From positions 1 through 64,000 of the IMG/VR virus record IMGVR_UViG_3300019458_000005: a stretch of DNA of 64,000 nucleotides, one strand, 5' to 3'. The notes under the pieces were generated by a model that was not told the origin of the DNA, did no database searches, and saw nothing but the letters and a program-made list of their open reading frames with translations. Positions 1 to 64,000 of the stretch are shown here, piece by piece. Each line of letters starts with the position of its first letter. Position 1 is the first letter of the stretch. Made by a program: the position numbers and the translations under genes. Origin of the DNA: a virus.

Positions 1-59
1 AGGGCGTCGCGGTCTCCGGTCAGTGCCTGCCGTTCAAGCGTTCGGGTCCGTTCGTCCAC
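1..59 (-). CDS. hypothetical protein, N-terminal part only (gene runs off the left edge)
   Basis: GTG at 59..57 lies 1 nt after the TAG of the upstream ORF. The frame stays open to position 1 (VDERTRTLERQALTGDRDAL...). Confidence 0.25.
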   Translation of the reverse strand, partial: MDERTRTLERQALTGDRDA

Positions 60-60
60 G

Positions 61-243
61 CTAGGTTGCGCGGCCCAGGAGACCCTGCCGCTTCTTGAGC
101 AAGCGCTCAAGGATCGACTCGCGGCCCTCGCGTTCGGCCAGAAGCGTGGCGGCGATGTACTTCTTCGACTTCCCGGCCGGCGTCAGCCGGCCCTGCTTCC
201 GGCGCAGGCGACGAAGCCGGCGTACGTTGCGTTCGTGACCCAT
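61..243 (-). CDS. small basic hypothetical protein (60 aa)
   Basis: ORF track. ATG at 243 has GGAGG 5 nt upstream. N-terminus is Arg/Lys-rich. Confidence 0.45.
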   Translation of the reverse strand: MGHERNVRRLRRLRRKQGRLTPAGKSKKYIAATLLAEREGRESILERLLKKRQGLLGRAT

Positions 244-274
244 CGAAGCCTCCAGTGAGTCCGGAGCATATCAG

Positions 275-300
275 GTGGCTTCGAGTGCTGTCGAAGCCAC
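275..300. other. intergenic hairpin (possible terminator or 5'-UTR structure)
   Basis: Perfect 10-bp stem GTGGCTTCGA / TCGAAGCCAC with a 6-nt loop, between the 814-aa gene and the 60-aa gene. Confidence 0.35.
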
Positions 301-554
301 TGCATCCGAGGTCATCTTCATCAGTACTGGTACGTGTGGGAACGAATGTGAGTGCGTGCGCACGCGTGCGCGCCTGCACGCACTTCTTGAACAGGCGTCC
401 GAAGAACGGAATCGTTTGGCGCGCCCCTTCCGGGCTGGGCCCGTACGTGGAGCGAGCCGGCCTAGCTGGCCGGCACCTTGGAACCGAGAACCTCGCCGGG
501 AGCGCGCATCCTGGGCAGGCCGACGGGACCCTGGCCAGGCGACACGCGGTGGGC

Positions 555-2999
555 CTACGGGTCTGGCGGGGGCATTTGCGCTGCCTCGTTCTGGAAGTCA
601 GCGCGCTGGAACTGGCCGTTCTCCTTGAGGCGCTGGTAGCGCCACTCGCGCTGTGTGGGCCAGAGGACCAGGTTCGCGAGCATCTGGTTCCGGATCGACT
701 TCGAGGTGGGCGGGTGCTTCGAGGTGGAGATCCTGGAGTGACTGACCTGATCCCAGGTCTCCCACTCCACGAGCCCGGCCTTCTCGCACTCCTCGCCGCA
801 CTCCTCGCCGTGCTGGTGGTCGTCCTCGAGCGTGCCCTTCTGGAGGCGGTACTCGGCGGTCATCTGGCTGCGCGTGACCCAGGGCAGGCCTTGGCGGCCG
901 TGCTTGGGACGCGACGAGCCCGTACAGGGCTGGCGGAAGACCTGGTCCATGAAGGCGCAGAACTCGTCCCAGCTGGTATAGAACAGCCCGGCAGCTACGA
1001 CCCGAGGTGAGAGGTAGGCCACCCGCACGCGGTCCATGACCTCGTCGAGCGAGAGCATCCGCGCGTTCTGCCGGACGGTCTCGCTCATGTGCTCGAGGAG
1101 CGCCGTGCAGGTGTTGTCGTCGTCATGGGTGACCAGGTACATCACGAACCGATCAGGGCCGCGGGTCGCAGTCAGCCAGCGGAAGGCGAGCTTCTTGCTC
1201 ATCTGGTTCGCCTTCTTCCAGGCCCACAGCTCCTTCCGGGTCTTGAACTCCGGGCTCTCGATCCAGAGGAATCGCTTGTGTCCCTCCCACTTCTTCCGTA
1301 GGCAGGCGATCAGCATGTCTGAGTAGAAGACCGCGCATGGGATGCACGGGAGCCGGTCGCAGGGCCAGGAGCGGTACTTCCCCGGGCCGTGCGAGCTGCA
1401 GGTCCTGCGCGTGAACGTGCCACAGGGCTGCATCTCCTCGAGCGTCTTGCGGTACCTGTGGTCGACCGGACACTGCGGGTTGTCGCCGCGGCAGTACTGT
1501 TCGGATTGCCTCTGCATCGCCGAAGCCCCGTCGGAGGTCTTGGTGGGCAGGAGCTGACGGATGACATCCTTGAGGTCTAGTCCAGGGAGCTCCTTCTTGC
1601 GGTCCTGGTAGTAGGCCTGCGCGAGCTCGAGCAAGAACGAGCCCCCGTAGAAGAAATCGCGCAGGATCTTGCTCTTTCCACCCAGACGGACGCCGCTTCC
1701 TCCGCGCTTCAAGGCCTCGATGTCACGGGAGATCATGCTCCAGCTGTCGGCCGCCTTCAGGTCGAAGCTCTTGTAGACGACGTGCTGAACCTGGCGCGAC
1801 GATAGACGCAGTTGTCCGTGCAGGAGTCGGGCCGTACACATGCGTAGAAGGTGACGCTGGTCCGGAGACGAAGGCATGAAGCTGCGGTAGACCTCAGCGA
1901 CGTTCGTGAACTTGCACTTGTCGATGCCAGCGGCCAGTCGCTCCTCGACCTCGCTCTTGGGGCGAGCAATTCGGTTGCGCGCAGACTCCCGAGATCTCGC
2001 TTCGGCGATCAGTCCAGGCCTGCCGATCGCGGCCTGCTGGGTCTCGAACAGCCGCTCCCCGCGGGTCACGAGATCCTTTTGGATCGGGCTGCCCATGAGC
2101 GGCTCGCCTTCGAGGCGGGTCTTCCTGTGGACCTTCTCCTTATGGAGGCCTCCATCGGGCCGGAACATGCCGCCACGACCAGCGGCGCTCTTGTTCAGGT
2201 TCGAGAGGTCGACGGCTCCGAATTGTTGGCCGTGCGGATCGTCAGAGAAGACCCAGAACTCGTAGCTGGGCTTGGTGGAGACCCTTCTCTTCTTTGTTCC
2301 GGGTTTGTCGTCGTCGTCGTCCTTGTCCTTTTCGAGATCTGGCTGCGGAATGCGCGGCTGGAGTCCGATCTTCTGCATCACGTCGCGGCAGTAGCCCAGC
2401 ATGCAGCGCAGGAGTTCGGGCGTTTCTGCGCCTGGCTCGCATGGACCGAACTCTCCGTGGAAGCGTGGCGCTTCTGGCTTTCCGGATCTGCACCAACGCA
2501 GCCTGAATCCGTCGGCGCCCACAACGTCGTTGATCAACGACATCACGCGCTCCGCGCGCGGGAAGTCTTTCATGTCCAGATCGAATCCCGGCGCCGTCAA
2601 GCGCGGGATGTTGGTCATGAACTCCCTGTGCTCTTCTGATTCTGGAGTTCCTTTGTATAGTTTGTTGTCGTCAAGGAAGACGAACCTGGACAGTGACTTT
2701 TCGTCCGCGATGACTCCGTAGTCGTAGACTTGGCCTAGTACGTGGGCATCGCCCACGGACTCGCCCGTCTCCTCGATCACGATCTTGTTGCTGGAACAGT
2801 AATGGTCTGAGAGTACATCCACGTGATTGTCAGCGAACGTGGGGACCCAGCGCGCCCACTTAGAATCAGGGACCAATTGTGCGCGGACCCGCAGAGGGGC
2901 GTGGTCTCGGTTCTTGGCCTTGCGGTACTCAGCCCAGCGGGCCTTGAAGGCCTCGATGTCCTCTTGGGTCCAGAGCGCAGGCACGCGGGTGGTGTTCAT
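555..2999 (-). CDS. large Cys-rich hypothetical protein (814 aa); candidate replication-associated protein
   Basis: Long ORF. Start set at ATG 2999 (MNTTRVPALW), which forms an ATGA overlap with the stop of the upstream 90-aa ORF. Contains an acidic DKDDDDDK linker and a C-terminal Cys/His cluster (CRGDNPQCPVDH..CSSH..CDRLPCIPC). No family recognised. Confidence 0.6.
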   Translation of the reverse strand: MNTTRVPALWTQEDIEAFKARWAEYRKAKNRDHAPLRVRAQLVPDSKWARWVPTFADNHVDVLSDHYCSSNKIVIEETGESVGDAHVLGQVYDYGVIADEKSLSRFVFLDDNKLYKGTPESEEHREFMTNIPRLTAPGFDLDMKDFPRAERVMSLINDVVGADGFRLRWCRSGKPEAPRFHGEFGPCEPGAETPELLRCMLGYCRDVMQKIGLQPRIPQPDLEKDKDDDDDKPGTKKRRVSTKPSYEFWVFSDDPHGQQFGAVDLSNLNKSAAGRGGMFRPDGGLHKEKVHRKTRLEGEPLMGSPIQKDLVTRGERLFETQQAAIGRPGLIAEARSRESARNRIARPKSEVEERLAAGIDKCKFTNVAEVYRSFMPSSPDQRHLLRMCTARLLHGQLRLSSRQVQHVVYKSFDLKAADSWSMISRDIEALKRGGSGVRLGGKSKILRDFFYGGSFLLELAQAYYQDRKKELPGLDLKDVIRQLLPTKTSDGASAMQRQSEQYCRGDNPQCPVDHRYRKTLEEMQPCGTFTRRTCSSHGPGKYRSWPCDRLPCIPCAVFYSDMLIACLRKKWEGHKRFLWIESPEFKTRKELWAWKKANQMSKKLAFRWLTATRGPDRFVMYLVTHDDDNTCTALLEHMSETVRQNARMLSLDEVMDRVRVAYLSPRVVAAGLFYTSWDEFCAFMDQVFRQPCTGSSRPKHGRQGLPWVTRSQMTAEYRLQKGTLEDDHQHGEECGEECEKAGLVEWETWDQVSHSRISTSKHPPTSKSIRNQMLANLVLWPTQREWRYQRLKENGQFQRADFQNEAAQMPPPDP

Positions 3000-3268
3000 G
3001 CGTACCCTCCCCACGCGCCGTTGTCTCTCGCCCATTCCATCAGTTCTTCGTACGTGAACTCATCGAGTGCGTTGCCGTAGCAGGTCGCGAACGAAACTGG
3101 GTCCAGGTCCCAGGCCTCATCGATGGCCTGGATGTAGGTCTTTCTTTCTGACCTGTCTATGTAGGAGATGTAGGCCGCCACACAAGACAACTCTTGGATG
3201 GTGCGGTCTTTCTGAGGGATGCCTTTTGGTTTGAAGTTTGCGGCCTGGCGGGTAGCCCTCACGGGCAC
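2996..3268 (-). CDS. hypothetical protein (about 88-90 aa)
   Basis: ORF track. GGAGG lies immediately upstream, so the real start may be the second GTG at 3262. The stop overlaps the next start (ATGA). Confidence 0.5.
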   Translation of the reverse strand: MPVRATRQAANFKPKGIPQKDRTIQELSCVAAYISYIDRSERKTYIQAIDEAWDLDPVSFATCYGNALDEFTYEELMEWARDNGAWGGYA

Positions 3269-3357
3269 CTCCCCGTGAAACTATGGCTTGACAGGTTCTG
3301 ATCGGTTGGAATACGCTCTGGCACGTCAGCACCTCCGATGCTGGCGCCTTTGATCGA

Positions 3358-3382
3358 GGGCCACCGAGTTCAGGCGGTGGCC
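3358..3382. terminator. GC-rich hairpin downstream of the HTH gene
   Basis: GGGCCACCG-agttcag-CGGTGGCCC: 9-bp perfect stem, about 50 nt after the stop at 3432. No clear U-tract. Confidence 0.4.
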
Positions 3383-3431
3383 CTCAACCTGTACGCGCAG
3401 AACCATCGTTACCTGCTGGACCCACCGTTCG

Positions 3432-3746
3432 TCAACAGGCTTCGTTGGCTAGCTTCGCAAGTCCAGTAGCCAGCGTCGCGAGCGCTTCCTGGTGGATCAG
3501 ATTCGGGACGCTTCGTCCGTGGAACCAGTTCAGCACGGACGCGTCCGTGACGCCCAGCGCTCGAGCCACCGCGGCCGCTGAAGTCTGCCCCACCAGCCGC
3601 CACACGAGCTCCCTGGAGGCTCGCGTCCAGCGCTTCCGGTGACGCTTGGGCCGCGAGCAGCTGCGTGAGCATGCGAGTTGGGTCAGCTCCCAGGGCCGGA
3701 GTATGACCCCGCATGAGCACACGATCTCGCGCTTGAGCCGGGCCAT
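3432..3746 (-). CDS. helix-turn-helix DNA-binding protein (104 aa)
   Basis: Internal ATG of the 256-aa ORF at 3746 (MARLKREIVCSCG...) overlaps the DUF1643 stop (TGATG). HTH-like segment TSAAAVARALGVTDASVLNWFHGRS. The longer N-terminal extension is Arg/Gly/Pro junk overlapping the DUF1643 gene. Confidence 0.6.
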   Translation of the reverse strand: MARLKREIVCSCGVILRPWELTQLACSRSCSRPKRHRKRWTRASRELVWRLVGQTSAAAVARALGVTDASVLNWFHGRSVPNLIHQEALATLATGLAKLANEAC

Positions 3747-4735
3747 CAGTCCGGGTCCATGCCGCCTTCGTCGGCCGCTCGAGCCTCGTCGTCCTCGTCC
3801 GAACAGCCACGGCAGCCGCGGAACAGCGCTCCGGCCGTCTCCTTGACGTGGATGGCCGCCACCCGCTTCTCGTTGGTCTTCTTGTCCTTGCTTCCCCAGC
3901 AGCGCTCCCCCGGGGGCGGGTCGAGCTCGAGCGAGCGGCTCGAGCGAGTGAGCCGGATCTGGCTCTTGCCGACCTTCTTCAGGGTCACGACCTCGACTAC
4001 GTGACCGGCGCGGCCGTCGGCCCAGAGGCCTGAGACCCACTCCACCCGGACCTGCGCCCAGGGGTGCCAGGCCGCGTTGTTTCCGCCGTCGTTGAACTTG
4101 GTCCAGGCCAGGTCGCCGACCTCCCACACGTCCGGGCGCGGACGCTGCTCGGTGGGCTGCTTGGCCGGCCGCTCGGGAAACAGGTCCTTGGTCTGTTCCC
4201 AAAGGACCTCGGCGTTGGTCTTGGGCTTGGGCGGAGCTTTCCTGGGCTCGTACGGCTCCGGATTGGTGTCCTTGGCCAGATAGAGCGGGTGCTTGGGCGT
4301 GCCGTCCTTGTTGCGGCCCAAGCAGCGTACCCGAGCTCCAGCCTCCTCGAGGATCTTCTCGACCTGGTCTGAGCGGTTACGAACGGTAGCGATCGTGCCC
4401 CATGCCGCGAGGACGGCACGGCCTGCGCAGGCCTCGCGGAGGACCCGGTCGTTCTCAGGTCCGATGGCTCGCTCGAGCAGGTCGCACTTGAGCAGCTGGA
4501 GGAGCTCCTTGGGGTCGGTAGCCCGGTAAGCGAATGCGTTGACCTTGAGCAGTCCGCCGTAGCCCCACAGCTGCGCGAAGCCGATCTCGCGGGTCACGGT
4601 AGGGTCGTTTTTCTTCTCGTCGGCCGTGCTGGGATTCAGGCCGATCACCACCAGGACCGGCTTGCTCTCGTCCCAGATGCGCGTGAGCGAGTAGCGCCAG
4701 ATCCTACAGGGAGAAAACATCGCGTTGGAATACAC
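3746..4735 (-). CDS. DUF1643 domain protein with ~150-aa C-terminal extension
   Basis: RYSLTRIWDE..LVVIGLNPSTAD..DPTVTREIGFA..GYGGLLKVNAFAYRATDP..AAWG..GTPKHPLYL matches the DUF1643 signature as I remember it. GTG start directly follows the SNF2 stop. Confidence 0.8.
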   Translation of the reverse strand: MYSNAMFSPCRIWRYSLTRIWDESKPVLVVIGLNPSTADEKKNDPTVTREIGFAQLWGYGGLLKVNAFAYRATDPKELLQLLKCDLLERAIGPENDRVLREACAGRAVLAAWGTIATVRNRSDQVEKILEEAGARVRCLGRNKDGTPKHPLYLAKDTNPEPYEPRKAPPKPKTNAEVLWEQTKDLFPERPAKQPTEQRPRPDVWEVGDLAWTKFNDGGNNAAWHPWAQVRVEWVSGLWADGRAGHVVEVVTLKKVGKSQIRLTRSSRSLELDPPPGERCWGSKDKKTNEKRVAAIHVKETAGALFRGCRGCSDEDDEARAADEGGMDPD

Positions 4736-6484
4736 CTACCCCACCTCACCGTCAACCGCCGCGATCAGGCCGACCTTCTCGAGGTTGACCTCCTCGACGC
4801 GTTCGTCCAGCGCGTGGTCCGCGAACAGGTCGATGATCGTGACGTCCTGCAGCTGCCCGAACCGGTAGATGCGGTTCTCGCTCTGCTTGTTGACCCCAGG
4901 CGTCCACTCGCGGTCGACGCGGATCGCGTAGCGAGCGCGGTGGAGCGTGATCCCGACCCCGCCTGAATCGATGGTCAAGGCGATCCCGAGCAAGTCGCCG
5001 GCCTGGAAGCGGTCGATCGCCTTCTGTCGGGCCGCGTCCGAGGTCTTGCCCTGGATCGTGGCCCAGCGCCGCCGAGATCCCAGGATGTCGACCGGGGCGC
5101 GGTGGGCTGAGAACACGACCACGGGTTCCCCGTGCTCCTCGTAGCGCTCGACCAGCTCGAGGAGGCCGGGGATCTTGGCGGTGGCTAGGGCCTTTCGGAC
5201 CTCCATCAGCACGCGCTGGCCGGGCGAGAGCTTCTTCCACTTCAAGGCCAGGTCGATCGCCTTGCGAGCCTCGGCCGGGCTGGGCTCCTTGAGCTCCGAG
5301 AAGATGTGCTCCGCGTGGGCCTCGAGGTGCTCGTAGCGCTTGGCGCGCTGGTCCTCGTTGAGGCTTTTCTCCTCGGGGTTCTTGATCAGGCCGGACCGCA
5401 CGGCCTCCCAGGCCTTGGCGTGAGCCACGAGCTTCTTCGTAGCCAGCGTGAGCTGGCTGGCGTCCTCCTTGGTGATCTCGACCTCGACCTGCTGGTAGCG
5501 CTTCTCGGGCAGGTCCGGGATCACGTCCTGCAGGCGACGGATGCGGATCGCGGTTGGTCCTGGGTCCGGTCCTACATGTCCGATGCGGTCGAAGAGCTGC
5601 TTCAGCTTCGAGCCGGACGGCGGAGCTCTCTCGTCGCGCTCCTTCAGGTTGTACCAGTCCTCGAACATGGCGTCGAACTCGGCCCAGCCGGTCTGTGGGA
5701 AGGCTGCGAAGCCCAGGAGCGCGTTCTGCCACACCGACCACAGCTCCATGGGGTTGTTCTCCCATGGAGTGGCGGTCGAGAGCCACACGTAGCCGCCGGT
5801 CTCGAGGACCACGTCGCGGAGAACCCGGATCGCCTGACAGGTCTTCTTGTCCGGATTCTTGGCCTTTTGCGCCTCGTCGAGCACGAGCACGATCGGGCCC
5901 TTGGGTTTCACGATGCGCGTGAGGCCACGGATCCAGTCGTAGGTGCGGTAGGTCGCGAAGTTAGGCCCTCCTGGCGTCCACTTGTCGCGGTCGAGATCGA
6001 GCGTGAGCAGCTCCGGCCTCCACTCGCGGACCTCTTTCTGCCAGTTCCTCGTGAGTGACTTGGTGGCCACGAGGCACAGCCCGAAGCCTTCGGGGATTGC
6101 ACGCAGAAGCTGCGGCGTCTTGCCCACTCCGGTGGCGTCCTGAATGAGCGCGATTCGGCGCGAGGCCAGGAAACGCACCCCGTCCCGCTGGTAGTCGTAG
6201 AGCGTGCGCTTCGTGCCGTCGAGCACGCCTGAGCTGGGCCGCGTAGCGCGGTCCTCGACGTTGCCAGGGTTGACGCCCTTGAGCATGAAGCAGCGCCCGC
6301 ACACGTATTCGTGTCCGCTGGGGAGCTTGAGGGTCATGTCGGCCGGGATGCGCAGCCCGCAGGCCTCGCAGTCCCAGGTCTTCGTCCACTCGGGGAAGTC
6401 GACCAGCAAGCGGCTGCGGATTACGCCCTTCTTGCGGCGGGTGGCACGCGGCCCGGTCTCGTCGCCGACGATCTCGATGGCCAC
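4736..6484 (-). CDS. SNF2/DEAD-like helicase with N-terminal zinc ribbon
   Basis: YDYQRDGVRFL, DATGVGKT (Walker A), LVLDEAQKAKN (DEAQ box), and a C-terminal helicase lobe (VVFSAHRAP, QSENRIYRFGQ). CEACG..CGRC ribbon. Start set at GTG 6484, which overlaps the TAG of the upstream ORF. Confidence 0.85.
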   Translation of the reverse strand: MAIEIVGDETGPRATRRKKGVIRSRLLVDFPEWTKTWDCEACGLRIPADMTLKLPSGHEYVCGRCFMLKGVNPGNVEDRATRPSSGVLDGTKRTLYDYQRDGVRFLASRRIALIQDATGVGKTPQLLRAIPEGFGLCLVATKSLTRNWQKEVREWRPELLTLDLDRDKWTPGGPNFATYRTYDWIRGLTRIVKPKGPIVLVLDEAQKAKNPDKKTCQAIRVLRDVVLETGGYVWLSTATPWENNPMELWSVWQNALLGFAAFPQTGWAEFDAMFEDWYNLKERDERAPPSGSKLKQLFDRIGHVGPDPGPTAIRIRRLQDVIPDLPEKRYQQVEVEITKEDASQLTLATKKLVAHAKAWEAVRSGLIKNPEEKSLNEDQRAKRYEHLEAHAEHIFSELKEPSPAEARKAIDLALKWKKLSPGQRVLMEVRKALATAKIPGLLELVERYEEHGEPVVVFSAHRAPVDILGSRRRWATIQGKTSDAARQKAIDRFQAGDLLGIALTIDSGGVGITLHRARYAIRVDREWTPGVNKQSENRIYRFGQLQDVTIIDLFADHALDERVEEVNLEKVGLIAAVDGEVG

Positions 6485-6753
6485 TACTGACTCGCCGGAC
6501 GCCAGGTGAGCGGTTCGCGGCGCAAGAGGTCGATCAGTTCCCCGTACCCGAATCCGCCCCTTTGAGCGAGGCTCTCTGCGCTCTGGCTGCGGCTGCGGCC
6601 ATAGGCGGAGACGTAGTTGCCCCAGGCCTCGAGGTGCTCGGCCCACGAGACCGTGCCTAGGCCGCGCTTCAGGTGTCGGTCTTCCTGCACTGGAGCGCGT
6701 CGACCGCAGGTACAGGAAGCACAGTGCGGAGCGGCAGGGTCTGGTTCGGTCAT
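6484..6753 (-). CDS. hypothetical protein (89 aa)
   Basis: ATG 6753 (MTEPDPAAPHCASCTCG...) with AAGGAGGAG 8 nt upstream. The stop overlaps the SNF2 GTG. Confidence 0.55.
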   Translation of the reverse strand: MTEPDPAAPHCASCTCGRRAPVQEDRHLKRGLGTVSWAEHLEAWGNYVSAYGRSRSQSAESLAQRGGFGYGELIDLLRREPLTWRPASQ

Positions 6754-6881
6754 CAGTCCCGCTCCTCCTTGGTGTCGTGGAACAGGAGGATGACCTCCTC
6801 GCGCGGGTAGTTCTCGAGCGCCCAGCCCGCACACCAGGCCGACGTTACGCCACCCGAGAAGCCGACGATGACTCGCCTCAC
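6753..6881 (-). pseudogene. 42-codon ORF carrying only a PP-loop N-terminus (possible remnant of a PAPS-reductase / ATP-pyrophosphatase-like gene)
   Basis: VRRVIVGFSGGVTSAWCAGWALENYPREEVILLFHDTKEERD*. Contains an SGGxxS P-loop plus a DT..E motif, then a stop. GTGA overlap upstream and TGATG overlap downstream. Too short for the ORF track. Confidence 0.35.
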
Positions 6882-7099
6882 TTCTTCGCCTTCTTCTTGC
6901 GCTTCTCGCCGCCGCAGGCCTTCTCGACCATCCTCTTCGACAACTCCACCACCTCAGCATCGCACGGGCTGGAAGCGTCGATCTTGCCTGAGCTGTCGTA
7001 CCAGCTCAGGAGGCCGTGCCTCGAGCTGATGACCTGGAGCGTGAAGTCCTGTGCGTGTCCGGCCACGATGCGGATGAGGATCGTCTCGCCCGGCTTCAC
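6878..7099 (-). CDS. hypothetical protein (73 aa) with Lys-rich tail
   Basis: GTG 7099 forms a GTGA overlap with the DUF3310 gene stop. Ends GGEKRKKKAKK. Confidence 0.5.
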   Translation of the reverse strand: MKPGETILIRIVAGHAQDFTLQVISSRHGLLSWYDSSGKIDASSPCDAEVVELSKRMVEKACGGEKRKKKAKK

Positions 7100-7557
7100 G
7101 GCTTGGCCGTCTCCTTGGCCTCGAGCTCCGCGATCTCGCGCTGGAGGTACCACGCGGCCTTGCGCAGGTCGTCGAGCGTCGACTCGCCCGGCTTGAGGCC
7201 GGCGCGGCAGATGTACTTCAGCGCGGAGCCCAGGCAGAAGCCTAACTTCCAAGCCACGATGACCTTGATCGCTTCGTAGGGGTTGTCGGCTCCTCCGTAG
7301 TGGGCCGGATGGTCTACCTTTTCTGCTGTGTCACGCTTCTCGATGAACGACAGCAACTGAGCATGAATCAGCTCAGCGGGTTTGCGTTTCAGGCACTCCT
7401 GGCAGGTGACCGCTTCCCACACTTGAGTGAGGCTTTCTGCCAGAGAGGACCCGCAGATTGTGATGGGATAAGACGGAATCCCTATCTGCGGGATCTGGTG
7501 ATTTAGTTCCGGGTGCTGGTAGTGAGTTCCGGCTCCAGGTCCAGAGTATTGTGTCAC
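7096..7557 (-). CDS. DUF3310 domain protein
   Basis: HPAHYGGADNPYEAIKVI..LGSALKYICRAGLK..DLRKAAWYLQREI matches the DUF3310 signature from memory. GTG 7557 forms a GTGA overlap with the upstream stop. Confidence 0.75.
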   Translation of the reverse strand: MTQYSGPGAGTHYQHPELNHQIPQIGIPSYPITICGSSLAESLTQVWEAVTCQECLKRKPAELIHAQLLSFIEKRDTAEKVDHPAHYGGADNPYEAIKVIVAWKLGFCLGSALKYICRAGLKPGESTLDDLRKAAWYLQREIAELEAKETAKP

Positions 7558-8198
7558 GCGCCCTCCTCGACCTGATCCCAGATCCACAGCTCACGCGAGA
7601 GGCTCTTGCCGGACCGGTCGATCTTGACTGACCACCGGGTCAGCTCGCGCCACTCGCGGACTGATCCGGTCTCCTTGTTCTTCTTCTGATGTTTGTTCCA
7701 GCTCCACACCTCGAGCCGGTTGCCGCACCTGAGCCAGGCCATTACCTCCGAGTCCTGGAGCTCGAGCAGCTGGTCGATCTTTTTCCGCCGGGCCGCGGAG
7801 TCGCTTGAGCTGCTGGTCGCCTGGATGCCCAGCACACCCGCGTATCCCGGACAGATCTGGTTGCCGATCTGAACCGACTTGAGATTCGAGTCGTCGTCCT
7901 GCAGCACCACCAGGTCGATGCACCCGAACAGATCGATGGTCGTCTGGTCGCGCCAGTTGCCGTGAGCTTGTCGTCCTCCGAAGTGGATCCGGCGCTCGAC
8001 GATCCCGGCGTGCCAGCCGCGCTTCTTACACTCCGCGAGCGCGGCCTTGGTCGCCGAGAACTTGGTCTTTCGCGCCGGCTTGGCCGCCTTCTCGTGCGGG
8101 GCGTCGGTGTCGCTATGGAGGTAGAGCCCGGCGCACTGAGACTCGTGGTCTGTGCGCAGGCCTGCCGCAACCCCGCAGTTGCAGGCTGCGAGCTTCAC
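7554..8198 (-). CDS. hypothetical protein; possible PD-(D/E)xK-type nuclease/resolvase
   Basis: GW..GIVERR..TIDLFGCIDLVVL..LGIQATS resembles the E..D..D/E.K-like core of Hjc/VRR-NUC-type nucleases. The match is weak. GTGA-coupled start. Confidence 0.35.
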   Translation of the reverse strand: MKLAACNCGVAAGLRTDHESQCAGLYLHSDTDAPHEKAAKPARKTKFSATKAALAECKKRGWHAGIVERRIHFGGRQAHGNWRDQTTIDLFGCIDLVVLQDDDSNLKSVQIGNQICPGYAGVLGIQATSSSSDSAARRKKIDQLLELQDSEVMAWLRCGNRLEVWSWNKHQKKNKETGSVREWRELTRWSVKIDRSGKSLSRELWIWDQVEEGA

Positions 8199-8425
8199 TG
8201 GGTTGGTCTTTCGAGCTCGGACTCTATCGTGAGGGCGCAGGCCAACGCCTCGATGATCTGCGGGTCGTTTGCCTTATTCTTGCCCAGACGGATGCGCTCG
8301 TCGACCCAGTGGCGGATGGTCGACGGCGCAGCCGCGTCCCGGCCCAGGAGCACGAACAGCATCTCGTCCTCGCGGGCGCGGTTGAGGCAGCTGGTCGGAT
8401 AGGTTACTTCGTCGGTTTTGCGCAT
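8195..8425 (-). CDS. hypothetical protein (76 aa)
   Basis: ORF track. GGAG 7 nt upstream of ATG 8425. Confidence 0.55.
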   Translation of the reverse strand: MRKTDEVTYPTSCLNRAREDEMLFVLLGRDAAAPSTIRHWVDERIRLGKNKANDPQIIEALACALTIESELERPTQ

Positions 8426-8434
8426 GATGGTCTC

Positions 8435-9742
8435 CTACTTCTCGGTGATGTCTTGCGAGCCACGCCGGTCACTCCACGTGTCCGGCGACATGTCGTGATG
8501 CATGGCGATCCCAGGCACGGCCTGTTTGATCGCCTCGCCCATCTGCTGGGCGACCGCGCGGAGGGTCGGGTGGACGGTTTTCCCCGAGCGCAGCTCGGCG
8601 ATGTAGACCGCCGAGGGCAGCGTGCAGGACATGACGATTGGCACCTGGAGCCCCATAGGCAGGTAGTACTGTCGGGTCTTCGGGTCTTCGCGCTCGAGCC
8701 ACTTCGAGACGCTGTTCAGCGATTTCTGAGCGGAGGCTGTGATCGCCGGAGGCAATTGCTCCAGGTACCAGGGGTGGAAGCCCCACTCGGGCCGGAGGAG
8801 CGGCATTCCTTGCACGCTCGAGCGCTGCCGCTGCAGGTCGCGGTAGCTACCGAAGTCGAGCATGAACTCGAACACGAGGTGGCCGAACATTCGGAAGCGT
8901 TGGTGGAGCTCGGTTCTAGGAGGCCTGGTTTGGAGAAGGATGCGTCGCTTGGGGTCCTTGTCGAGCTCGGCGAGCAAGTTGACGCACTCGAACTCGTATG
9001 GCCTGTTTTTGAGGCAATCCGGCGTCCAGTAAGCGAACTGATCCATGCTGTCGAGCAGGTACTGGCACTGCTCGTCCGAGAGCGTCTGGCCGAAGCTCGA
9101 CGGGTAGCGCTCCATGAGCTCGCTGCGCATCTGAATAGCCAACTGCTCGACCTCGTGGAGTGGGTGGTGGCGGAGCTCCTCGAGGTGGTCGTGAGCCTGT
9201 CGGAGGTTCGTGGTCCAGGCCACGTTGGTGCTGGCTCCAGCCGGCAGGAGCGCACGACAGATGTCGAACGTGCGCGCGTTGATGGCCTTCTGGTGGACTT
9301 CCGGCTTGATGTCGTCCGGGCAGGGGTGCTTGAGCTTTAGGACCTCTCGCACGCGCTCTTGGGCCTCCGTGTAGAGCTCGCGCCAGGTGTCCTGGATCTG
9401 CGTTCCGCGCTCCGTGCCTAGCGGGTTCAGGAACTCTACGGTGCTCATGTCCATGTAGCGGGTCGAGGCCTCCTGACCGCTGTAGAGCGGCGTATCCTGG
9501 ATGGCCTTGGCGGCGAGCATGGAGACACCCTCGAAGAACATCGCGATGTGCCCGCAGTCGCCGATGCTCTTATGTCCGTAGCCGATATAAAACCGCTCGT
9601 GGAATGCAGCTGAGCCCCTTTTCTTGACCTGTTCTATATGCTCCGTAACGGTTCTAGGGCTACGTGAATAGAGGGCCATGAGCATGGCCAAGTCTTGCGG
9701 GTTGGGAACGTCACGTCCGTCTAGAACGACGATCTTGGGCAC
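8435..9742 (-). CDS. thyX: ThyX-like (Thy1-domain) flavin-dependent thymidylate synthase homologue, long tandem-domain form
   Basis: GYGHKSIGDCGHIAMFFEGVS..QEASTRY resembles the ThyX core, followed by a second Thy1-like half with YRDLQRQRS where ThyX has RHR. GTG start. The first ~60 codons use A/T-ending codons, unlike the rest. Confidence 0.55.
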   Translation of the reverse strand: MPKIVVLDGRDVPNPQDLAMLMALYSRSPRTVTEHIEQVKKRGSAAFHERFYIGYGHKSIGDCGHIAMFFEGVSMLAAKAIQDTPLYSGQEASTRYMDMSTVEFLNPLGTERGTQIQDTWRELYTEAQERVREVLKLKHPCPDDIKPEVHQKAINARTFDICRALLPAGASTNVAWTTNLRQAHDHLEELRHHPLHEVEQLAIQMRSELMERYPSSFGQTLSDEQCQYLLDSMDQFAYWTPDCLKNRPYEFECVNLLAELDKDPKRRILLQTRPPRTELHQRFRMFGHLVFEFMLDFGSYRDLQRQRSSVQGMPLLRPEWGFHPWYLEQLPPAITASAQKSLNSVSKWLEREDPKTRQYYLPMGLQVPIVMSCTLPSAVYIAELRSGKTVHPTLRAVAQQMGEAIKQAVPGIAMHHDMSPDTWSDRRGSQDITEK

Positions 9743-10736
9743 GCGCTAGCCTCCTGAGTTTACGTGTCATGGTTTTCCAAGAGAGTCGATACCAGTCAGG
9801 TAGGTCGATGTTTTGGCCGCGGTGAATGACCATCAGGCGGAGTCCGTAGCCAGCCGCGACCACGGCTCGACCTTTCGCTCGAACCTGAGCGAAGATGGCT
9901 TGGTCGTAGAAGCCAAGCGTCACGAAACTCTTGACCTCTACTACCTGTGCTGTTGACAGAATGAAGATATCCGGGATGTAGCGACGCGTTCTATTGCGGA
10001 ATCGGTAGCGGAAAGTGGGCTTCCCTTCGGACGCAGTGAAGGCCAGATCATTGGGTTTTGCGCCTTTGGCGAGCAGGAACGCCACGGCCTTTCCTTCGGC
10101 GCCCTGAACCAAGACAGTGCGAGACCCGACCTTGATCGGGCGCCGACGGTACTGGGACGTGTCACACAGCGGACAGCCGTTACCGGATAGCAGCTGATTT
10201 GGTGATGTGCTCCAGATGTGACCTTTCGAGCAGCGATGACGTAGAGGCACGAGCGCGGTGATGTAATGGTCGAGAACGCAAGCGCCAAGGGAACGAGCTT
10301 CGGCGATGTAAGTCTCGTGCGTCTTCCGGCTTCGCGGGCCAATGGTCTCCTCGTAGCATCTACGACAGCCGGACCGCCGGTGAATCACGTTTGCTGGTTT
10401 TGTCTCGAACTCGCCGTGCTTGAAGCAGGTATAGACGAGCTTGATGTTGGCGCCGCGGTAGGTGCCGACGACGCGGAGACGATCGCCGTGGATCTGTCGA
10501 ACTGCCGAGACGTGGTCGTCGTGTTTGGTGCGGTGTCTGTCGTGAGCGCATAGAGCGCAACCATGACCGACCTCGATGTTTGACGCCAGCGCCTTGAAGC
10601 GACCGTGTATTGGGCACTCGTAGGTGACGCGACGGAGCGAGTGCTTGTAGATACTGACTACTGCCAGCGCAGAGCCGTGCCGAAGCTGGACCCTGCGGAG
10701 GTGTTCATTGTGGGTTTTGGTCATGTCATTACCAGC
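9550..10736 (-). mobile_element. free-standing homing-endonuclease cassette including a foreign-looking 5' tract of thyX
   Basis: Visibly lower G+C and A/T-ending codons from about 9550 to 10736. The tract contains the endonuclease ORF and the first ~60 codons of the ThyX-like gene. A displaced native 5' copy lies just upstream (10737-10868). Confidence 0.5.
9711..10724 (-). CDS. homing-endonuclease-like protein (three zinc-ribbon repeats plus PD-(D/E)xK core)
   Basis: Three repeats of Y/H.C..HG.F......G.GC..C (YECPIHGRF..GHGCALC, YTCFKHGEF..RSGCRRC, HRCSKGHIW..GNGCPLC). C-terminal YIPDIF..VVEVKS. Low-GC codon usage. The 3' end overlaps the thyX start by 32 nt. Confidence 0.55.
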   Translation of the reverse strand: MTKTHNEHLRRVQLRHGSALAVVSIYKHSLRRVTYECPIHGRFKALASNIEVGHGCALCAHDRHRTKHDDHVSAVRQIHGDRLRVVGTYRGANIKLVYTCFKHGEFETKPANVIHRRSGCRRCYEETIGPRSRKTHETYIAEARSLGACVLDHYITALVPLRHRCSKGHIWSTSPNQLLSGNGCPLCDTSQYRRRPIKVGSRTVLVQGAEGKAVAFLLAKGAKPNDLAFTASEGKPTFRYRFRNRTRRYIPDIFILSTAQVVEVKSFVTLGFYDQAIFAQVRAKGRAVVAAGYGLRLMVIHRGQNIDLPDWYRLSWKTMTRKLRRLARAQDRRSRRT

Positions 10737-10868
10737 TTAGCCAACGCAAGCACTGACCTTCTCGAGGTGCTCGGTCACCGACTTCGGACTGCGCGAGTAA
10801 AGCGCCTGGAGCATCGCCAGATCCTCGGGGCTAGGCACGTCGCGACCATCGAGCACGATGAGCTTCAC
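10737..10868 (-). pseudogene. displaced 5' fragment of the ThyX-like gene (43 codons then stop)
   Basis: VKLIVLDGRDVPSPEDLAMLQALYSRSPKSVTEHLEKVSACVG*. 28 of 37 aligned residues are identical to residues 3-39 of the intact gene (PKIVVLDGRDVPNPQDLAMLMALYSRSPRTVTEHIEQV). It is written in GC-rich codons. GTGA-coupled to the upstream gene. Confidence 0.7.
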
Positions 10869-11098
10869 GCGTCGTCGTCCTTCACGTAGTTGCTTCCCGA
10901 GTCGCAACCCGAGTTACAGAGAGCCCCTGACCGGATCGCGTCGGTCAGCCGGCCGAGAGCGATCAGTAATGCGTCCTCCTCGTTGTGGTTGTGCGTAGAA
11001 GTCACTCCGGCTACGAGCTCTCCGTCGATCCTCAGGCTGAGGTCAGCGCGCTTGAGTTTCGTGTCCTTGTAGGTCGCTCCCGAGATCTCGACCTTCAC
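10865..11098 (-). CDS. hypothetical protein (77 aa)
   Basis: GTG 11098 forms a GTGA overlap with the nuclease stop (VKVEISGATYKDTKLKRADLSLRIDG...). Confidence 0.5.
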   Translation of the reverse strand: MKVEISGATYKDTKLKRADLSLRIDGELVAGVTSTHNHNEEDALLIALGRLTDAIRSGALCNSGCDSGSNYVKDDDA

Positions 11099-12441
11099 GC
11101 GTCCCCTCCGTCCTTCTCGCGCACCTCGACCCAGGTGGCCGTGTCGAGCGACTCGTGCCTCTTGAGCTCGTTGAGCGCGAACTGGTTGTTCTTGCAGTAG
11201 GCCAGCGTGGCCTTGCGCTCGAGGCCGTTGGTTCGGACCACGAACTCGTACACGTCTACGCCCATGAGCGTGGGCGTCTTTTCGAGCGCGGTCCAGTGGA
11301 ACCCCGTCAGCGGCCGCCGGCCGATCTTGGCCTTCCACGCTCCCCAGTTGCGCTGGCCGTTGCCCAGCCGCTTCCGGATCTCGCTCGCGACCGCGCTCTT
11401 GATCGAGCCAGCGCTGTCCTGGAGGGTCTTGGCGCGGTGGAACCAGGCGGCCAGTTCCTCGTTGGTCTTGTCCTCGGCCAGCGCGTCGGCGACGGCCAGC
11501 TCGAACGGACTGGCGCCTTCTCTGGGCGTGGGACCCAGGAGGCTCTGCGCGACCCAGCGCGAGCCTTCCTTGCAGCGGAGCACGTAGGGGCACCCCGCGC
11601 AGTGGTCCCCGGTGGTGGCCTTGAGCGCCAGGTCCGGGTTCTGCATGTCCCGCACGATGCGGCGCACCTCCATGATCCCGTAGCCCATGAGCTCGTCGTC
11701 GTAGGGGATCTCGACCACCGCCCGCTCGAGCAGGAAGTAGTAGCGCATCTTGAGCGCGCGCCCCGGCCACATTTCGCGTCCGATCGCGAAGTAGATGAAG
11801 GTCTGAGGGGCGAGCTCGAGCTCGAACTTGCGACGCAGCACGCCGCTCTTGTAGTCGCCGATCACGGTGAACTGATCCTCGATGTCGACGCGGTCCAGGA
11901 CTGCCGCCACCACGACCGGGTTGTCCTTGCTCCCGAGGTTCACGGTGGCCTCGAGCTCGGCCGCCTTGACGTGGGTCATGTCGATCGGAGCCACCAACTT
12001 GATCGCCTCGAGCACGGCGTCGTAGAGGAGCTTGTGCCAGCCCATCGCGTCCGTGAGGTGAGCCAGGTACTTGGTAAGCTCGCGCTTCCCGGCCTTGGGT
12101 GAGTCGAGCACGTGACCGTCGATCCGCACGCGCGCAGCGGCCTCGAGGACCGCGTGGAGCGCGATCCCGATCTCGGACTTGGAGGCCTGCGGTGGGTGCT
12201 TGGGGTCTGCGTCCGCGGGGAGCTCCTGCGGCTCCTGGAGGTGCGACCTCCAGCGGAATGCCCAGCGACGCGGACAATCGCGCCACACGTTGATCTGACT
12301 GACCGAGACCCCGCGCGGCGGCACGAAAGCCTGCGCGTCCCGAGCCAGCTGGCTGGCCAGCTCGGACGTGACTCCGGCTGGTATGGGTGGATCTTCGGCG
12401 GCCTTGAACTCGGTCGAGTCCGCCGGTTTATGAACGCGCAT
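11095..12441 (-). CDS. Cas4/RecB-like PD-(D/E)xK exonuclease
   Basis: C.RRW near the N-terminus, VLDRVDI..VIGDYKSG (D..DYK core), and a C-terminal Cys triad GDHCAGCPYVLRC typical of the Cas4/AddB Fe-S cluster. The alternative 473-aa frame is Arg/Gly-rich junk. Confidence 0.7.
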   Translation of the reverse strand: MRVHKPADSTEFKAAEDPPIPAGVTSELASQLARDAQAFVPPRGVSVSQINVWRDCPRRWAFRWRSHLQEPQELPADADPKHPPQASKSEIGIALHAVLEAAARVRIDGHVLDSPKAGKRELTKYLAHLTDAMGWHKLLYDAVLEAIKLVAPIDMTHVKAAELEATVNLGSKDNPVVVAAVLDRVDIEDQFTVIGDYKSGVLRRKFELELAPQTFIYFAIGREMWPGRALKMRYYFLLERAVVEIPYDDELMGYGIMEVRRIVRDMQNPDLALKATTGDHCAGCPYVLRCKEGSRWVAQSLLGPTPREGASPFELAVADALAEDKTNEELAAWFHRAKTLQDSAGSIKSAVASEIRKRLGNGQRNWGAWKAKIGRRPLTGFHWTALEKTPTLMGVDVYEFVVRTNGLERKATLAYCKNNQFALNELKRHESLDTATWVEVREKDGGDA

Positions 12442-12462
12442 GGTTTGACCTGGAGTGGAAGC

Positions 12463-12530
12463 GCGACCCGCCGCCCGTAGGGCGCAGTCTTGGAAAGTGG
12501 GGACGGAACCCCAACCGAGCGGCGGGTCGC
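12463..12530. other. 12-bp inverted repeat flanking a 44-nt spacer (terminator or regulatory structure)
   Basis: GCGACCCGCCGC (12463-12474) and GCGGCGGGTCGC (12519-12530), between the SSB-like stop and the nuclease start. Confidence 0.3.
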
Positions 12531-12536
12531 TATGTA

Positions 12537-13229
12537 CTAGAACGGAATGTCGTCGTCAGCCGGCGGCGGGTCGTCGTTGTCCTGCGACGGAGCCGGCTGC
12601 GGAGCCGTGCCGGCCTTGGACGGCTTACCGGAGCCCTGCGGAGTGGCCTGCGGCTTCCCGTTGGTCGCTTGCGGCTTGCCGCTGGGCTTGTTGTTGCCAG
12701 GGTCGGTCTTCTGGCTCGGGCCGGCCTTGACCCAGCTGGCCGACGGGGCTACGAACTGCGTGATCTTCGGCCGCCACTCGTTGGAGCCCTTGGGGTACTC
12801 CTCGTTCACGATCACGGCCTTGATCAGCCGGCCGGTCGCGAGCGCCTCGCGCACGTTGTAGCCCTCGGTGTCGTCGTCCGGGAGAGCCAGGATCTTCGCG
12901 AACTCGTCCGGGAGGACGAACTCGACGAAGTTCCACCACCACCCACCGTCGGCCACGGCGTAGTAGTCGACCTGCACGTAGCCACCCTGGTCGGTGTCTC
13001 CTCGGAACCCGACCACGACCCGGATCATGGGTTCGTGGTTCCTGGAGAGCAGCGGCTTCTTGTCCTTGTCCTTGAACACCACGCTCAGGATGATCCCGTG
13101 GTGTTCGTCGTCGCTCAGTCCGTAGCGGCTGTAGTCCTTGAACTCCATCGGGAATCCGAACCGCATCTGCGTGCGGTCGATCTGTCCCACTACCGGTGGG
13201 CTCTTGGCTCCTTGCTTCGTCGCTCTCAT
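12537..13229 (-). CDS. single-stranded-DNA-binding-like protein with bacterial SSB C-terminal tip
   Basis: ATG 13229 with AAGGAG 9 nt upstream. Gly/Pro/Gln-rich linker, then PPADDDIPF*, identical to the conserved SSB tail tip. The N-terminal body is not a canonical SSB OB sequence. Confidence 0.6.
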   Translation of the reverse strand: MRATKQGAKSPPVVGQIDRTQMRFGFPMEFKDYSRYGLSDDEHHGIILSVVFKDKDKKPLLSRNHEPMIRVVVGFRGDTDQGGYVQVDYYAVADGGWWWNFVEFVLPDEFAKILALPDDDTEGYNVREALATGRLIKAVIVNEEYPKGSNEWRPKITQFVAPSASWVKAGPSQKTDPGNNKPSGKPQATNGKPQATPQGSGKPSKAGTAPQPAPSQDNDDPPPADDDIPF

Positions 13230-13270
13230 GTCGTCGATCTCCTTCTGCTGGTTGATGGTGACGGCCAGTC

Positions 13271-14287
13271 CTACGTGGGCTGCGCCTGCTGTTCGCTCTC
13301 GACCCGCGCGGCCTTGCTGGCCGCGTAGAGGATCTTCCGGTACGTGTAACCGGTCACGTTGTCCCCGACCTTGACGTCCACACCCAGGCGGGCGCAGCAC
13401 TGCGCGAGCTGATCCGTGCCCAGGTTTGGCCCGAGCGCGGTCATGGCCTTGAGGAACCGGTCCTGCGGGACCAGTTGCGTGGACGGGTAGCCCATGAGCC
13501 GCTCGAGCATGTCGCCTTCGAAGCCGACCTCGATCAGGGCCGCGCGAGACTTCTCGAGGTCTTCCGTCCCCTCGGAGACGCGAGCTGGCGTCGGAAGCTC
13601 GGCGCGCTTGGGCGGTCCTGAGGAAGCTGCCGGTGACTGGCCGTTCGCCTTGGTCGGCCGTCCGGAGGCCTGAGGCGACGTGCTGGGCTCGTTGTCGTTC
13701 TCGGGCACGGTCTCGTCTTCGTCCTCGTGGGGCTGTTGTGCGCGCCGCTCGGCTGGACTCTCGGACTGCGGTTGTTCGCCGCCCTGCTCGAGGCCCAGGC
13801 CCAGGTTCACGCCGAACGTGAGCCCGATGCGCTTCCAGGCGTCGCTCTCGGCCGCCTTGAGCGCCTTCTCATAGGCGCTGCCCTGGTCGCGGTCGTAGCT
13901 GGTGTGAGCGCCGAAGGCCTGCCGCTTGGTGACGGAGAACAAGAACGGCATGTCTGGTCTCTTGTCGGCGTCGTCGTAGCGCGCCCGGAGTTCGAGCTTC
14001 AGCTTCACGGTGACCGTGCAGTACCAGCTCCGGCCGTTCTCGGAGCGACCCTCCTTGGTGGCGAGCTGCTCGACCTCGCAGTCGAAGTCGAGCCCGAACA
14101 GCGAGGCGAAGCGGCCCCGCACGTAGGTGTGCTCGACGTACTCGTAGAACTGCGTCTCGAGCTCCCCGGTCTTCTTGTTCTTGACCTTGGCTCCCTCGCG
14201 GGCCTGGATCGTGCCGTCGGGAAGAGGCACCTCCAGCGCAATCTCGATCTCGCGCTTGGAGAGCTTCTTGGTGGTTTCGGTGCTCAT
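13271..14287 (-). CDS. Rad52/Sak-like single-strand annealing protein
   Basis: YVRGRFASLFGLDFDCEV.. and SAYEKALKAAESDAWKRIGLTFGVNLGL resemble the Rad52-family core. GGAG upstream of ATG 14287. Confidence 0.6.
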   Translation of the reverse strand: MSTETTKKLSKREIEIALEVPLPDGTIQAREGAKVKNKKTGELETQFYEYVEHTYVRGRFASLFGLDFDCEVEQLATKEGRSENGRSWYCTVTVKLKLELRARYDDADKRPDMPFLFSVTKRQAFGAHTSYDRDQGSAYEKALKAAESDAWKRIGLTFGVNLGLGLEQGGEQPQSESPAERRAQQPHEDEDETVPENDNEPSTSPQASGRPTKANGQSPAASSGPPKRAELPTPARVSEGTEDLEKSRAALIEVGFEGDMLERLMGYPSTQLVPQDRFLKAMTALGPNLGTDQLAQCCARLGVDVKVGDNVTGYTYRKILYAASKAARVESEQQAQPT

Positions 14288-14372
14288 GTAAGGCGTCACT
14301 CCTTCGTTGCTTGCGTATTGGCAGGGATGCTCGTATCCTGACCGGGTCCTCTGATTGCTTCTGCTGCGTTGT

Positions 14373-14402
14373 CCGGCCCCGGGAGCGTCACCCCGGGGCC
14401 GG
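14373..14402. terminator. GC-rich hairpin between helicase and annealase genes
   Basis: CCGGCCCCGGG-agcgtcac-CCCGGGGCCGG: 11-bp stem. The T-run (GCTGTTTTCT) follows on the plus strand only. Confidence 0.35.
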
Positions 14403-14425
14403 GCTGTTTTCTGATGCGCAGCCGG

Positions 14426-15862
14426 TCACACGCACCCTTCCATGAGCCCGCCCATGCCCTCGTTCTTGAGACACCAGGCGCGAACCTTGGGATGCATCGA
14501 GACCTTCCGTCGGCCGGGCCAGCCAGTCAGGTAGAGCCCGTCCAGCGATCGCACGCGAGAGAGCGCCACGTAGGCCTGCCCTGGCGCGAACGTGCGCGAG
14601 AGGTCGAGCGAGACTTGGTCGAGGGTCATGCCCTGGGTACGGTGGACAGTCAGCGCGTAGCTGAGCTTCAGGGGGAACTGTTCCATCTCGGCCAGGACCT
14701 TCTTGTTCCCGTAGGCGTCTCGCTCGGTGAGCTTCCAGGTGTGCTTGCTGACCCGGATCGGGTTCTCGGTGATCGGCCGGTCGAGGAGGACCAGAATGTG
14801 GAACTCCTCCAGCTCGACCACGGTCCCCAGGCTGCCGTTCACGTAGCGGTCGGAGTTGTTGTGGGTGCAGATCACACGCGCGCCGATCCGCAGGCGCAGG
14901 AACTCCGGAGACGGGCAGTCGCGCACGACTTGGTCCACGAGCCCGTCGTGCTCCGTGTAGATGTCGGCCTCGTAGACTCGCTCCGTAAGCGGGTCGCAGC
15001 TTTCTAGCCCGCGCTCATTGGCTTCTGCGGCTTGCGCGTTGGTGGTGACCACGAACACCGGGGGCCGGGTCGGGTCGTGAGGGATCCTGCGAGCCAACAA
15101 CGTGCGCTCGTCGTCGACTGAGAGCACGCCCAGGCGAGCGCGGTTGAGGAGCCCGATGAATTGCGCGTCGTGCTGACGCTGCGGCTCGAGGAGTCGGCAG
15201 ACCGTCAGGCCGGCTGCTTCGAGGGCTTTCCAGGCGCCACTTTCGAATGGGAAGAGAGGCTCCTGACTCTGCCCTTTCCGGTGGCGGTCGGCCTTATCTA
15301 CGGGCGGCAGTTGGCCCAGGTCGCCCACGAGCACGACCTGGAGGCCTCCGAACGGGAGGTGAGACGATCCTAGGCGCGCCTCGCGGCATACGCCGTCGAT
15401 CAGGTCGAGGATCTTGGCCGAGGCCATCGAGATCTCGTCCACGATCAGGGTGGTGGCCCGCCAGATCCTGGTCGCCACGTAGTCGCGCCAGCCTGGGCGG
15501 ATCACGATCTCCTCGAGCGTGTTCTCACCGATGCCGACTCCGGCCCAGCGATGCACGGTGCAGCCGTCGATCGCCAGCGCCGCGATCCCGGTGGTCGCAC
15601 ACACCGCGACCACCTTCTCGCCGCGAACGGGGTGCTTGCCAGGCTCCTCGATGAATCGCCGCAGGACGAAACTCTTTCCGGTGCCCGCGACGCCGGTCAG
15701 GAACACGTTCTTGCCGGCCTGGAGGGCTGCAAGCGCGCGAGCTTGAGAAGGAGACAGAGGCGCCGGAAGCACGACTTCCTGCGCCTTCTCCTGTTGGGCC
15801 GCAAGGAGCTCCTCCCAGCCTTTCCCCTGGCTATCTGCCTGGATGTCCGCTTGGCTGGTCAC
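14426..15862 (-). CDS. PIF1/RecD-like (Dda-type) DNA helicase
   Basis: FLTGVAGTGKS (Walker A), LIVDEISMAS (Walker B), LVGDLGQLPPV, YALTVHRTQGMT, YVALSRVRS. GTG 15862 forms a GTGA overlap with the upstream stop. Confidence 0.85.
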   Translation of the reverse strand: MTSQADIQADSQGKGWEELLAAQQEKAQEVVLPAPLSPSQARALAALQAGKNVFLTGVAGTGKSFVLRRFIEEPGKHPVRGEKVVAVCATTGIAALAIDGCTVHRWAGVGIGENTLEEIVIRPGWRDYVATRIWRATTLIVDEISMASAKILDLIDGVCREARLGSSHLPFGGLQVVLVGDLGQLPPVDKADRHRKGQSQEPLFPFESGAWKALEAAGLTVCRLLEPQRQHDAQFIGLLNRARLGVLSVDDERTLLARRIPHDPTRPPVFVVTTNAQAAEANERGLESCDPLTERVYEADIYTEHDGLVDQVVRDCPSPEFLRLRIGARVICTHNNSDRYVNGSLGTVVELEEFHILVLLDRPITENPIRVSKHTWKLTERDAYGNKKVLAEMEQFPLKLSYALTVHRTQGMTLDQVSLDLSRTFAPGQAYVALSRVRSLDGLYLTGWPGRRKVSMHPKVRAWCLKNEGMGGLMEGCV

Positions 15863-16161
15863 GGAACCCGCTTGGCGCGCTTCTGGAGGAGCTCCAGGAA
15901 CAGCGCCGGGTAGTAGTCGATTGGCCGCTTGGTATCGCTGACGAGGTCGGCCTTGACCCGGAGCATGAGCAGCTTTCGGGAGTGGTCCCAGGCCTGCTGG
16001 TTCACCTGGATGATGATCCCGGCTGGACGTCCGCCCTTCTTGCTGGGCTTGGCGCCCAGTCGCAGCCTGATCCAGCGCCCCTGCTGGCTGACGATCTGCT
16101 CGCGCACCGACTCCTCGGCCGAGCGCACGAAGAGCTCGTGCGTATGGAGGACAGCTGACAT
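15859..16161 (-). CDS. hypothetical protein (100 aa)
   Basis: ATG 16161 (MSAVLHTHELF...) with GAGG 7 nt upstream. Confidence 0.5.
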   Translation of the reverse strand: MSAVLHTHELFVRSAEESVREQIVSQQGRWIRLRLGAKPSKKGGRPAGIIIQVNQQAWDHSRKLLMLRVKADLVSDTKRPIDYYPALFLELLQKRAKRVP

Positions 16162-16222
16162 GGGAGGACCTCGCTTGTAACCGATCAGGCTCGCTGGTCG
16201 CAAGAGGCACACGGTAGAGGAG

Positions 16223-16238
16223 GCAGTGAGTTTTTCAG
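16223..16238 (-). promoter_or_regulatory. promoter-like box CTGAAAAACT-N3-TGC (copy 1)
   Basis: Minus-strand CTGAAAAACTCACTGC, about 60-70 nt upstream of the operon start at 16161. The same 16-nt pattern recurs at 18225 and 24951. Confidence 0.45.
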
Positions 16239-16247
16239 GCAAACCAC

Positions 16248-16493
16248 TTATGCGCGGCGCTCGATGTGTCCGCCTGGATCTTGCTGAATCGGTTGACCGT
16301 CAGCGAACCACGCGCGCTTGCATGTCCGACAGTCGCACAGGCACACGAGCGGTAGCTTGGCGTTCATGTTCGCAAGCGCAGGGCCTACTGCGCTGCTGTC
16401 TCTGTGCTCGAGCACGACTCCGCAGTCCATGTGGACGTATGCTCCGGGCGTGATGTCTCCCCAGAACGGACACCAGGTGTCTGGGTCGCTCAC
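16248..16493 (-). CDS. Cys-rich hypothetical protein (81 aa)
   Basis: GTG 16493 forms a GTGA overlap with the methyltransferase stop (VSDPDTWCPFWG..CLCDCRTC). Confidence 0.5.
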   Translation of the reverse strand: MSDPDTWCPFWGDITPGAYVHMDCGVVLEHRDSSAVGPALANMNAKLPLVCLCDCRTCKRAWFADGQPIQQDPGGHIERRA

Positions 16494-18175
16494 GCCCGCA
16501 TCCTTCTGAACTCCGGCCGGAGCATGTCCGCGTCGTGCGTCGCGCACATGGCCGGGTCTCCGCCCAGCTTCACGCAGCCGCAGCCCACGTAGCGCTCGCG
16601 CTTGTCCTGCTCCGCGAACAGCTGGTGAACGAGCGCGGTGGCCGTACGCACCGCGACTGCGTTTCCGATCTGCCGGGTTACCTCGGTCTTGTTGCCGGCG
16701 AACTCGTAGGTGGTCTCGTCGTCCGAGAACCCCATCGCCTTGGCCAGCTCGTGGGGTTGGAGCATCCGGAACAGGATGTCCCACTGTGCCTCGAGGTCGC
16801 CCTCGACGAGAGGCACGCGGCCCTGTGCGCAGATCGCCGGGACGGGCTGGCTGAGGTCATGAGTCCTGGGCGTCTGGCCTGGCCGTTCGCCGAAGGCCGC
16901 GATCGCGAAGGCCAGCTCGCCCCGGTTCGCGCCCGTGATCATGTGGAGTGGCTCGTGGCTCGAGCGGACGCGCCGGCCGTCCTTGTCGGTGTGAGTCACC
17001 GGAACCACGAGCGAGAGGCGGTCTTTGGCCGTGATCGTTGCCACCGGCTCGTCGGCGGTCCGGTTGCCGCCGTTCCCGTAGTAGGTCGAGACCAGCGCGT
17101 GCGCCCCGCGGCCTGGGATCGTGGGCATGGGGTTGGTGGTGGGTCGCGCGCGTCCGCCCTGGCCCTGAGCCAGGATCACCGGCTCGGTCACGCCCATGCC
17201 GTTGCTCGTGGTGATGGTCGCGAGCGGGGACACGGCCGGGTCGCGCACGCACATCGCGTTCGAGAGGTGCATATCGGTCCTGGCGATGAGCGGGATCCCG
17301 GCCATCCCGTCCGGCTTCAGCCCGCGCCCCTTGAAGTCCTTCAGGATCGCCGTGTAGGCCTCGCCCGTGATGTAGCGCTCGAGCAACTCCACGAACGGTG
17401 CCGGCCAGCCGAACTTGACCGCTCCGGCGAGGATCCTGGCCAGCGTCTTGGTCGAGAGCCGCTTCTCCTTGCCCTTCTTGGTGACGCCGCGCCGGAAGAT
17501 CGAGTTGCCCTTGAGCGACCAGTCGATCACTTCGCGCGCAGCTCGCCAGCGGGGGAGGCCGCTGCCTCCGTCCTGGTCGTGCGAGGCCAGGGGCCAGGTG
17601 ACGAGCTCCCCGTCGCTGCGCCCGACCAGGAAGAACCGCTCACGGGTGGTCGCGTCGCCGTAGTCGGCGGCGTTGAGCACGCGGTACTCGAGCTGGAACC
17701 CGAGCCCTTCGATGGCGCGGACCCAGGCCTTGAAATACTCCCCGCGCCGGCTCTTGAGCGCCTTGCCAGTCTTCGGGTCCACCGGGCCCCACTGCTGAAA
17801 CTCGGGCACGTTCTCGACGATCAGCGATTTTACCCGCAGCTCGGTGAGCCAGTTGATGATCACCCAGGGACTCATGCGCTGCTGATCAGAGGTCGGCTTG
17901 CCTCCACGAGCCCGAGAGAAGTGGATGCAGCTGGGCGAGGCCATAAGCAGGTCGAGCTTGCCGGACGGGACGAGCTCGGACGGACGGGCATGCTCTAGGT
18001 CCACGCAGAAGTGCTGGGCATCCGGATGCATCTTCGAGTGCGTCTTGATCGCGGTCGGCCAGTGATTGACCGCGATCAGCTTCATCCGGATGCCCAGCCG
18101 CTCGAGCGCGCGGCGGGTTCCCGTGCTCGAGCCGCCGGCCCCACAGAATAGATCAGCCACAGTCACAGTGCGCAT
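16490..18175 (-). CDS. DNA (cytosine-5) methyltransferase
   Basis: Motif I DLFCGAGGSS, catalytic SPSCIHFS (PC motif variant), ENVPEF (motif VI), QIGNAVAV (motif X), and a long variable region. Confidence 0.85.
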   Translation of the reverse strand: MRTVTVADLFCGAGGSSTGTRRALERLGIRMKLIAVNHWPTAIKTHSKMHPDAQHFCVDLEHARPSELVPSGKLDLLMASPSCIHFSRARGGKPTSDQQRMSPWVIINWLTELRVKSLIVENVPEFQQWGPVDPKTGKALKSRRGEYFKAWVRAIEGLGFQLEYRVLNAADYGDATTRERFFLVGRSDGELVTWPLASHDQDGGSGLPRWRAAREVIDWSLKGNSIFRRGVTKKGKEKRLSTKTLARILAGAVKFGWPAPFVELLERYITGEAYTAILKDFKGRGLKPDGMAGIPLIARTDMHLSNAMCVRDPAVSPLATITTSNGMGVTEPVILAQGQGGRARPTTNPMPTIPGRGAHALVSTYYGNGGNRTADEPVATITAKDRLSLVVPVTHTDKDGRRVRSSHEPLHMITGANRGELAFAIAAFGERPGQTPRTHDLSQPVPAICAQGRVPLVEGDLEAQWDILFRMLQPHELAKAMGFSDDETTYEFAGNKTEVTRQIGNAVAVRTATALVHQLFAEQDKRERYVGCGCVKLGGDPAMCATHDADMLRPEFRRMRA

Positions 18176-18224
18176 GCAGTCCCCTTTCGTGAGGCTAAAC
18201 TGTAGCAGCGCCGGCAGGTGCGCT

Positions 18225-18240
18225 GCAAACAGTTTTTCAG
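18225..18240 (-). promoter_or_regulatory. promoter-like box CTGAAAAACT-N3-TGC (copy 2)
   Basis: Minus-strand CTGAAAAACTGTTTGC, about 50-60 nt upstream of the methyltransferase ATG at 18175 and directly downstream of the repeat array. Confidence 0.45.
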
Positions 18241-18292
18241 GAGAACCTCACCAGCCGCGTCATCCTGGCAGGACCTCGCCACGTCTTGAGTT

Positions 18293-19576
18293 GCCTGCCC
18301 GTCCACGTCAAGCCTGATCTCGCCCAACCTTACCTTGCCAGCCCCGCCATCCACACCCTGCCTCGTCACGCCATCCGATCAGGTCCATGCCTGCCCCGCC
18401 CGGTACTGACCGGACGTGCCCGTCCAAGCCCTGCCTGCCGTGTCATGCCCTCGCTGTCCCGCCTATCGAGCCCCGCCTGCCATGCCGGAACGCTCACCAC
18501 CTGGTCGCGCATTTACAAGCCGTGCTTGCTTGCCGCGTCACGTCGGGCCGCCAGCGCCTCAAACTTGCCACTCCATCCCCGCCTGCCGAGCCGGGCCCCG
18601 CTTGTCCAGGACGGACCCATCCCCGCCTTGCCTGCCGTGTCATGCAGCGCCTATCCGAGCCTCGACGAACCGGTCCTGCCATGCCCTACCATCCGCCAGC
18701 TCCGGGCGTTGACGGTCCTGGCCTGCCTGTTCCTGCCTGTCCGTGCCCATCCCCGTCTTGCCTGCCGTGCCACCTGATGCCCACCCATGCCTCGCCACGC
18801 CGGCCGTGCGCAGAGTTCCGGTCCCTGTCACTCCCTGGATCGTCGGCCGTGACGTACCACTCGATGCCCAACCACTTCCAGCCCCGCCGGCCATGCCACT
18901 TCTGGCCTGTCCGTAAGCGCCGAAGGAGGCCTGCCCAGCCTGGCCGGTCGCGGCCCCGCCTTCGCAAGCCTGCCGTGATCTCTTCCGCGAGCTCCGCCCT
19001 GTCTCACGCCCCGTCCGGCCCGTCCATGAACTGCCTGCCGTGTCCTGACAGTCCCGGCCCTGTCTGGCCTTCCTAGCCTGCCGTGTCTCACCCAACCGTG
19101 TTCGGCCGTCTACGTCTTGCCTGTCCGAGCCTGCCCCGCCTCTCCGTTGCCTGTCCTACCTATCCCAGCCTGCCATGCCTCTCGATTGCTTGCCTTGCCT
19201 CGCCCTTCACGCCTGCCAGACCTCGTCACTTCGGTCCGGTCCCAAACACTCCATGCCTGCCGCTACATACCTGTCCCGACCCTGTCGCACCAAGCCTGCC
19301 GTTCAGCTCCGCCCACGTCGTCCATGCCCCGTCGTGCCTGCCGAGCCTTGCCGGTCCGAGATCGTGACTGTCGTGCCTTGCAATGACGAGCCGGGCCTGC
19401 CTGTCCAGGCCATGTCATGCCCAACCTTGCGATGTCTAGCCTGCCCAGCCATTCCCTGCCGTTCCTGGTTGGTCCGCGAGCGCCTTGCCTGCCGACCCAC
19501 GTTGGTCCATTCCACTTCCAGACTGGCCTTGCCTGCCTTTCCGTGGCCATCCCGACCTGGCACGGCCACGCCTGCC
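18293..19576 (+). repeat. non-coding array of 23 same-orientation GCCTGCC(GTG) boxes, mostly 39-49 bp apart
   Basis: Exact heptamers start at 18293, 18389, 18433, 18475, 18581, 18630, 18721, 18760, 18929, 18968, 19033, 19076, 19129, 19168, 19211, 19255, 19294, 19336, 19395, 19439, 19487, 19531 and 19570. The spacers are unrelated. The plus strand is C/T-rich. No frame is open across the region. Confidence 0.85.
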
Positions 19577-19668
19577 GTGTCTCGTTCTGTTCTGCCTGGC
19601 CAAGACAGGCCGTGTTCTAGAGCCAGCTCGAGGACCTCGAGCGATCCCCGAGCTGGCTCGTGAAGTCT

Positions 19669-20496
19669 CTACCCGAGGATCTCGAACAATCCCCAGCCCT
19701 GGCCGCCCGAAGGGCTGTCAGGTCGGCCCTCGCCCACCCCGACCTGCATGCCGGCGCGGAGGAGGAGGTTCGCCACGTCCTCGGTCGAGAAGATGTCCGC
19801 GTCGTGGCGGACCTTCACCGTGGCCTCCCAGCCCGGCTCCCAGAACGGCCGGACGCGGATGTCGGTCGACGACATCTGCAGCCGCACGAGCGTCTCGAAG
19901 CGCGCGGGCGTGCCTTTGGTGATCCGGATCAGCCCAGACTTGTCGTGCGGGTCGGCCGACCAGCCGTCCGGCAGGACGAACAGGCCCAGCCGAGCCACGG
20001 TCATCTTGAAGTCGACCATCCGGCAGCTCGAGACCATCGCCTTGTAAAACGCGACCGCCGGGATGCCGTGCCAGCCGTTTACGCTGCGGTGCATGGCCGC
20101 TTCGTAGGCCGCGTTGAAGTCCTTGGGTTCCTTTACGCGGCCCTTCTTCTTGGCGAGCGAGCCGGCCTCCTGCGCGGCCTTCATCATGTTCAGCGCCTTC
20201 TCCGAGAACTTGTTCTGGACGTAGGGCGCGGTCCCGCGGATCTGGAACTGCGCGATCTGGAGGTTCGGCCGCGGGATGCGCACGTTCTTGGTGCTCTCCT
20301 GCGCCTTCTTGAGGTCCTTGGCGCTCTTCGGGTCCTGGAGGTGCGACCCGAGCTCCATGTCGTCGACCCCGGTGCCATCGTCGTCCAGCTCCTCGGTGGG
20401 CTTGACCTTGGGTGGACGCCCGCGCCTCTTCTTGGGCGGGTCCTCGACCGCCGTGGCTGTGGGACCGTTGCCGTTGCCGTTCTTCAGCCTGTTCAT
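19669..20496 (-). CDS. hypothetical protein with N-terminal AT-hook-like basic segment
   Basis: ORF track. KKRRGRPPKVKP near the N-terminus. ATGA-coupled to the upstream gene. Confidence 0.6.
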   Translation of the reverse strand: MNRLKNGNGNGPTATAVEDPPKKRRGRPPKVKPTEELDDDGTGVDDMELGSHLQDPKSAKDLKKAQESTKNVRIPRPNLQIAQFQIRGTAPYVQNKFSEKALNMMKAAQEAGSLAKKKGRVKEPKDFNAAYEAAMHRSVNGWHGIPAVAFYKAMVSSCRMVDFKMTVARLGLFVLPDGWSADPHDKSGLIRITKGTPARFETLVRLQMSSTDIRVRPFWEPGWEATVKVRHDADIFSTEDVANLLLRAGMQVGVGEGRPDSPSGGQGWGLFEILG

Positions 20497-20975
20497 CGCT
20501 TGCTCCTCTGCTTCTGCTTCTTCGTCACTGCTGCGTTGGCCGCAACGGTCATCGCGTCGAACACCAACGCGAGCTCGCTGAGGCGTGCGTACTTGTTCTG
20601 AAAGGCGCGCATCTCGCGCTGGGCGTCCGCCAGCAGGATCGCGCGCAGTTGTTCGTCGGACATTACCTCGGCCGTGGCCCGGTATCCGCCGCCCCCGGTG
20701 ATCTGGCCCTTCACGCCCTGTGGCCGGTCCTCCGAGAGACTTACGTAGGCGCGCACCTCCTGGTCCGTGCCCGGGATCAGCGTGACCGTGACCCGTATCA
20801 GCTGTCTCGCCTCCTCGAGGCGGTGCCTCCTGGCAGCCTCCGTGTCGTCCCAGGTGAACAGCTCGTGGAGCGGGCTCCTAGGCGACTGCGCGGCCCTGAC
20901 TACCTCCTCAGGGATGAGGAGCTCCTCTGGGTGGAGGTGACGGATGCGCTCGAGCTCAGCGTGGACGGCGTTCAT
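20493..20975 (-). CDS. hypothetical protein (160 aa)
   Basis: ORF track. GAGG 7 nt upstream of ATG 20975. Lys/Arg tail. Confidence 0.6.
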   Translation of the reverse strand: MNAVHAELERIRHLHPEELLIPEEVVRAAQSPRSPLHELFTWDDTEAARRHRLEEARQLIRVTVTLIPGTDQEVRAYVSLSEDRPQGVKGQITGGGGYRATAEVMSDEQLRAILLADAQREMRAFQNKYARLSELALVFDAMTVAANAAVTKKQKQRSKR

Positions 20976-20984
20976 GGTGGGACC

Positions 20985-21821
20985 TCAGTTGTCGAAGAAG
21001 AAGCACAACCGCGCTCCGTCGAGACCGAACCGGTCAGAGAGCTGCTGACACATCAGCCTGAACTTGGCCGCGAAGGCGCTCTTGTGGACCTTCCAGGAGG
21101 CCTCCACGAGCGGGCCGCTGCCACCGAACGGAGGCTGGTTCTCGACCTCCAGGATCTTGGCCTTGGACATCTTCGCGAGTCGCTCGAGCGCCTGTGACTC
21201 GCTCAGGATCTGTGGCCCGAAGGCACCCCTGGACCACGAATCAGGAATCGTGCCGCGCTGGAGCTTGCTAAATGCGCCCAGCGACACGAGGCCACTGCGC
21301 GTGAACTCGCCCGAGAGATCTGCTTCGAGGACCTGGCGTATGGTCAGCCAGCGATGTGAGTGGGCGTCGTCGTCCCAGTCATCCACTTCCTGTTTGTAGG
21401 CCTCGGTGGCGTTTCCTGGGACTCCGCTCTGAGTGAGCACGAAACCACCAGTGGTTTGTTGTACTGCGGTGGACAGGATGGGCTGGATCCCGTCGTAGTT
21501 CCGGACGTTCGCCAGCCACGCGAAGAGCGCGTAGTGGCGGCTGTCGTAGAGCACGATCTCAGGCTCTAGCAGCTGTCCGTCTGGACCGCGCAGCAGTTCG
21601 TCGAGATCGGTGAGCGGACCTTCCGTAGCTCGCGGTCCGCCGCGTCTCTTGGTCCTGAGCATCTGCCACGGACCCCATGGGGTCAGCCTGTCGATGTTCG
21701 CTACGGCTTCCTGGTCCTCTGGATGGGCGCGGACACGCCGGTAAGCCTCTTGAAGCTGGGCGTCTCCGCAGGCCACACCGCGCTCGCGGACCTCGACGTA
21801 GAGGTGGATGTCGCAGCCCAC
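20985..21821 (-). CDS. hypothetical protein (278 aa)
   Basis: Start set at GTG 21821 (VGCDIHLYVEV...), 2 nt after the upstream TAG. Confidence 0.55.
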   Translation of the reverse strand: MGCDIHLYVEVRERGVACGDAQLQEAYRRVRAHPEDQEAVANIDRLTPWGPWQMLRTKRRGGPRATEGPLTDLDELLRGPDGQLLEPEIVLYDSRHYALFAWLANVRNYDGIQPILSTAVQQTTGGFVLTQSGVPGNATEAYKQEVDDWDDDAHSHRWLTIRQVLEADLSGEFTRSGLVSLGAFSKLQRGTIPDSWSRGAFGPQILSESQALERLAKMSKAKILEVENQPPFGGSGPLVEASWKVHKSAFAAKFRLMCQQLSDRFGLDGARLCFFFDN

Positions 21822-21823
21822 AG

Positions 21824-22423
21824 CTAGGCCTTCACGCGCAAGAACAGCCGCTGGAGGCGCAGGACCTCCGACCACAGGTCAAACAGCGCGCGGTGGACCT
21901 CGGCCTTGGGCGGCATCTGCTCGCGCTGCTCCTTGGCCATGAGCAGGTCAAGGCCAGTGACATCGAAGTGGCGATGCGAAAACCGGTACGCGCACTTGAT
22001 CCCGCCGCGCTCCTCGATCCAGCGCCGATCGAAGCGGGCCACGTTGCGCCCAGCCAGGATCACGTCGCCAGTCCTGCCCATCGTCTCTTTCCAGTGCCGT
22101 TCGAGCAGTGGCTCGATGAGCCCGTCCAGGTTGTCCCAGGGGGATCCCAGACACTCTTCCATGAGGCCGGAGCGCTCGTGCGAACTGGCCACGCTAGGGC
22201 TTTCCTTGTGGAACTCGTCCCAGCGGACCCTGGCCACCTTGAGGATCCGCGAGGCCTGGTCGACCACGTTGAGCTGCTGATCGGTGACCAGGAAGGCCGC
22301 CTCGAGGAGCATGTCGGCCGACGGGTCCAGGCCAGAGGTCTCCACGTCGCACCAGAGTAGTTTGGGCGGACACACAGCCATCGACAGGTGCAGGGGGGCA
22401 GCTTCGATCTTCTCGTTGATCAT
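21824..22423 (-). CDS. oligoribonuclease-like DEDDh 3'-5' exonuclease
   Basis: LWCDVETSGLDPSADMLLEAAFLVTD, LAGRNVARFDRRWI, SHRHFDVTGL and VHRALFD align by eye with E. coli Orn ([54 protein letters not shown]). ATG 22423 forms an ATGA overlap. Confidence 0.75.
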   Translation of the reverse strand: MINEKIEAAPLHLSMAVCPPKLLWCDVETSGLDPSADMLLEAAFLVTDQQLNVVDQASRILKVARVRWDEFHKESPSVASSHERSGLMEECLGSPWDNLDGLIEPLLERHWKETMGRTGDVILAGRNVARFDRRWIEERGGIKCAYRFSHRHFDVTGLDLLMAKEQREQMPPKAEVHRALFDLWSEVLRLQRLFLRVKA

Positions 22424-22824
22424 AGGCACTTCTCCAGGTTTTTGATCAGTGGTCCGATTCCGCCGCAGCTGTCGGCGTGGATCTCGTTGCTCAGGCGTCC
22501 GCACTTCGGACAGCGCTGCTTGATTAGGCCGATGATCTGTCTGAGATCGCTGGAGGAGACGATCACGCCGCGATGCTTGAGGCGGGAGTGGCGTTGCGCG
22601 CGGTCGAGCGCCAGCTGCGCCAAGCCGACCGGGATGTTCACGACCAAGCTGCCCTTGGTAGCGGTGGCCATCACGCTCTGGCTGCGCGGCTCGGTAGCGA
22701 TGACCAGGTTCCACTCGAGTGCTTTGGCTCTCCACATCACGATCTCGCCGTCGGTCTGCTCGGCGAGCGTCCAGTCGTCGGCGGCCACGATGGCGTCGAT
22801 CAGGGAAGCAACGACTGGGCTCAC
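22420..22824 (-). CDS. hypothetical protein (134 aa) with C-terminal CxxC..C motif
   Basis: GTG 22824 with GAGG 7 nt upstream. Forms a GTGA overlap with the preceding micro-ORF. Confidence 0.5.
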   Translation of the reverse strand: MSPVVASLIDAIVAADDWTLAEQTDGEIVMWRAKALEWNLVIATEPRSQSVMATATKGSLVVNIPVGLAQLALDRAQRHSRLKHRGVIVSSSDLRQIIGLIKQRCPKCGRLSNEIHADSCGGIGPLIKNLEKCL

Positions 22825-22925
22825 GTGGTCACCTCGTAGGGCTCTGGAGGAGGCGGAGGCACCCAATAGGGGTCCTTGACGCTGCCGATGTAGACGCTCT
22901 TCCAACCTGGGGTGGCGTCTCCCAT
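22821..22925 (-). CDS. micro-ORF (34 aa, Pro-rich)
   Basis: ATG 22925 directly follows the upstream TGA. MGDATPGWKSVYIGSVKDPYWVPPPPPEPYEVTT*. The stop overlaps the next GTG. Below the ORF-track length cutoff. Confidence 0.3.
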   Translation of the reverse strand: MGDATPGWKSVYIGSVKDPYWVPPPPPEPYEVTT

Positions 22926-23081
22926 TCAGCTGTGCATCCAGATCTTGCGCCCGCGCTTGTTGCTGTCAGGACCAGAGATCTGGTCGACGAACGTGGCCAG
23001 GAAGCTCCGATCGTTCTGGTCTTCGGCCGAGATCGTGAAGGCCACGAAGCCGGCTGAGTCGAGGCCTACGGAGAGCTTCAC
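22926..23081 (-). CDS. micro-ORF (51 aa)
   Basis: GTG 23081 forms a GTGA overlap with the upstream stop. VKLSVGLDSAGFVAFTISAEDQNDRSFLATFVDQISGPDSNKRGRKIWMHS*. Confidence 0.35.
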   Translation of the reverse strand: MKLSVGLDSAGFVAFTISAEDQNDRSFLATFVDQISGPDSNKRGRKIWMHS

Positions 23082-23332
23082 AGTTCGTCCGTGAGCCCGA
23101 GTGTCTCGAGCGCACTGAGGCTCTTGAGGACCGCGTTGCTGTGCGGGATACCCTCGTCATAGCACTCGCGGTACCACCGCAGATGTCCGTTCTCGTGCGA
23201 CTCTTTCCAGCCGATCAAGCGCAAGAAGCGCACTTCGCTTTGAACGAGCTCGTCGTTCAGGGCTGCCATGCGCCGCTTGATGTCGGCCCAGGACCTGGAC
23301 TCCTTGAGCGCCTCTTGGAGGTTCTCGTTCAT
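23078..23332 (-). CDS. hypothetical protein (84 aa)
   Basis: ORF track. ATGA-coupled start. Confidence 0.55.
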   Translation of the reverse strand: MNENLQEALKESRSWADIKRRMAALNDELVQSEVRFLRLIGWKESHENGHLRWYRECYDEGIPHSNAVLKSLSALETLGLTDEL

Positions 23333-23748
23333 GCGTCTCCCTGCTCCAGTTCTCCGTTCAGAAGCGTGCGGATCTCTACTTCAGCGACCTTGGCGCGGCG
23401 CGCTTCCTCGTTGCGGTCGATTACGTCCCCGCAGCGCTCGCACACGTCGTGGACGTAGGTCTTCTGGGGCTCGAGTCTGTCGACCATGAACTTGAACCAG
23501 TGGTCGCGGTGACTCGTGATGTAGAGCTTGGTCTGCCCGCTCGGGTGAATTTCCGTGGTAGCCATGGCCTCGGCCTGCCTGTTGACGGTCTGCAGTTGCT
23601 CGAGCGTGAGCTTGGCCTCGTCGTAGCGCGGCCGGTAGCGGTGCCGGCACGTTCTGGGGTCTGGAGCCCTCAAGAGCCCGCGCGCCCACCAACCCAGCGT
23701 GTAAGCGAACACGAGCATGGCGCCCACGCAGACCATGATCCCGATCAC
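23329..23748 (-). CDS. membrane-anchored hypothetical protein (139 aa)
   Basis: N-terminal hydrophobic helix IGIMVCVGAMLVFAYTLGWW. GTGA-coupled start. Confidence 0.55.
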   Translation of the reverse strand: MIGIMVCVGAMLVFAYTLGWWARGLLRAPDPRTCRHRYRPRYDEAKLTLEQLQTVNRQAEAMATTEIHPSGQTKLYITSHRDHWFKFMVDRLEPQKTYVHDVCERCGDVIDRNEEARRAKVAEVEIRTLLNGELEQGDA

Positions 23749-24593
23749 TGAGCGCTCCTCTTTGGTGGCCTCTGCCCGAGCTCCCGCAGCGCTCGCCTGG
23801 CTCGCTTGCTCCGGGCGAACGACCAGGCGTACTTGTGGTTGCCGGGGTGGGCCTGAGGCCTGGTGACGGTGGCCAGCGCGAGCCGCAGCCAGGCCGCGCG
23901 GTCCTGGCCCGCCTCGAGCTGAGGAGCTCCCCAGCTGACCAGGCGCTCGTAGGGCTCCCTGCTCGAGCGCTCGTCCGCGCGGACCTTGCTCATGGATCGG
24001 CGGTCGAAGCTGGTCCCGTCAGGGAGGAGACGCAGCGTGTTCCGTGCCCCACGGCCCAGGTAGATGCCGTTGTGGGCCTGGTAGATCCCGCCTGTGTGGC
24101 CCGGGAACACCACCGACCCGTCGGCGCGCTTGCGCGGTTGGTCGTCAGAGAACGAGACCACGCCGTTGTATCCTTCTTTGCGCAGGACCTCGAAGCAGCG
24201 GGCCAGGAACCAGGTCTCGGCGTTCTTCTCGAGCTCGTCCAGGAGCACGAACCGTCCGAGCTCGAGCGAGTCGGCGGCCTGTCCGCCGAACACGTTGGTC
24301 ACGGTCTTCGGGTTCGTGCCCGGCCCGAACACGGCCACACCCGCAAGCAGCCCGTCGCGCAAGATCGCGAACCGGCGCGACGCCGCACAGTAGCTGCCGC
24401 TGTAGTGGTGCTGCTGGACGAACTTCTTGGCGGTCGTGTTGTCGAACAGCTCGGCGACCTCGTGCCTAGCCGGGTCGAAGTAGACCTCGTCCTCGGGGCG
24501 GAAGCTGCTGTCCTTGTCGAGCCAGCGCTGGGTCACTTGGGCGCTTCTTTCTTGGCCTTCTGTGATCGGTGTGCTTGCGATCTTCTTCTTCAT
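23745..24593 (-). CDS. Mom-like GNAT-fold acyltransferase (candidate DNA base-modification enzyme)
   Basis: QQHHYSGS..LAGVAVFGPGTNP..LELGRFVLLD..NAETWFLARC..VVSFSDD..GHTGGIYQAHNGIYLG matches the pattern I remember for the Mom (adenine methylcarbamoylation) family. Confidence 0.5.
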   Translation of the reverse strand: MKKKIASTPITEGQERSAQVTQRWLDKDSSFRPEDEVYFDPARHEVAELFDNTTAKKFVQQHHYSGSYCAASRRFAILRDGLLAGVAVFGPGTNPKTVTNVFGGQAADSLELGRFVLLDELEKNAETWFLARCFEVLRKEGYNGVVSFSDDQPRKRADGSVVFPGHTGGIYQAHNGIYLGRGARNTLRLLPDGTSFDRRSMSKVRADERSSREPYERLVSWGAPQLEAGQDRAAWLRLALATVTRPQAHPGNHKYAWSFARSKRARRALRELGQRPPKRSAQ

Positions 24594-24907
24594 TCGTCGA
24601 GCCCCTGCTCGCTGGCCGAGGTTGCGCAGCGGTTCTTGATCTTGTCCGGCACACCCGACAGCTCACAGAACCCGCTGAGCGAGTAGCCGTGGAGCTGCGT
24701 GAACTGCGCGTATTCCTCCGCCGTGAACATGCCGCGGTCGAGCATGCACGCGAGCATGTTCAAGTCGAACGCGCGAGGCTGCTGGTTTTGGAGCAGGTTC
24801 AGCATGTAGGCCACGATCCGATTGGGCGTGAACCGCAGTACGCCGTCTGGGTCGACGCGCATGGGCTGATCAGGCAGTTGGTTGTAAGCAGCTCGCTTCG
24901 TGCCCAC
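24590..24907 (-). CDS. hypothetical protein (105 aa)
   Basis: ORF track. GTG start with TGGAGG upstream. First gene after the promoter-like box at 24951. Confidence 0.55.
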   Translation of the reverse strand: MGTKRAAYNQLPDQPMRVDPDGVLRFTPNRIVAYMLNLLQNQQPRAFDLNMLACMLDRGMFTAEEYAQFTQLHGYSLSGFCELSGVPDKIKNRCATSASEQGLDE

Positions 24908-24950
24908 AGTCCACCTCCAGGTGGCGGACTGTATCAGATCTCCACGTCTC

Positions 24951-24966
24951 GCAGCAAGTTTTTCAG
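24951..24966 (-). promoter_or_regulatory. promoter-like box CTGAAAAACT-N3-TGC (copy 3)
   Basis: Minus-strand CTGAAAAACTTGCTGC, about 45-55 nt upstream of the GTG at 24907. Confidence 0.45.
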
Positions 24967-24987
24967 TAGATCTATCTGATTCTCGCG

Positions 24988-25395
24988 TTAGCGCCCGTCG
25001 CCAATTGGCTTTGCGTCCGTCTCAGGCCGTCCCCCGAGGAGCTCCTCGAGCGCCTCCGCGTAGGTGATCCAGTCACGCAGCGCGCGGAGGAGCGCCTGAT
25101 CGTCTCCGGGCTGCAGAATCACACAACCGCGTTGGACCATCGAGCGCCGCTCGAGCGGCTGGCCGTCGAGCAGACCTTGCTCGAGCAGCTCGGCCGAGCG
25201 CCACTCGACGGCCTGACCGTTCTCGAGCCAGCGTCTGGGGACGTCGCGCCAGAGCGTGATCTTGTGCAGCAGCTCAGCTCGGGGGTCCTCCGGCCTCCAC
25301 GCCGGGAGCTGCGCCTCCGCTCGCGTCTCCGAGCAGCAGCCGCCGAGCGTCGGCAGCAGCATCAGGATCCCCGCCCACAGCCCGCGCTTGCGCAT
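24988..25395 (-). CDS. lipoprotein; o-spanin-like
   Basis: MRKRGLWAGILMLLPTLGGC has a signal peptide plus a lipobox (L-G-G-C). The start lies inside the 3' part of the preceding TM/coiled-coil gene in another frame (overlapped Rz/Rz1-type layout). It is longer than typical o-spanins. Confidence 0.45.
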   Translation of the reverse strand: MRKRGLWAGILMLLPTLGGCCSETRAEAQLPAWRPEDPRAELLHKITLWRDVPRRWLENGQAVEWRSAELLEQGLLDGQPLERRSMVQRGCVILQPGDDQALLRALRDWITYAEALEELLGGRPETDAKPIGDGR

Positions 25396-25618
25396 CGGCC
25401 ACCTTCTTGTCGTTTTCGAGCAGTTCCGCGACCTTGCCTCCGGCGCTCCGCTCACGTTCGAGCGTGCGTTCTAGTAGCGCGACTCGGTCGCGCGCGTCCG
25501 TCAGCTGCGAGACCAGGAGCGTGACCTCTGCCGCTCGCAGTCCCCAGCCTATGGCGCAGCCGATGCCCAGCAGCACAAGCACGACTGCGGCTCCGACTGC
25601 GAGCGACGTGAGGTCCAT
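25274..25618 (-). CDS. N-terminal TM plus coiled-coil protein; i-spanin-like
   Basis: SLAVGAAVVLVLLGIGCAIGW transmembrane helix followed by a coiled coil (LVSQLTDARDRVALLERTLERE..). Confidence 0.45.
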   Translation of the reverse strand: MDLTSLAVGAAVVLVLLGIGCAIGWGLRAAEVTLLVSQLTDARDRVALLERTLERERSAGGKVAELLENDKKVADAQARAVGGDPDAAADARRLLLGDASGGAAPGVEAGGPPS

Positions 25619-25839
25619 CAGTCAGCCTCCATCTCATCATCGATCCAGGTCAGTCTGAGTGCGCCTTCGACCGTGGACGGGGGTCGCACGTAGCCCGGCA
25701 GCGTCTCGGTCTTGAGCTGGGCCTCGGCGCGCTTGAACACGTGTTCCTTGGCGGCTCGACGAGCCTCCATGTAGTCCATGGGGCCGTCGAGCTCGATCTC
25801 GCCGCCCAGGACGATGTCGAACGACCAGCGCCGCTTCAC
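25618..25839 (-). CDS. hypothetical protein (73 aa)
   Basis: ORF track. GTGA-coupled start and TGATG-coupled stop. Confidence 0.5.
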   Translation of the reverse strand: MKRRWSFDIVLGGEIELDGPMDYMEARRAAKEHVFKRAEAQLKTETLPGYVRPPSTVEGALRLTWIDDEMEAD

Positions 25840-26213
25840 TTGGGCGTGCCCTTGGCCAGCCCGGCGTCGGTCACGATCTTGTGCAGGCCTTCCTCAGCAC
25901 CGGCGCGCACGGCCGCGACCTGGATCTCGGCCTTGTCGTTCTTGGTGGCCCAGGTCTCGATCCAGGTCGCGATGAACTTCGCGCCCTTCTCGATGAGCAC
26001 GTTCTGTGCGGTGGCTTCGCGCTTGGCGCGGTTCTCAAGGAACGCGACTACGAAGGCCAGGACGGCCAACCCGATCGGCACGAGCTGGATTTTCCAGTCG
26101 AGCTCGGCGGCCTGTCCGGAAGCGGACATGGTGGTCACCGCAGACACATCCTGCGCGACCGCCTGTATGACCAGAATCAGGAACAGAGCGATCAGGAACC
26201 CGAACAGGCGCAT
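25836..26213 (-). CDS. two-helix membrane protein; holin candidate
   Basis: Hydrophobic segments FGFLIALFLILVIQAVA and LVPIGLAVLAFVVAFL. AAGGAGGAG upstream of ATG 26213. First gene of the leftward arm. Confidence 0.4.
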   Translation of the reverse strand: MRLFGFLIALFLILVIQAVAQDVSAVTTMSASGQAAELDWKIQLVPIGLAVLAFVVAFLENRAKREATAQNVLIEKGAKFIATWIETWATKNDKAEIQVAAVRAGAEEGLHKIVTDAGLAKGTPK

Positions 26214-26282
26214 GTCTCCTCCTTAGATAGACACGCGAGCCGCAGCGCCTCTCCAGGCGGCCGCTACCTCTCGGTGACCTAA

Positions 26283-26296
26283 CGTGGTATACCACG
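26283..26296. promoter_or_regulatory. perfect 14-bp palindrome CGTGGTATACCACG (operator-like) in the divergent switch region
   Basis: Read directly from the sequence. It ends 3 nt before the GTG of the first rightward gene (26300). Confidence 0.5.
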
Positions 26297-26299
26297 CAG

Positions 26300-26815
26300 G
26301 TGCCCCCCAAGCGCATCGAGCTCGACCTCAGGCCTGGCGTCGTCGGGGCCGGGCGCTATGTGATCTGTCCCGCGAGCGAGCATCTGCACGAAGAGGCGCT
26401 CGCGTGCGAGGTCTACCCCAGCTCGAACAAGCAGGTCCCGACCGCTCAGTGCGACTGCGAGACCCGGATCTGGGTCTCGCGCCGCGCGAGCATCGATCAG
26501 CTGCTGAAGTTCGAGGACCTGGCCGGGAGCTTCGACCTGGTCCAGCGCCGCCCTAAGCTCGAGCCGCTCGTGGCCGAGAACAAGGACGAAGCGCGCTATG
26601 TGATCTGCCCCCACTCGGGGCGGATGCACCCCACGGTTCACGCGCTCCTGGTCAAGGAGACAGTGGCCAAGCAGCGGAACGGCAAGACCAGGCCGTGCTT
26701 CTACGCCTACTGCGCCAGCTGTTCGAGCCGCTCATTCCTGGGCCCGCGTTGGAAGCGCGGCTTCGGTTTCTCACTCGAGATGGCGATCGCTCGCAACATG
26801 AGCGTCGCCGGTTAG
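26300..26815 (+). CDS. hypothetical Cys-rich protein (171 aa)
   Basis: ORF track. Internal repeat (G)RYVICP(A/H)S. First gene of the rightward arm. Confidence 0.55.
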   Translation: MPPKRIELDLRPGVVGAGRYVICPASEHLHEEALACEVYPSSNKQVPTAQCDCETRIWVSRRASIDQLLKFEDLAGSFDLVQRRPKLEPLVAENKDEARYVICPHSGRMHPTVHALLVKETVAKQRNGKTRPCFYAYCASCSSRSFLGPRWKRGFGFSLEMAIARNMSVAG

Positions 26816-26823
26816 GAGACCAC

Positions 26824-28407
26824 ATGACCGCCCCTGTCCCGGAGAACGGCAAGTCCGCCACCCACACCGACGAGGAGCTCCCGCGCGCAGAGGTCGCCGT
26901 CGAGGTCCAGGCCCCCAAGAAGATCGGCGGCAAGAAGCGGCGCGCGGCTCCCACGCCCGGAGAGGACGCCCCAGAGCTCGCCGCGGCCGCCGGGGGCTCC
27001 AACTCGCTCGACCTCCTCGCGGCCGAGGAGTCGAACACGATCAAGGTCGAGCGCATGAAGCCCTCCAAGGAGGGCGGCTCGACCCAGACCGGCTCCTGCG
27101 GAGAGATCGACGCCCAGGGCGAGGACCTCTCCAGGGCCATCGAGCGCGAGTGGGGCGGCGGCGAGTACCGCGTGACCGGGTTCCTCTCCGACGGGCGCCC
27201 GGCCACGAAGACGCTGCGCATTCCTGGTCCGTCGCGCTCGCTCACGGAGGACGACCCGTCGATGGACGAGTACGAGGTGCCTACCCAGCGCTACTCGCGC
27301 AGCGCGCCCTACGAGCACTCGCCCTACGGGCCTCCGGGCTACCAGGCGCCTCCGGGGCCGTACATGCCCCCGCAGGCAGGACCTCCGTCCAGGCCCGACT
27401 GGTACAACACCGCTTTCAACCCGAACAGCCGGGTCGAGTTGGACGCGCTCAAGGACCGCCTCACGCAGCTTCAGCGCGACTACGACCAGGAGAAGATGGC
27501 TCACGCTGCGACCCGGGGGCAGCTCGAGGCGGCCCGCGAGCAAGCGCGCAGCGAGGCCACCAAGCGCGAGATGGAGGCGCGGTTCGGGCCGATCACCGCG
27601 CAGCTCGAGGCGCTCCGCTCCGGCCTCGGACGTTCGGGCGGCAACGAGGCCCAACAGATGTTCATGCAGCTCATCCAGCACGCGCAGACTCAGAGCTCGG
27701 CCCAGGCCGAGCGCGAGAACGCGGCTCGTCGTGCGGAGGCCGAGAACTTCCGGGCCATGATGCAGCAACAGGTCTCCCTGCTCTCGAAGGGTCACATCGA
27801 CCCGACCCAGATGATGGCCAACATGATGACGGCCATGCAGCCGATCATCGCGGCCACCCGCGCCCCCACAGCCGACCCGATGGAGATGCTCGAGCGGCTC
27901 GACCGCATGCGCTCCGGTCGCTCGGACGAGGACGACGACCCGGAGGAGCCGCCCCACCCGGCCGTGGCCTTCGCGCAGGCCGCGCTCGAGGCCGTCCAGA
28001 CCTGGAGGGCGCAGAACCAGCTTCCGGCCGCCAACCCACCGCAGGCCTTGCCGGGTCCCGCCCCGCAGGCCCAGTCCCAGGGGGACGACATGACCGACGA
28101 GCTCAAGTGGCTCGCGCTGATCAAGGAGGTCAGCACCTACATCACGGCCGGCGATTCGCCGCACACGGCCGCTCACAAGCTGGCGGCCTGGGCCAACGGC
28201 ACCCAGAGCGTGGGCCACGTCCAGAAGGTGATGGTCATGCCCATCGCCGACCTGGCGCAGCTGCTCGAGAGCAAGGCCGGCGAGGTCAAGATGTCCTTCC
28301 TGCCCGAGATCAAGAAGGAGCTCGAGACCTTCGCGCGGATCCTCCGCGACCCGGGCGGTGCGCAGTGGGTCCAGCAGATGGTCTCCACGCTCAAGACCGG
28401 CAAGTAG
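26824..28407 (+). CDS. hypothetical protein (527 aa), Pro-rich linker plus coiled coil
   Basis: ATG 26824 with AGGAGA 4 nt upstream. PYGPPGYQAPPGPYMPPQAGPP segment, then long helical Gln/Ala/Arg-rich regions. Confidence 0.65.
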   Translation: MTAPVPENGKSATHTDEELPRAEVAVEVQAPKKIGGKKRRAAPTPGEDAPELAAAAGGSNSLDLLAAEESNTIKVERMKPSKEGGSTQTGSCGEIDAQGEDLSRAIEREWGGGEYRVTGFLSDGRPATKTLRIPGPSRSLTEDDPSMDEYEVPTQRYSRSAPYEHSPYGPPGYQAPPGPYMPPQAGPPSRPDWYNTAFNPNSRVELDALKDRLTQLQRDYDQEKMAHAATRGQLEAAREQARSEATKREMEARFGPITAQLEALRSGLGRSGGNEAQQMFMQLIQHAQTQSSAQAERENAARRAEAENFRAMMQQQVSLLSKGHIDPTQMMANMMTAMQPIIAATRAPTADPMEMLERLDRMRSGRSDEDDDPEEPPHPAVAFAQAALEAVQTWRAQNQLPAANPPQALPGPAPQAQSQGDDMTDELKWLALIKEVSTYITAGDSPHTAAHKLAAWANGTQSVGHVQKVMVMPIADLAQLLESKAGEVKMSFLPEIKKELETFARILRDPGGAQWVQQMVSTLKTGK

Positions 28408-28413
28408 GCCAGC

Positions 28414-28689
28414 GTGCCAGCCCGCCACATGCCGGAGGAGGAGTTCGCGAAGCTGTCCGACGGACAGAAGCTCGAGCTCCTGCTCCGCAGCTACGCGGGC
28501 GCGTTCGCGCGGATCATCCAGCTGCTCGAGCAACAGAACGAGCTGCTCGAGCAGCTGGCGGTCGACAAGAATGGCCGGGCGCCCGTGCGGCGACGCAGGG
28601 CGTCCGAGCAGCCTGAGCTGTCTCCACAAGAAGAGATGGCTGAGCGCGCGTTTCGGACCATCTTTCATGGATTCTTCCCAGGCAGGTAG
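28414..28689 (+). CDS. hypothetical protein (91 aa)
   Basis: ORF track, GTG start. Confidence 0.5.
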   Translation: MPARHMPEEEFAKLSDGQKLELLLRSYAGAFARIIQLLEQQNELLEQLAVDKNGRAPVRRRRASEQPELSPQEEMAERAFRTIFHGFFPGR

Positions 28690-28694
28690 GTCCT

Positions 28695-28877
28695 GTGCCC
28701 GAGCACTACGAGTTCCCGGCCGATATCTTGGACACGCGTCCGACCATCACCGAGATCCTCTACAACGCCGGTCGGAAGACGGTCACGTTACTCTCGTGCG
28801 GCCACCGCGCCGTGCTCGAGCGTGCAGACACCAGGACCGGAGACCGGGTGCGTTGCGCCAAGTGCGAGCACCTGTGA
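28695..28877 (+). CDS. hypothetical protein (60 aa), zinc-ribbon-like
   Basis: ORF track. SCGH..CAKCEH. Confidence 0.45.
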   Translation: MPEHYEFPADILDTRPTITEILYNAGRKTVTLLSCGHRAVLERADTRTGDRVRCAKCEHL

Positions 28878-29086
28878 CCAAGGCCAAGCGTCGAGCCATC
28901 GCGAGCAAGCGCGCTCTCAACGCTGACCTGCATGTCACCAGCGAGCGTGTAGGACTCAGCAGGAGCTGGACCACGCGCGGAGGGTGGTGGTTCAAGTCCG
29001 GGCTCATGAAGTCTGGGCGTGTCTACTACAGAAGGCACGGAGCCAGCTGGGCAACCGGGATCTGGAGAGGATTCAGGAACCTGTGA
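28874..29086 (+). CDS. basic hypothetical protein (70 aa)
   Basis: GTG 28874 forms a GTGA overlap with the upstream stop. Confidence 0.4.
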   Translation: MTKAKRRAIASKRALNADLHVTSERVGLSRSWTTRGGWWFKSGLMKSGRVYYRRHGASWATGIWRGFRNL

Positions 29087-29253
29087 GCTGCCGCATCAAG
29101 GACTGGGTTCGCCAAGAGCTCGACGAACCCACTGAGCTCGAGTGCCCTGAGAAGCCCGACGAGTCGGTAGACGGCCACGAGCTCTGCAAGACCCACGCGT
29201 TCGCGGTCCGCGCCTTCGCCCGGAGCTGGGAGCCTGCTACGCTGCCGGCATGA
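29083..29253 (+). CDS. hypothetical protein (56 aa)
   Basis: GTG 29083 forms a GTGA overlap. The stop overlaps the next ATG (ATGA). Confidence 0.4.
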   Translation: MSCRIKDWVRQELDEPTELECPEKPDESVDGHELCKTHAFAVRAFARSWEPATLPA

Positions 29254-30890
29254 CCCAGCCTCGCCCAGTCGTCGCAGCGGCCATGCGTTCGATCTACGCG
29301 CCTCCAGCCACAGCTCACAGCATGGGAGACTTCTTTGACCCGCCGCTCGAGGGGTTGCCCTCGCACCGCCGCAAGGGCGGAGGCGAGGCCGCGCCAGGGT
29401 TCGACTACCGCTGGATCGGCGACAAGGACGTCGGCACCGCCGCCACGATCGACGTGATGAAGAAACTGGCGGTCGACGGGAGCACGCACCCAGGGATCAT
29501 CGCGGCCGCGCAGCGAGTCACGCGTCGCCTCCCTAGCAAGGACTACGAGGCCGAGCTGCGCGCGCTGTTCGAGCTCGTGCGGGAGAACGTGCGCTACAAC
29601 CTCGACCCGCGCGCGATGGAGATGGTCCAACATCCGGCTTACACGATGTTCGTGAGCGGAGTCGGGGACTGCTTCGTGGCCGGGACGCAGGTCCTGCTCA
29701 AGGACGGATACCGCACGATCCCGATCGAGGAGGTGCGAGCTGGGGATCAGATCTGGGGAAAGGACCGCTGGTCTCGCGTCGAGAGGTCCTGGTCCAAGGG
29801 ACGCCTGAGGACCTGGCTCGTTCGGCTGAACAACGGGTCGACCATGCGCCTGACTCCAGACCACAAGGTCTACGTGCTCGATCCTGATTCCGGAGAGGAG
29901 TCGAGGATCACGCTTCGTGAGCTCAGGCCTGGCATGCTGCTCACTCAGCCGGAATCTGTGGCTACCGGGACCGGCGAACAGGACCCGGACATGGCCTACC
30001 TGGACGGGGTCTACCTGTCGGATGGATGGGCCGAGCAGAGCCGGTTCGCGATCTCAGGCAAGGACGGGCACCCGAAAGAGGAACAGAAGCGTAGGGTGCA
30101 GGGGATCTGCTCCCACCGTGGGATCCGTACCAGGTGGGCCAAGAAGTACATCTCGATCCTAGATCGTGATCTCGCCCAGCGCATGCTGAGTATGGGCAGT
30201 AGGGCCTTCAACAAGAAGGCGCTCACAATTGACCTCGAACCGCTCGCCTCCACGCAGCTCCTGTCCGGGATCATGGCCGACTCTGGGCGGAACACTTCCA
30301 GAAAGGAGGCTGAGCTACTAGCTTCGGATCAAAACCTCACAGGCAGGACGTTCACGACCACGTCCTACGCTTTGGCTCTCCAGGTGAGAATTCTCCTCAA
30401 ACAGCAGGGAATCAGCTGCGGAGAGAGCTACGTGCCTGACCATGGAGGCGAGGGTACGCATCCGATCTGGCGACTCCAAACGAGACTTCGTGAGCATGAG
30501 ACCAAAACGCATGTCAAGCGGCTCAAGGTGGTCGAGATCATTCGCGACAACGACCCGCGCGAGTGTTTCGACATCTCCACGGACGACCACTACGTGTGGT
30601 TGCCGCAGGCCGACTGGACGGTCTCGAACTGCGACGATAGCGCGGTCCTCCTGGCCGCCCTCTCGATGGCCGCCGGACACGGCGCGCTCTACCGCACGAT
30701 CCGCACCGACCCGCGTCGCATGGACGAGTTCAGTCACGTCTACCCGCTCCTGGGCTACCGCAACAAGGACGGCGCGTTCTGGTTCTCAAGCGACGTAACC
30801 CACCCGCGCCCCGAAGACGCGCGCTGGGGCTGGGAGGCCCCGCAGGAGGTCCGCTACGGCACGGCCGACTGGATGGTCGCGGGGGTCTAG
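29250..30890 (+). CDS. transglutaminase-like cysteine protease interrupted by an intein
   Basis: The extein reads ..YTMFVSGVGD|CDDSAVLLAALSMAAGHG..FSHVYP..FWFSSDVTHP (Cys-His-Asp transglutaminase-core pattern) once residues 141-460 are removed. Confidence 0.7.
   Translation: MTQPRPVVAAAMRSIYAPPATAHSMGDFFDPPLEGLPSHRRKGGGEAAPGFDYRWIGDKDVGTAATIDVMKKLAVDGSTHPGIIAAAQRVTRRLPSKDYEAELRALFELVRENVRYNLDPRAMEMVQHPAYTMFVSGVGDCFVAGTQVLLKDGYRTIPIEEVRAGDQIWGKDRWSRVERSWSKGRLRTWLVRLNNGSTMRLTPDHKVYVLDPDSGEESRITLRELRPGMLLTQPESVATGTGEQDPDMAYLDGVYLSDGWAEQSRFAISGKDGHPKEEQKRRVQGICSHRGIRTRWAKKYISILDRDLAQRMLSMGSRAFNKKALTIDLEPLASTQLLSGIMADSGRNTSRKEAELLASDQNLTGRTFTTTSYALALQVRILLKQQGISCGESYVPDHGGEGTHPIWRLQTRLREHETKTHVKRLKVVEIIRDNDPRECFDISTDDHYVWLPQADWTVSNCDDSAVLLAALSMAAGHGALYRTIRTDPRRMDEFSHVYPLLGYRNKDGAFWFSSDVTHPRPEDARWGWEAPQEVRYGTADWMVAGV
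29670..30629 (+). mobile_element. intein (320 aa) with LAGLIDADG homing-endonuclease domain
   Basis: Starts CFVAGTQVLLKDG. Block B is LTPDHKV. LAGLIDADG-like motifs YLDGVYLSDGW and LLSGIMADSG. Ends DHYVWLPQADWTVSN followed by the +1 Cys. The central part has lower G+C. Confidence 0.75.
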
Positions 30891-31078
30891 GACTGGTTCT
30901 GCGTAAAAACCACTCAACTCCCGCTCGTCAAGCCTCTTCTGGTTCGTCTTGAGCTGCAGCGCACCCGCTGGTAACTTGCACCGCACTGTCCGGTAACCGC
31001 ACTGCGCGCTTTGCCGCGCTCGCGTTGCCGGGTACGTGACGCAGACTCGCAGCAGCAGCAACAGCAGAGAGGACACCG

Positions 31079-31660
31079 GTGCAAGACGTCATCCAAGTGG
31101 TCGTCGTCAGGAACGCGTGGACGGGCGCCAAGGTCAAGGTCGAGCGGCAGGAGCTGTCCGACACTCCGACTTGGATGGACGGCGGAAGCGAGGGTCAGCG
31201 GCAGCCTCCGGCCGGCTTCTCGCTCCCACCCAAGGTGCAGAACACCGTCGAGGTGCTCGAGAACCTCGATCAGGTGCGCGCTTGGCTCAATTCCAGCGCG
31301 TTCGACATGTCCGAGCCAGACACCGTGAGCCGCTCTCCATCTCTGGTCGAGGTGGAAATGCGCACCTACCCCGGCGCCGAAGCAGTACTGCAGGTGCGGC
31401 GCATGAACGGCTCCTCGGCGTACGTGGTCACCGTGCAGCGACTGCGGGTCACGCTCAAGCCGTCGAAGGACCAGCCGCCAGCGAACATCGTGACCCTCAT
31501 TGCCGGGGCGCTTCACGACCGAGGGATTGTGGATCCTACGGCGATGGCTCCTGAGAGCTACGCCTTCAGCTCGCACAAGGCGATGCTCGAGTTCTGCGTC
31601 GACTGGCTGAAGCAGTGCATGCCAGCCATCCACCAGCACTCCAACCGGGCGGAGGACTAG
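31079..31660 (+). CDS. hypothetical protein (193 aa)
   Basis: ORF track. GTG start with AGAGGA upstream. Confidence 0.55.
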   Translation: MQDVIQVVVVRNAWTGAKVKVERQELSDTPTWMDGGSEGQRQPPAGFSLPPKVQNTVEVLENLDQVRAWLNSSAFDMSEPDTVSRSPSLVEVEMRTYPGAEAVLQVRRMNGSSAYVVTVQRLRVTLKPSKDQPPANIVTLIAGALHDRGIVDPTAMAPESYAFSSHKAMLEFCVDWLKQCMPAIHQHSNRAED

Positions 31661-31662
31661 CC

Positions 31663-34600
31663 ATGAGCGCTGTTGCCGCCGCCCAGGGCCGCATTCAGAT
31701 CAAGCGCTGGTTCACCGCGGCCGCGCGAGACGTGTACGCGGACCTCGAGTGGAAGAAGGTCGACGTCAAAGTCGGTCCGTTCGAACAGAAGGACGTCGAG
31801 GCGCCCACCTTCTGGAGCGAGAGCGCGGTGGGAATTGCCGCCTCCAAGTTCTTCCGCAAGGCCGGCGTGCCTGATGCCGGCACCGAGACCAGCGTGAAGC
31901 AGCTGGTCGAGCGTGTGGTCCAAGCGATCAGGTTGGCCGGAGAGCGCAATGGATACTTCGGAACAAACGCAGGCAGCGCAGACGACTTCATGCGCTCGAA
32001 AATCTTCGAGGACGAGCTCCGCTACCTGCTCATCACCCAGCGCGCGGCCTTCAACAGCCCGGTGTGGTTCAACGTCGGCCTGAAGGAGGCCTACGGGATC
32101 GCCGGAGAACCCGCCGGTAACTGGCGCTACGACGTCAACACCCAGTGCGTTTTACCGACCAAGGACTCCTACACGAACCCCCAGTCGTCGGCCTGCTTCA
32201 TCCAGTCCATCAAGGACGACCTGATGGACATCGCCGAGCACGTTCAGCGTGAGATGCGGATCTTCAAGTACGGCTCGGGCTCCGGGACCAATTACTCGAG
32301 CTTGCGCGCCAAGAACGAAAAGCTCAGCAACGGCGGCTCGAGCTCGGGCGTGCTCTCGTTCCTCGAGGTGTTCGACAAGTCGGCCGGCGCGATCAAGTCC
32401 GGCGGCACCACCCGGCGTGCGGCCAAGATCTGCATCCTCGACGTCGACCACCCGGACATCGAGGAGTTCGTGACCTGGAAGGCGCGCGAGGAGAAGAAGG
32501 CCAAGGCTCTGATCGCCGCCGGCTACGAGAGCGACTTCAACGGCGAGGCCTACCGCACGATCTCGGGCCAGAACGCCAACAACTCGGTTCGCGTGACCGA
32601 CGCCTTCATGAAGGCCGTCGAGACCGACGGCGAGCACGCGCTGCGCTGGAGGACCTCCGGCGACATCGCGAACCGCGTCTCGGCCAAGGCCCTGTTCCGC
32701 ACGATCGCCCAGGCCGCGTGGGAGTGCGCGGATCCGGGCCTCCACTTCGCGGACACGACCAACCGCTGGCATACGTGCCAGGACACGAGCGAGATCCGCG
32801 CGGCCAATCCGTGCGTACCTGGTCACACGCTGATCCTGACCCGGGACGGGGACAGGCGGATCGACAGCCTCGTGGGTCAGCTGGTGGACGTCTGGAACGG
32901 ACTGCAGTGGTCGGCGGTCAGTCCGCGCGTGACCGGCACCAACCAGCCGCTCGTGCGGGTGACCCTGAACGACGGCGCCTTCCTTGACTGCACGCCCACG
33001 CATCAGTTCATCCTCGCGGACGGATCTCGCAGGCCTGCCGGAGAGCTCGCGAAGGGCGAGGAGTTGGGCAAGTTCGAGATGCCACAGGTGGAACCAGGAC
33101 AGCCTCGCTCCCAGTCGCGGACCGTCGAGTCTGTCGAGAGCATCGGCACCGCCGAGAAGGTCTACTGCTTCACGGAGCCGCTGAACCACTCTGGCACGTT
33201 CAACGGCATCGTGACGGGGCAGTGCCAGGAGTACCTCTTCATCGACAACTCGGCCTGCAACCTCGCGAGCCTGAACCTGGTCAGGTTCCAGAAGGACGAC
33301 CTGAGCTTCGACCACGAGGGCTTCGCGCACGCCTGCAGGGTGATGTTCCTCGCGCAGGAGATCCTGGTCGACTACGCCAGCTACCCCACGGCCGAGATCT
33401 GCGAGAACTCGCATCTGTACAGGCCACTGGGCCTGGGCTACGCGAACCTGGGCGCGCTGATCATGCGCTGCGGGCTGCCATACGACTCGGACGACGCGCG
33501 GCAGCTCGCGGCCGAGATCACCTCGCTCATGACCGCGACCGCCTACGAGACCAGCTGCGACATGGCGGCCGCGATGGGTCCGTTCGAGCGCTGGAAGGCC
33601 AACCGGAAGGGCGCGCTCTCGGTTCTGGAGGCGCACTACCTGGCCTTCCGCGATCTGGACCACGACTACTCGCCGATCGGTAGGCGCGCGGTCGACACCT
33701 GGAGTCGGGTCGTGGGCAAGGCGCAGCTCACCGGAATCCGGAACGCCCAGGCGACCCTGATCGCGCCCACCGGCACGATCTCGTTCCTCATGGACTGCGA
33801 CACCACCGGCCTCGAGCCAGAATTCCAGCTGGTCAAGGAGAAGCTCCTGGCTGGGGGCGGCACGCTCTACATCGAGAACCGCTCGATCCGAACCACGCTC
33901 GAGAGCCTTGGCTACATGAACGGCGCCGTGGACCAGATCGTGGACCACATCCGCATGGGCGAGGGGCTCGAGACCTGCAAGCAGCTCGACAAGGCGCACG
34001 TGCCCGTGTTCGACTGCGCGGTCAAGCCGCCCAAGGGCACGCGCGCAATCGACCCCATGGGTCACATCCGGATGCTCGAGGCGATCGCGCCGTTCATCTC
34101 GGGCTCGGCCTCGAAGACGGTCAACTGCCCCCACGAGACCACCGTCGAGGAGATCGAGAAGCTCTACCTCGAAGCCTGGCGACGCGGTCTCAAGGCGATC
34201 GCGGTCTACCGCGAGTCGTCGAAGGGCTGCCAGGTCCTGACCGGAGGCAAGTCGGCACTTCTGCCGGAGACAAAGAGCGCGCAGACCCTGCCACATCCTG
34301 TCGAGACCAAGCGGATGCGCCTCCCCAAGAAGCGCACCGGCTTCACGCAGGAGGCGCGGGTCGCCGGGCAGAAGATCTATGTGCGCACGGGCGAGTATCC
34401 CGACGGGCGCCTGGGCGAGATCTTCATCGACATGGCCAAGGAGGGCGCGACCATGCGGAGCATGGTCAACACCCTGGCTATTGCGGTCTCGCTGGGTCTC
34501 CAGCACGGCGTGCCCCTCGAGGAATACGTGGACGTGTTCACGTACACCAACTTCGCCCCCAACGGAGTCGTGACCGACCACCCGAACATCAAGCTCTGCA

Positions 34601-34857
34601 CGAGCCCGGTCGACTACATCTTCAGGATGCTCGCGCTGGAGTACCTCGGGCGCGAGGACCTCGTACAGCTCCCGCCTAGCGAGATCGACAGCGAGGGCGA
34701 CACGAAGCTCGACCTGCCGCTGCTCAAGCCAGTACAGCCCAGCGCTACCCGCTTCTCGGACGGCAAGCTGTGCCTGAACTGCGGGAACATTGCGACCCGC
34801 CGGGCCGGCAGCTGCTACGTGTGCGAGGTGTGCTTCTCGCAGACCGGCTGCGCCTGA
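31663..34857 (+). CDS. nrdJ: class II (B12-dependent) ribonucleotide reductase interrupted by a mini-intein
   Basis: GGAGGA upstream of ATG 31663. Typical class II blocks include FNSPVWFN, ACFI, GSGSGTNYSSLR, GGTTRRAA, the active-site NPC..SACNLASLNL (once the intein is removed), APTGTIS and SKTVN. C-terminal CLNCG..CYVCEVC ribbon. Confidence 0.85.
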   Translation: MSAVAAAQGRIQIKRWFTAAARDVYADLEWKKVDVKVGPFEQKDVEAPTFWSESAVGIAASKFFRKAGVPDAGTETSVKQLVERVVQAIRLAGERNGYFGTNAGSADDFMRSKIFEDELRYLLITQRAAFNSPVWFNVGLKEAYGIAGEPAGNWRYDVNTQCVLPTKDSYTNPQSSACFIQSIKDDLMDIAEHVQREMRIFKYGSGSGTNYSSLRAKNEKLSNGGSSSGVLSFLEVFDKSAGAIKSGGTTRRAAKICILDVDHPDIEEFVTWKAREEKKAKALIAAGYESDFNGEAYRTISGQNANNSVRVTDAFMKAVETDGEHALRWRTSGDIANRVSAKALFRTIAQAAWECADPGLHFADTTNRWHTCQDTSEIRAANPCVPGHTLILTRDGDRRIDSLVGQLVDVWNGLQWSAVSPRVTGTNQPLVRVTLNDGAFLDCTPTHQFILADGSRRPAGELAKGEELGKFEMPQVEPGQPRSQSRTVESVESIGTAEKVYCFTEPLNHSGTFNGIVTGQCQEYLFIDNSACNLASLNLVRFQKDDLSFDHEGFAHACRVMFLAQEILVDYASYPTAEICENSHLYRPLGLGYANLGALIMRCGLPYDSDDARQLAAEITSLMTATAYETSCDMAAAMGPFERWKANRKGALSVLEAHYLAFRDLDHDYSPIGRRAVDTWSRVVGKAQLTGIRNAQATLIAPTGTISFLMDCDTTGLEPEFQLVKEKLLAGGGTLYIENRSIRTTLESLGYMNGAVDQIVDHIRMGEGLETCKQLDKAHVPVFDCAVKPPKGTRAIDPMGHIRMLEAIAPFISGSASKTVNCPHETTVEEIEKLYLEAWRRGLKAIAVYRESSKGCQVLTGGKSALLPETKSAQTLPHPVETKRMRLPKKRTGFTQEARVAGQKIYVRTGEYPDGRLGEIFIDMAKEGATMRSMVNTLAIAVSLGLQHGVPLEEYVDVFTYTNFAPNGVVTDHPNIKLCTSPVDYIFRMLALEYLGREDLVQLPPSEIDSEGDTKLDLPLLKPVQPSATRFSDGKLCLNCGNIATRRAGSCYVCEVCFSQTGCA
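32812..33222 (+). mobile_element. mini-intein (137 aa, no endonuclease domain) in the NPC active-site motif of nrdJ
   Basis: ..EIRAANP|CVPGHTLILTRDGD..CTPTHQFIL..VYCFTEPLNHSGTFNGIVTGQ|CQEYLFIDNSACNL. The C-terminal residue is Gln and the +1 residue is Cys. Confidence 0.7.
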
Positions 34858-35264
34858 TGCGGCGCACGTTCTACCTGGCAGGCTCGAGCGAGCGCGCCAC
34901 CGGTCTCAAGCGGAAGGCGCAGGAGCTCGAGCAGCGCATGTTGCGCTGCTTGTGCATGTGGATGAACGACGTGCCCAAGTTCGGAGCCTCGGGGTTCGAA
35001 GGGAGCTCACCGGCCGAGCAGAGCGCGATGGTTTACGAGGACATCCTCGCCTGTCAGGCCGCCGACCTGTTCGTAGCCGTGATCGGAAACGAGACGCACA
35101 GCCGCGGGACCTACATGGAGATCGGCGCACGCCTGGGCGTCAACAAGCCCGTCCACATCGTACTCGACTGTCCGGAGGCGCCGATCCACCTGTTCTTCAA
35201 GCATCCTCTAGTCACGGTTCACGAGGGCTGGTTCGCCTTCCTGAACCGCGAAGTAGCTTCATGA
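34857..35264 (+). CDS. nucleoside 2-deoxyribosyltransferase-like protein
   Basis: FYLAGS..DLFVAVIG..SRGTYMEIGARLGVNKPV pattern. TGATG overlap with the nrdJ stop. Confidence 0.5.
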   Translation: MRRTFYLAGSSERATGLKRKAQELEQRMLRCLCMWMNDVPKFGASGFEGSSPAEQSAMVYEDILACQAADLFVAVIGNETHSRGTYMEIGARLGVNKPVHIVLDCPEAPIHLFFKHPLVTVHEGWFAFLNREVAS

Positions 35265-35554
35265 GAACGCTCGAAGAGATCGCGAACGCGCCGTGCTCGG
35301 GTGACGTGATCGTGCTGCGCAGCGGACACGTGACCTACGAGGTGCTCGAGGCCTCCTTGAGCATGCAGCCGCTTCTTCGGTTGAGCGACGCGGTCCTGGC
35401 CCGCCGCACCTCGGTCCGAAACGACGTCTACGAGGGCGTCGGGCAGGTCTTGCTCTCGAAGGCGGCCTGGCGCGACCTGGTCCTGTTCGGGGCGTGCGCC
35501 GCGGTTCAGGTCAGCAACTCGGCGACGGTCGAGAACGTCGAGTCGCTTCAGTAG
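35261..35554 (+). CDS. hypothetical protein (97 aa)
   Basis: ATG 35261 forms an ATGA overlap. Confidence 0.5.
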   Translation: MRTLEEIANAPCSGDVIVLRSGHVTYEVLEASLSMQPLLRLSDAVLARRTSVRNDVYEGVGQVLLSKAAWRDLVLFGACAAVQVSNSATVENVESLQ

Positions 35555-35684
35555 CGTTCCCCCCTTGTAACCCCTGTCACCTCTCGGCTACGCTTCTCCC
35601 CACGCAGCCGAGGCCGAGCCCGAGACGCAACCCGAGCGCTGGCAACGTCAGTGCTCTTGTTGAACACGGGCAAGGCGGGTTACC

Positions 35685-36212
35685 TTGGGTCCGGAGACCA
35701 CGCCGTCCACCGTCGCGAAGCTAGGGAGAGTCGTTCCGCCGTCCACACGTCTACGAGAAGATGGCCGCGAGTTCCGTCCGACCTACAAGACCTCTCGCTG
35801 CTTTCAGCTCATCGACGCTTGCTCTGCGGAAGCTGACCCGGCCCGTCGCGCGCTCCTTCTCGCCGAGCTCGAGCTGGAGCTGGGAAACCTGGAGGTGCGC
35901 CAAGGCGTGGCTGCGGCCCGCTACGCGGTCGAGGCGCTCGAGGCCTTGGTCGACTACACGGTCAGCAACGGTGGGGTCAAGGTGGGTCGGCGCGGACAAA
36001 AGCCGGCTCCCGAGTACCTGACCAGGCTGCTCGAGCAAGTCGACCTGGCAGAGAGCACCCTCGATCAGATCTCGGAGGCCCTGCGCTCCTACCTCCAGCT
36101 GAAACCTCACCAGGATCGGTTGGAGATGTGGCGCTTGGCTCGGACGGCCCGGAACCTGCTCCGGGCAGCCGCCAAGAGATTCCAGCGTCTGCGGAACCCG
36201 TCAGCCAGCTAG
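35685..36212 (+). CDS. hypothetical helical protein (start uncertain, TTG)
   Basis: ORF track. Ends ..FQRLRNPSAS. Confidence 0.4.
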   Translation: MGPETTPSTVAKLGRVVPPSTRLREDGREFRPTYKTSRCFQLIDACSAEADPARRALLLAELELELGNLEVRQGVAAARYAVEALEALVDYTVSNGGVKVGRRGQKPAPEYLTRLLEQVDLAESTLDQISEALRSYLQLKPHQDRLEMWRLARTARNLLRAAAKRFQRLRNPSAS

Positions 36213-36240
36213 GCGCCCCTCGAGGCCCCTGGAGGCTCGC

Positions 36241-37803
36241 GTGGCCAACGGGATCCTGGTCAATAACCTGATCGCCGCCGGGCTCGTCCGTCCGCCGGCC
36301 TGGCAGTCGGCCGCGATGCGCGGCTTCGGGATGGGGGGCCTGGGGAAGGGTCCGGCCGGACCCAGCCAGGAGGCCGTGTCCGCCTCCCAGCGGACCTACG
36401 AGACTACCTACCAGGCGATCGTGTCCCTGATCAACCAGATCCAAGGCGCAGCGCGCGAGGTCGATCAGGCCAGCGGCGGCCTCGACGAGCCGGCGGTGCG
36501 CTCGCTGGTCGACGACGCGATGCTGATCTCGCAGGACGCGCAAGACCGCCTCTCGGAGGCGCGCTCGATCTACGAGCTCGAGCAGGGCTGGGTCGAGTCG
36601 GCCGTTGCCGAGCAGGCGCACGGCGGGTGGGCCTTCGGGCGCGAGTTCGTGCTCACCGCGGCCGGCGCGAGCGCGCAGGGCAACCGCTCAGGCGTGCCGC
36701 TCATGGCCTGGAACAAGGACCAGATCCTGGGCGCGGCCGCCAAGGCCCTGACCTCGATCCAGCGCGGCCTGGCCACGAACCTGGGCCAGCTGCGCGGGCT
36801 GCGCGAGGCCGTCCTGACCAAGGTCAAGCTCACCAAGCAGGCTGCGGCGCAGCAGGCCACGATCGACCTGCGTCAGCAGCAGGAGCAGGCCAAGGTCGAT
36901 CAGCTGGCCGCGATCCGCCAGAAGATCGAGGAGGACAAGCTTCGCCGTGAGGAGGAGGCCGCGACCCGAGCGCAGCTGTTCGCCGAACAGCAGGCGCAGC
37001 GCGCGCAGGAGCTCGAGGAGCGCCGGCAGCAGGCCGCGATCGACAGCGAGAACCGCCGCATCGCGATGCAGGAGCAGCTCGAGCAGTCCCGCATCCGCGC
37101 CGAAGAGCAGCGCCTCAACGCGCAGCTCCAGGCCGAGGCGCAGTCGGCCGCGCTCGAGCAGGCCCGCCTTCAGCAGGAGGTCCAGACCTCGCAGGCTGCC
37201 TCGCAGTTCCAGCTCCAGCTGGAGCAGCAGCGGCAGGCCGCGCTCGTCCAGGCCGAGCTCTCGAAGCTCATGCCTCCTCCGCCACCACTCTATGGGGCGG
37301 GCGCGCTCGCAGTACCCGGCTACGGGATGCCCCAGGGCGCGATCCCGCAGCCCATGATCCCGCCGGGCTGGGACGCCTACTCGGCCGCGGCACAGGCCGG
37401 GGCCACGGCGGCGTTCCCGCAGGTGTGGTCGCCGATCGGCCCGCAGGAGCTCCCCACCATGGCCATGCCGGCCCCTCAGGGCGGCTGGTCGCCCGGAGGC
37501 GAGATGTTCGGCATGGGCGCCATGGCTCCCGGGACGTTCTCTCCCGCCTCGGCGGGTCGGATCCAGCCGACCGGCCTCGAGTCGGTAGCCAACTTCCTGA
37601 GCACGTTGGCGGCTCCGGCCGCGAATGTGATCGACGCGGTCCGCGGGACTCCGCGAGCGCCGGCCATGTCGTCCTCGAGCTCGGGTCCGGACCTCGGGAA
37701 CCTGCTCCTGGCCGGCGTCGCGATCGCTGGCGCGATCTACGTGGGCAAGAAGGTCCTGGGCGGCAAGAAGACGAGCCGCTCCCGCAGCCGGCGGCGCCGG
37801 TAG
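36241..37803 (+). CDS. Gln-rich coiled-coil protein with C-terminal membrane anchor and Arg tail
   Basis: GGAGG 5 nt upstream of the GTG. About 170 aa of Q/E/R/A coiled coil. Ends LGNLLLAGVAIAGAIYVGKKVLGGKKTSRSRSRRRR. Confidence 0.7.
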   Translation: MANGILVNNLIAAGLVRPPAWQSAAMRGFGMGGLGKGPAGPSQEAVSASQRTYETTYQAIVSLINQIQGAAREVDQASGGLDEPAVRSLVDDAMLISQDAQDRLSEARSIYELEQGWVESAVAEQAHGGWAFGREFVLTAAGASAQGNRSGVPLMAWNKDQILGAAAKALTSIQRGLATNLGQLRGLREAVLTKVKLTKQAAAQQATIDLRQQQEQAKVDQLAAIRQKIEEDKLRREEEAATRAQLFAEQQAQRAQELEERRQQAAIDSENRRIAMQEQLEQSRIRAEEQRLNAQLQAEAQSAALEQARLQQEVQTSQAASQFQLQLEQQRQAALVQAELSKLMPPPPPLYGAGALAVPGYGMPQGAIPQPMIPPGWDAYSAAAQAGATAAFPQVWSPIGPQELPTMAMPAPQGGWSPGGEMFGMGAMAPGTFSPASAGRIQPTGLESVANFLSTLAAPAANVIDAVRGTPRAPAMSSSSSGPDLGNLLLAGVAIAGAIYVGKKVLGGKKTSRSRSRRRR

Positions 37804-37818
37804 AAGCGAGCGCGCTCC

Positions 37819-38700
37819 ATGCTTCTCACGCTCGATCAGCTGGAGCGGCTCGAGTCGCTCAAGCAGCTCGCCAAGCGAGATCCGCGCTGGGCCATGGCGC
37901 TCGGGCACCGGAACGCCGGCTACACCGGCATGGGTGCCTGGCACGCCAACCACGGGGCGATCTTGCCCGCGCCCATGAATCCTCTGGAGACCAGCGGCGT
38001 AGGCCTGCTTGACCCGCAGGCCTACGCCGTGTTGCCAGCGGCCGCGAACCTGGTGATCAACCCGCCTCGAGCGGTGAACCAGATCAGCGGCATGGGCGCG
38101 CTTCCGGCTATGCGCACGGGCGCGCTCTCCCCGGCAGCCAAGGGAGCCGCGCCAACCAAGCCGAAATCGAACTCGGACTTCGACAGGCCGGTGCCGGACT
38201 CTACCAAGGCCAGCTACACGAGCGCGGTCAAGCAGCTCGATGGCATGGACCCAGGCCCCGAGAAGGTCGCGATGGCCAACTCGCTTCGGAGGCAGCTCGA
38301 CGGGCTGCCGGACTGGGGTCCGGACACGAACAGCTACTTCTTCAAGGACTACGACAGCTGGCTCGAGCTCAGTCAGCGCGTGGACGCGGCCCGGATGTCC
38401 TACGTCCCCTCGGGCGCACAGAGCCCGCTCGGACCCGGCGCAGGAGACGGGGGCGGTGGTGGCGGAGGGTTCGGCTCGGCGCTCGACTCGATCGGGAGCT
38501 TCCTCTCCACGATCTCGGGCCCGGCGGCCGACATCATTCGCTTCTCGCGGAACCAGCCGTCACAGCCCAGCTTCGTGGCTCCTCCGCCTGATCCAGGCTT
38601 CCCGTGGGGGAAGTTCGCGATCGGGGTTGGAGTGGCCGCCGGGGTCACGCTGGCTCTTCAGGCCACGAAGAAGCCCGCACACAAGGGAAGGAGCCGCTAG
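37819..38700 (+). CDS. tail-anchored membrane protein (293 aa)
   Basis: Ends FAIGVGVAAGVTLALQATKKPAHKGRSR. Shares the module L(E/D)S(V/I).(N/S)FLST...PAA(N/D)(V/I)I with the preceding protein. Confidence 0.65.
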   Translation: MLLTLDQLERLESLKQLAKRDPRWAMALGHRNAGYTGMGAWHANHGAILPAPMNPLETSGVGLLDPQAYAVLPAAANLVINPPRAVNQISGMGALPAMRTGALSPAAKGAAPTKPKSNSDFDRPVPDSTKASYTSAVKQLDGMDPGPEKVAMANSLRRQLDGLPDWGPDTNSYFFKDYDSWLELSQRVDAARMSYVPSGAQSPLGPGAGDGGGGGGGFGSALDSIGSFLSTISGPAADIIRFSRNQPSQPSFVAPPPDPGFPWGKFAIGVGVAAGVTLALQATKKPAHKGRSR

Positions 38701-39029
38701 TGCCATCGCTCACCGAGACCATCGGCCTGGCGCGCATGGAGCAGGAGAAGGTCAAGATGATGCTCTCGGCCGCCTCGGCCGCGAGCGCCATCGGCCGCCC
38801 TGCCCAGGCCGCCGCTATCGGCTCCCAGGCCGCGCAGCAAGCCTCAGTCGGCGAGAAGCTGATCATGAAGGTGGCCAGCGCTGGCCAGGCTGCGTTCGCC
38901 GACGAGGCTGCCGAGATCATGCGGCCAAAGCGGTCGCCGCTGCCTTGGCTGATCGGCGGTGTCGTCGGACTCGTGGGCCTGGGGATCCTGTGGAGAAGGA
39001 GCCGGAGCTCCAAGAAGCGCAAGAAGTAG
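38700..39029 (+). CDS. tail-anchored membrane protein (109 aa)
   Basis: GTG 38700 overlaps the upstream TAG. Ends LPWLIGGVVGLVGLGILWRRSRSSKKRKK. Confidence 0.6.
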   Translation: MPSLTETIGLARMEQEKVKMMLSAASAASAIGRPAQAAAIGSQAAQQASVGEKLIMKVASAGQAAFADEAAEIMRPKRSPLPWLIGGVVGLVGLGILWRRSRSSKKRKK

Positions 39030-39033
39030 CTCC

Positions 39034-39390
39034 ATGCTCGCCGACCTGACCTACCGCATGCTCCAGTCGAAGCAGGTCCAGCCGGCCCTCCAGGGAGTCG
39101 GCCTGGGGATCCTGCCCGCGATCCTGGGCGTGCTGGGGGCGGTCGGGCAGGTCGGGACCTCGCTGGCGAGCCCGTTTCTTGAGGAGGCCTCGAAGGGCGA
39201 ACAGCGTGTGGTCGACGCGGCCGCCAGGACATCGATCGCGCAGGAGCTGCAGGTCAGAGCTCAACAGAAGGCGCTCCGAAACCAGCAGCTGGCGCTCGTG
39301 GGCGCCGGACTCCTGGTGATCGGAGGCGTGGGGTACTTCTTCTACCGGCGGCGGAGCCGCTCAACGACCAAGAAGCGGGGGCGCAAGTGA
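39034..39390 (+). CDS. membrane protein with C-terminal anchor (118 aa)
   Basis: Hydrophobic GVGLGILPAILGVLGAVG, plus a C-terminal LALVGAGLLVIGGVGYFFYRRRSRSTTKKRGRK. Confidence 0.6.
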   Translation: MLADLTYRMLQSKQVQPALQGVGLGILPAILGVLGAVGQVGTSLASPFLEEASKGEQRVVDAAARTSIAQELQVRAQQKALRNQQLALVGAGLLVIGGVGYFFYRRRSRSTTKKRGRK

Positions 39391-39701
39391 GCGGCATGGG
39401 CTACATCTCGGCGGGCTACCTGGCTGGCGCCGCCCCCTCGGGCTTCGGCTACCTGGGACAGGATCAGCGGCAACCGCAGTTCATGCAGTCGCAATCGCAG
39501 CAGACCAGCCAGTCCACGTCCGTGAACGCCTCGGCGACCGGCGGGTCGGTGACCGGCTCAGCCAACGTGGGCAGCCGTGTTGGTCCCACCACCTACTACG
39601 GCGGGGGAGGCGGGGGAGGCCAGATCAACTGGGTCCCGATCGCGCTGGGTGTAGCGGTGGGCGTGGCGCTCATGATCTACCTGAGGAGCCGAGGCAAGTA
39701 G
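39387..39701 (+). CDS. tail-anchored membrane protein (104 aa)
   Basis: GTGA-coupled start. Ends INWVPIALGVAVGVALMIYLRSRGK. Paralogue of the next gene. Confidence 0.6.
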   Translation: MSGMGYISAGYLAGAAPSGFGYLGQDQRQPQFMQSQSQQTSQSTSVNASATGGSVTGSANVGSRVGPTTYYGGGGGGGQINWVPIALGVAVGVALMIYLRSRGK

Positions 39702-39703
39702 CC

Positions 39704-39991
39704 ATGCCGCTCTCGGTCGAGGCCATGCAGAAGCTGCAGCACATGTCTGGCTTGCGCCAGATGGGGCGGTTCTCTGGCCTCGGTCAGAGCGCCGCTCAGC
39801 AGTCCTCGCAGCAGACGAACCAGGCCACGACCGTCAACGTCTACGCAGGCGGCGGCAACATCAGCGACTCGGCCAACGTGGGCAGCTCGGTCGGGAAGGT
39901 GATCCAGGCCGCGCAGCTGAACTACGTCCCGATCATGCTCGGTCTCGCGGGAGCCGCCGCGCTGTGGCTCCTGACCGGGAGGCGGCAGTGA
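39704..39991 (+). CDS. tail-anchored membrane protein (95 aa)
   Basis: Ends LNYVPIMLGLAGAAALWLLTGRRQ. Shares QQ.SQ.T...T.VN..A.GG....SANVGS.VG with the preceding protein. Confidence 0.6.
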   Translation: MPLSVEAMQKLQHMSGLRQMGRFSGLGQSAAQQSSQQTNQATTVNVYAGGGNISDSANVGSSVGKVIQAAQLNYVPIMLGLAGAAALWLLTGRRQ

Positions 39992-40308
39992 GGCTCAACG
40001 CTCCAGCGACCAACCGCGGCATGTTCGTGATCGCGATGCCAAGTCGCGGATCCAGCGGTCTGGGAGCTTCCGCGATCCAGGAGATGTTCGACAAGCTCTT
40101 CAACAAGAAGAAGTCGAAGGCGCGCGAGGAGAAGCGCGATCTCGCGGTCAAGAACTACGGCGAGACCGAGCAGGTCGCGCAAGCCGCCACCTTCCAGATC
40201 CAGCAGGCCTCACAGAAGAACGTCATGACCTACCTGGTGGCCGGAGCAGCCGCAGCCGGAGCGCTGGTTCTCCTGGCTGAGCTGCTCTCGCCCCCGAGGG
40301 GACGCTAG
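39988..40308 (+). CDS. tail-anchored membrane protein (106 aa)
   Basis: GTG 39988 forms a GTGA overlap. Ends MTYLVAGAAAAGALVLLAELLSPPRGR. Confidence 0.55.
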   Translation: MRLNAPATNRGMFVIAMPSRGSSGLGASAIQEMFDKLFNKKKSKAREEKRDLAVKNYGETEQVAQAATFQIQQASQKNVMTYLVAGAAAAGALVLLAELLSPPRGR

Positions 40309-40309
40309 C

Positions 40310-41317
40310 GTGCAGGCCGAACAGGAGCTCTCTGACGCCGAGTGGCTGCGGAGGATCCGGCTCAAGAATCGCCAGGAGCTCGGGCTCGAGGGCCCGCAGG
40401 GAGTCGCGACGATGGACGGCAACGTGAACGGCATCGGCGACTTCATGTACATGAACGCAGCCGCGGGGGGCGTGCCCAGCCCCGAGCAGGACCTGCTCGC
40501 GTACTACGCCGGTCGCCAGGGCGGGAACGCGGACGGCTGGCAGCCGTCCATGATCGACCCCAGGCAGGGCACCTACCACCAGATGCAGATGCCCACCCAC
40601 GCCAACTACGTCGGCCAGGAGGTCGCCGGACAGGCCGTCTCAGGCCTGGGCTACATGGGCGCGGTGGGCGTCTCGGCTGATCAGAAGGCTCAAGCCACCC
40701 TGGCGGTCGAGGGCGCGATCCGCGAGTCCGACCTGCTGTCTCAGCAGACGAACAACGTCTCGGCGGCGCGCCTGATCCTCGAGGCGCAGCGCTCGAGGCT
40801 CTCGAGCCTGAACTGGACCGACAGCTCGTGGGGCGTCGTCGGGCCGCGCTACTCCAGCCGCGCCGACCTGCTCAAGAAGCTCACCGAGGCACAAGCGCGC
40901 GTGATCGCCCGCTCGGGCGCGGTCCGTGAGGACGGCAAGGCGATCTTCGACCCTCGCTCCGTCAACCCGACCACCGGCAAGGCGCGCGTGGACAGCCAGA
41001 TCGGCGCAGCCGCTGGGTCGCTGGTCCAGTCCGGCAAGGAGACTGCGGCCGAGGTCGGTGGCCTCCTGGGAAGCCTCTCCAAGGTCACACAGTTCTTCCT
41101 GGGCTCTCCAACCAGAATCCTGGTCACGACCAGCATCGGACTCGGGGTCTACGGCCTGGTCTACACCGACCTAGGCAAGAAGATCAGCCGGAAGGTCTTC
41201 GGTAGCAAGAAGAAGAACCCTCCGGCTCGTAACCGCCACAAGAAGGCCGCGGTCCGCAAGAACCCCAGCCGCAAGCGGCGCAAGCGCTACCACGAGAACG
41301 ACTCGAGCGACGAGTAG
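40310..41317 (+). CDS. membrane-anchored protein with long Lys/Arg tail (335 aa)
   Basis: ILVTTSIGLGVYGLVYTDLG followed by KKISRKVFGSKKKNPPARNRHKKAAVRKNPSRKRRKRYHENDSSDE. Confidence 0.65.
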   Translation: MQAEQELSDAEWLRRIRLKNRQELGLEGPQGVATMDGNVNGIGDFMYMNAAAGGVPSPEQDLLAYYAGRQGGNADGWQPSMIDPRQGTYHQMQMPTHANYVGQEVAGQAVSGLGYMGAVGVSADQKAQATLAVEGAIRESDLLSQQTNNVSAARLILEAQRSRLSSLNWTDSSWGVVGPRYSSRADLLKKLTEAQARVIARSGAVREDGKAIFDPRSVNPTTGKARVDSQIGAAAGSLVQSGKETAAEVGGLLGSLSKVTQFFLGSPTRILVTTSIGLGVYGLVYTDLGKKISRKVFGSKKKNPPARNRHKKAAVRKNPSRKRRKRYHENDSSDE

Positions 41318-41362
41318 GCGGCTCGCAACCCCGCATGTTCTTCAGTAGAATGCGAGCTCGTC

Positions 41363-42277
41363 ATGCGGAATGCTTCATCGGATCATAGGGCTCGCCGCGC
41401 CAGTCGTGACTCGGATCGCGTGCAGGAGGCCCAGGAGGCCGTCCGACGCGGGGACATCCAGCGCTACATCGAGCTCCGCGCCGGCTACGACAAGCCGTTC
41501 GGGGTATGGGCGCGTTGGGCGGCCAACTTCGGCGATCCGGTGTGTCGTGCGGCGCTGCCGGTTGAGCACGAGTGGCTGGAGTGGGCTCACGAAGAGAGCT
41601 TCAACAACGTCGGAGACGGCAGGGCGCGCTGGCCTGAGCGCGGACACAGGCCCAAGCGTGGGCGCAACCCATCTTGGCCTTTGACTCTGTACCAGATCCG
41701 CAGTCGTGCTGGGACCTGGAAGAAGCCAGAAGGTTGGAGCCTGTTCGAGTCCGGCGAACACGGCCTCGAGATCGAGCGAGACGACGACGATACAGACTTC
41801 AAGTACGACGACGACGCGCAGCAGTTCGTGTTCGATCGCGCTTGCGAGGGAAGCGTCTTGCACCTCTCGGCGCTCCTGTGGGTGCGGCTCTACCACTACC
41901 TGTTCTCGGTGGACAGTATTCAGACGCTTAGGGTTCTGTATTCGGACGTAGCGACCGCTGAAACTCTGCAGAGTCTATATCCGGACGGAGGTCCAGCTGA
42001 GCACGCACGACTCGCTGAACAAGCTGAGCTCCTGAGGCCTAGTCCGGTGATTTACTACGACGAGATCTACTCATCTCGGTTCGGCAGAACGTTTCAGCCG
42101 GCACTAACGTCCTACGGTCTTATGCTCGAACACCTCAAGAACGACAAGATTGGCACCGGAGTCGCTCCAGAAGCCTACCTGGTCGAGCGTTTCTTCTGGA
42201 ACGCGGTCCTCGAGTCCGCGCCGCCCTACACAGCAGCTCAAGCCGGCGCGCTGCGCCGCGAGAACGGATGGTGGTAA
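41363..42277 (+). CDS. hypothetical protein, member of the RN(A/P)..D.R.RRA.R-leader family
   Basis: Starts MRNASSDHRARRASRDSDRVQEAQEAVRRGDIQRYIELRAG. Confidence 0.65.
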   Translation: MRNASSDHRARRASRDSDRVQEAQEAVRRGDIQRYIELRAGYDKPFGVWARWAANFGDPVCRAALPVEHEWLEWAHEESFNNVGDGRARWPERGHRPKRGRNPSWPLTLYQIRSRAGTWKKPEGWSLFESGEHGLEIERDDDDTDFKYDDDAQQFVFDRACEGSVLHLSALLWVRLYHYLFSVDSIQTLRVLYSDVATAETLQSLYPDGGPAEHARLAEQAELLRPSPVIYYDEIYSSRFGRTFQPALTSYGLMLEHLKNDKIGTGVAPEAYLVERFFWNAVLESAPPYTAAQAGALRRENGWW

Positions 42278-44326
42278 GTGAAGTCTCGCGTGCAGGTCTC
42301 GCAGCTCACGGGTCGTTCGCACTTAGACCACTGGGCGGTGTGCCAGGTGCCGATCATCAAGGGTGGCTACATGCCGAACCCGCCCCGCCAGCTGCCGGTC
42401 GCTCCCGGGGGGCTCGTGCCTCTCGAACAGGTGCCTCTCGCGCCCAAGACGAAGTTCCGGCGCCCTCCCTGGAATGGCTGCGTGATCTACGAGGGGCCCA
42501 GCCTGATCACCGGCAAGCCGATCGTGGCTATCGCGATCGGCTTCCAGGACGGGAGCGAGAACCGGAAGACCGGACCCATGATCCAAACGTTCATCCTCTG
42601 CGCTGATATGCCTCCACAGGAGGCGATCGACACCGGCGCAGACGACGCGATCTGCGGGGAGTGCCCGGCTCGCGGGGTCGGAATCGCGCCTCTCGAGCGA
42701 CCGCGTCCGCGCGCCTACCGGAAGCGCGGCTCGGGCTGGGAGCACGGAGAGGGCGTCGGTCAGGCCTGGCAAGCGCCTGAGGGGCGGTTCTGCTACGTGG
42801 TCGTGGCGCAGTCGCCCACGAACGTGTGGTGGAAGTACTGGAACGGCGGCTACCCGCGCGTGAGCCTCCAGGAGCTCGCCTACTACACCTGGGGACGTAA
42901 CGTGCGCTTCGGGACCTACGGAGACCCGGCCGCCGTACCCACCGAGGTGTGGGCGACGATGGCCGAGTCCGCCAACTACGTGCTCGCCTACACCCATCAG
43001 TGGCGGCTGCCCAGCGCGCAGCCGCTGCGGCAGTGGGCCATGGCCTCCACCAACAGCGAGGAGGATCTGCGCGAGGCCACCGCCATGGGCTGGCGCTCGT
43101 TCCGGATGCTCAAGGCCGGCGAGCAGCTGGTTCCTGGGATCGAGATCACCTGCCCGGCCAGCGACGAGCACGAGGAGAAGAAGGGCAAGAAGGCGAAGTG
43201 CATCGAGTGCCGCAGCTGTCAGGGTCTCGCTTCGAAGTCGCGCCGAAGCGTCGCGATTCGCGAGCACGGCTACCTGGTCGATCCAGGAGGCCGGAAGAAG
43301 CGCACACGGAGGGAGAAGGAGAACCCCGACGAGGACCTGCGCGCGCTCGAGCGCCGCGTTCAGCTCGGTGATCAGGAGGCCTTGGCGCGCCTCCAGGCTG
43401 CGCAGCTCCGCAGCGGCGTTCGGCAGCCCCAGCGCAAGTATCTGATAGACCTGGCTGGCGAAGTCCTGGGTGAGATCGGCGGCGCGGGGCTGGCCTCGCG
43501 CTCGGACTACCTGGACCGGAAGATCCACGCGGCCGCCATCAAGGCCGTGCTCAAGCAGATCGGAGTCAAGGCGAGCGTGACCACGCCCAATTACGCCTGG
43601 GCGAGCTCGGTAGAGATCAAGTCGGCGCGCAAGGTTCCTGGTTGGCTCGGAGAACCGACCCACGACCACCTGAACTTCGACGAGTCGCGCACGATCTGGG
43701 ACGCCTTCGGACTCGAGTCGTGGGAAGAGCCCAAGGAAGAGCGACGCGCGAATTGGCGCGGAATGCAGAACTTCTCGCTCTACCCCAACGCGCGCGAGGA
43801 CCGCTCGGACCCGCGCACAGACTACTTCAGTCCCGGCGGTCCGCGTCTCCGAGAGGACCTGTGGGATGTCTACAAGGCCGCTTTGCGAAAGGAGCTGGCC
43901 AAGCCGCCCCGAGCCAAGAAGCCCAAGAAGCAGAACCCGTGGGTCAGCGGCTCGGACGGGATCCCGGAGAACGTTCGGGCTCACGTCGAGCTCACCGACG
44001 CGGACGGGATCCCCTACTGGCGCTACGCGATCGGAGAGGGTCAGCTGGCGGAGCTCGACGACGAGGACCCGCTCATGCAGAACTACGAGGAGATCGAGGG
44101 CGTGCTCCGCTCCCACCTCGAGGCCGCCGTGGCGTTCGGAGCTTCTCACCCGCACGACGGGAGCGTGCCTCACCCACGAACCGGAGACATGGCTCACTTC
44201 GCGATCGGCAACAGGCGCTGGGCCACGATGGTCACGATGTACGAGCCGGGAGTGATCAAGCTGGGCACGTTCCCAGAACGAGGGAACCCGCGCCGCCCGA
44301 GCCGCAGGAAGCGCGGCCGTCGGTGA
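42278..44326 (+). CDS. mosaic protein: N-terminal Cys-rich conserved phage domain plus internal leader-type module plus C-terminal domain
   Basis: ICGECPARG..CYVVV..FGTYGDPAAVP..YTHQW..MAS..CPAS..CIECRSCQG block. Internal ENPDEDLRALERRVQLGDQEALARLQAAQLRSG at 43319-43417. Ends RGNPRRPSRRKRGRR. Confidence 0.7.
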   Translation: MKSRVQVSQLTGRSHLDHWAVCQVPIIKGGYMPNPPRQLPVAPGGLVPLEQVPLAPKTKFRRPPWNGCVIYEGPSLITGKPIVAIAIGFQDGSENRKTGPMIQTFILCADMPPQEAIDTGADDAICGECPARGVGIAPLERPRPRAYRKRGSGWEHGEGVGQAWQAPEGRFCYVVVAQSPTNVWWKYWNGGYPRVSLQELAYYTWGRNVRFGTYGDPAAVPTEVWATMAESANYVLAYTHQWRLPSAQPLRQWAMASTNSEEDLREATAMGWRSFRMLKAGEQLVPGIEITCPASDEHEEKKGKKAKCIECRSCQGLASKSRRSVAIREHGYLVDPGGRKKRTRREKENPDEDLRALERRVQLGDQEALARLQAAQLRSGVRQPQRKYLIDLAGEVLGEIGGAGLASRSDYLDRKIHAAAIKAVLKQIGVKASVTTPNYAWASSVEIKSARKVPGWLGEPTHDHLNFDESRTIWDAFGLESWEEPKEERRANWRGMQNFSLYPNAREDRSDPRTDYFSPGGPRLREDLWDVYKAALRKELAKPPRAKKPKKQNPWVSGSDGIPENVRAHVELTDADGIPYWRYAIGEGQLAELDDEDPLMQNYEEIEGVLRSHLEAAVAFGASHPHDGSVPHPRTGDMAHFAIGNRRWATMVTMYEPGVIKLGTFPERGNPRRPSRRKRGRR

Positions 44327-45927
44327 AGCTAAGGAACGCAGACGCACGCGGTCGGCGCGCGGAGCGAGACGGAGATCGCGAACGCGCCTGGCGTGAGGCC
44401 GTGCGCGCTGGGCATGTGTTGACGCCGATCAGATCAGGCAGCTTCGCTGGAGGCCTCGAGGCGAGGTTCTTTGGCCTGATGTTCCGCGACGGCGGGCCCG
44501 GTCCAGGCATTGCCGTTGACTACTTCGAGGAGTATGCGCTGATCCAGATCCTCTTCTGGCAGAGGCACGGAGAGGTAGCTCAGCCCGACGGCTGGACGAT
44601 CGGCGAAAGCTCGCGAGACACAGGTCCGGATGCGGGCTGGACCGTCTGGGTCCGCAGGAACCATCGCCCGGACGTGGTGCCATGGTGGGCGGACCGAGAG
44701 ATCCAGATGGCCGTCCGCGAAGCCATGCAGCGCCGTCTGGTGCAGGACGATTCGGCGCAGGAGAACCCAGTGAGGCGGAACGGACCCGACGAACGAGCAC
44801 GGCGCGCAGAGCGTTCGGTGTCCGGCTCACTCTCGCTCGAGGAGCGCCAAGCCGCAGAGGCTCAGATCCTCCGGGCTCACGGCATGGAGTGGCGGGGTCG
44901 CGTGCCCAGCCCCAAGTTCGTGTGGCGTGGGGGAGCTCGCGGGGTTCTCTATCAGCCAGGCGAGGGCGACGACGGGCACTGGACGTGGCACAGCTGCTTC
45001 GACCCGCTCACCACCCTGGACAACGACTACCAGGCCGTACTGGTCTCCAGGCAGATCGAGCGCTGGCTGTTGAATCGCCTGATCCTGGGCGACTTCGACG
45101 AGGACGATGCACTCGCCCTCTGGCACAAGTGGGCCGTGAACAGTAAGGACCTCCTGGGGTTCACAGGGACCTACGGCTCTCGCAAGCAGGTCCTAGAGGC
45201 CGCCGAACTCCAACAGAACGCACGCTTCCTGGACATGTCCCGAGGCGGCTGGACCGAAGTGGAGGTCGGCCTCATGCTGCAGCGACCGCTCGAGAAGCCA
45301 GACGGGCGTCCGTATACGAACCCTCCCAGCGGAGACCAGCGTATGCGCGCTCTCGAGCGCCGCGCCCAGCTCGGTGACCAGGAGGCGCAGGCACAACTCC
45401 ACGCCGCTCAGAAGCGCAGCGCTACCGTGCCCACGGTTCGTGCTCCGGTGAGCTACGAGAACCTCATGCAGTTGGGCATGGGGCCGTGGCATCACAGCAC
45501 GCCATGGCTCGGTCCGTGGCCCAAGGAGACCGCTCACGTCGTCATGTGGGCCGCTCAGCAGGCCCAGTCTGGTCACGCGGCCGTCGCCAACGAAGACAAC
45601 AGCGGCCGCCTGGTACAGAACCTCGGTTACCTGATGAAGAACAACCGCAGCGTCACGGCCATGGAGTTCGTGCGCGGAGACCCATCTCAGGACAATCTCC
45701 TGTTCGTCTACCTGGACCGCGACTGCCGCAGCCAGGGAATCTACGTGACCCGCTACGCGAGCGAGGCCTTGTTCCGGCGCTGGGTCTCGCGGCGGATTTT
45801 CTCGGGCGTGCTGGTCTCGTTCCGCGACCCGGACTGGGTCGTCACCGAGCACGGCCGCGTCGAGAAGAACGGCACGCGCTGGTGGCCGGCTGACACCGAA
45901 TGGACCCACCGCGGGGAGCTCCGATGA
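44323..45927 (+). CDS. mosaic hypothetical protein (534 aa) with three leader-type modules
   Basis: GTGA-coupled start, VKLRNADARGRRAERDGDRE.. Internal copies at 44761-44817 (ENPVRRNGPDERARRAERS) and 45319-45420 (NPPSGDQRMRALERRAQLGDQEAQAQLHAAQKRS). Confidence 0.7.
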   Translation: MKLRNADARGRRAERDGDRERAWREAVRAGHVLTPIRSGSFAGGLEARFFGLMFRDGGPGPGIAVDYFEEYALIQILFWQRHGEVAQPDGWTIGESSRDTGPDAGWTVWVRRNHRPDVVPWWADREIQMAVREAMQRRLVQDDSAQENPVRRNGPDERARRAERSVSGSLSLEERQAAEAQILRAHGMEWRGRVPSPKFVWRGGARGVLYQPGEGDDGHWTWHSCFDPLTTLDNDYQAVLVSRQIERWLLNRLILGDFDEDDALALWHKWAVNSKDLLGFTGTYGSRKQVLEAAELQQNARFLDMSRGGWTEVEVGLMLQRPLEKPDGRPYTNPPSGDQRMRALERRAQLGDQEAQAQLHAAQKRSATVPTVRAPVSYENLMQLGMGPWHHSTPWLGPWPKETAHVVMWAAQQAQSGHAAVANEDNSGRLVQNLGYLMKNNRSVTAMEFVRGDPSQDNLLFVYLDRDCRSQGIYVTRYASEALFRRWVSRRIFSGVLVSFRDPDWVVTEHGRVEKNGTRWWPADTEWTHRGELR

Positions 45928-46163
45928 GACGACCGATCGCGCCTAACAGCCCGCTCTCGCGGCTCAAGATCGCCGGCTACGTGGTCTCGGCGGTGCCGTT
46001 CCGCTGCGGGACCTGCCAGTACGCCGGGCCGGCCGTGCCAGGCCTCCTGACTCTTGACGACCGGCCCATGCACCACTGCAAAAAGCTCGACGCAGGCGTC
46101 GACCCGGACAAGGGCTGCTGCGACCTGTGGAGCAATCCGAACGAGGAGCTAGCTCGCGCATGA
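45924..46163 (+). CDS. Cys-rich hypothetical protein (79 aa)
   Basis: ATG 45924 forms an ATGA overlap. CGTC..HHC..CC motif. Confidence 0.5.
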   Translation: MRRPIAPNSPLSRLKIAGYVVSAVPFRCGTCQYAGPAVPGLLTLDDRPMHHCKKLDAGVDPDKGCCDLWSNPNEELARA

Positions 46164-48127
46164 GCACCGACGAGCGCATGAGGCGCGCAGAACGCGACCG
46201 AGACCGTCACCGCTCCGAGCTCGAGGCGCGCCGTCGGGGAGTCGTGCCCAACTTCCGGCTGTTCTTGAAGTCGCTGGGGGGCCTGCGCGACTACGGTCCC
46301 AACTTCGCGCGCATGGAGTTCAGCGACGGTTGGTCGCTCTCCATCCAGCCGTCTCGGATCTACCTGAACTCGTGGGAGCTGATGTGGATCCCGCCGCCAT
46401 TCGCTTCATCGCTCAGACCTTCCCAGTGGAAGTCTCCTCCTACGCGCAAGCGTCCCGAGGGAGACGACGAGATCACGCCCAGCACTGCGCTCTCTGATCA
46501 GGAAGTTCAGGAGATCTTCGAGATGGTCGTGCAGAGACACGGTCTGCCGATCTACCCGCTCGAGCAGCGCCAGAACCCGCCCTACTCCCCGGAGGAACTC
46601 GAGCGCCGCCGGCAGGAGTTGCTCGACGACGGCCACAGCACAGGGCTCGCGGACATGCTGCTGCGTCGCGAGGTACGGCCGGTCGCGCGTACGGACCTGC
46701 GCGGACACCAGCGCTCTGGTCAACCCTACCGCGGCCAGGGACGCGGTCAGGCCGAGCCGCAGCGCCAGCATGAGGGCTGGATCACGAACCCGTCAGACGA
46801 GCGCATGCGGCGCGCCCAAAGAGACGGAGACCGTCTCCGTTTTTCCCGCGAGTCGAAACGGGCTGGAGATCCGATGCCGATGGAGCGCCTGCACTGCCCG
46901 TGGTGCGGCGGAAGCCCTCCGCCGCCAGAGCTCTTGCAGCGCGGAAGGCTCGGCCAGCGCTACCGTCGCCACCTATCTCGTCACGGAGATCCAGACGTGA
47001 AGCCGAACCCCGACGAGCGCATGCGCGAGCTCGAACGCCGAGCCCGACTGGGTGATGCCGAAGCGCTCTCTCAGCTCCAGGCGCTTTCGCGTCGCACGCA
47101 GGACTGGAAGGCTCCCAAGACCGTGCGGCCATACATTGGTCATCGTCCTGGTGGACCAGTCTTCGAGGGCGAGATCGTGTGGGGCGACGAGATCAAGGTC
47201 CTGAAGACGCTCGGGCCAGGCCTCGTGCTCACGCGCTCGCTGGAGGGCGATTTCGAGTCTGAGCGCCTGAAGATCCAGAACCGCGAGCGCCGTTTAAGGC
47301 TGGGTAAATTCACGATCATGGCTCCTGCGTCCGGAATGGCGCTCGTAAGCTGCGTTTCGCGCCCGTTCGCGGAGATGTTCGCCCCGCAGGTCGCTACGGC
47401 CTGCAGCTGGCTGAACGAGAACGTAACCGAGATCCTGGCCGACAAGCCGTGCGTCGATCGCATCTACGAGCTGTTCGCGCAGTACGGGATCCGGGTCGGC
47501 CTTCGCAGTAACCCCGACGCCGGTGACGCCGACTGGGATCCGACCGAGTGGCTTACCGGGCGCATGAAGAAGGCGCGCAAGGAGCGCCTCTCGAGAGACA
47601 CCGCCTGGTGGGACACGCCCGAGCGTCGCGCAGCTCATGCTCGCGAGGAACAGGAGCACCGCATCAGGTCCGCCCAGCAGCACGCCGCCTGGGAACAGAT
47701 GCCGCCGATCCGGGTGTGCCTGGTCCAGTGTTCTGACTCGAAGTTGCCGCACCCAGCTCCGGCGCGAGACCTCTACATGGCCAGCCAGCTGTTCCAGCAG
47801 GCGCGCGGCTTCGCGGAGCGTCGCTGTCAGGACTGGGTAGTGCTCTCCGCCCTACACGGGATGGTCACGCCGGACCAGGTGATCGCGCCCTACAACCTCG
47901 AGCTCAAGAAGCTCTCCAAGGAGGAACGCGCTCGCTGGGGCCACCGGGTCAGCTATGCGCTCCGGCAGCGCTTCGGCCCGCGCGCGACATACGTCGGTCT
48001 GGCCAGCGCGCTCTACCTCGAGCAGCTCGACCCCGACATCCAAGCCGTGCTCGAGAAGCCGCTCACAGGCATGGGAATCGGCACGCACAAAGGCTGGCTA
48101 AAGCGGAACCCGCGGAGGAACTCGTGA
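46160..48127 (+). CDS. mosaic protein (655 aa) with three leader-type modules and a C-terminal DUF6884-like domain
   Basis: MSTDERMRRAERDRDR at the start. Internal NPSDERMRRAQRDGDR (46787-46834) and NPDERMRELERRARLGDAEALSQLQALSRR (47006-47095). The C-terminal CSDSK..ARDLY..VLSALHGMV..APYN..GMGIG pattern is recalled as DUF6884-like. Ends KRNPRRNS. Confidence 0.7.
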   Translation: MSTDERMRRAERDRDRHRSELEARRRGVVPNFRLFLKSLGGLRDYGPNFARMEFSDGWSLSIQPSRIYLNSWELMWIPPPFASSLRPSQWKSPPTRKRPEGDDEITPSTALSDQEVQEIFEMVVQRHGLPIYPLEQRQNPPYSPEELERRRQELLDDGHSTGLADMLLRREVRPVARTDLRGHQRSGQPYRGQGRGQAEPQRQHEGWITNPSDERMRRAQRDGDRLRFSRESKRAGDPMPMERLHCPWCGGSPPPPELLQRGRLGQRYRRHLSRHGDPDVKPNPDERMRELERRARLGDAEALSQLQALSRRTQDWKAPKTVRPYIGHRPGGPVFEGEIVWGDEIKVLKTLGPGLVLTRSLEGDFESERLKIQNRERRLRLGKFTIMAPASGMALVSCVSRPFAEMFAPQVATACSWLNENVTEILADKPCVDRIYELFAQYGIRVGLRSNPDAGDADWDPTEWLTGRMKKARKERLSRDTAWWDTPERRAAHAREEQEHRIRSAQQHAAWEQMPPIRVCLVQCSDSKLPHPAPARDLYMASQLFQQARGFAERRCQDWVVLSALHGMVTPDQVIAPYNLELKKLSKEERARWGHRVSYALRQRFGPRATYVGLASALYLEQLDPDIQAVLEKPLTGMGIGTHKGWLKRNPRRNS

Positions 48128-48918
48128 TCCGCACCCGGCGGAACGCTGACGACCGAGCGCGTCGTGCCCAGCGCGATCTCGCGCTCGATCCGCACAGCGT
48201 CGAGGCGCGCGTCCGCTCGCTCCAGGAGCTCCTTCGGCAGGGCCTCGTGTCAGCCACGATCCTGAGGAAGTGCGCCAAGATCGACTGGGCGCCGGCCGTG
48301 GCTCTGTTCCCCAAGGAGGCGCACAAGGGCAGCAACCTGCGTCAGAGCCCGCGCTGGATCCTCGATCACCCCTGGTGGAGGAACGCCAACCAGAAGGTCC
48401 AGGTGTGGTGGGCGGCCGCGCAGGTAGCCCTGCCGTGGATCACGTCGGAGTGGGTCAAGAACGACCTGACGTTGGGCTACCAGCAGGAGTTGGGCTCCAG
48501 CCTCTCATCGCAGGACGTCTACGACATGCTCGTGGCCGGCCTGCAGGCCTCGGCGATGTACGCCGAGAGGCAGCTCACGCGGAGCAAAATCATCCCTCTG
48601 GCTGACCAGATCGGAGCTTGGCAGGAGATGACCCAAGTCTGGGAAGTTGGAGACGCGCTAGCGAACGCGATTGACATCGTGGACATGATCATCTTCTCGG
48701 CGGTTTACGGACCACAGACAGGCAGTCTCGACAGCTTTCGCGAAGTGACATTCATCGACCGCGCGGTGTGGCGCCTGTTCGACTGGCACTGGGCCGACGA
48801 GCGCTTCGAGCTTCGTGAGCGCGTCGAGCGAGTCAACGGCCTGCGCGACCAGCTGTGTGAGGCGATGGTTCGGTTCGACGTCGAATCGAGACAGAAGAAG
48901 TTGAGCGGTGGTCGGTGA
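48124..48918 (+). CDS. hypothetical protein, leader-family member
   Basis: GTGA-coupled start. IRTRRNADDRARRAQRDLALDPHSVEARVRSLQELLRQG. Confidence 0.65.
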   Translation: MIRTRRNADDRARRAQRDLALDPHSVEARVRSLQELLRQGLVSATILRKCAKIDWAPAVALFPKEAHKGSNLRQSPRWILDHPWWRNANQKVQVWWAAAQVALPWITSEWVKNDLTLGYQQELGSSLSSQDVYDMLVAGLQASAMYAERQLTRSKIIPLADQIGAWQEMTQVWEVGDALANAIDIVDMIIFSAVYGPQTGSLDSFREVTFIDRAVWRLFDWHWADERFELRERVERVNGLRDQLCEAMVRFDVESRQKKLSGGR

Positions 48919-49892
48919 GAAAGCTGAGTCACAGGAACCCGCGCTCGAGTGATCAGCGCTACCGAGAGCTGCTTCGCGCTGGAGCTTCAGGAGACGTGGA
49001 GGCCGCCCTCCAGGCGATCGTCGAAGCGGTGCGGCACGGCATGTATCTGTCGCCGACAACCGAACGCGACTGGCACAGCGTGGCCCAGCAGAACGGATTC
49101 AGGGTCGCGCAGTTGCGCTTGCTGGCCTGGGCCGGCTGGAAGCCGGCGCTAGGGCTCTTGAAGTCTCTGCCTACTGACATGGACTTCATGGTGATGGGAC
49201 GCACGGGACGACAACGAGAACGGCCGCCAGCAAGTAAGCGTATAGACGACCCACAACCACCGTATCCCTACTACACCCACAAAAAGGACGACCCAGACGC
49301 CGTCAAGGCCTACGAGGACTGGGGTCGCCGTCACGCGTTCGCGTGGCGCGACAAGATTCCGCTCGACGCCTTCAAGAAGATCGGGCCCAAGATCGCCGAG
49401 GAGGTCGGCGCGCGGGTAATGCGCGCGGTTGCTTGGGCTGTGCTCGGGCTCACGCGAGACACGATGAAGAGTCTCTATGGCTTCGATCCTGTTGAGATCG
49501 TGCGCGTGCCATACAAGGACAATCCGGAAGGATCCGAGGCGCTGCGGCGCGCGTCTTATCCACCAGAGCACAACTGGACTACTTCGAGCACGTATGCCAA
49601 CGACATGGCCCGGATGGCTCGCGGTTGGCATGAGGCATACTTCTGGCAGGTGATCCCACACCAAGAACACCGTCAGTGCCACGAAGCCGCAAACATCCTC
49701 GAGTGGGTCCTGGACGGCCTGGCAGCTGAACAGATGCATCTACTTGGGATCAAGTCTGCGCGCCCGCCGATCACGGTCGTGCGACCAATCGCCAAGCAGA
49801 TCAAGGACGTGGCAAGCAAGGCTGCCGCGATCGCGATCGCACAAGAACTGGCAGGCGTTCCTGACGAGCTCGAACAGTACCGCAGCCGATGA
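48915..49892 (+). CDS. hypothetical protein, leader-family member
   Basis: GTGA-coupled start. RKLSHRNPRSSDQRYRELLRAGASGDVEAALQAIVEAVRHG. Confidence 0.65.
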   Translation: MRKLSHRNPRSSDQRYRELLRAGASGDVEAALQAIVEAVRHGMYLSPTTERDWHSVAQQNGFRVAQLRLLAWAGWKPALGLLKSLPTDMDFMVMGRTGRQRERPPASKRIDDPQPPYPYYTHKKDDPDAVKAYEDWGRRHAFAWRDKIPLDAFKKIGPKIAEEVGARVMRAVAWAVLGLTRDTMKSLYGFDPVEIVRVPYKDNPEGSEALRRASYPPEHNWTTSSTYANDMARMARGWHEAYFWQVIPHQEHRQCHEAANILEWVLDGLAAEQMHLLGIKSARPPITVVRPIAKQIKDVASKAAAIAIAQELAGVPDELEQYRSR

Positions 49893-50875
49893 CCAAACAG
49901 AGAGACGTTCGTCCGGAGCTGCTCGAGCTCGAGCGGCACGTATCTTCGCGTTGGCCCGAACAGGTCCTGCTCGCAAGGCGCGGCCTGTGGGTGGTTCACA
50001 TCTACCCCCAGCAGTGGCTGGCCCTGATCGAGTCCGGCTCCCAGAACGCCGCCTCCAAAAAGAAGGCCTGGGAGCGCTGGAAGCGCCGCGTGCGCGATCT
50101 GGGTCTCGAGGCCAAGCCGCACGAGAGCCTCCAGCCCCCCGTGTTCGCGTTCTTGGTCGAGGCGCTGGGTCAGCCAGCTCAACACGAAGATATCGAGACC
50201 AGGTTCGAGAGGGTCGCCGACCGGTCCTACAAGCCCAAGGGAATCTCCAGACGCAAGGCTGGCCTGGCTGGCATGTCCGGCCACCCGATCCCAGCCTTCC
50301 AGGCGGCCATCAGACTCGAGGAGATCCGCGACTACCTGGGCCTGACCCAAGCGCGCATGGCCGAGCTCCTGGGGCTGACCACCAACGCCTACGCCAAGAT
50401 GATCTGCAACGGCCGGCTTGGACGAAACAAGACCGCCGACTCTGATCTACTGGAGCGCGCCGAGGAGCTCCTCGACGAGGTGGTGATCCAGCCCAAGTGG
50501 TCATCGACGCGCCTTCAGCGCATCACCCCCGAGATCCTTCACGCGGCTCTCGTGGCGTGCGACTGGAAGGTCCAACCAGCCACGGCTCTACTTGGCTACA
50601 AGAGCGACGATCCGATCAAGAAGCTGGCCATCGAGTACGGATTCGGTCCCATGCTGCGGAAGAAGTCACACGTGGCCTCTCGGATCTCCAAGGACGAGAT
50701 CCGCGCAGCCATGCGAGACGCCTCCTGGAGCATCACCAGGTGCGCCAAGCGCATGGGTATCTCGGCCAGCACGCTCCGGCGCGCGATCGTAGCTCACGGG
50801 ATGCAGGCCGAGCTCAAGCCGCACATGCGCTACTACAGCGGAAAGAAGCGCAGCTCGAGCTGGCTCGACGGCTAG
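49889..50875 (+). CDS. multi-HTH DNA-binding protein
   Basis: ATGA-coupled start. XRE-like IRDYLGLTQARMAELLGLTTNAYAKM, plus further HTH-like segments (QPATALLGYKSDDPIKKLA; ITRCAKRMGISASTLRRAI). Confidence 0.6.
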   Translation: MTKQRDVRPELLELERHVSSRWPEQVLLARRGLWVVHIYPQQWLALIESGSQNAASKKKAWERWKRRVRDLGLEAKPHESLQPPVFAFLVEALGQPAQHEDIETRFERVADRSYKPKGISRRKAGLAGMSGHPIPAFQAAIRLEEIRDYLGLTQARMAELLGLTTNAYAKMICNGRLGRNKTADSDLLERAEELLDEVVIQPKWSSTRLQRITPEILHAALVACDWKVQPATALLGYKSDDPIKKLAIEYGFGPMLRKKSHVASRISKDEIRAAMRDASWSITRCAKRMGISASTLRRAIVAHGMQAELKPHMRYYSGKKRSSSWLDG

Positions 50876-50902
50876 AGACCAAAACAGCTAGTATGCCCAG
50901 GC

Positions 50903-51148
50903 ATGCACCACCTGAAAAACGGCCTCCACGTGGAGCGCATCGAGACCCCCGAGGGTCCGAAGATCAGGTTCGTGCTCAAGGCGCTGTTCGAGACGGGCAC
51001 GGTCTTGTGCGAGATCTCGCTCAGAGAGTGGGCCACGGCCGTCGCCAATACCGCAGCTCGCGGCGAGTCGTTGACCTACCAGACGATCCTCGACGCGCTC
51101 ACCGAGCCGCTCCTTCCCAAGTGGCGACCAGGCGACGCAGGAGCGTGA
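50903..51148 (+). CDS. hypothetical protein (81 aa)
   Basis: ORF track. Contains a fourth CTGAAAAAC 9-mer (plus strand, 50912-50920). Confidence 0.45.
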   Translation: MHHLKNGLHVERIETPEGPKIRFVLKALFETGTVLCEISLREWATAVANTAARGESLTYQTILDALTEPLLPKWRPGDAGA

Positions 51149-51150
51149 AC

Positions 51151-52503
51151 ATGGCCAGACGACATCCCAAGAAGAACCCCCAGCTCCTGGCCGTGGTCGG
51201 CGCGGCCGGCCTGCTGGGGATTCCGAACCCGCCCCGCAAGCACCATCCGGCCTCCATGTGGCCGACACTTCGAGAGTCGATTGGCGCCCTGCACGCCAAG
51301 TGGAGCGGAGTTCCTGGCGCAGAGCCACAGCTCTCGCAGGCCCAGATGGAGAGCCTGATGCAGCACTTGGCGAGCTGCCGGTCCTGCGCCAAGAAGGCGG
51401 TCGCCAGCGGCATCCCTGAATACTCGATCCAGGCCTACCAGCGTCCCGCCTGGAAGACGAACCCATCCAGCGCTCGAGCTTGCGACCCCTGCAGGACCGG
51501 CAACCACGCGGCCTGTCACTCGGACATGGCCCCCGGGGCGTGCGGTTGTTGGTGCTGCGCGACCGGCACCCAGCGCTACGAGGGATCGGCGCCGGTGGTG
51601 CCCAGGAAGCAGCGCGTGTGGCTGCAGGGGAAGCGGAACCCGCTCAAGACCTGCGATCCGCACGCACGGCCCATCCAGCCGTCGGTCGCGCAGAAACTCC
51701 TGGGCAAGAAGGTGCGCGTCCACTTGAACCTCCACAACGGCTGCTACGTGATCAGCCTCCAGGGGAAGGTTGTCGGCTACACGCGCGCGCTGGGGCTCGC
51801 GAACGTGAGGAGCAAGGTCAGCAAGGCCGGACACCGTCGCTGTCGGGACGAGATGACCCGTAACGTCCACGCCCACCTCGAGGGCCATCTGATCGACGTG
51901 GGTGATCACCTGCTGAGCGAGTCACCTCCGCCGGGGTCTCGCGCGATCACCTACAACTGCCTCACCCATCCGCCGTGCTTCTTCTACCGCGACAGCGGCG
52001 AGTGCTTCGAAAGCGCGGCCGTGGCGTTCTTCGGTCCACGCGGGGTGGTCGTGGGCGGCGGTCGTGCGGAATCCAGGAGCAAGCGCCGAAACGCCCCCAC
52101 GAAGCCCTCGAAGCGCAACCTGGGCCCCATGCCCAAGGTGGTCGGCGAGGTCGACATCTCCGAGTTCGAGCGCATGTTCCCAGGTAGCGAGCTCCGCCAG
52201 GGCCAGGACCGCTACGGCCTCTGGCACGGCGAGGAGGCCGACGCCGGGATTGTGATCCGCCAGGACGACGGAAAGCCGGGCACGACCCGGAAGCTAGTCG
52301 TAGGCCTGGGCGCGACGCCCAAGACCACCTACCAGGTCCCATGGGACGGCACGACCAAGGAGGACCACGTGTGGGAGCACGAGCACCCACCCGGCAAGGA
52401 GCCACTCTTGGTTCTCGACCCGACCACCAACGTCGTCAGCCAGCTGCCTCGGAATCCCCGAGCGCGGATCGACGACTTCTTCCGCGATCCGGGGCACGAC
52501 TGA
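51151..52503 (+). CDS. Cys-rich hypothetical protein (450 aa)
   Basis: ATG 51151. MARRHPKKNPQ.., CRSC..CDPC..HAAC..CGCWCC cluster. Several (K/R)NP motifs. Confidence 0.6.
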   Translation: MARRHPKKNPQLLAVVGAAGLLGIPNPPRKHHPASMWPTLRESIGALHAKWSGVPGAEPQLSQAQMESLMQHLASCRSCAKKAVASGIPEYSIQAYQRPAWKTNPSSARACDPCRTGNHAACHSDMAPGACGCWCCATGTQRYEGSAPVVPRKQRVWLQGKRNPLKTCDPHARPIQPSVAQKLLGKKVRVHLNLHNGCYVISLQGKVVGYTRALGLANVRSKVSKAGHRRCRDEMTRNVHAHLEGHLIDVGDHLLSESPPPGSRAITYNCLTHPPCFFYRDSGECFESAAVAFFGPRGVVVGGGRAESRSKRRNAPTKPSKRNLGPMPKVVGEVDISEFERMFPGSELRQGQDRYGLWHGEEADAGIVIRQDDGKPGTTRKLVVGLGATPKTTYQVPWDGTTKEDHVWEHEHPPGKEPLLVLDPTTNVVSQLPRNPRARIDDFFRDPGHD

Positions 52504-52940
52504 TGAACCGCCGCAACGCCGAAAGCTCCGACGCTCGAAGACGGCGCGCTTCACGCGGCCGCCGTCAGACCGGTTCGCGCGAGGACGCGGAGCGCGAGTA
52601 CCTCGAGCTACTGAGGCAAGGCAGGCCTCCGGACTTCACAGAGCGCGCACGGCAGGTCATCGAGGAAGGCTGGAACGGCCAAGACTGGCGCTCAGCAAAC
52701 TGGCAAGAAAACAGTGGAGATATCCCATCTGAGAGATTCCTGGTAATCACCAGCGCAGTCGACTACGACGCCGAACACTGGTTCAACGGCGCGAACACCC
52801 TCGCTGAAGCAGCGCACTTCTTGATTGACGCTCTTCACTCCGAGTACCCTGACATGGTGAGTTACGTCATCGACCTGATGTTCATGGAAGAGGTGCCGGC
52901 CCGCTACCGCGCCGAGGTCGGCGGGATCCTGTCTCCGTGA
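52503..52940 (+). CDS. hypothetical protein, leader-family member (145 aa)
   Basis: TGATG-coupled start. MNRRNAESSDARRRRASRG..EREYLELLRQGRPP. Tandem paralogue of the next gene. Confidence 0.6.
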   Translation: MNRRNAESSDARRRRASRGRRQTGSREDAEREYLELLRQGRPPDFTERARQVIEEGWNGQDWRSANWQENSGDIPSERFLVITSAVDYDAEHWFNGANTLAEAAHFLIDALHSEYPDMVSYVIDLMFMEEVPARYRAEVGGILSP

Positions 52941-53434
52941 GACATCGAAACGCCAGCTCGGATGACCGTGCGCGCCGAGCTGAGCGCTACGCTCGAGGAG
53001 GGGACCGCGCCCAGTTCGAGGTGCATTACCAGGAACTTCTCCGGCAGGGTCGGGCGCCGTACTACAACGCCCAGGTGGCCGAGCTCCTGAACTCGGAGTT
53101 CAATCTGCCGTTCGTGCCGGAGTGGATCCGAGATCTAGACCTGTCTGAGTTCATTCAGGCCGAGGTGGTTGGGCCAGGAGAGCTGGGCGGCGTATGGTTC
53201 CGCTACCTGGTGGTCGTGTGCGGCGTAGTCCACAGCTCGGCTGATGCGTGGCTGACCAGCGGCAAGACGCTCAAGGAAGCCGCAGAGCAGTGCCTGATCC
53301 AGCTGCGCGGCGACATCGATCTTCCTTGGCAACCGGTCCTGGTGATCGACCTGGCGTTCATGGAGCCAGTCCCGTTCGACATCGGGATCAGCGTAGGAGG
53401 CGAACAGGCCTGGCAGAGCGAATGGGATCGCTGA
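52937..53434 (+). CDS. hypothetical protein, leader-family member (165 aa)
   Basis: GTGA-coupled start. MRHRNASSDDRARRAERY..VHYQELLRQGRAP. The C-terminal ..LKEAAEQCLIQL..VLVIDLAFMEPVP parallels ..LAEAAHFLIDAL..SYVIDLMFMEEVP in the previous protein. Confidence 0.6.
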   Translation: MRHRNASSDDRARRAERYARGGDRAQFEVHYQELLRQGRAPYYNAQVAELLNSEFNLPFVPEWIRDLDLSEFIQAEVVGPGELGGVWFRYLVVVCGVVHSSADAWLTSGKTLKEAAEQCLIQLRGDIDLPWQPVLVIDLAFMEPVPFDIGISVGGEQAWQSEWDR

Positions 53435-53595
53435 CCACGATCCCCCTTGCCAACTCGCCACCTGAAAGGCTAGCCTAATCCTTCGTCGATAGCCCTTGCG
53501 CCCGCAGGCCAGTCATCCGGCCCCACGCGCTCCGAGGCTCAGCTAGATCCGGCCGTCTCCTAGACCGCCTGTGATCGCGAGCTCGGAGACGCAAC

Positions 53596-54888
53596 ATGAT
53601 CGAGTGGTGGGCGCTCGCGAACCCCCCGCGCCGGAGTCGGCGCCGTCGTCGCCGCTCGAATCCGCTCCCCGCAGGCTGGGGCGGAACCAAGAAGCCCAAG
53701 AAGGCCAAGAAGCGCTCCGGCAAGTCGGCCGCCAAGGCCCGCGCTGCTCAGCAGCAGCGCGACCGCGAGTCGCGCGCCAAGAACCTGCTCTCGGCCTGGA
53801 ATCGCGCTTCGAAGAAGAAGAAGCGCAAGAAGAGCAAGGCGACCAAGAAGTCCAAGAAGAAGTCGGCGCGTAAGGTCGCGCCGAAGCGCAAGAAGAAGGC
53901 CGCGCGTTCGCGCCGCGGCGCTCAAGGAGGGCCCGTGGCCAAGAAGAAGCGGAAGAAGTCCGGCAAGAGGAAGAGCTCCAAGCGCTCGGCCGCCGCCCGC
54001 AAGGGCGCGCGTACCAAGGCGCGCAACAAGGCTAAGCGGAAGGCCGCCGCCAAGAAGGCCGCCCGCAGCCGCGGGAAGAGCGGCGGGGGAGTGCGCAAGG
54101 CCGCGCGTCGTCGCGGCCGGAAGCGCCCGGCTCGCGCCAAGGTCCGGAAGACCCGAGGCGGGAAGGGCCGCATCGTCTACGCCAAGGGCAAGCGCCTGCG
54201 CTGGCGCCGCACCGGCCGCCACTCAGGTCGTCTCGTGATCCGCGGAAATCCGGGCGGGTCAGGCGGGATCCAGGGGAACCTCAAGGCCCTCCTCAAGCCC
54301 GAGCTGTACATCGACGCGGCCCAGGTCGCGCTCGGGCTCGGTGGAGCGCTGGCGCTCCCGGCGCTCCTCGCCCAGAAGATGGGCAAGCCGATGCTCAACC
54401 GCGGCCTCGTGGGCGTGGCGGCGACCGCCGTCTCGTCCGCGGTTCTCGCGGCGGCCGCGGCCGCGGCCGGACAGCGCGCGCTCTCCGGTCGCCTGTTCGC
54501 CGGTGGCGTGCTCGCGGCGGTTGTCAAGCTCGCCGTGCAGGTCATCCCGCCGTCGCTCCTCCAGAAGATCCTCCCGCTCAACGAGCTCAACCGCGGCGCG
54601 ATCGCTGCGGCTCCGGCCGCGAGCGGTGCGGTCAACGGGATGGGCTACTACGGGAGCGGCGTGGGCAACCTCGTGCCCTACTCCGCGATCAACGGCATGG
54701 CCGACCTGCTCACGCCCGAGCAGATGATCGCAGGCGAGGCGTTCTACGGGCGCATGAACGGCATGGGTCGCACCGGCGACTACCTGCAGCTGGGCATGGG
54801 GGACTACCTCCAGTTCGGCCAGGCGGCCAACGTGCCCCAGTTCACGTCCGTGCTCGACAGCTTCAACCCCGGGGGTGAGGCCTTCTAG
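53596..54888 (+). CDS. H1/protamine-like Lys/Arg-rich domain fused to a multi-helix hydrophobic domain
   Basis: GGAGA upstream of ATG. About 200 aa of KKPKKAKKRSGKSAAKARAA..KKKKRKKSKATKKSKKKSARK..RRRGRKRPARAKVRK. Then hydrophobic helices (AQVALGLGGALALPALLA; GLVGVAATAVSSAVLAAAAAAAG; LFAGGVLAAVVKLAVQVI). Confidence 0.7.
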   Translation: MIEWWALANPPRRSRRRRRRSNPLPAGWGGTKKPKKAKKRSGKSAAKARAAQQQRDRESRAKNLLSAWNRASKKKKRKKSKATKKSKKKSARKVAPKRKKKAARSRRGAQGGPVAKKKRKKSGKRKSSKRSAAARKGARTKARNKAKRKAAAKKAARSRGKSGGGVRKAARRRGRKRPARAKVRKTRGGKGRIVYAKGKRLRWRRTGRHSGRLVIRGNPGGSGGIQGNLKALLKPELYIDAAQVALGLGGALALPALLAQKMGKPMLNRGLVGVAATAVSSAVLAAAAAAAGQRALSGRLFAGGVLAAVVKLAVQVIPPSLLQKILPLNELNRGAIAAAPAASGAVNGMGYYGSGVGNLVPYSAINGMADLLTPEQMIAGEAFYGRMNGMGRTGDYLQLGMGDYLQFGQAANVPQFTSVLDSFNPGGEAF

Positions 54889-54971
54889 CTCGAGAGGGCC
54901 GGCCCGAGTGCGTTCCGGCCCGCATCCAACCAGCGCTGATCTCGGTCAGAGCTGGGTGGTCTCCAGAGCCT

Positions 54972-55006
54972 CCCCCGAGGACACGGATGGTCCGGGTCCT
55001 CGGGGG
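54972..55006 (+). terminator. hairpin downstream of the Lys-rich protein gene
   Basis: CCCCCGAGGAC-13 nt-GTCCTCGGGGG: 11-bp perfect stem. Confidence 0.4.
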
Positions 55007-55135
55007 GCAAAGGCTCCGGCGACATGACAGCGCGAGAGGGATCTGGCAGCGAGGCGCTCCGCCCCTGACCGGAACAGCGACCCGGCGCAATCCACAGTGG
55101 CTCACCCGATGAGGGAAGCCCAAGGAAAGAACAGC

Positions 55136-55801
55136 ATGGGTCCTCAAGGCATGCCGGTCGTCGCGCTGCCCACTCCCGGAGTGGTCGGCGGGCGTCCTCG
55201 CAAGCAGCCTCTCGTCGACACCGAGGTGATCGGTGGGACGGCGGCTGTCCCGGCGGAGATCAACATCTACGCCAACTTCAGCCAGTTCCGCATCGCGCCC
55301 ATCGTCAACACGAACATCACCCAGACGAAGCAGTACGGGCGCGATACGAACCTGAAGAGCTCCGGCGGCGGCACCTTGCCGCAGTCGTCGTTCTTCTACT
55401 GGTACAAGAGCCGGATCGTCCTCAAGACGTACCTCACCGCGCTCAACACCAGCGGGAACTGCGTCGCGTACGAGGAGATCCAGCGCCTCAGGTTCCTGGG
55501 CGCCTGGTTCTTCAACTTCCAGCAGACCGAGCTGGTCGTGATGCCGCTCGACGAGCTCCCCTCGGGCGTCGGCTCGGCCGCCGGCTCGACCAGCTCGATC
55601 AACAACATCAACGCCCCGAGCCTCACCTGGGGCCCGTGGGACGGTCGTGACATGACCGTCTCGGGTCGCCCGGTTGGCATCGAGGCGCTGCAGCAGTTCA
55701 ACGTGAACATCAAGTGGCCGCAGACCACCGGCTTCACGCCGACCCTCGACTACTTCATCTCGTCGCGTCTCGACGGCCTGCTGCTCCTGGGCATCAGCTA
55801 G
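55136..55801 (+). CDS. beta-rich structural protein (221 aa); candidate single jelly-roll capsid/penton protein
   Basis: AAGGAAAG upstream of ATG 55136. No helix-rich or low-complexity regions. Followed by the strongest hairpin in the window. Confidence 0.5.
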   Translation: MGPQGMPVVALPTPGVVGGRPRKQPLVDTEVIGGTAAVPAEINIYANFSQFRIAPIVNTNITQTKQYGRDTNLKSSGGGTLPQSSFFYWYKSRIVLKTYLTALNTSGNCVAYEEIQRLRFLGAWFFNFQQTELVVMPLDELPSGVGSAAGSTSSINNINAPSLTWGPWDGRDMTVSGRPVGIEALQQFNVNIKWPQTTGFTPTLDYFISSRLDGLLLLGIS

Positions 55802-55838
55802 TCGACCTACCCGACCGCGTAGTTCCGCTCGTTCCTCT

Positions 55839-55868
55839 CAGCGGCCCTGGATCACTCCAGGGCCGCTG
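55839..55868 (+). terminator. strong hairpin terminator after the 221-aa structural gene
   Basis: CAGCGGCCCTGGA-tcac-TCCAGGGCCGCTG: 13-bp perfect stem, 4-nt loop. Confidence 0.6.
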
Positions 55869-56022
55869 GTCTGTACGCGCTTCCCCGCCCGCGCTCGACC
55901 TGCTAGGCTGTTCCGTAGCCCGAAGCGCCCCAAGGCTTACCAGCCCACACGCGCTTCCTCGAGGCCTCACCCGCAGCCGGAGCTCCACAGGACCTCTCGC
56001 TCGAGCGCGGAGAGGTCTTCCC

Positions 56023-57084
56023 GTGCAGGCTCAGCTCCACGTCGGCGAAAACGCCTGGAACCCCTACGCGAACGTGCCCTTGCTTATGCGCGGGCCCGAT
56101 CCGCGCACCGGCAAACAGAAGACCTACGTCAACCGCGGCAAGTACTCGCAGAAGTTCTGCGAGTTCACCACGCAGACCTACCCGATCACGGTGCCCGCCA
56201 ACGCGCGGAACCGGACCTCGATCGTGCCTCAGGCAGACCAGGGCGGCGCGGGCGACGTCGAGTTCTACCAGTGGTGGTCGGCCTCGACCGGGCAGTACGC
56301 GGTGATGCTCACGAACCTGGCCATGGGCGGGATCAAGCTCATGAACCAGCCGGTCGAGAGCTCGCTGATCTTCGGCAACGGCCCCCAGCTCCCCGGAAAG
56401 CTCCTCCAGCCGGTGTTCGTGGCCGCGACCGACGCGCTCGACGTCGAGCTCACCGACCTCTCGGGCCTCTCGAACGACGTGCGCCTGGTCGCGCATGGCT
56501 GCCAGATCGTCGACCCCATGAACACCCTGGGCGTCACCCAGCAGCAGGTTCGGGCCGCGATGTACAACCCGAACGTCGTCCCCTACTGGCTCACGTTCGA
56601 CTCGGGCTCGCAGGTGACCGTGGCCGGTAGCGCCTCGGGCACCGAGTTCACGATGACCATCCCCTCGAACGGCGACTTCAACAGCTGGTCGCTCGTGGGC
56701 CGAACCACCGCGCCCACCGCTCTCACGGTCGAGATCTTCGAGGGAAACCGCCGCAGGTTGATGAACGGCCCGATCCGCTTCGACCAGTGCATGTCGACCA
56801 CCGGCCAGACGGCCTCGCTGAACGCGGCCTCGATCCCGTTCGTGTGGAACTTCTCGCACACGTTCGAGCGAAAGACCCAGCTCGTGTTCCGCTTCACCGA
56901 CACCAGCGCCTCGCCCCAGGTGATCTCCTGCGCGCTATGGGGACAGATCGTCTACTACGATCAGAGCCCGCCCTCGCTCACTGCGATCAACAGCCTGCGC
57001 GGAGTAGCACAGGCCATGGCGCCGGCTTACGCGGCGCCGTCCGGCCAGATGGTCGGCATGCGCGGCCTCCGGGGCCGGCGGTAA
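56023..57084 (+). CDS. beta-rich structural protein (353 aa) with internal tandem duplication; candidate double jelly-roll major capsid protein
   Basis: GAGAGG 7 nt upstream of GTG 56023. The two halves share IKLMNQPV..(L)TDLSG..GCQIV and RRLMNGPI..(F)TDTSA..GQIVY at similar spacing. Confidence 0.45.
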   Translation: MQAQLHVGENAWNPYANVPLLMRGPDPRTGKQKTYVNRGKYSQKFCEFTTQTYPITVPANARNRTSIVPQADQGGAGDVEFYQWWSASTGQYAVMLTNLAMGGIKLMNQPVESSLIFGNGPQLPGKLLQPVFVAATDALDVELTDLSGLSNDVRLVAHGCQIVDPMNTLGVTQQQVRAAMYNPNVVPYWLTFDSGSQVTVAGSASGTEFTMTIPSNGDFNSWSLVGRTTAPTALTVEIFEGNRRRLMNGPIRFDQCMSTTGQTASLNAASIPFVWNFSHTFERKTQLVFRFTDTSASPQVISCALWGQIVYYDQSPPSLTAINSLRGVAQAMAPAYAAPSGQMVGMRGLRGRR

Positions 57085-57093
57085 GAGGCCACC

Positions 57094-58317
57094 GTGCTCA
57101 ACCACCGCGTCTCGCCGCCAGTGCCGTTCCACCTGCTTCCGCCCCACATCCAGGCGGCGATCGCGGCTCGCGCTCAGCGCGTGAACGGTCCGTCCGGTCC
57201 TCCCGGCGGAGGCACAGCTCCGGGAGGTATGGCTGGCCTGGGGAACTTCGGCATCGCTGGCTCGCCTGAGCCATGGTCCCTGCCTCCCTACGCTCAGCGC
57301 CTTCCGCTGGTCGCTCGAGCCGGCCAGCTGGGACAGGCCGGCGCGGCCCCGGAGCTCCTTCCGGCCGGCCCGGACGCGGCCAACCTCCAGGCCGCCGATC
57401 CGGTTGGCCCCGCGAACCCTTGGGCCGGGACGCCGCTCGAGGACCTGCCGCTCCTTGAGGCGCTGAAGCTCGCGTCGCGTCAACTGGTGTGGATCCAGCA
57501 CCCGTCGCCGATCGACAGCAAGCCGCTCCTGGGCACGCGCGAGCAGTACACCGAGACGGCCGTGATCGCCCCGCCCACCGACATCGCTTCCGCTGGCGCG
57601 ACCGCTGGAGCTCAGGCCTTGGCCGATGGCTACAGCTCGAGCTCGGGAGAGGTGACCGCGGTTCTCACGCCAGCCAACGCCGCCGACTTCGAGACGATAT
57701 TCCAGTTCACTGTCCCTCCGGGGCGCGCGTTCCTGGTGTGGTCGGTGGCCGGCGAGTGCCACGACTACCTGGGCATGGCGAACGTGATCAAGTTCCGGGT
57801 CCGGGTGGGCACGACCCTGATCGTCCCCGAGACGCAGCTGGGCTTGATCGGCGCGCCCTCGAACCAGCTCGTCGTGCAGGAGATGGCCTACGAGAACCAG
57901 ACGGTGTTCTTCGAGGGCCGAAACCTCGACGGCGAGTCCGGCACGCTCGTGACCGCTTACCTCCTGGGCTGGAGCTTCCCACTCAAGGGCACCGGCCTCG
58001 ACTGGGGCGACCTCTCGAGCAGCGGCAGCTCGACCTGGGGCGAGCGCGAGGGACCCGAGGCCATGGACCCCGGCGAGCCGGTTCGGATCCCGCTCTCGCA
58101 GGCTGCGCCAGGGAACCCACGCTACGGCGGCCTCCCGGTGTGGACTCACCCGCTCAACGGCGAGGCCGTATGGGCGCCGGTCCAAGGCATCCCTGGCCTC
58201 TCCGACCCGCGTTGGGCGGGTTACCGCATGACCTGGACCGGGACCATGTTCGTGGTCGATCAGCACAGCCAGCCGCTGCCTGGGTTCGACCTGGCCACGA
58301 TGACGATCTACGGGTAG
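57094..58317 (+). CDS. structural protein (407 aa): Gly/Pro/Ala-rich N-terminus plus beta-sandwich-like C-terminal domain
   Basis: AAGAGG upstream of the GTG. FQFTVPPGRAFLVWSVAG..VIKFRVRVG..NQTVFFEGRNLDGESGTLVTAYLLGWSFP. Confidence 0.55.
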   Translation: MLNHRVSPPVPFHLLPPHIQAAIAARAQRVNGPSGPPGGGTAPGGMAGLGNFGIAGSPEPWSLPPYAQRLPLVARAGQLGQAGAAPELLPAGPDAANLQAADPVGPANPWAGTPLEDLPLLEALKLASRQLVWIQHPSPIDSKPLLGTREQYTETAVIAPPTDIASAGATAGAQALADGYSSSSGEVTAVLTPANAADFETIFQFTVPPGRAFLVWSVAGECHDYLGMANVIKFRVRVGTTLIVPETQLGLIGAPSNQLVVQEMAYENQTVFFEGRNLDGESGTLVTAYLLGWSFPLKGTGLDWGDLSSSGSSTWGEREGPEAMDPGEPVRIPLSQAAPGNPRYGGLPVWTHPLNGEAVWAPVQGIPGLSDPRWAGYRMTWTGTMFVVDQHSQPLPGFDLATMTIYG

Positions 58318-58320
58318 CTC

Positions 58321-58686
58321 ATGAGCGTCTCGATCGGACACTTCTGGCTGCGAGTCAAGGACGTGAGCGCCTCCGAGCGCTTCTACGTACTCCTGGGGCT
58401 CGAGCTGGTCGAGCGCCTGCGAAATGTGACGGTGCTCGGGGCACGCGGCCACTCGCATGTGTGCCTCCAGAAGAGCCTGACCACCCAGCCGCGTCGGCTT
58501 CCGATCGACTTCATGGTCGACAACCTGGAGGAGACGCTGTCCGTATTCAAGCAGGCCGGGTTTGCTCCTTCACAGATCGAGCGCGACCGCGAGTCCGACC
58601 ACCGCTCGTTCGTGGTCAAGGACCCCGACGGACACGAGGTCGAGGTGATCTCCAGCCATATCCCGATCCCACAGGCAGTGGAGTAG
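58321..58686 (+). CDS. VOC (glyoxalase/bleomycin-resistance/dioxygenase) family protein
   Basis: IGHFWLRVKDVSASERFYVLLGLELV.. ..SFVVKDPDGHEVEVI, the classic VOC pattern. Confidence 0.65.
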   Translation: MSVSIGHFWLRVKDVSASERFYVLLGLELVERLRNVTVLGARGHSHVCLQKSLTTQPRRLPIDFMVDNLEETLSVFKQAGFAPSQIERDRESDHRSFVVKDPDGHEVEVISSHIPIPQAVE

Positions 58687-58689
58687 CCC

Positions 58690-59466
58690 ATGCCCATTCA
58701 GATCATGGAGGGGCCAAGCCTCTCGGTGGTGTTGGCTGGCGACGGCGCGGCCAACACACCTCCATCTCTGCGCTGGCGAGTGGTGGGGTGCGCGCGCCTG
58801 GTCGGACTCCTCGAGGTCACGGCTCCAGAGCTCACTCCGGCGCTGGTGATCTCGGACAAGGACTACACGCAAACCGAGATCATCGAGCTCCAGCAGGACG
58901 ACGAAGGGAACTACGTCATCGGGGCCGAGCTCACGATGCCATACGTGGAGCTCTTCCCCGGCGGAGTCACGCTGGTCAAAGGCACGCCAGATCCCGGCGA
59001 CTACACCGACATGTCCTTCACCGCGCAGATCCTGCCTGGATCTGGCGCAGGGTCAGGAGGCGGAGGTGGCGGAGGTGGCGGTGGCGTCGCCTACGAGGTC
59101 GAGAACGACTTCTCGGGCGCGATCGCGCAGAACGCACAGACCGTAGCCGAGCTGGCCCTCCAGGCCCGCAAGGTCACGATCGAGCTCATCTCGCTCACGG
59201 CTTCCGACCTGCTCGACTACGAAGTTCTGATCTACGACGCAGCTGGCGGATCAGCCAGCGACTTCGTGGGCAAGGTGAGTATGTCTTCTGCGAACGCTGT
59301 GCTAGTCGTGGGCGACTCGCTCTACATGTACGAGGCCACATGCTCGATCTCGTACATCGCGCCCCCGCTGGGAGATCAGAGCCTGTGGGTCGGGCTCTCG
59401 CCCAGGAGCGGAGGGAAGAACGCCAAGACCTGCCTCACCAAGGTCACCTACCGGACAGGGGCCTAA
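58690..59466 (+). CDS. structural-block hypothetical protein (258 aa) with poly-Gly linker
   Basis: ORF track. GSGAGSGGGGGGGGGG separates two beta-rich halves. Confidence 0.6.
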   Translation: MPIQIMEGPSLSVVLAGDGAANTPPSLRWRVVGCARLVGLLEVTAPELTPALVISDKDYTQTEIIELQQDDEGNYVIGAELTMPYVELFPGGVTLVKGTPDPGDYTDMSFTAQILPGSGAGSGGGGGGGGGGVAYEVENDFSGAIAQNAQTVAELALQARKVTIELISLTASDLLDYEVLIYDAAGGSASDFVGKVSMSSANAVLVVGDSLYMYEATCSISYIAPPLGDQSLWVGLSPRSGGKNAKTCLTKVTYRTGA

Positions 59467-59469
59467 GCC

Positions 59470-59901
59470 ATGGCCGCACTCACCCAAGCTGTCGAGGCCT
59501 ACGCGCGCGGCTGCCAGAACGGATCGAACTCGGTCACCACGACTCCGTACCGCACCGGACTCACAACCGCCGACTCGTTCAACCTCACCTCGCCTCTCTC
59601 GGGCGGAGCGTTGCTCAAGAAGGTCGGCGGGCGAACCACCGCCTACGTGGCCGGGTCGTTTTCGGCGGCCAGCGCCACGGTGGTCCTGGTCGTCGTGTTC
59701 TACGGCCAGTCCGGGAGCTCCACGGGCGCGATGATCGGTCACGCCAAGATCACGCTCACGGCCGACGCGAATCTCTTGCGCGACGGCACGCGCTTCGACG
59801 CGCCGCCAATCCCGGTGGATTGCCTCTCGGAGAACTACGAGGTCCGCGTGTACAGCGCACCCAGCTCGGGCAACGTGCAGCTGTTCACCTGGGTCGAGTA
59901 A
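59470..59901 (+). CDS. structural-block hypothetical protein (143 aa)
   Basis: ORF track. Tightly packed after the previous gene. Confidence 0.55.
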   Translation: MAALTQAVEAYARGCQNGSNSVTTTPYRTGLTTADSFNLTSPLSGGALLKKVGGRTTAYVAGSFSAASATVVLVVVFYGQSGSSTGAMIGHAKITLTADANLLRDGTRFDAPPIPVDCLSENYEVRVYSAPSSGNVQLFTWVE

Positions 59902-59941
59902 CGCAAAAAACAGCGCAGGTCAGCGCGAGGAGTAGTCAGCC

Positions 59942-62089
59942 ATGGGTGTCGGCAAGATCCTCGCAGTGATGGGCGGCGCCAATATCGCCCCTGTGTTGGG
60001 CGGACCGCTCACGCTGGGCGACGGCACGGTCTCGAAGGGCCTCAAGCTGGGCCAGGCCGCGGCGGACCCGCTCCATATCAAGGGCTCTGCCGACCCTAAC
60101 GGGAGCGTGACCGCCCCAGCTGGCTCGCTCTACCAGCGAACCAACGGCAGCGCGTACATCAACACCAACAGCGCGACCACGTGGGCTCAGGTCCAGGCCG
60201 GGGCGGTGGCCACATGGGCGGCCACGCTGGCTTCAGGAAACGTGACCGGGGGCACCTCGCCAGTCCTCTCGAGCGGCGACACGTTCCGGGGGGTGGACGC
60301 AGCGACCGGGACGCCCATGGCGATCCGGGGCGGAAACTCGAGCGGGGCTGCCACGGCGGGCGGCGCGGTCACCGTCACCGGCGGCAACTCGACCACCTCG
60401 GGGGCCGGGGGCGCGGTCACGATCAGAGGCGGCACGCCGACCTCTGGGATAGGCGGAGCGATCACGCTGTCTATCCCAACCTCCACTTCTGGTGCTGGCG
60501 GCGCGGTCTCGATCTCTGCTGGCGACGCTGACGGGTCCAATGCCGGAGGAGCGGTCACGATCGAGGGCGGCGCGCGCGGGAACGTCGGAAACGCGGACGG
60601 CGGGCGACTCACGCTCGCTGGCGGCGTGTCTGGTACTGGAGGTGACGCAACCCTTGCCGGAGGCGCTCAGGGCCCAGGCGGTTCGGGCTCGACCAACGGA
60701 GGCGCCGTAATCGTCACAGGAGGGACGCCCAGTACCACCGGAAGCGGCGGAAACGCGACGCTGCAGGGCTCTGCTGGCGGCTCCTCCGGCAACCGCAACG
60801 GCGGCAACGTCACGGTCACGGCCGGCAACGCCGGTACGGGTGGCACGGGGGCCGCCGGCACGGTCACGATCACCGCGGGCCAGGGCGGGACGACCTCGGT
60901 CGGCGGAACGGCCTCGCTCGTGGCTGGCCAAGGCGGCTCTGGCAACTCGGCTGGCGGTGCGGCCTCGGTGACCGGCGGGCAAGGTGGCGCGACCGGCGGC
61001 AACGGGGGAAACGTCACGATCTCTGGCGGCCTGGGCGTGGCTACCGGGGCGCCGGGCGGGAACGTCACTATCCAGGGCGGGGCAGGAACGGACGGCCCTG
61101 GCTCTCAGCTGACCCTCCAAGGCCGCCCTGGCGTGGGCACAAACCGCGCGGGTGGTGCGGTCACCGTGTCCGCGGGTGCCTCGACTGGGAATGCGACCGG
61201 CGGCAGCGTCAACATTACCGCGGGCGCAGGCGGCGCGACCGGAACCGCGGGAACTGCCTCGCTCACGGCCGGAGCAGGCGGCACGGGTGCGGCGACCGGC
61301 GGCCCGATCACGATCACCTCAGGGGCAGGCGGGGGGACCTCTGGCGCGTCCGGGACGGTGACGCTCGCCTCGGGAACGACCACCTCGGGCAACTCGGGCG
61401 CGATCACGGTCCAGCCTGGCGCGCCAACCGCAGGTAACGGTGGAGCGATCAACGTCACCGGGGCCGCGGGCAACGGCTCCAACAACGTCGGCAGCACGAT
61501 CACGATCCTGGCCGGGGCTTCGGTGGGCACCGGGACGGGCGGCGCGGTAGCAGCCACGGCCGGAGCGGGCGGCGGGGGAGCGGCCACCGGCGGAGCCGTC
61601 ACGCTCACCTCCGGCGCGGGCGGCGGCACCTCCGGCAACTCCGGCGCGATCTCGCTGGTCACCGGCACGACCACCTCGGGCAACACGGGCGATATCAACC
61701 TCACTTGCGGAGCCCCGACCGGTGGCACGCGCGGGCGGATCGTCCACACCGGGAACGTGATCCCCGCGGCCGACAACACCTACTCGCTGGGGATTGCGGG
61801 CACGGCCTGGTCGGACCTGTTCCTCGAGGCCGTGATCGACACGACCGCGGGCGATGCCGCCACGATCGACGCGCCAGCGGGCAGGTTCCGGAAGGACACC
61901 AGCGGGACCACGTTCACGTTGACGAACAACCGGATTAGCGCGAGCTCAATCATTCTGCTCACGTTCGTGGACGTGGACGTGACGGCCTTCAATATGGCAG
62001 TGGCCGCTGGAGCCGGGAGCGCGGTGATCACGTTCAACGCGGCGCCTACCGCGAATTGCAACGTGAACTTCCTGGTGATCAACGCGTGA
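59942..62089 (+). CDS. Gly-rich repeat fibre/spike protein (715 aa)
   Basis: GAGGAG upstream. N-terminal GSLYQRTNGSAYINTNSATTW. About 30 degenerate repeats of GG(A/N)(V/I)T(V/I).(G/A)G...(T/S)G. Distinct C-terminal domain. Confidence 0.7.
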   Translation: MGVGKILAVMGGANIAPVLGGPLTLGDGTVSKGLKLGQAAADPLHIKGSADPNGSVTAPAGSLYQRTNGSAYINTNSATTWAQVQAGAVATWAATLASGNVTGGTSPVLSSGDTFRGVDAATGTPMAIRGGNSSGAATAGGAVTVTGGNSTTSGAGGAVTIRGGTPTSGIGGAITLSIPTSTSGAGGAVSISAGDADGSNAGGAVTIEGGARGNVGNADGGRLTLAGGVSGTGGDATLAGGAQGPGGSGSTNGGAVIVTGGTPSTTGSGGNATLQGSAGGSSGNRNGGNVTVTAGNAGTGGTGAAGTVTITAGQGGTTSVGGTASLVAGQGGSGNSAGGAASVTGGQGGATGGNGGNVTISGGLGVATGAPGGNVTIQGGAGTDGPGSQLTLQGRPGVGTNRAGGAVTVSAGASTGNATGGSVNITAGAGGATGTAGTASLTAGAGGTGAATGGPITITSGAGGGTSGASGTVTLASGTTTSGNSGAITVQPGAPTAGNGGAINVTGAAGNGSNNVGSTITILAGASVGTGTGGAVAATAGAGGGGAATGGAVTLTSGAGGGTSGNSGAISLVTGTTTSGNTGDINLTCGAPTGGTRGRIVHTGNVIPAADNTYSLGIAGTAWSDLFLEAVIDTTAGDAATIDAPAGRFRKDTSGTTFTLTNNRISASSIILLTFVDVDVTAFNMAVAAGAGSAVITFNAAPTANCNVNFLVINA

Positions 62090-62346
62090 GCGAGCGCGAC
62101 GATCCTATGAAGGTCGGCCACTGGGCCATGGTCGCGATCGCCGTTGTGCTGGGGATCGGCTGGGTCCTGATCTGCAGCATGGTCCTCATGGGCTGCGCCA
62201 CCAAAGAGGCCTCACAAGAGCGGTGCCCGGCCCCATATCCCTGCAACCATCCGCACAAGCGGATCACCTTCCGCACCGAGTGCCGAGACTGCGACACCTG
62301 CCTGATAGAGCTCCAAGAGGTCGTCCACGACCAGCGCGTCAGGTAA
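62086..62346 (+). CDS. small lipoprotein/membrane protein
   Basis: GTG 62086 forms a GTGA overlap with the fibre stop (alternative ATG at 62107). AMVAIAVVLGIGWVLICSMVLMGC has a lipobox-like LMGC. Cys-rich tail. Confidence 0.5.
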   Translation: MSERDDPMKVGHWAMVAIAVVLGIGWVLICSMVLMGCATKEASQERCPAPYPCNHPHKRITFRTECRDCDTCLIELQEVVHDQRVR

Positions 62347-62355
62347 CATGCCCGC

Positions 62356-62778
62356 ATGAGCAAGAACGGCAAGCCGCTGAAGTTCCCGGACACGAAGCAG
62401 CCCGAGCGCCGCCAGGCCAGCTCCGAGCAGTTCCTGGCCACTCGCCTCATCAACGCGCTCTCGGCCAACCAGGCCAAGAACGAGCGCATCTCGCAGCTAG
62501 AGCGCGAGCTCGCGCAGGCCGCCGAGAAGATCGCCAACCTCGAGGCGCAGGTCTCGGCCCAACTGAACCGCGGCGAGCAGGACGTGATCGACGAGCTCCG
62601 GAAGACCTACAGCCTCCCTATCGAGCCCTACCAGATCACCGCTCCGGACCGCAACGGAGCGCGCTTCTTCCTGAAGCTGGGCGAGGAACTCGCTGTGGCT
62701 GCCCCTGCAGTTCCTCCGCTCGAGCCGGATCCGACCAGCGATCCGCCGACCAACCGCATTGACAACCAGGAGAGCTGA
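62356..62778 (+). CDS. hypothetical coiled-coil protein (140 aa)
   Basis: ORF track. Confidence 0.55.
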   Translation: MSKNGKPLKFPDTKQPERRQASSEQFLATRLINALSANQAKNERISQLERELAQAAEKIANLEAQVSAQLNRGEQDVIDELRKTYSLPIEPYQITAPDRNGARFFLKLGEELAVAAPAVPPLEPDPTSDPPTNRIDNQES

Positions 62779-62839
62779 CCCAAGGGTTTATCTCAGAGGA
62801 GGTTGCCGCCTGGTCACCTTGCCGGATACCCTGTAGGTC

Positions 62840-63373
62840 ATGCCCACAACGTCCGATCAGGGACAGGTCCAGGCCGTTGCCAACGGCGCGCAAAACGCCG
62901 GGGTCGTGACCAAACTACTCACCGCAGCTGGTGCCGTCTCGGGGTCAGCTTCGGCGGTCGGGATCCTGGGCGGGGGACGCGAGTGGGCCGCGCTAGCCCG
63001 AGATCTCGGGCTCAAGACGACAGCCGTGATTTTCGGAATGCTCGCAGTCACGATGTTTTTGCGTTGGTGCGCGACCCACCTGGTCGTGCCGCTTGTCACC
63101 ACGCACGTGCGCTACGTGAACAAGTCAGAACAGCAGGGCGAACGCCTGACCCTGGCCAACGAGCGGCAAGCTGGTTCGATCGAGCGCCTCGAGACCACCG
63201 TCACAGGCCTGGCGCGCGGACAGAGCGAGATCAAGCAGGAGCTCCTTACGCAGGCGCGCGCGCAGACTGAGCTGCGCGCGGACTTCGTCAACCACACCGC
63301 GCGAATCGAGAACGCGGTCGAGCGCCTGATCAGCGGCGCCACACCCAATCCGCCTCCCAAGAAGAACACCTAG
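62840..63373 (+). CDS. membrane protein with coiled-coil C-terminus (177 aa)
   Basis: Hydrophobic VVTKLLTAAGAVSGSASAVGILG and TAVIFGMLAVTMFLRW. Confidence 0.55.
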   Translation: MPTTSDQGQVQAVANGAQNAGVVTKLLTAAGAVSGSASAVGILGGGREWAALARDLGLKTTAVIFGMLAVTMFLRWCATHLVVPLVTTHVRYVNKSEQQGERLTLANERQAGSIERLETTVTGLARGQSEIKQELLTQARAQTELRADFVNHTARIENAVERLISGATPNPPPKKNT

Positions 63374-63382
63374 GAGACCACC

Positions 63383-63715
63383 ATGCAGCCGTGCCCAGGC
63401 GTTCGGTATCCGAACGGACAAGTCCAGCCCTGCGGATCGCAGAACTTCACGCCCGTACAGGGAGAATCGACCACGATCGCTGGGTTCGTCCACGCGATCG
63501 CGCTGTGCGAAAACGGCCACCGCGTGGCCGTGCCGGTCCTCGGCCCGCGCTGCAGCAACTGCGGCCATCAGGAGGCGATCCGGGCCGGAGGCGACCAGCA
63601 TGTCCCTACGGGCGCGCTGAATCCGCTCGCGGTCCAGCGCTTCGAGCAGGGCGGCTCGCAGCGCCAGACGATGCAGAACGCAGCTCGAGCCGCCGGCATC
63701 GGCGGCGTGATCTAG
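63383..63715 (+). CDS. Cys-rich hypothetical protein (110 aa)
   Basis: AGGAGA upstream of ATG 63383. C..C...C..C zinc-ribbon-like spacing. Confidence 0.5.
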   Translation: MQPCPGVRYPNGQVQPCGSQNFTPVQGESTTIAGFVHAIALCENGHRVAVPVLGPRCSNCGHQEAIRAGGDQHVPTGALNPLAVQRFEQGGSQRQTMQNAARAAGIGGVI

Positions 63716-63716
63716 C

Positions 63717-64000
63717 TCACCAGCCGAGCGTATCGTATAGAGGCTCGCGACGCGGGCGACCTATGACCATGCCAGGCTGCGGCAACTGAACGATCCTGAC
63801 GCGACGACCGTTCACGTACACGTCCCTTCCCAAGAACGTGAGTAGGCGCGACGGCAGCCACGGCCCGTCGGCCGTGCGCCGGAGCTCTGCGTCAAGCGCC
63901 GCGAGGTCACTCGGGTCGACCGGCCCGCGCACGTCCTGGAACGCGTCGAGGTGAGCCTGGGCGATCAGCGAGCGCCGGCCGATCGTACGCTGCCAAAGGC
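63717..64000 (-). CDS. hypothetical protein, C-terminal part (gene enters from the right edge)
   Basis: The minus-strand frame is open from position 63998 down to the TGA at 63719..63717. It converges on the last rightward gene with a 1-nt gap. Confidence 0.4.
   Translation of the reverse strand, partial: LWQRTIGRRSLIAQAHLDAFQDVRGPVDPSDLAALDAELRRTADGPWLPSRLLTFLGRDVYVNGRRVRIVQLPQPGMVIGRPRREPLYDTLGW

Follow-up and report, generated by a model that had tools for sequence, protein, structure and literature searches.

The 64,000-nt stretch of viral DNA analyzed here (positions 1 to 64,000 of IMG/VR record IMGVR_UViG_3300019458_000005; hereafter, the window) carries on its minus strand an intact thyX gene, an endonuclease gene, and a short open reading frame (ORF) that resembles the beginning of thyX. 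This arrangement raises the question of how one gene came to have two 5' ends with a nuclease gene between them, and which of the two ends is native to the phage.

Organization of the thyX Locus

The preliminary description of this DNA had read three successive elements, namely a thyX stump, an endonuclease ORF, and an intact thyX, and all three lie where it had placed them (Table 1). The same layout was read in one Logan contig and two ENA contigs, and identical proteins from JGI were listed in a protein cluster look-up; because independent assemblies share the arrangement, it is no assembly artefact. The 77-aa gene upstream of the stump is also called in loci L001 and L003. L003 is a short contig of 3.1 kb, and the L002 contig breaks off within the HEG, which may point to heterogeneity at this locus.

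Table 1. Features of the thyX locus in window coordinates (HEG, homing-endonuclease gene).
Feature	Position	Strand	Basis or remark
Upstream 77-aa phage gene	10865..11098	-	Without Pfam or PHROG match; context only
thyX stump ORF, 43 codons + stop	10737..10868	-	N-terminal identity to ThyX
Stump part from resident thyX (codons 1-43)	10868-10740	-	Alignment with other stumps
Stump stop TAA, contributed by the putative cassette	10739-10737	-	Junction alignment
Putative cassette left end: TAA + spacer GCTGGTAATGAC ahead of HEG ATG	10725..10739	-	Homology to L009, L010, L011, L013
Free-standing HEG, 337 aa	9711..10724	-	Pfam, PHROG, 17-member alignment, AF2, GC3
thyX ribosome-binding site AGGAGG	9750..9755	-	Within HEG 3' end; conserved in L009
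Intact thyX, 435 aa	9742-8435	-	Pfam Thy1 PF02511, 89.6 bits (cut-off 24.8)
Replacement thyX codons 1-54, putatively cassette-borne	9581..9742	-	GC3 0.61; ends ...FHERFYIG
thyX codons 55-57 (TAC GGA CAT), short co-conversion tract	9572..9580	-	GC3 change point at codon 57
Resident thyX body, codons 58-435	8435..9571	-	GC3 about 0.865

The stump encodes VKLIVLDGRDVPSPEDLAMLQALYSRSPKSVTEHLEKVSACVG*, and its GTG start overlaps the TGA of the upstream 77-aa gene (GTGA), so that the translational coupling of the resident thyX has been kept by the stump. Residues 2-38 of the stump are identical to residues 3-39 of ThyX at 28 of 37 positions (tblastn E about 5e-16), which reproduces both the coupling and the resemblance reported at first. 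The HEG begins after a gap of 12 nt. It is a separate ORF in a frame other than that of thyX, whose start it overlaps by its last 32 nt, and thyX, with the AGGAGG 7 nt ahead of its GTG, is complete without splicing. A group I intron or ribozyme was ruled out, with no Rfam match in 8000-12500 at E ≤ 1. By homology, the product of the intact gene is ThyX, the flavin-dependent thymidylate synthase; it belongs to a subfamily of roughly 430 aa with more than 4000 relatives, and has RQRS versus the family consensus RHRS.

The Endonuclease Gene

In Pfam, the HEG product matches DUF7487 (52.5 bits; cut-off 27) and the DUF4379 treble-clef zinc finger (29.1 bits; cut-off 24.5), and falls just under the cut-offs for CapR (23.1 bits; cut-off 24.2) and DUF723 (17.5 bits; cut-off 20.9); its PHROG matches are the endonuclease families 681 and 559. 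Three C..H...CxxC zinc-ribbon units lie N-terminal to the nuclease domain, and the internal repeat was detected by tblastn and is also seen in the AF2 model (pLDDT 90). Phage HEGs are known to bind DNA through zinc-finger repeats of such a type (PMC10448857). In silico, the Pfam and PHROG matches bear out the proposal that the inserted ORF is a homing-endonuclease-type gene with three zinc-ribbon repeats.

In an alignment of 17 homologues, the residues P251-D252 ... E263-V264-K265 are invariant. A Foldseek search with the whole multi-domain model returned RecE, Cas4 SSO0001, PA endonuclease, Hjc, and Vsr as the top PDB matches, which for this whole model are weak (best E = 0.009, TM ≤ 0.43), and the HEG alignment, used as a profile against PDB sequences, retrieved nothing. 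The invariant motif, taken alongside the weak fold matches, indicates that the C-terminal domain is probably a PD-(D/E)xK nuclease of the DUF7487 type. The nearest annotated homologue from an isolate phage is the "MutH/Vsr/archaeal HJR-like endonuclease" of Pseudomonas phage PaBG (29% identity), and a megablast of 8000-12500 against isolate phage genomes gave no match. Across 185,579 bacterial and archaeal genomes, the only relatives of the nuclease recovered were 29-32% identical, and these therefore give no pointer to the host. In composition, the ORF is of lower GC than its surroundings, as had been noted at first (GC 0.582; GC3 0.66 versus 0.86 in the thyX body; Fisher p = 2e-10).

Two thyX 5' Ends of Different Origin

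The compositional break that had been seen within thyX is real: quantitative analysis places a GC3 change point at codon 57 (about 9571), with 0.60 before and 0.865 after (permutation p = 0.0005). As a control, the first 57 codons were compared with the rest in 41 high-GC3 ORFs of the window, where the difference averages -0.06 (sd 0.11); in this noisy control, with 5'-end dips in several other ORFs too, the thyX difference of -0.27 is the third most extreme of the 41. The two ORFs more extreme than thyX were judged to be longest-ORF calls that start upstream of the real gene.

Nucleotide comparison of the stump with the working 5' end reveals a diverged duplicate, in which no more than 6 of 37 codons match, the others carrying synonymous (22) or non-synonymous (9) changes. 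Since most codons are changed, the stump is not a recent in-place duplication. It is also richer in GC3 (31/37, or 0.84) than the same codons of the working gene (22/37).

The origin of the two ends can be examined at loci without the HEG. No insertion is present upstream of thyX in L005, L006, and 35 of 38 IMG/VR thyX loci, the last obtained with an alignment query (a single-protein query of IMG/VR gave no match). The HEG-less L006 is collinear with the HEG-bearing L015 at about 74% nucleotide identity, and its thyX 5' end aligns to both the stump and the working 5' end of this sister element, being 85% identical to the former versus 67% to the latter; the identity of the sister thyX to L006 jumps to about 0.9 exactly past codon 54. 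For the window, third-position identity to L006 is 0.70 in the stump, 0.54 in the thyX body, and 0.35 in the cassette 5' end, and the best DNA matches of the latter are the HEG-linked 5' ends of L010 and L009. GC3, third-position identity, and these HEG-linked matches together support the claims that the working 5' end is foreign and came with the endonuclease, and that the stump is the resident 5' end. An HEG-less version of the window's own phage was sought in 90% protein clusters, which held only identical sister-sample copies (three or four samples), and the closest other thyX is only 58% identical to that of the window; the evidence for a native stump is therefore direct for the sister element and compositional for the window.

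It is extremely improbable that the short ORF is instead a functional small gene or leader peptide (e.g., a regulator of the HEG or of thyX) that resembles the ThyX N-terminus, or the product of a tandem duplication unrelated to the nuclease. The stump is open, has a start codon, is coupled upstream and placed just ahead of the HEG ATG, and is called as a gene in every assembly, but it is confined to HEG-bearing loci, varies from 43 to about 63 codons, carries deletions, and is missing from 4-5 of these loci. A sensitive search of L012, L046, L047, L050, and L052 for degenerate stumps gave noise only. The empty-site comparison identifies the stump as the original gene start, and the 22 synonymously changed codons, together with the different GC3, exclude a recent local duplication. 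The short ORF is thus clearly not an independent conserved gene unrelated to thyX.

Linkage and a Shared Junction in Related Phages

The nuclease has about 17 close homologues. In all 11 of the distinct contexts read (relatives 50-70% identical), it lies directly upstream of a thyX-family gene, which in L046 is a divergent Thy1 gene, and it overlaps the thyX start in every relative with a mapped start. A thyX N-terminal stump is found upstream of the nuclease in eight lineages (the window, L009/L015, L010, L011, L013/14/16, L048, L054, and L053), and the closest relatives of the nuclease all have the order stump, HEG, thyX; at L012, L047, L050, and L052, the HEG is just free-standing upstream of thyX, with no stump. 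In a neighbor-joining tree (without support values), the stump-type HEGs of the window, L009, L010, and L054 form one clade, and L013 (with a stump) groups with L012 (without). The HEG protein of the closest sampled cassette is only 70% identical to that of the window, so that none of the cassettes sampled would be a recent donor.

The junction between stump and inserted segment has the form ...YY[TV]G(GGC)/TAG GCTGG in L009, L010, L011, and L013, and GGC/TAA GCTGG in the window (the slash marks the junction); in the window and these four sequences, which represent three to four other phage lineages, the codon at the junction is the GGC of thyX codon 54. The left end of the window cassette is homologous to the TAG GCTGG[C/T]AA... 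of the other four and about 27 nt shorter. When the window stump is aligned with those of L009, L010, L011, L013, and L054, it is seen to lack codons 44-54, the 33 nt between GGCT repeats having been deleted. Among the lineages with this common junction, the genes that precede the stump are either different or show no more than distant similarity.

A recent transfer is evidenced by L010 and L011. Over 1233 nt, a stretch that starts at the junction, takes in the HEG, and ends about 22 nt beyond the boundary of thyX codons 54 and 55, the two differ at a single position. The phages themselves are about 5-10% apart, with a divergence of about 11% in the stumps and roughly 10-20% in the thyX bodies. 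A second zero-divergence block between the two, at 2101-3600, shows that mosaic exchange unrelated to the nuclease also occurs in these phages.

These comparisons bear on the earlier interpretation of the locus as intronless homing with co-conversion, resolved illegitimately on one side. Ordinary homing of an intergenic HEG, with homology repair in thyX on one side and a one-off illegitimate join on the other, would fit the breakpoint and the diverged duplicate, both of which are real, as well as a 5-nt microhomology (GGCTA) common to target and junction; the stump-less free-standing HEGs also make an ancestral illegitimate event plausible. Independent illegitimate joins, however, would not hit the same base with the same downstream sequence, as is found despite the dissimilar upstream genes, and L010 and L011 show precise cassette transfer between diverged stumps. 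We therefore consider ordinary homing quite unlikely, and a one-off join for the window copy is, on these alignments, largely refuted: the HEG insertion, the foreign 5' end, and the breakpoint stand, but a private illegitimate event does not, given the shared junction. A microhomology-type join at GGCTA may have been the founding event of the family and is unlikely for this copy.

The arrangement could also be old, vertically inherited, and immobile, with an inactive or domesticated nuclease and a stump that is a slowly decaying relic in one lineage. The decay of the window stump by its 33-nt deletion, the shortened spacer, the lack of an HEG-less variant of the window phage in three or four samples, and the distance to the nearest cassette would be in keeping with such a history. 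We nevertheless regard it as unlikely. The HEG ORF is intact, with all family-invariant catalytic and zinc-ligand residues present, and the GC3 of the cassette (0.60-0.66) is not near the genome value of 0.86, even in 54 codons of an expressed gene. The distribution of the HEG, moreover, does not follow the similarity of the thyX bodies (that of L009 shares 77% identity with the HEG-less L006 and 71% with the HEG-bearing L010), and the near-identity of the L010 and L011 cassettes also speaks against immobility.

A Putative Homing Cassette and Its Proposed Spread

In our interpretation, the segment from 10739 to about 9572 is probably a homing cassette of roughly 1.17 kb, inserted between codons 54 and 55 of thyX. 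The cassette would comprise, in order, a stop codon, a short spacer, the HEG, a ribosome-binding site in the HEG 3' end, and replacement thyX codons 1-54, which are joined in frame to a resident body that begins inside the invariant YGHKSIGDCG motif. The resident codons 1-54 would have been displaced upstream, cut off by the cassette stop, and left as the stump, which in the window would afterwards have lost codons 44-54. On comparative grounds, the 54 foreign codons do not represent an incidental co-conversion tract but belong to the recurrent mobile cassette as one of its fixed parts, because the junction is shared, the closest relatives all have stump, HEG, and thyX, and the L010 and L011 cassettes are near-identical; true co-conversion beyond the insertion point in the window is only about 3 codons. 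When HEG, 5'-end, and body identities were correlated across all locus pairs, the coefficients (r = 0.32-0.47) were not informative, given the low resolution of 52 residues.

During co-infection, the nuclease would cut an uninvaded thyX at or near the target TTC ATG nnn CAG TAC TAC ACC GGC / TAC GGN CAC AAG AGC ATC GGC GAC TGC GG, which is predicted solely from the insertion point (slash). The break would then be repaired from the cassette-bearing genome, as the comparative data suggest, with the donor stump as the left homology arm and the donor thyX body as the right arm; spread would therefore require thyX alone and no shared neighboring genes. Because the cassette visibly brings a new start and its own ribosome-binding site, the invaded thyX should still be functional. 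The invaded genome would be immune, since its target is split in two and its cassette codons 44-54 read FHERFYIG, an observed difference from the target type FMxQYYxG. The pattern FHE[RK]FYVG is found at the cassette codons of the window, L009, L010, L013, and L047; the FHE-versus-FM difference is missing in L054 and L053, so the idea of immunity codons is not general, and the pattern is kept as a lead only. As a speculative addition, prompted by the 12-nt gap, the stump may feed ribosomes to the HEG by termination-reinitiation.

Different genes are inserted at the thyX 5' region elsewhere: L053 has an EndoVII-like ORF there, and L065, which has no HEG of the window type, has an HTH-bearing ORF of 419 aa. 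A broader proposition, which we regard as evenly balanced, is that such cassettes form a class in phages that, with neither intron nor intein, invades an essential gene at its most conserved stretch, carrying a replacement gene start and using the stump as upstream arm, and that the thyX 5' region is a hotspot for at least three unrelated inserted genes (the PD-(D/E)xK family, the L053 ORF, and the L065 ORF). With the stump as its own arm, a cassette would be independent of gene order and could thus move between unrelated phages that share only thyX.

Introns and inteins are two routes by which a selfish nuclease can settle at a conserved coding site of a phage without disabling the gene, and such a cassette would be a third; replacement of a gene terminus has until now been documented mainly at 3' ends in fungal mitochondria. 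The locus offers a compact, testable system, with a predicted target site, a filled/empty pair, and a phage pair with a recently shared cassette. Annotation and phylogeny would also be affected: codons 1-54 of such thyX genes would have another history than the rest of the gene, and small upstream "hypothetical" ORFs at such loci would be gene stumps. The combination of zinc-ribbon repeats and DUF7487 is also predicted to mark a family of sequence-specific nucleases, probably with a long conserved recognition site.

Comparison With Known Systems

At the level of the protein, the window HEG resembles the CapR/DUF723/DUF4379 zinc-finger HEGs of vibriophage ICP1 and its relatives (PMC10448857). 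In both, a nuclease domain is joined to repeated DNA-binding modules of the treble-clef zinc-finger type, and the genes lie at recombination boundaries. The nuclease domains differ, being T5orf172 (GIY-YIG-like) in the ICP1 group and DUF7487, of the putative PD-(D/E)xK type, in the window.

Intronless homing is known for free-standing phage homing endonucleases such as SegF/SegG of T4, MobE, and others (PMC2988022, PMC2790892). Like these, the thyX HEG is a stand-alone nuclease gene beside its target, patchy in distribution, outside any intron or intein, and accompanied by co-converted flanks, with sharp co-transfer boundaries (L010/L011, and codon 57 in the window). The classical cases, in contrast, are intergenic, rely on shared sequence to the left and right, and do not duplicate the target, whereas the thyX cassette would sit within a coding sequence whose function is rescued by the 5' end it carries.

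MobE in nrdA of Aeromonas phage Aeh1 is an HEG that splits a gene without duplication. A related condition is that of "fractured genes" with split inteins (PMC2677866). These systems share with the thyX locus a nuclease gene inside an essential phage gene of nucleotide metabolism, but their two pieces reassemble or splice, whereas the thyX locus makes one complete ThyX and its stump is redundant.

Some integrating elements carry a replacement gene end, including prophages at tRNA genes, and e14 and phage 21 in icd. There too, a substitute terminus keeps the gene intact and the displaced native end is found at the other boundary of the element. They differ in using site-specific integrases and replacing 3' ends, while the thyX cassette would be driven by a nuclease and recombination, and replaces a 5' end.

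The closest known analogue would be the mobile-ORF (mORF) gene hybrids of fungal mitochondria, which the thyX cassette appears to work like, without being a member of that group. Such hybrids occur in atp6 of Allomyces macrogynus and in atp6, atp9, cox2, and nad3 of Glomus sp. (PMC3630166), and partial duplications of atp6, cob, cox1, and atp9 adjoin free-standing HEGs (PMC6279837, PMC7487136). In these hybrids, as at thyX, an endonuclease ORF lies inside a conserved gene together with an in-frame foreign replacement terminus; the displaced native terminus is kept nearby, unused, and is closer to relatives than is the inserted piece; and the differences between the two copies of the terminus are mostly synonymous. 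The mORF, however, replaces the 3' end, with its LAGLIDADG or GIY-YIG nuclease downstream, whereas the thyX cassette, in a phage genome and with thyX as its target, would replace the 5' end, with its zinc-ribbon/PD-(D/E)xK nuclease upstream. It accordingly needs a ribosome-binding site and start codon of its own, and its stop codon ends the stump.

The thyX Locus and Its Composition

The source phage genome (∼81.7 kb, 66% GC) was recovered in independent assemblies from several samples. In the window, the start of its thyX gene is present twice on the same strand: as a truncated copy (hereafter, the stump) and, beyond a nuclease gene, as the start of an intact gene. Residues 2-38 of the stump match ThyX residues 3-39 at 28/37 positions, and the 37 aligned codons comprise 6 identical, 22 synonymously different, and 9 non-synonymously different pairs. 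With so few identical codons the two copies must have been long separated, which rules out a recent local duplication as the origin of the stump.

Features of the thyX locus in the window
Feature	Coordinates	Strand	Remark
PD-(D/E)xK exonuclease	12441-11095	minus	
77-aa gene	11098-10865	minus	
43-codon ORF (stump)	10868-10737	minus	GTG start overlaps upstream TGA
337-aa ORF (nuclease)	10724-9711	minus	
435-aa Thy1-family protein (ThyX)	9742-8435	minus	

Third-position GC (GC3) is 0.84 across the thyX-homologous part of the stump, 0.66 in the nuclease ORF, 0.61 in codons 1-54 of the working thyX, and 0.86 in the remainder of that gene. The maximum-likelihood change point in thyX falls at codon 57, near 9571 (permutation p = 0.0005). 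Every detail observed in the preliminary description (stump, nuclease ORF, intact thyX, and compositional breakpoint) was borne out. For 5′-end GC3 contrast, thyX ranks third most extreme against a control set of 41 other ORFs; the two more extreme ORFs were judged to have over-extended starts. Of the low-GC islands of the window (overall 0.66), the one around this locus dips furthest (9401-11100, minimum 0.545); others, with 400-nt GC <0.60, occur at 2301-3500, 7201-7700, 30001-30600, and 41701-42300.

At residues 304-307 (8820-8831), the window ThyX reads Q-R-Q-R-S vs. the subfamily consensus Q-R-H-R-S (the classical ThyX RHRxxS motif): glutamine replaces the histidine, and the arginines on either side and the serine are invariant. 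This ∼430-aa ThyX-like subfamily (P0002-P0120) is very large (>4000 matches), and is drawn mostly from Patescibacteria/CPR MAGs and phage or giant-virus contigs; among isolate phages, it is confined to certain Vibrio jumbo phages (33% identity).

Stumps With a Common Junction

With the ThyX N-terminus as tblastn query, eight lineages show a second, truncated thyX start ahead of the nuclease gene: the window and the other phage loci L009/L015, L010, L011, L013/14/16, L048, and L054, together with L053, where it takes a variant form. The stumps of L009, L010, L011, L013, and L054 share the ending ...YY[T/V]G, which corresponds to thyX codon 54 and directly precedes the invariant YGHKSIGDCG motif. 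After the last GGC, the sequence continues as TAG GCTGG[C/T]AA... in L009, L010, L011, and L013, as TAA GCTGGTAA in the window, and as TAA TGTGG in L054. The window stump lacks codons 44-54; the alignment attributes this to the loss of 33 nt between a pair of GGCT repeats, leaving ...GTT GGC TAA GCTGG, and the spacer before the nuclease ATG, only 12 nt, is ∼27 nt shorter than in relatives. In L009 and in L010/L011 the spacer holds a short inverted repeat (GTAGC..GCTAC, L009:3222-3262; CGTAGCT..AGCTACG, L010/L011:3897-3937), which is deleted in the window and may have a regulatory or binding role in the cassette.

At five nuclease-bearing loci (L012, L046, L047, L050, and L052), a stump was not detected even with permissive thresholds, and the nuclease there is an ordinary free-standing gene ahead of thyX. 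This stump-less configuration is probably ancestral.

Two loci differ in their inserts. L053 (42-1829) carries two nucleases in tandem before thyX: its stump (48-206) ends ...FHENFYVGYG, two codons past the usual junction, and is followed by a 243-aa ORF (209-940) matching PHROG endonuclease/endonuclease VII families (phrog_3322 at 1e-25, phrog_1035), then by the PD-(D/E)xK homing endonuclease gene (HEG; 960-1829). From this arrangement, a second nuclease family, unrelated to the first, seems to exploit the same part of thyX at a junction of its own. In L065 (1533-4371), a 63-aa thyX stump (1533-1724, ending ...GSGKFMS) precedes an unrelated 419-aa ORF (1721-2980), whose matches are confined to a C-terminal helix-turn-helix resembling HEG DNA-binding tails, and an intact thyX (2959-4371); this looks like an independent event of stump, insert, and replacement 5′ end by a different element.

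The Resident and the Foreign 5′ End

L015, which is the same phage as L009 and bears the nuclease, and L006, a relative without the nuclease, are collinear at ∼74% nucleotide identity over 8 kb. The L006 thyX 5′ end aligns twice in L015: to the stump, where the alignment stops exactly at the stump end, and to the working thyX start. Identity to L006 is 85% (88% at the amino acid level) for the stump and 67% for the working 5′ end. Measured over 39-nt windows, the working gene scores 0.67, 0.77, 0.72, and 0.51 up to codon 54, and 0.90 and 0.87 directly after; the stump scores 0.72, 0.90, 0.85, and 0.95. Stump GC3 exceeds that of the working 5′ end at every stump locus measured (0.84/0.60, 0.88/0.75, 0.81/0.69, 0.94/0.73). 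No close HEG-less relative of the window phage was found (best thyX match, 58% identical); at third codon positions, the window stump matches L006 with an identity of 0.70, the gene body with 0.54, and the working 5′ end with 0.35, and the window stump retains the resident GTGA coupling with the upstream gene. On these comparisons, directly in L015 and by composition in the window, the stump is the resident thyX start and the working start foreign.

Linkage to thyX and Movement Between Phages

Genomic context was obtained for 11 distinct nuclease relatives, and in 11/11 a thyX-family gene lies immediately downstream (L009/L015, L010, L011, L012, L013/14/16, L047, L050/51, L052, L053, L054, and L046, where the neighbor is a divergent Thy1 protein); L048 stops within the nuclease gene and falls outside this count. 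The last nuclease codons overlap the thyX start at every locus with a mapped start. Carriage of the HEG is patchy when set against similarity of the thyX body: that of L009 is closer to HEG-less L006 (77% identity) than to HEG-bearing L010 (71%). Upstream neighbors of the stump vary by lineage, the sole strong match being, as expected, the L009-L006 pair; the L013 gene in this position is only distantly similar to its L009 and L006 counterparts.

The related phages L010 and L011, from different samples, are roughly 5-10% divergent over most aligned flanks, but a 1233-nt stretch that opens on the first base beyond the stump (3893) and runs to 5125 contains a single difference. The stretch takes in the spacer, the entire nuclease gene, and the first part of thyX, until ∼22 nt past codon 54/55; outside it, identity between the two stumps is 89%, and divergence between the thyX bodies is roughly 10-20%. 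Such a pattern indicates, at the level of sequence, that the cassette moves between phages.

A second near-zero-divergence block in this pair (2101-3600, including an HTH_3 gene) lies upstream of the stump, and is separated from the identical cassette by a very divergent 290-nt island (3601-3892) with the stump inside. Among sister-sample contigs of the window phage, the first base of L002 (81.8 kb) falls within the nuclease gene, 159 nt short of thyX, and L003, from another sample, is a separate 3.1-kb contig limited to the interval from the end of the exonuclease gene to the gene that follows thyX. These assembly breaks could reflect strain heterogeneity, with HEG+ and HEG- haplotypes.

The Nuclease

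The 337-aa ORF matches Pfam DUF7487, the DUF4379 treble-clef zinc finger, and PHROG endonuclease families, and has a PD...EVK motif that is invariant, along with three C..H...CxxC units. AF2 models the protein with confidence (pLDDT 90), and in a fold comparison with the PDB the top-ranking structures, although weak as matches, are without exception PD-(D/E)xK nucleases. A search of ∼5.8 billion proteins returned only 17 close relatives (50-70% identity). In a simple neighbor-joining tree, which carries no support values, the nucleases of the window, L010, L009, and L054, all with stumps, form one clade. The conserved C-terminal 'AQDRR' is an out-of-frame reading of thyX '(M)PKIVV', and the thyX ribosome-binding site, AGGAGG, sits within the nuclease gene; any transfer of the nuclease gene must therefore bring along at least the thyX start. 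The family member in L046 (4034-6537; 430 aa) has one extra N-terminal zinc-ribbon repeat and no stump, and its immediate downstream neighbor encodes a divergent 404-aa protein with a Thy1 domain (Pfam 3.8e-10), unlike the usual 430-aa ThyX type.

A Probable Recurrent Homing Cassette

The best explanation, and in our estimation a probable one, is a recurring homing cassette whose insertion replaces the 5′ end of thyX; that the window copy belongs to this recurrent family is near-certain. In the window the cassette extends from 10739 to about 9572 and comprises, in order, a stop codon, the spacer, the HEG, the ribosome-binding site, and thyX codons 1-54. As read from the aligned loci, it is inserted at codon 54/55 with the replacement start in frame, the stump is ended by the cassette's own stop codon, and the invaded genome no longer holds an uninterrupted target.

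The nuclease would cut uninvaded thyX near ...CAG TAC TAC ACC GGC/TAC GGN CAC AAG AGC ATC GGC GAC TGC GG, and repair would copy the cassette from a co-infecting donor, with the donor stump as left arm and the donor thyX body as right arm. We favor this use of the stump as a homology arm with some reserve. Cleavage with two-arm repair would account for the precise common junction, the sharp left edge with a short right co-conversion tract, and spread across phages with different upstream genes. The founding event may have been one insertion into a phage without upstream homology, possibly by a GGCTA-microhomology join, yielding a self-sufficient form. The preliminary description had proposed intronless homing with co-conversion from a lower-GC donor, resolved illegitimately on one side; this interpretation is supported in part, and an illegitimate join may hold for the founding event. 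More speculatively, cassette codons 44-54 (FHERFYIG vs. target-type FMxQYYxG, a pattern that holds in five loci and not in L053 or L054) may contribute to immunity, and ribosomes finishing the stump might re-initiate at the nuclease ATG, 12 nt further on.

Comparison With Known Systems

A full-text literature search returned no account of a phage 5′-end-replacing cassette or a thyX-specific HEG family, although absence there is no proof of absence. In phage HEGs, zinc-finger repeats like those of the thyX-linked nuclease are already known to serve as DNA-binding modules (PMC10448857). The Seg and Mob proteins, which are classical free-standing HEGs of phages, have homing logic in common with the thyX cassette, but are located between genes and leave no duplicate (PMC2988022, PMC2790892). 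The closest match, by analogy, is the fungal mitochondrial 'mobile ORF' gene hybrid, in which a LAGLIDADG or GIY-YIG ORF brings a foreign C-terminus into atp6, atp9, cox2, or nad3 and the native C-terminus is left downstream, the native piece being nearer to relatives and the differences largely synonymous (PMC3630166; related observations in PMC6279837, PMC7487136). The thyX cassette is its mirror image, acting at the 5′ end, in phages, and with a zinc-ribbon/PD-(D/E)xK nuclease, and, unlike the fungal element, it must supply translation signals too.

Follow-up and report, generated by a model that had tools for sequence, protein, structure and literature searches.

A probable VIPR guide-RNA array in a 64-kb stretch of phage DNA

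In the present study, we analysed a stretch of 64,000 nucleotides of viral DNA (positions 1 to 64,000 of IMG/VR record IMGVR_UViG_3300019458_000005; hereafter the window), and its minus-strand region 18240..19610 was assigned, with a probability of about 0.85, to the guide-RNA (vrRNA) array of a phage-encoded VIPR system. VIPR (Viral Interference Programmable Repeat) is a CRISPR-like system in which RNA guides DNA binding; its first description dates from preprints of 2026, and it is proposed to be older than CRISPR (bioRxiv 10.64898/2026.04.26.720920, 10.64898/2026.04.26.720927). The characterised system is that of Escherichia phage SUSP1 (type II, PDB 36pp), in which one Vipr protomer covers each pentamer, the GGY triplet is hidden and the NN bases read double-stranded DNA with a 1-nt skip, so that competing phages are silenced; this mechanism has been demonstrated in type II only, and in preprints only (10.64898/2026.04.26.720920, 10.64898/2026.04.26.720927). 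The 1.3-kb array of boxes in the window is a real feature that very probably belongs to this already known kind, and the 275-aa protein encoded beside it (19669-20496) is very probably its RNA-binding partner. The features of the locus are as follows:

18240..19610, minus strand: candidate vrRNA array, ~1.37 kb of pentamers with the consensus G-G-H-N-N and 23 GGC-A-GGC junction boxes
18293..19576, minus strand: 23 exact GGCAGGC boxes (GCCTGCC on the plus strand), with plus-strand starts at 18293, 18389, 18433, 18475, 18581, 18630, 18721, 18760, 18929, 18968, 19033, 19076, 19129, 19168, 19211, 19255, 19294, 19336, 19395, 19439, 19487, 19531 and 19570
19615..19664, minus strand: strong hairpin (inverted repeat I1, 17-bp stem), placed after the vipr stop codon and before the array; folding energy as RNA -48.6 kcal/mol, z = -5.2
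19669..20496, minus strand: candidate vipr gene, 275 aa; predicted RAMP fold, G-loop GVGEGRP (residues 253-259), phrog_4652
20493..20975, minus strand: candidate vap gene, 160 aa, overlapping the vipr start by 4 nt; phrog_15946

Boxes and pentamer register

The first-pass annotation had counted 23 GCCTGCC heptamers on one strand, and all of them were found at the plus-strand positions given above. The composition of the region predicts 0.55 copies (mononucleotide) or 1.2 copies (first-order Markov), and only 15 copies, both strands pooled, are present in the remaining ~62.7 kb of the window. The extended cores were also confirmed, with GCCTGCCGTG in seven copies, TGCCTGCCGTGTCATGC at 18432 and 18629, CATCCCCGYCTTGCCTGCCGTG at 18618 and 18748, and GCCTGCCGTGTCTC at 19076 and 19570, and the direct repeats longer than the 7-nt box are 60-90% identical fragments. 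The plus strand is C/T-rich as described (C 43% vs G 24%, GC skew about -0.2), the transcribed strand has a GC skew of +0.2 to +0.3, and the GC content is ~0.67 throughout the region. A second, independent assembly of this phage (Logan SRR7811943, L029) has the array without a single difference, which excludes an assembly artefact. When the whole window was scanned, 18240..19610 was the sole pentamer array of its type.

The spacing of the boxes had been read as phasing at ~43 bp, or four helical turns. This phasing proved to be a by-product, and the real period is 5 nt. The GG autocorrelation has its maxima at lags 5, 10, 15 and 20, and then at 24, 29, 34, 39 and 44, and at offsets 9, 14, 19, 24 and 29 after each box a G is found in 83-87% of units. 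Spacings of 39, 44, 49 and 59 nt between boxes fit 5k+4, and the 39-44 bp phasing arises because the 4-nt step GGC-A-GGC interrupts the 5-nt register every 7-8 pentamers. On the minus strand, the pentamer frequencies are G.88, G.68 and C.54/A.32 at positions 1-3, and G occupies position 3 in only 3%. The information content is 1.29, 0.64 and 0.49 bits at these three positions and 0.05 bits at each of positions 4 and 5. The units of the window hold 7-8 pentamers, below the published 9-16, with a maximum of 11. Candidate guide units include:

19538..19576, minus strand: candidate unit 1, 39 nt (GGCA plus 7 pentamers)
19494..19537, minus strand: candidate unit 2, 44 nt (GGCA plus 8 pentamers)
19402..19445, minus strand: candidate unit 4, 44 nt
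19343..19401, minus strand: candidate unit 5, 59 nt, 11 pentamers; source of the 22-base target pattern
19262..19300, minus strand: candidate unit 7, 39 nt
19218..19261, minus strand: candidate unit 8, 44 nt
19136..19174, minus strand: candidate unit 10, 39 nt
18936..18974, minus strand: candidate unit 14, 39 nt
18728..18766, minus strand: candidate unit 16, 39 nt
18588..18636, minus strand: candidate unit 18, 49 nt, 9 pentamers; source of the 18-base target pattern
18396..18439, minus strand: candidate unit 21, 44 nt

Coding potential and RNA elements

The statement that no frame stays open across the region was too strong, because plus-strand frames are open for up to 252 codons, but its non-coding character was upheld. 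The power of the 3-nt periodicity is 0.29 in the region vs 2.1-4.0 in three nearby same-strand coding stretches. A coding reading was rejected on this lack of 3-nt periodicity, on box spacings that fall in all three frames and on the 8-13 stops per frame of the minus strand. One gene caller predicts a 229-aa ORF at 18387-19076. Pentamer arrays have thus been misannotated as protein genes, as gp43 of Gordonia phage Pipp and, in the phage of the window, as this 229-aa ORF on the wrong strand.

The hairpin at 19615..19664 is the sole inverted repeat in the region, and it could serve as an attenuator, a stabiliser or a processing element. No U-tract terminator was called on the minus strand, and the promoter and terminator scans returned nothing usable in this high-GC sequence. 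Rfam gave no match at gathering thresholds and chance-level matches only at E <= 5, with no CRISPR-type RNA among them. Searches for hammerhead ribozymes and tRNAs were negative, and no invariant 3' tail or pseudoknot was found in the array of the window. Neither blastn with the array nor tblastn with a 546-aa ORF (29250-30890) gave a match in the phage collection.

Neighbouring genes

For the 275-aa protein, no match came from Pfam, NCBIfam or PADLOC, or from a PDB search with the single sequence. The Vipr structure was reached only by the family profile, which matched PDB 36pp_D ('SUSP1 Vipr protein') weakly and at the C-terminus with an E of 1.2e-4. With the Vipr of Shigella phage vB_SflM_004, a SUSP1-type Vipr identical to that of the structure, hhalign gave an E of 2.9e-5 and a probability of 73.5% over 58 columns; the similarity to SUSP1 Vipr is modest and confined to ~58 C-terminal residues. 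The G-loop aligns as GVGEGRP in the 275-aa family and GVGDWRP in SUSP1 Vipr, and the motif GxGEGRP is invariant in 33 homologues. Among the contact residues of SUSP1, D177 corresponds to E256, R179 to R258 and W178 to G257. The AF2 model of the protein has a pLDDT of 78 overall and >90 in most 10-residue blocks of the core. Foldseek against the PDB with this model returned 59 matches at E <= 1e-3, and the best 50 of these all belong to the CRISPR RAMPs, namely Csm (Csm3 included) or Cmr subunits of type III complexes and Cas7 of type VII. The protein thus models as a RAMP (Cas7/Csm3-like) fold, preceded by an N-terminal extension of ~60-70 disordered residues in which KKRRGRPPK lies. The earlier view of this flanking protein as a candidate partner of the array was upheld.

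In 21 of 25 related loci, or 17 of the 20 that are distinct, the vipr homologue has the candidate vap gene as its neighbour; Cy-LDV1 g33 and Pipp gp44 are examples. Its 160-aa product, which is not homologous to the SUSP1-type vap, has an AF2 model with a pLDDT of 91.5 and a long C-terminal helix. The fold matches of this model were weak and winged-helix-like (E > 0.5), and hint at such a fold. In the window both vipr and vap are intact, with a 4-nt overlap as expected for co-translated genes.

The other genes of the window point to phage-type DNA metabolism (C5 methylase, PIF1 helicase, Rad52-like, Mom-like, RNR and HNH). When PADLOC and NCBIfam Cas models were run against four neighbouring proteins, the sole match was a weak one of a 303-aa exonuclease to the PADLOC model 'DEDDh', which is classed as CRISPR-associated (E 1.7e-4). 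CRISPR-Cas was rejected, as the array has no identical 24-48 nt repeats and the four neighbouring ORFs tested hold no cas genes bar this weak match.

Related loci

A search for relatives of the 275-aa protein gave 23 IMG/VR loci, Cyanophage Cy-LDV1 and Gordonia phages, Pipp among them; each of the IMG/VR loci, as well as Cy-LDV1 and Pipp, was examined for pentamer arrays. A homologue is present in 24 related phage loci, most or nearly all of which have a (GGY-NN)n array, denser than that of the window, on the strand of the gene, near vipr/vap and usually just downstream of vipr; almost none has an array on the opposite strand. The arrays are contiguous pentamer runs, with GGC counts such as 81 in 420 nt (L003) and 217 in 1665 nt (L001). 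Most related arrays share GGCAGGC junctions with gaps of 5k+4 nt. Of 156 4-nt steps, 134 have A as their single base, and the junction logo from 129 contexts in relatives has GG(C/T) at ~70-95% and NN near uniform. In addition, a positive control, the SUSP1-type locus L030, had GGTNN repeated 10-14 times with a tail after each repeat run.

The comparison of L011 with L012 was informative on turnover. Their flanks are 100% identical while the VIPR module has diverged, and the array indels measure 5, 5, 10 and 44 nt, of which 44 nt is one whole unit. Mismatches amount to 8% in NN vs 5.9% in GGY, a weakly discriminating comparison.

Target search

The target scans of the collections used exact NN patterns under the 1-nt-skip rule, whereas the preprint used >=80% NN matches. 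The 22-base pattern of unit 5 had 0 matches in the viral, metagenome and genome collections by exact-pattern scan. The 18-base pattern of unit 18 had one exact match, estimated to be at chance level and in the wrong codon phase, and guides from L003 and Pipp gave 0 matches in the same kind of scan. A local scan with >=85% of NN bases matching returned 20 matches vs 21 for shuffled guides. Exact 1-nt-skip patterns thus yielded no credible target in the collections scanned.

Discussion

Vipr proteins have a RAMP fold with an RRM core, a glycine-rich loop and a thumb, and their genes lie outside CRISPR-cas loci. The locus resembles VIPR in being phage-encoded, in its small RAMP-fold protein with a G-loop and in the adjacent small accessory gene. 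Furthermore, it has GGY-NN pentamer arrays on the gene strand in which GG(Y) is conserved and NN is uninformative, it has no CRISPR repeats and, in the four neighbouring ORFs tested, no cas genes bar the weak DEDDh match, and it diverges fast between near-identical phages. VIPR arrays consist of at least four YNNGG (GGY-NN) repeats on the vipr strand, the strand on which the pentamers of the window lie, and the related loci come from IMG/VR viral contigs and from isolated phages, in line with encoding by phages or proviruses. Several features differ from SUSP1. Its residue W178, which stacks on G2 (10.64898/2026.04.26.720927), is replaced by Gly, and the 275-aa protein has the extra disordered N-terminal 60-70 residues. 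The Y is C in this clade and T in SUSP1, and GGY is relaxed to G-G-H in the window. The array of the window has no 3' tail, pseudoknot or separate promoters, and forms one contiguous run cut by GGC-A-GGC, with ~23 units of 7-8 (up to 11) pentamers vs 4 units of 9-16 pentamers. The discrete ~100-nt vrRNAs of type II, with 9-16 repeats and a structured 3' tail, are not found here, and the locus was not filed as type II because its units are short, no tail is shared and the only junction is GGCAGGC. The architecture, judged by analogy, fits that of a tail-less, 'staggered'-type array; staggered arrays, in which vrRNAs abut with a 1-nt overlap, are among the architectures of the preprint, whose text reports no experimental confirmation of them (10.64898/2026.04.26.720920). 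Observations that speak against VIPR are the modest similarity to the characterised Vipr at the C-terminus only, the change of W178 to Gly, about half of the 22 units lying off 5k+4, the relaxed GGY, the short units, the lack of an invariant 3' tail, pseudoknot or hammerhead ribozyme and the lack of a credible target by exact 1-nt-skip patterns.

The Class 1 CRISPR-Cas backbones (Cas7, Csm3, Cmr4) share with this locus the RAMP fold, one protomer per fixed guide length and periodic flipped bases. However, the period in the window is 5 nt with three sequestered bases, against 6 nt with one in CRISPR, and the guide information is non-contiguous; there are also no repeat-spacer units or Cas6-type repeat hairpins, and no Cas1/Cas2 or other cas genes among the four neighbouring ORFs tested. 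The trp leader RNA bound by TRAP has 11 (G/U)AG triplets, 2-3 nt apart. TRAP offers a functional analogy only, as an oligomeric protein that reads a triplet every ~5 nt with one subunit per repeat, whereas its fold is unrelated, its spacers are uninformative, it has no DNA target and it is cellular, not viral.

By analogy with SUSP1, the system may work as follows. Transcription of the array would run leftward, on the minus strand, either jointly with vap (20493-20975) and vipr (19669-20496) or directly after them, and its transcript would be the run of G-G-(C/A/T)-N-N pentamers that is read directly from the DNA. If the mechanism of the preprints carries over, each pentamer would be bound by one RAMP-fold Vipr protomer, which would sequester the GGY triplet and leave the two variable bases, NN, exposed. 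This NN series would then pair with double-stranded DNA, every third target base being skipped, and the bound filament would repress transcription of competing phages, satellites or prophages. The 4-nt step GGC-A-GGC may mark where one tail-less guide ends and the next begins, as the 'staggered array' architecture would have it, and in that case the locus would encode ~23 short guides with 14-16 (up to 22) specificity bases each. More tentatively, this step, being one base short, would break the register of the Vipr filament and thereby signal processing or the end of a filament. The basic, AT-hook-like N-terminal extension of Vipr could give non-specific DNA affinity that compensates for the short guides.

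The loose repeat of the window could also be that of a decaying or relic VIPR array, in which a canonical (GGY-NN)n ancestor has drifted and many units no longer work, while the junction boxes and some units remain functional. The GGC density of ~0.52 per 5 nt, vs 0.93-1.0 in L003, L013, L017 and L019, would agree with this, as would the strict GGY in just 29 of the 76 non-box pentamers (GG-N in 47 and G-N-N in 67) and the inter-box units, 11 of 22 of which are not 5k+4, with four gaps of 91-169 nt. Yet all 23 junction boxes are exact, the first G is kept in 88% of pentamers with position 3 still nearly free of G (3%), and vipr and vap are intact and overlapping. Internal degeneracy is moreover frequent in working systems, with relaxed consensus forms NNNGG, YNNNG and NNNNG (10.64898/2026.04.26.720920), and the closest relative, L027, has a semi-degenerate array of the same style. 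We consider a relic unlikely. A decoy or sponge RNA, whose transcript would sequester a protein such as a competitor phage's Vipr or an RNA-binding factor of the host, is very unlikely. Such a role would suit a transcript with many protein-binding repeats, whose relaxed GGY and short units resemble poor guides, and some VIPR systems do act against other VIPR systems (10.64898/2026.04.26.720920). Against it, in related loci the array is paired with its own vipr on the same strand, and the whole-unit indels between near-identical phages resemble guide turnover. Likewise, NN carries 0.05 bits in the window and is near uniform at the junctions of relatives, which is guide-like and not required of a sponge. 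The earlier suggestion of a G-rich multi-site RNA bound by a protein came close, except that guides are likelier than a titrating sponge; most likely the array RNA is a set of guides.

The first-pass annotation had chiefly proposed that proteins bind the boxes as DNA, in a partition centromere, at an iteron origin or on an enhancer-like platform that serves the promoter next to them. What holds from its interpretation is that the array is functional and non-coding and that the leftward G-rich strand matters, whereas its DNA-level readings found no support. A protein-binding DNA array would explain many boxes in one orientation at roughly regular spacing in a non-coding gap beside replication and recombination genes, and F plasmid sopC and iteron origins do have many direct repeats, a ~43-bp spacing and a non-coding stretch. 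In sopC, however, the entire 43-bp unit is repeated, each copy has an inverted repeat inside, and SopB (encoded beside SopA) binds the copies as duplex DNA, whereas in the window only the 7-nt junction recurs, the partner is a RAMP-fold protein, and the spacing follows a period of 5 nt with slips of 4 nt in place of a helical repeat. In all loci the motif is strictly strand-specific relative to the RAMP-fold gene, and the contiguous pentamer runs of relatives are unlike any known centromere or iteron set. As had been noted before, no ParA, ParB or Rep family occurs among the window ORFs scanned against Pfam or PHROGs. For these reasons a plasmid partition centromere (sopC/parS/parC), which would lie beside genes for a ParA-type ATPase and a ParB/ParR adaptor and often contains inverted repeats, was rejected, the only inverted repeat being the hairpin after vipr, and so was an iteron origin (17-22 bp iterons with Rep and an AT-rich element), as the region has no AT-rich unwinding stretch at a GC of ~0.67 and its 7-nt core sits on a 5-nt lattice. 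Cy-LDV1, in addition, carries the module besides its own lambda-type O/helicase replication genes elsewhere. A DNA-level array is accordingly most improbable. The chance is slighter than slim that the region is a structure-forming G-rich element, with R-loops or two-tetrad G-quadruplexes from which replication would be primed or recombination stimulated, and which the nearby PIF1 helicase would resolve. The skew of the transcribed strand, GG tracts every 5 nt and the PIF1-like helicase and Rad52-like genes downstream of the array would suit it. It has no need, however, for a non-G position 3, a junction A or unit lengths of 5k+4, and PIF1 is not a conserved neighbour in the loci examined, whereas vipr and vap are. 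Chi-like, primase-site, G4/R-loop, TRAP-like, origin and centromere ideas were dropped in favour of VIPR after the protein match.

Conclusion

With the VIPR guide array favoured here, several concrete features of its clade are added, namely the GGC-A-GGC junction at 5k+4 nt spacing, arrays of 23-33 units, whole-unit indels and a conserved 160-aa accessory gene unrelated to the SUSP1-type vap. It is a tentative suggestion, and one we hold as rather less than an even chance, that the clade represents a tail-less VIPR architecture not shown experimentally so far. This would combine one long transcript of 20-30 guides, delimited solely by the invariant GGC-A-GGC, with a relaxed G-G-H repeat, short guides of 7-8 protomers and a basic, AT-hook-like Vipr extension. 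The locus at 18240..19610 indicates that VIPR-type arrays can be flagged by a reading of sequence alone. The clade includes isolated phages that could be used experimentally, Cy-LDV1 and Gordonia phage Pipp. If the junction is proven to be the unit delimiter, it would be a compact way of encoding many guides in one transcript.

Results

Over both strands, the window holds 38 copies of GCCTGCC, and 23 of these lie on the plus strand within 18293-19576, where the composition of the array region predicts 0.55 (mononucleotide) or 1.2 (first-order Markov). The first-pass annotation had placed all 23 boxes correctly and every extended box core that it described is present. It had also rightly called the plus strand C/T-rich (C 43% vs G 24%), and the GC skew of the region, about -0.2 on this strand, is distinct from the flanks. 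The array is identical base for base in locus L029, where the same phage was assembled independently (Logan SRR7811943); therefore it is not an assembly artefact. The features of the region are listed below.

Features of the window around the array
16490-18175, minus: C5 cytosine methylase
18240-19610, minus: pentamer array with GGCAGGC boxes
18387-19076, plus (C-rich strand): 229-aa ORF called by a gene caller in the Logan assembly
18616-18679 and 18746-18809: 64-nt segment with one junction and its duplicate
19615-19664, minus: hairpin
19669-20496, minus: 275-aa protein, here called vipr
20493-20975, minus: 160-aa ORF (phrog_15946), vap candidate
21824-22735, minus: 303-aa DEDDh/oligoribonuclease-like exonuclease
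23745-24593, minus: Mom-like protein

The earlier statement that no frame stays open across the region was too strong, as open stretches reach 252 codons on the stop-poor, C-rich strand. All the same, 3-nt periodicity is absent: the period-3 power of the G indicator was 0.29 in the array, and ranged over 2.1-4.0 in three coding stretches of this strand close by.

On the minus strand, which encodes the neighbouring genes, the box reads GGCAGGC. Counted from the box start, G occupies offsets 9, 14, 19, 24 and 29 in 83-87% of the 23 units, and two bases past each of these offsets G is nearly absent. The GG-GG autocorrelation gave 98, 83, 83 and 75 pairs at lags 5, 10, 15 and 20, vs 10-20 pairs off phase. 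Further peaks were found at lags 24, 29, 34, 39 and 44, therefore each unit contains one register shift of -1. Pentamer frequencies were taken from the 76 non-box pentamers in 11 units of length 5k+4.

Base frequencies in the window pentamers
Position 1: G.88; 1.29 bits
Position 2: G.68; 0.64 bits
Position 3: C.54, A.32, T.12, G.03; 0.49 bits
Position 4: near uniform; 0.05 bits
Position 5: near uniform; 0.05 bits

Based on this register and these frequencies, GGCAGGC is read as GGC-A-GGC, a 4-nt step within the pentamer lattice, and the unit spacings of 39 and 44 nt equal 4 + 7x5 and 4 + 8x5. The phasing of about 43 bp, or four helical turns, proposed before is a by-product of the 5-nt period and its 4-nt steps seen in the autocorrelation. 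The units contain 7-8 pentamers (maximum 11), in which G1 is kept in 67 of 76 pentamers and strict GGY is found in 29 of 76. Half of the inter-box units deviate from the 5k+4 length and four gaps measure 91-169 nt. In addition, the two copies of the 64-nt segment lie 130 nt apart with 72% identity, and units 16 and 18 have their first three NN dinucleotides (AA, GG, TG) in common; thus some units arose by duplication.

The 275-aa protein, encoded just upstream of the array, belongs to phrog_4652 (function unknown) and is without a Pfam domain. Its family has at least 1482 members at E <= 1e-3, all of them unnamed and lacking Pfam domains. When 34 members were combined into a profile, a single solved structure was matched, 36pp ('SUSP1 Vipr protein', E 1.2e-4), over the conserved C-terminal W...W...GVGEGRP region, and hhalign against SUSP1 Vipr as encoded in a Felixounavirus genome gave E 2.9e-5 with a probability of 73.5%. 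The AlphaFold2 model (mean pLDDT 78, core mostly >90, residues 1-70 at low confidence) has a RAMP fold: Foldseek returned 59 PDB matches at E <= 1e-3, and all of the 50 listed are CRISPR RAMP subunits, namely type III Csm or Cmr and type VII Cas7. The N-terminal 60-70 residues carry KKRRGRPPK and, judging from the model, are probably disordered; most homologues are 205-250 aa long. The 160-aa ORF overlaps the start of the vipr gene by 4 nt and adjoins the vipr homologue, in either order, in 21 of 25 loci (17 of 20 distinct), including g33 of Cyanophage Cy-LDV1 and gp44 of Gordonia phage Pipp. Its product was modelled with pLDDT 91.5 and a long C-terminal helix; the fold matches are winged-helix-like and weak (all E > 0.5).

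Relatives of the 275-aa protein were found in 23 IMG/VR loci, Cy-LDV1 and several Gordonia phages. In nearly all loci examined, a G-skewed stretch dense in GGCNNGG(C) lies on the strand of the homologue, the opposite strand being almost free of the motif. It is downstream of the homologue, with upstream stretches as well in loci L021 and L022; L021 has small clusters only. On reading, these stretches are contiguous pentamer arrays.

Arrays in related loci
L003: 81 GGC in 420 nt; GGC-GGC gaps of 5 (x67), 4 (x8) and 10 (x5)
L001: 3878-5542, 1665 nt; 217 GGC and 32 GGCAGGC junctions, larger than the window array
L013, L017 and L019: about 1 GGC per 5 nt
Cy-LDV1 (L024): two short arrays, 6673-6860 and 7421-7618, flanking g33, just after the homologue g34
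Pipp (L025): 4569-4838, directly after gp42; annotated as protein gp43

The GGCAGGC gaps in these arrays are 39, 44, 49, 54, 59, 64, 69 and 74 nt, all 5k+4, and the single base of the 4-nt GGY-N-GGY step is A in 134 of 156 cases. Over 129 junction contexts, GG(C/T) is about 70-95% conserved and the following two positions are near uniform. In the closest relative (L027, protein 73% identical), the array comprises about 9 units; the box is the same and the variable bases differ. Loci L011 and L012 (about 6000-8260) have 100% identical flanks and differ only in the vipr module, with 89-98% identity per 100-nt block in the vipr gene and array indels of 5, 5, 10 and 44 nt, the last being one complete 5k+4 unit. 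This sequence comparison suggests that guides may be gained or lost rapidly. In L001, a 119-kb viral contig, two tandem vipr paralogues (2594-3220 and 3324-3839; identity to the window protein 61% and 39%) precede the array. A 12-nt-period repeat, GCTGCGGCGNGGGATGCGGCGNGG, is located in L019 at 7851-8045, about 0.9 kb downstream of its array and reaching the contig end, and its apparent product is an Ala-rich (AAxD/AAxA) repeat protein.

Discussion

Two preprints (10.64898/2026.04.26.720920; 10.64898/2026.04.26.720927) describe VIPR (Viral Interference Programmable Repeat) systems, which have exactly this set of parts and are mostly phage-encoded. Besides the Vipr protein, which is small and has a RAMP fold, there is as a rule a single accessory gene (vap) and, on the flanks, non-coding vrRNAs. 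The vrRNA consists of YNNGG pentamer repeats with conserved GGY and hypervariable NN; each repeat is bound by one Vipr protomer, in which GGY is sequestered. A beta-sheet His and the G-loop D177 contact G1, R138 and W178 contact G2, and the pocket that contacts Y3 includes R179. Pairing with double-stranded DNA is through the NN dinucleotides and leaves out every third target base; the outcome is transcriptional repression, by the filament, of competing phages, satellites or prophages. The preprints name seven types, and one listed architecture is 'staggered arrays', in which successive vrRNAs abut with a 1-nt overlap; experimental confirmation is reported there for ribozyme-interspersed and single-vrRNA systems only.

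The window locus has in common with these systems the RAMP-fold protein with a G-loop similar to SUSP1 Vipr, pentamer arrays on the gene strand with informative GG(Y) and uninformative NN, a conserved accessory gene and the phage context. The differences are as follows. The similarity to SUSP1 Vipr is confined to about 58 residues, in which D177 and R179 correspond to E256 and R258 but the window family has Gly257 in place of the stacking W178, and the N-terminal segment of the window protein is extra. The accessory protein is not a homologue of the SUSP1-type vap. The SUSP1-type control (L030) showed runs of 10-14 GGTNN with a conserved tail after each, whereas the window array is without tail, pseudoknot or ribozyme, GGC-A-GGC being the sole unit delimiter; its units are also shorter and their internal GGY relaxed. 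Because of these differences, the locus was not filed as type II. Its architecture agrees with the 'staggered' one, and it is part of a tail-less, junction-punctuated clade that includes isolated phages. Overall, we consider the array an unannotated member of the recently described VIPR class, with a probability of about 85%.

The first-pass annotation was right in seeing a functional non-coding array; it misread the period and the kind of molecule. The partition centromere, iteron origin or enhancer that it offered would act as DNA, and would explain neither why the motif keeps to the strand of the gene nor why there is a lattice of 5 nt, an invariant A at the junction and a RAMP-fold partner; we regard such an element as very improbable. 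An element acting through structure only, a G4 or R-loop, fails on the same four points and deserves scarcely any weight. A decoy RNA made from the array is improbable too, if slightly less so. The relaxed internal repeats could also mean that a VIPR array has partly decayed, and this main alternative reading of them is unlikely rather than negligible: ongoing selection is favoured because the 23 junctions are perfect, G1 is retained, G is excluded at position 3, and the vap-vipr genes are intact and overlapping.

For a VIPR array, by extension from the preprints, the minus-strand transcript would be bound by one Vipr protomer per pentamer, the NN bases would act as a gapped guide for DNA, and a competing mobile element would be repressed. 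We further propose that the one-base-short GGC-A-GGC may be a unit boundary, either a processing site or a break in filament register, which would give about 23 guides with 14-16 (up to 22) specificity bases each. Target patterns were built with the 1-nt-skip rule and searched as exact matches only in large collections, against which the majority of the window guides lack the length to be distinctive. The unit 5 guide (22 specified bases) had no exact match in viral, metagenome and genome collections, nor had an L003 guide (20 bases) in the viral collection or a Pipp guide (20 bases) in the genome and viral collections. The unit 18 guide (18 bases) had one in the viral collection, with the skipped base off the codon wobble position, which we estimate to be at chance level. 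When 91 guides were scanned locally, against the window and the collected loci, 20 matches were obtained at >=85% NN, and 21 for order-shuffled guides.

The genes of the window run leftward to about 25 kb and rightward beyond, and those around the array include a PIF1-like helicase, Rad52-like, ribonucleotide reductase, helicase, thymidylate-synthase-like, HNH and exonuclease genes, besides the nearby C5 methylase. With this methylase and the Mom-like protein, the leftward block of the vipr module also holds two DNA-modification genes. The hairpin directly past the vipr stop, ahead of the first pentamers, has a 17-bp stem (-48.6 kcal/mol, z = -5.2) and no U-tract; it could be a candidate attenuator, stabiliser or processing element. 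The 303-aa exonuclease, encoded two genes upstream of vap-vipr, matches NCBIfam oligoribonuclease (E 4e-18, under the family cut-off) and PADLOC CRISPR-associated DEDDh (E 1.7e-4). Among the related loci this exonuclease is not conserved as a neighbour of vipr.

Cy-LDV1 is an isolated lambda-like cyanophage in which vipr g34, the vap-like g33 and the arrays belong to the early-left operon, with the cI-like region on one side and xis/bet/exo on the other, and it could be an experimental model for the window clade. VIPR arrays are thus found annotated as genes: in the window phage the 229-aa ORF was called on the C-rich strand of the array, and in Pipp the 'hypothetical protein' gp43 is the array itself. 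The VIPR class has already been published; the useful and testable additions made here are the junction rule, large arrays and short relaxed guides, and the arrays mis-annotated as genes are a further useful detail.
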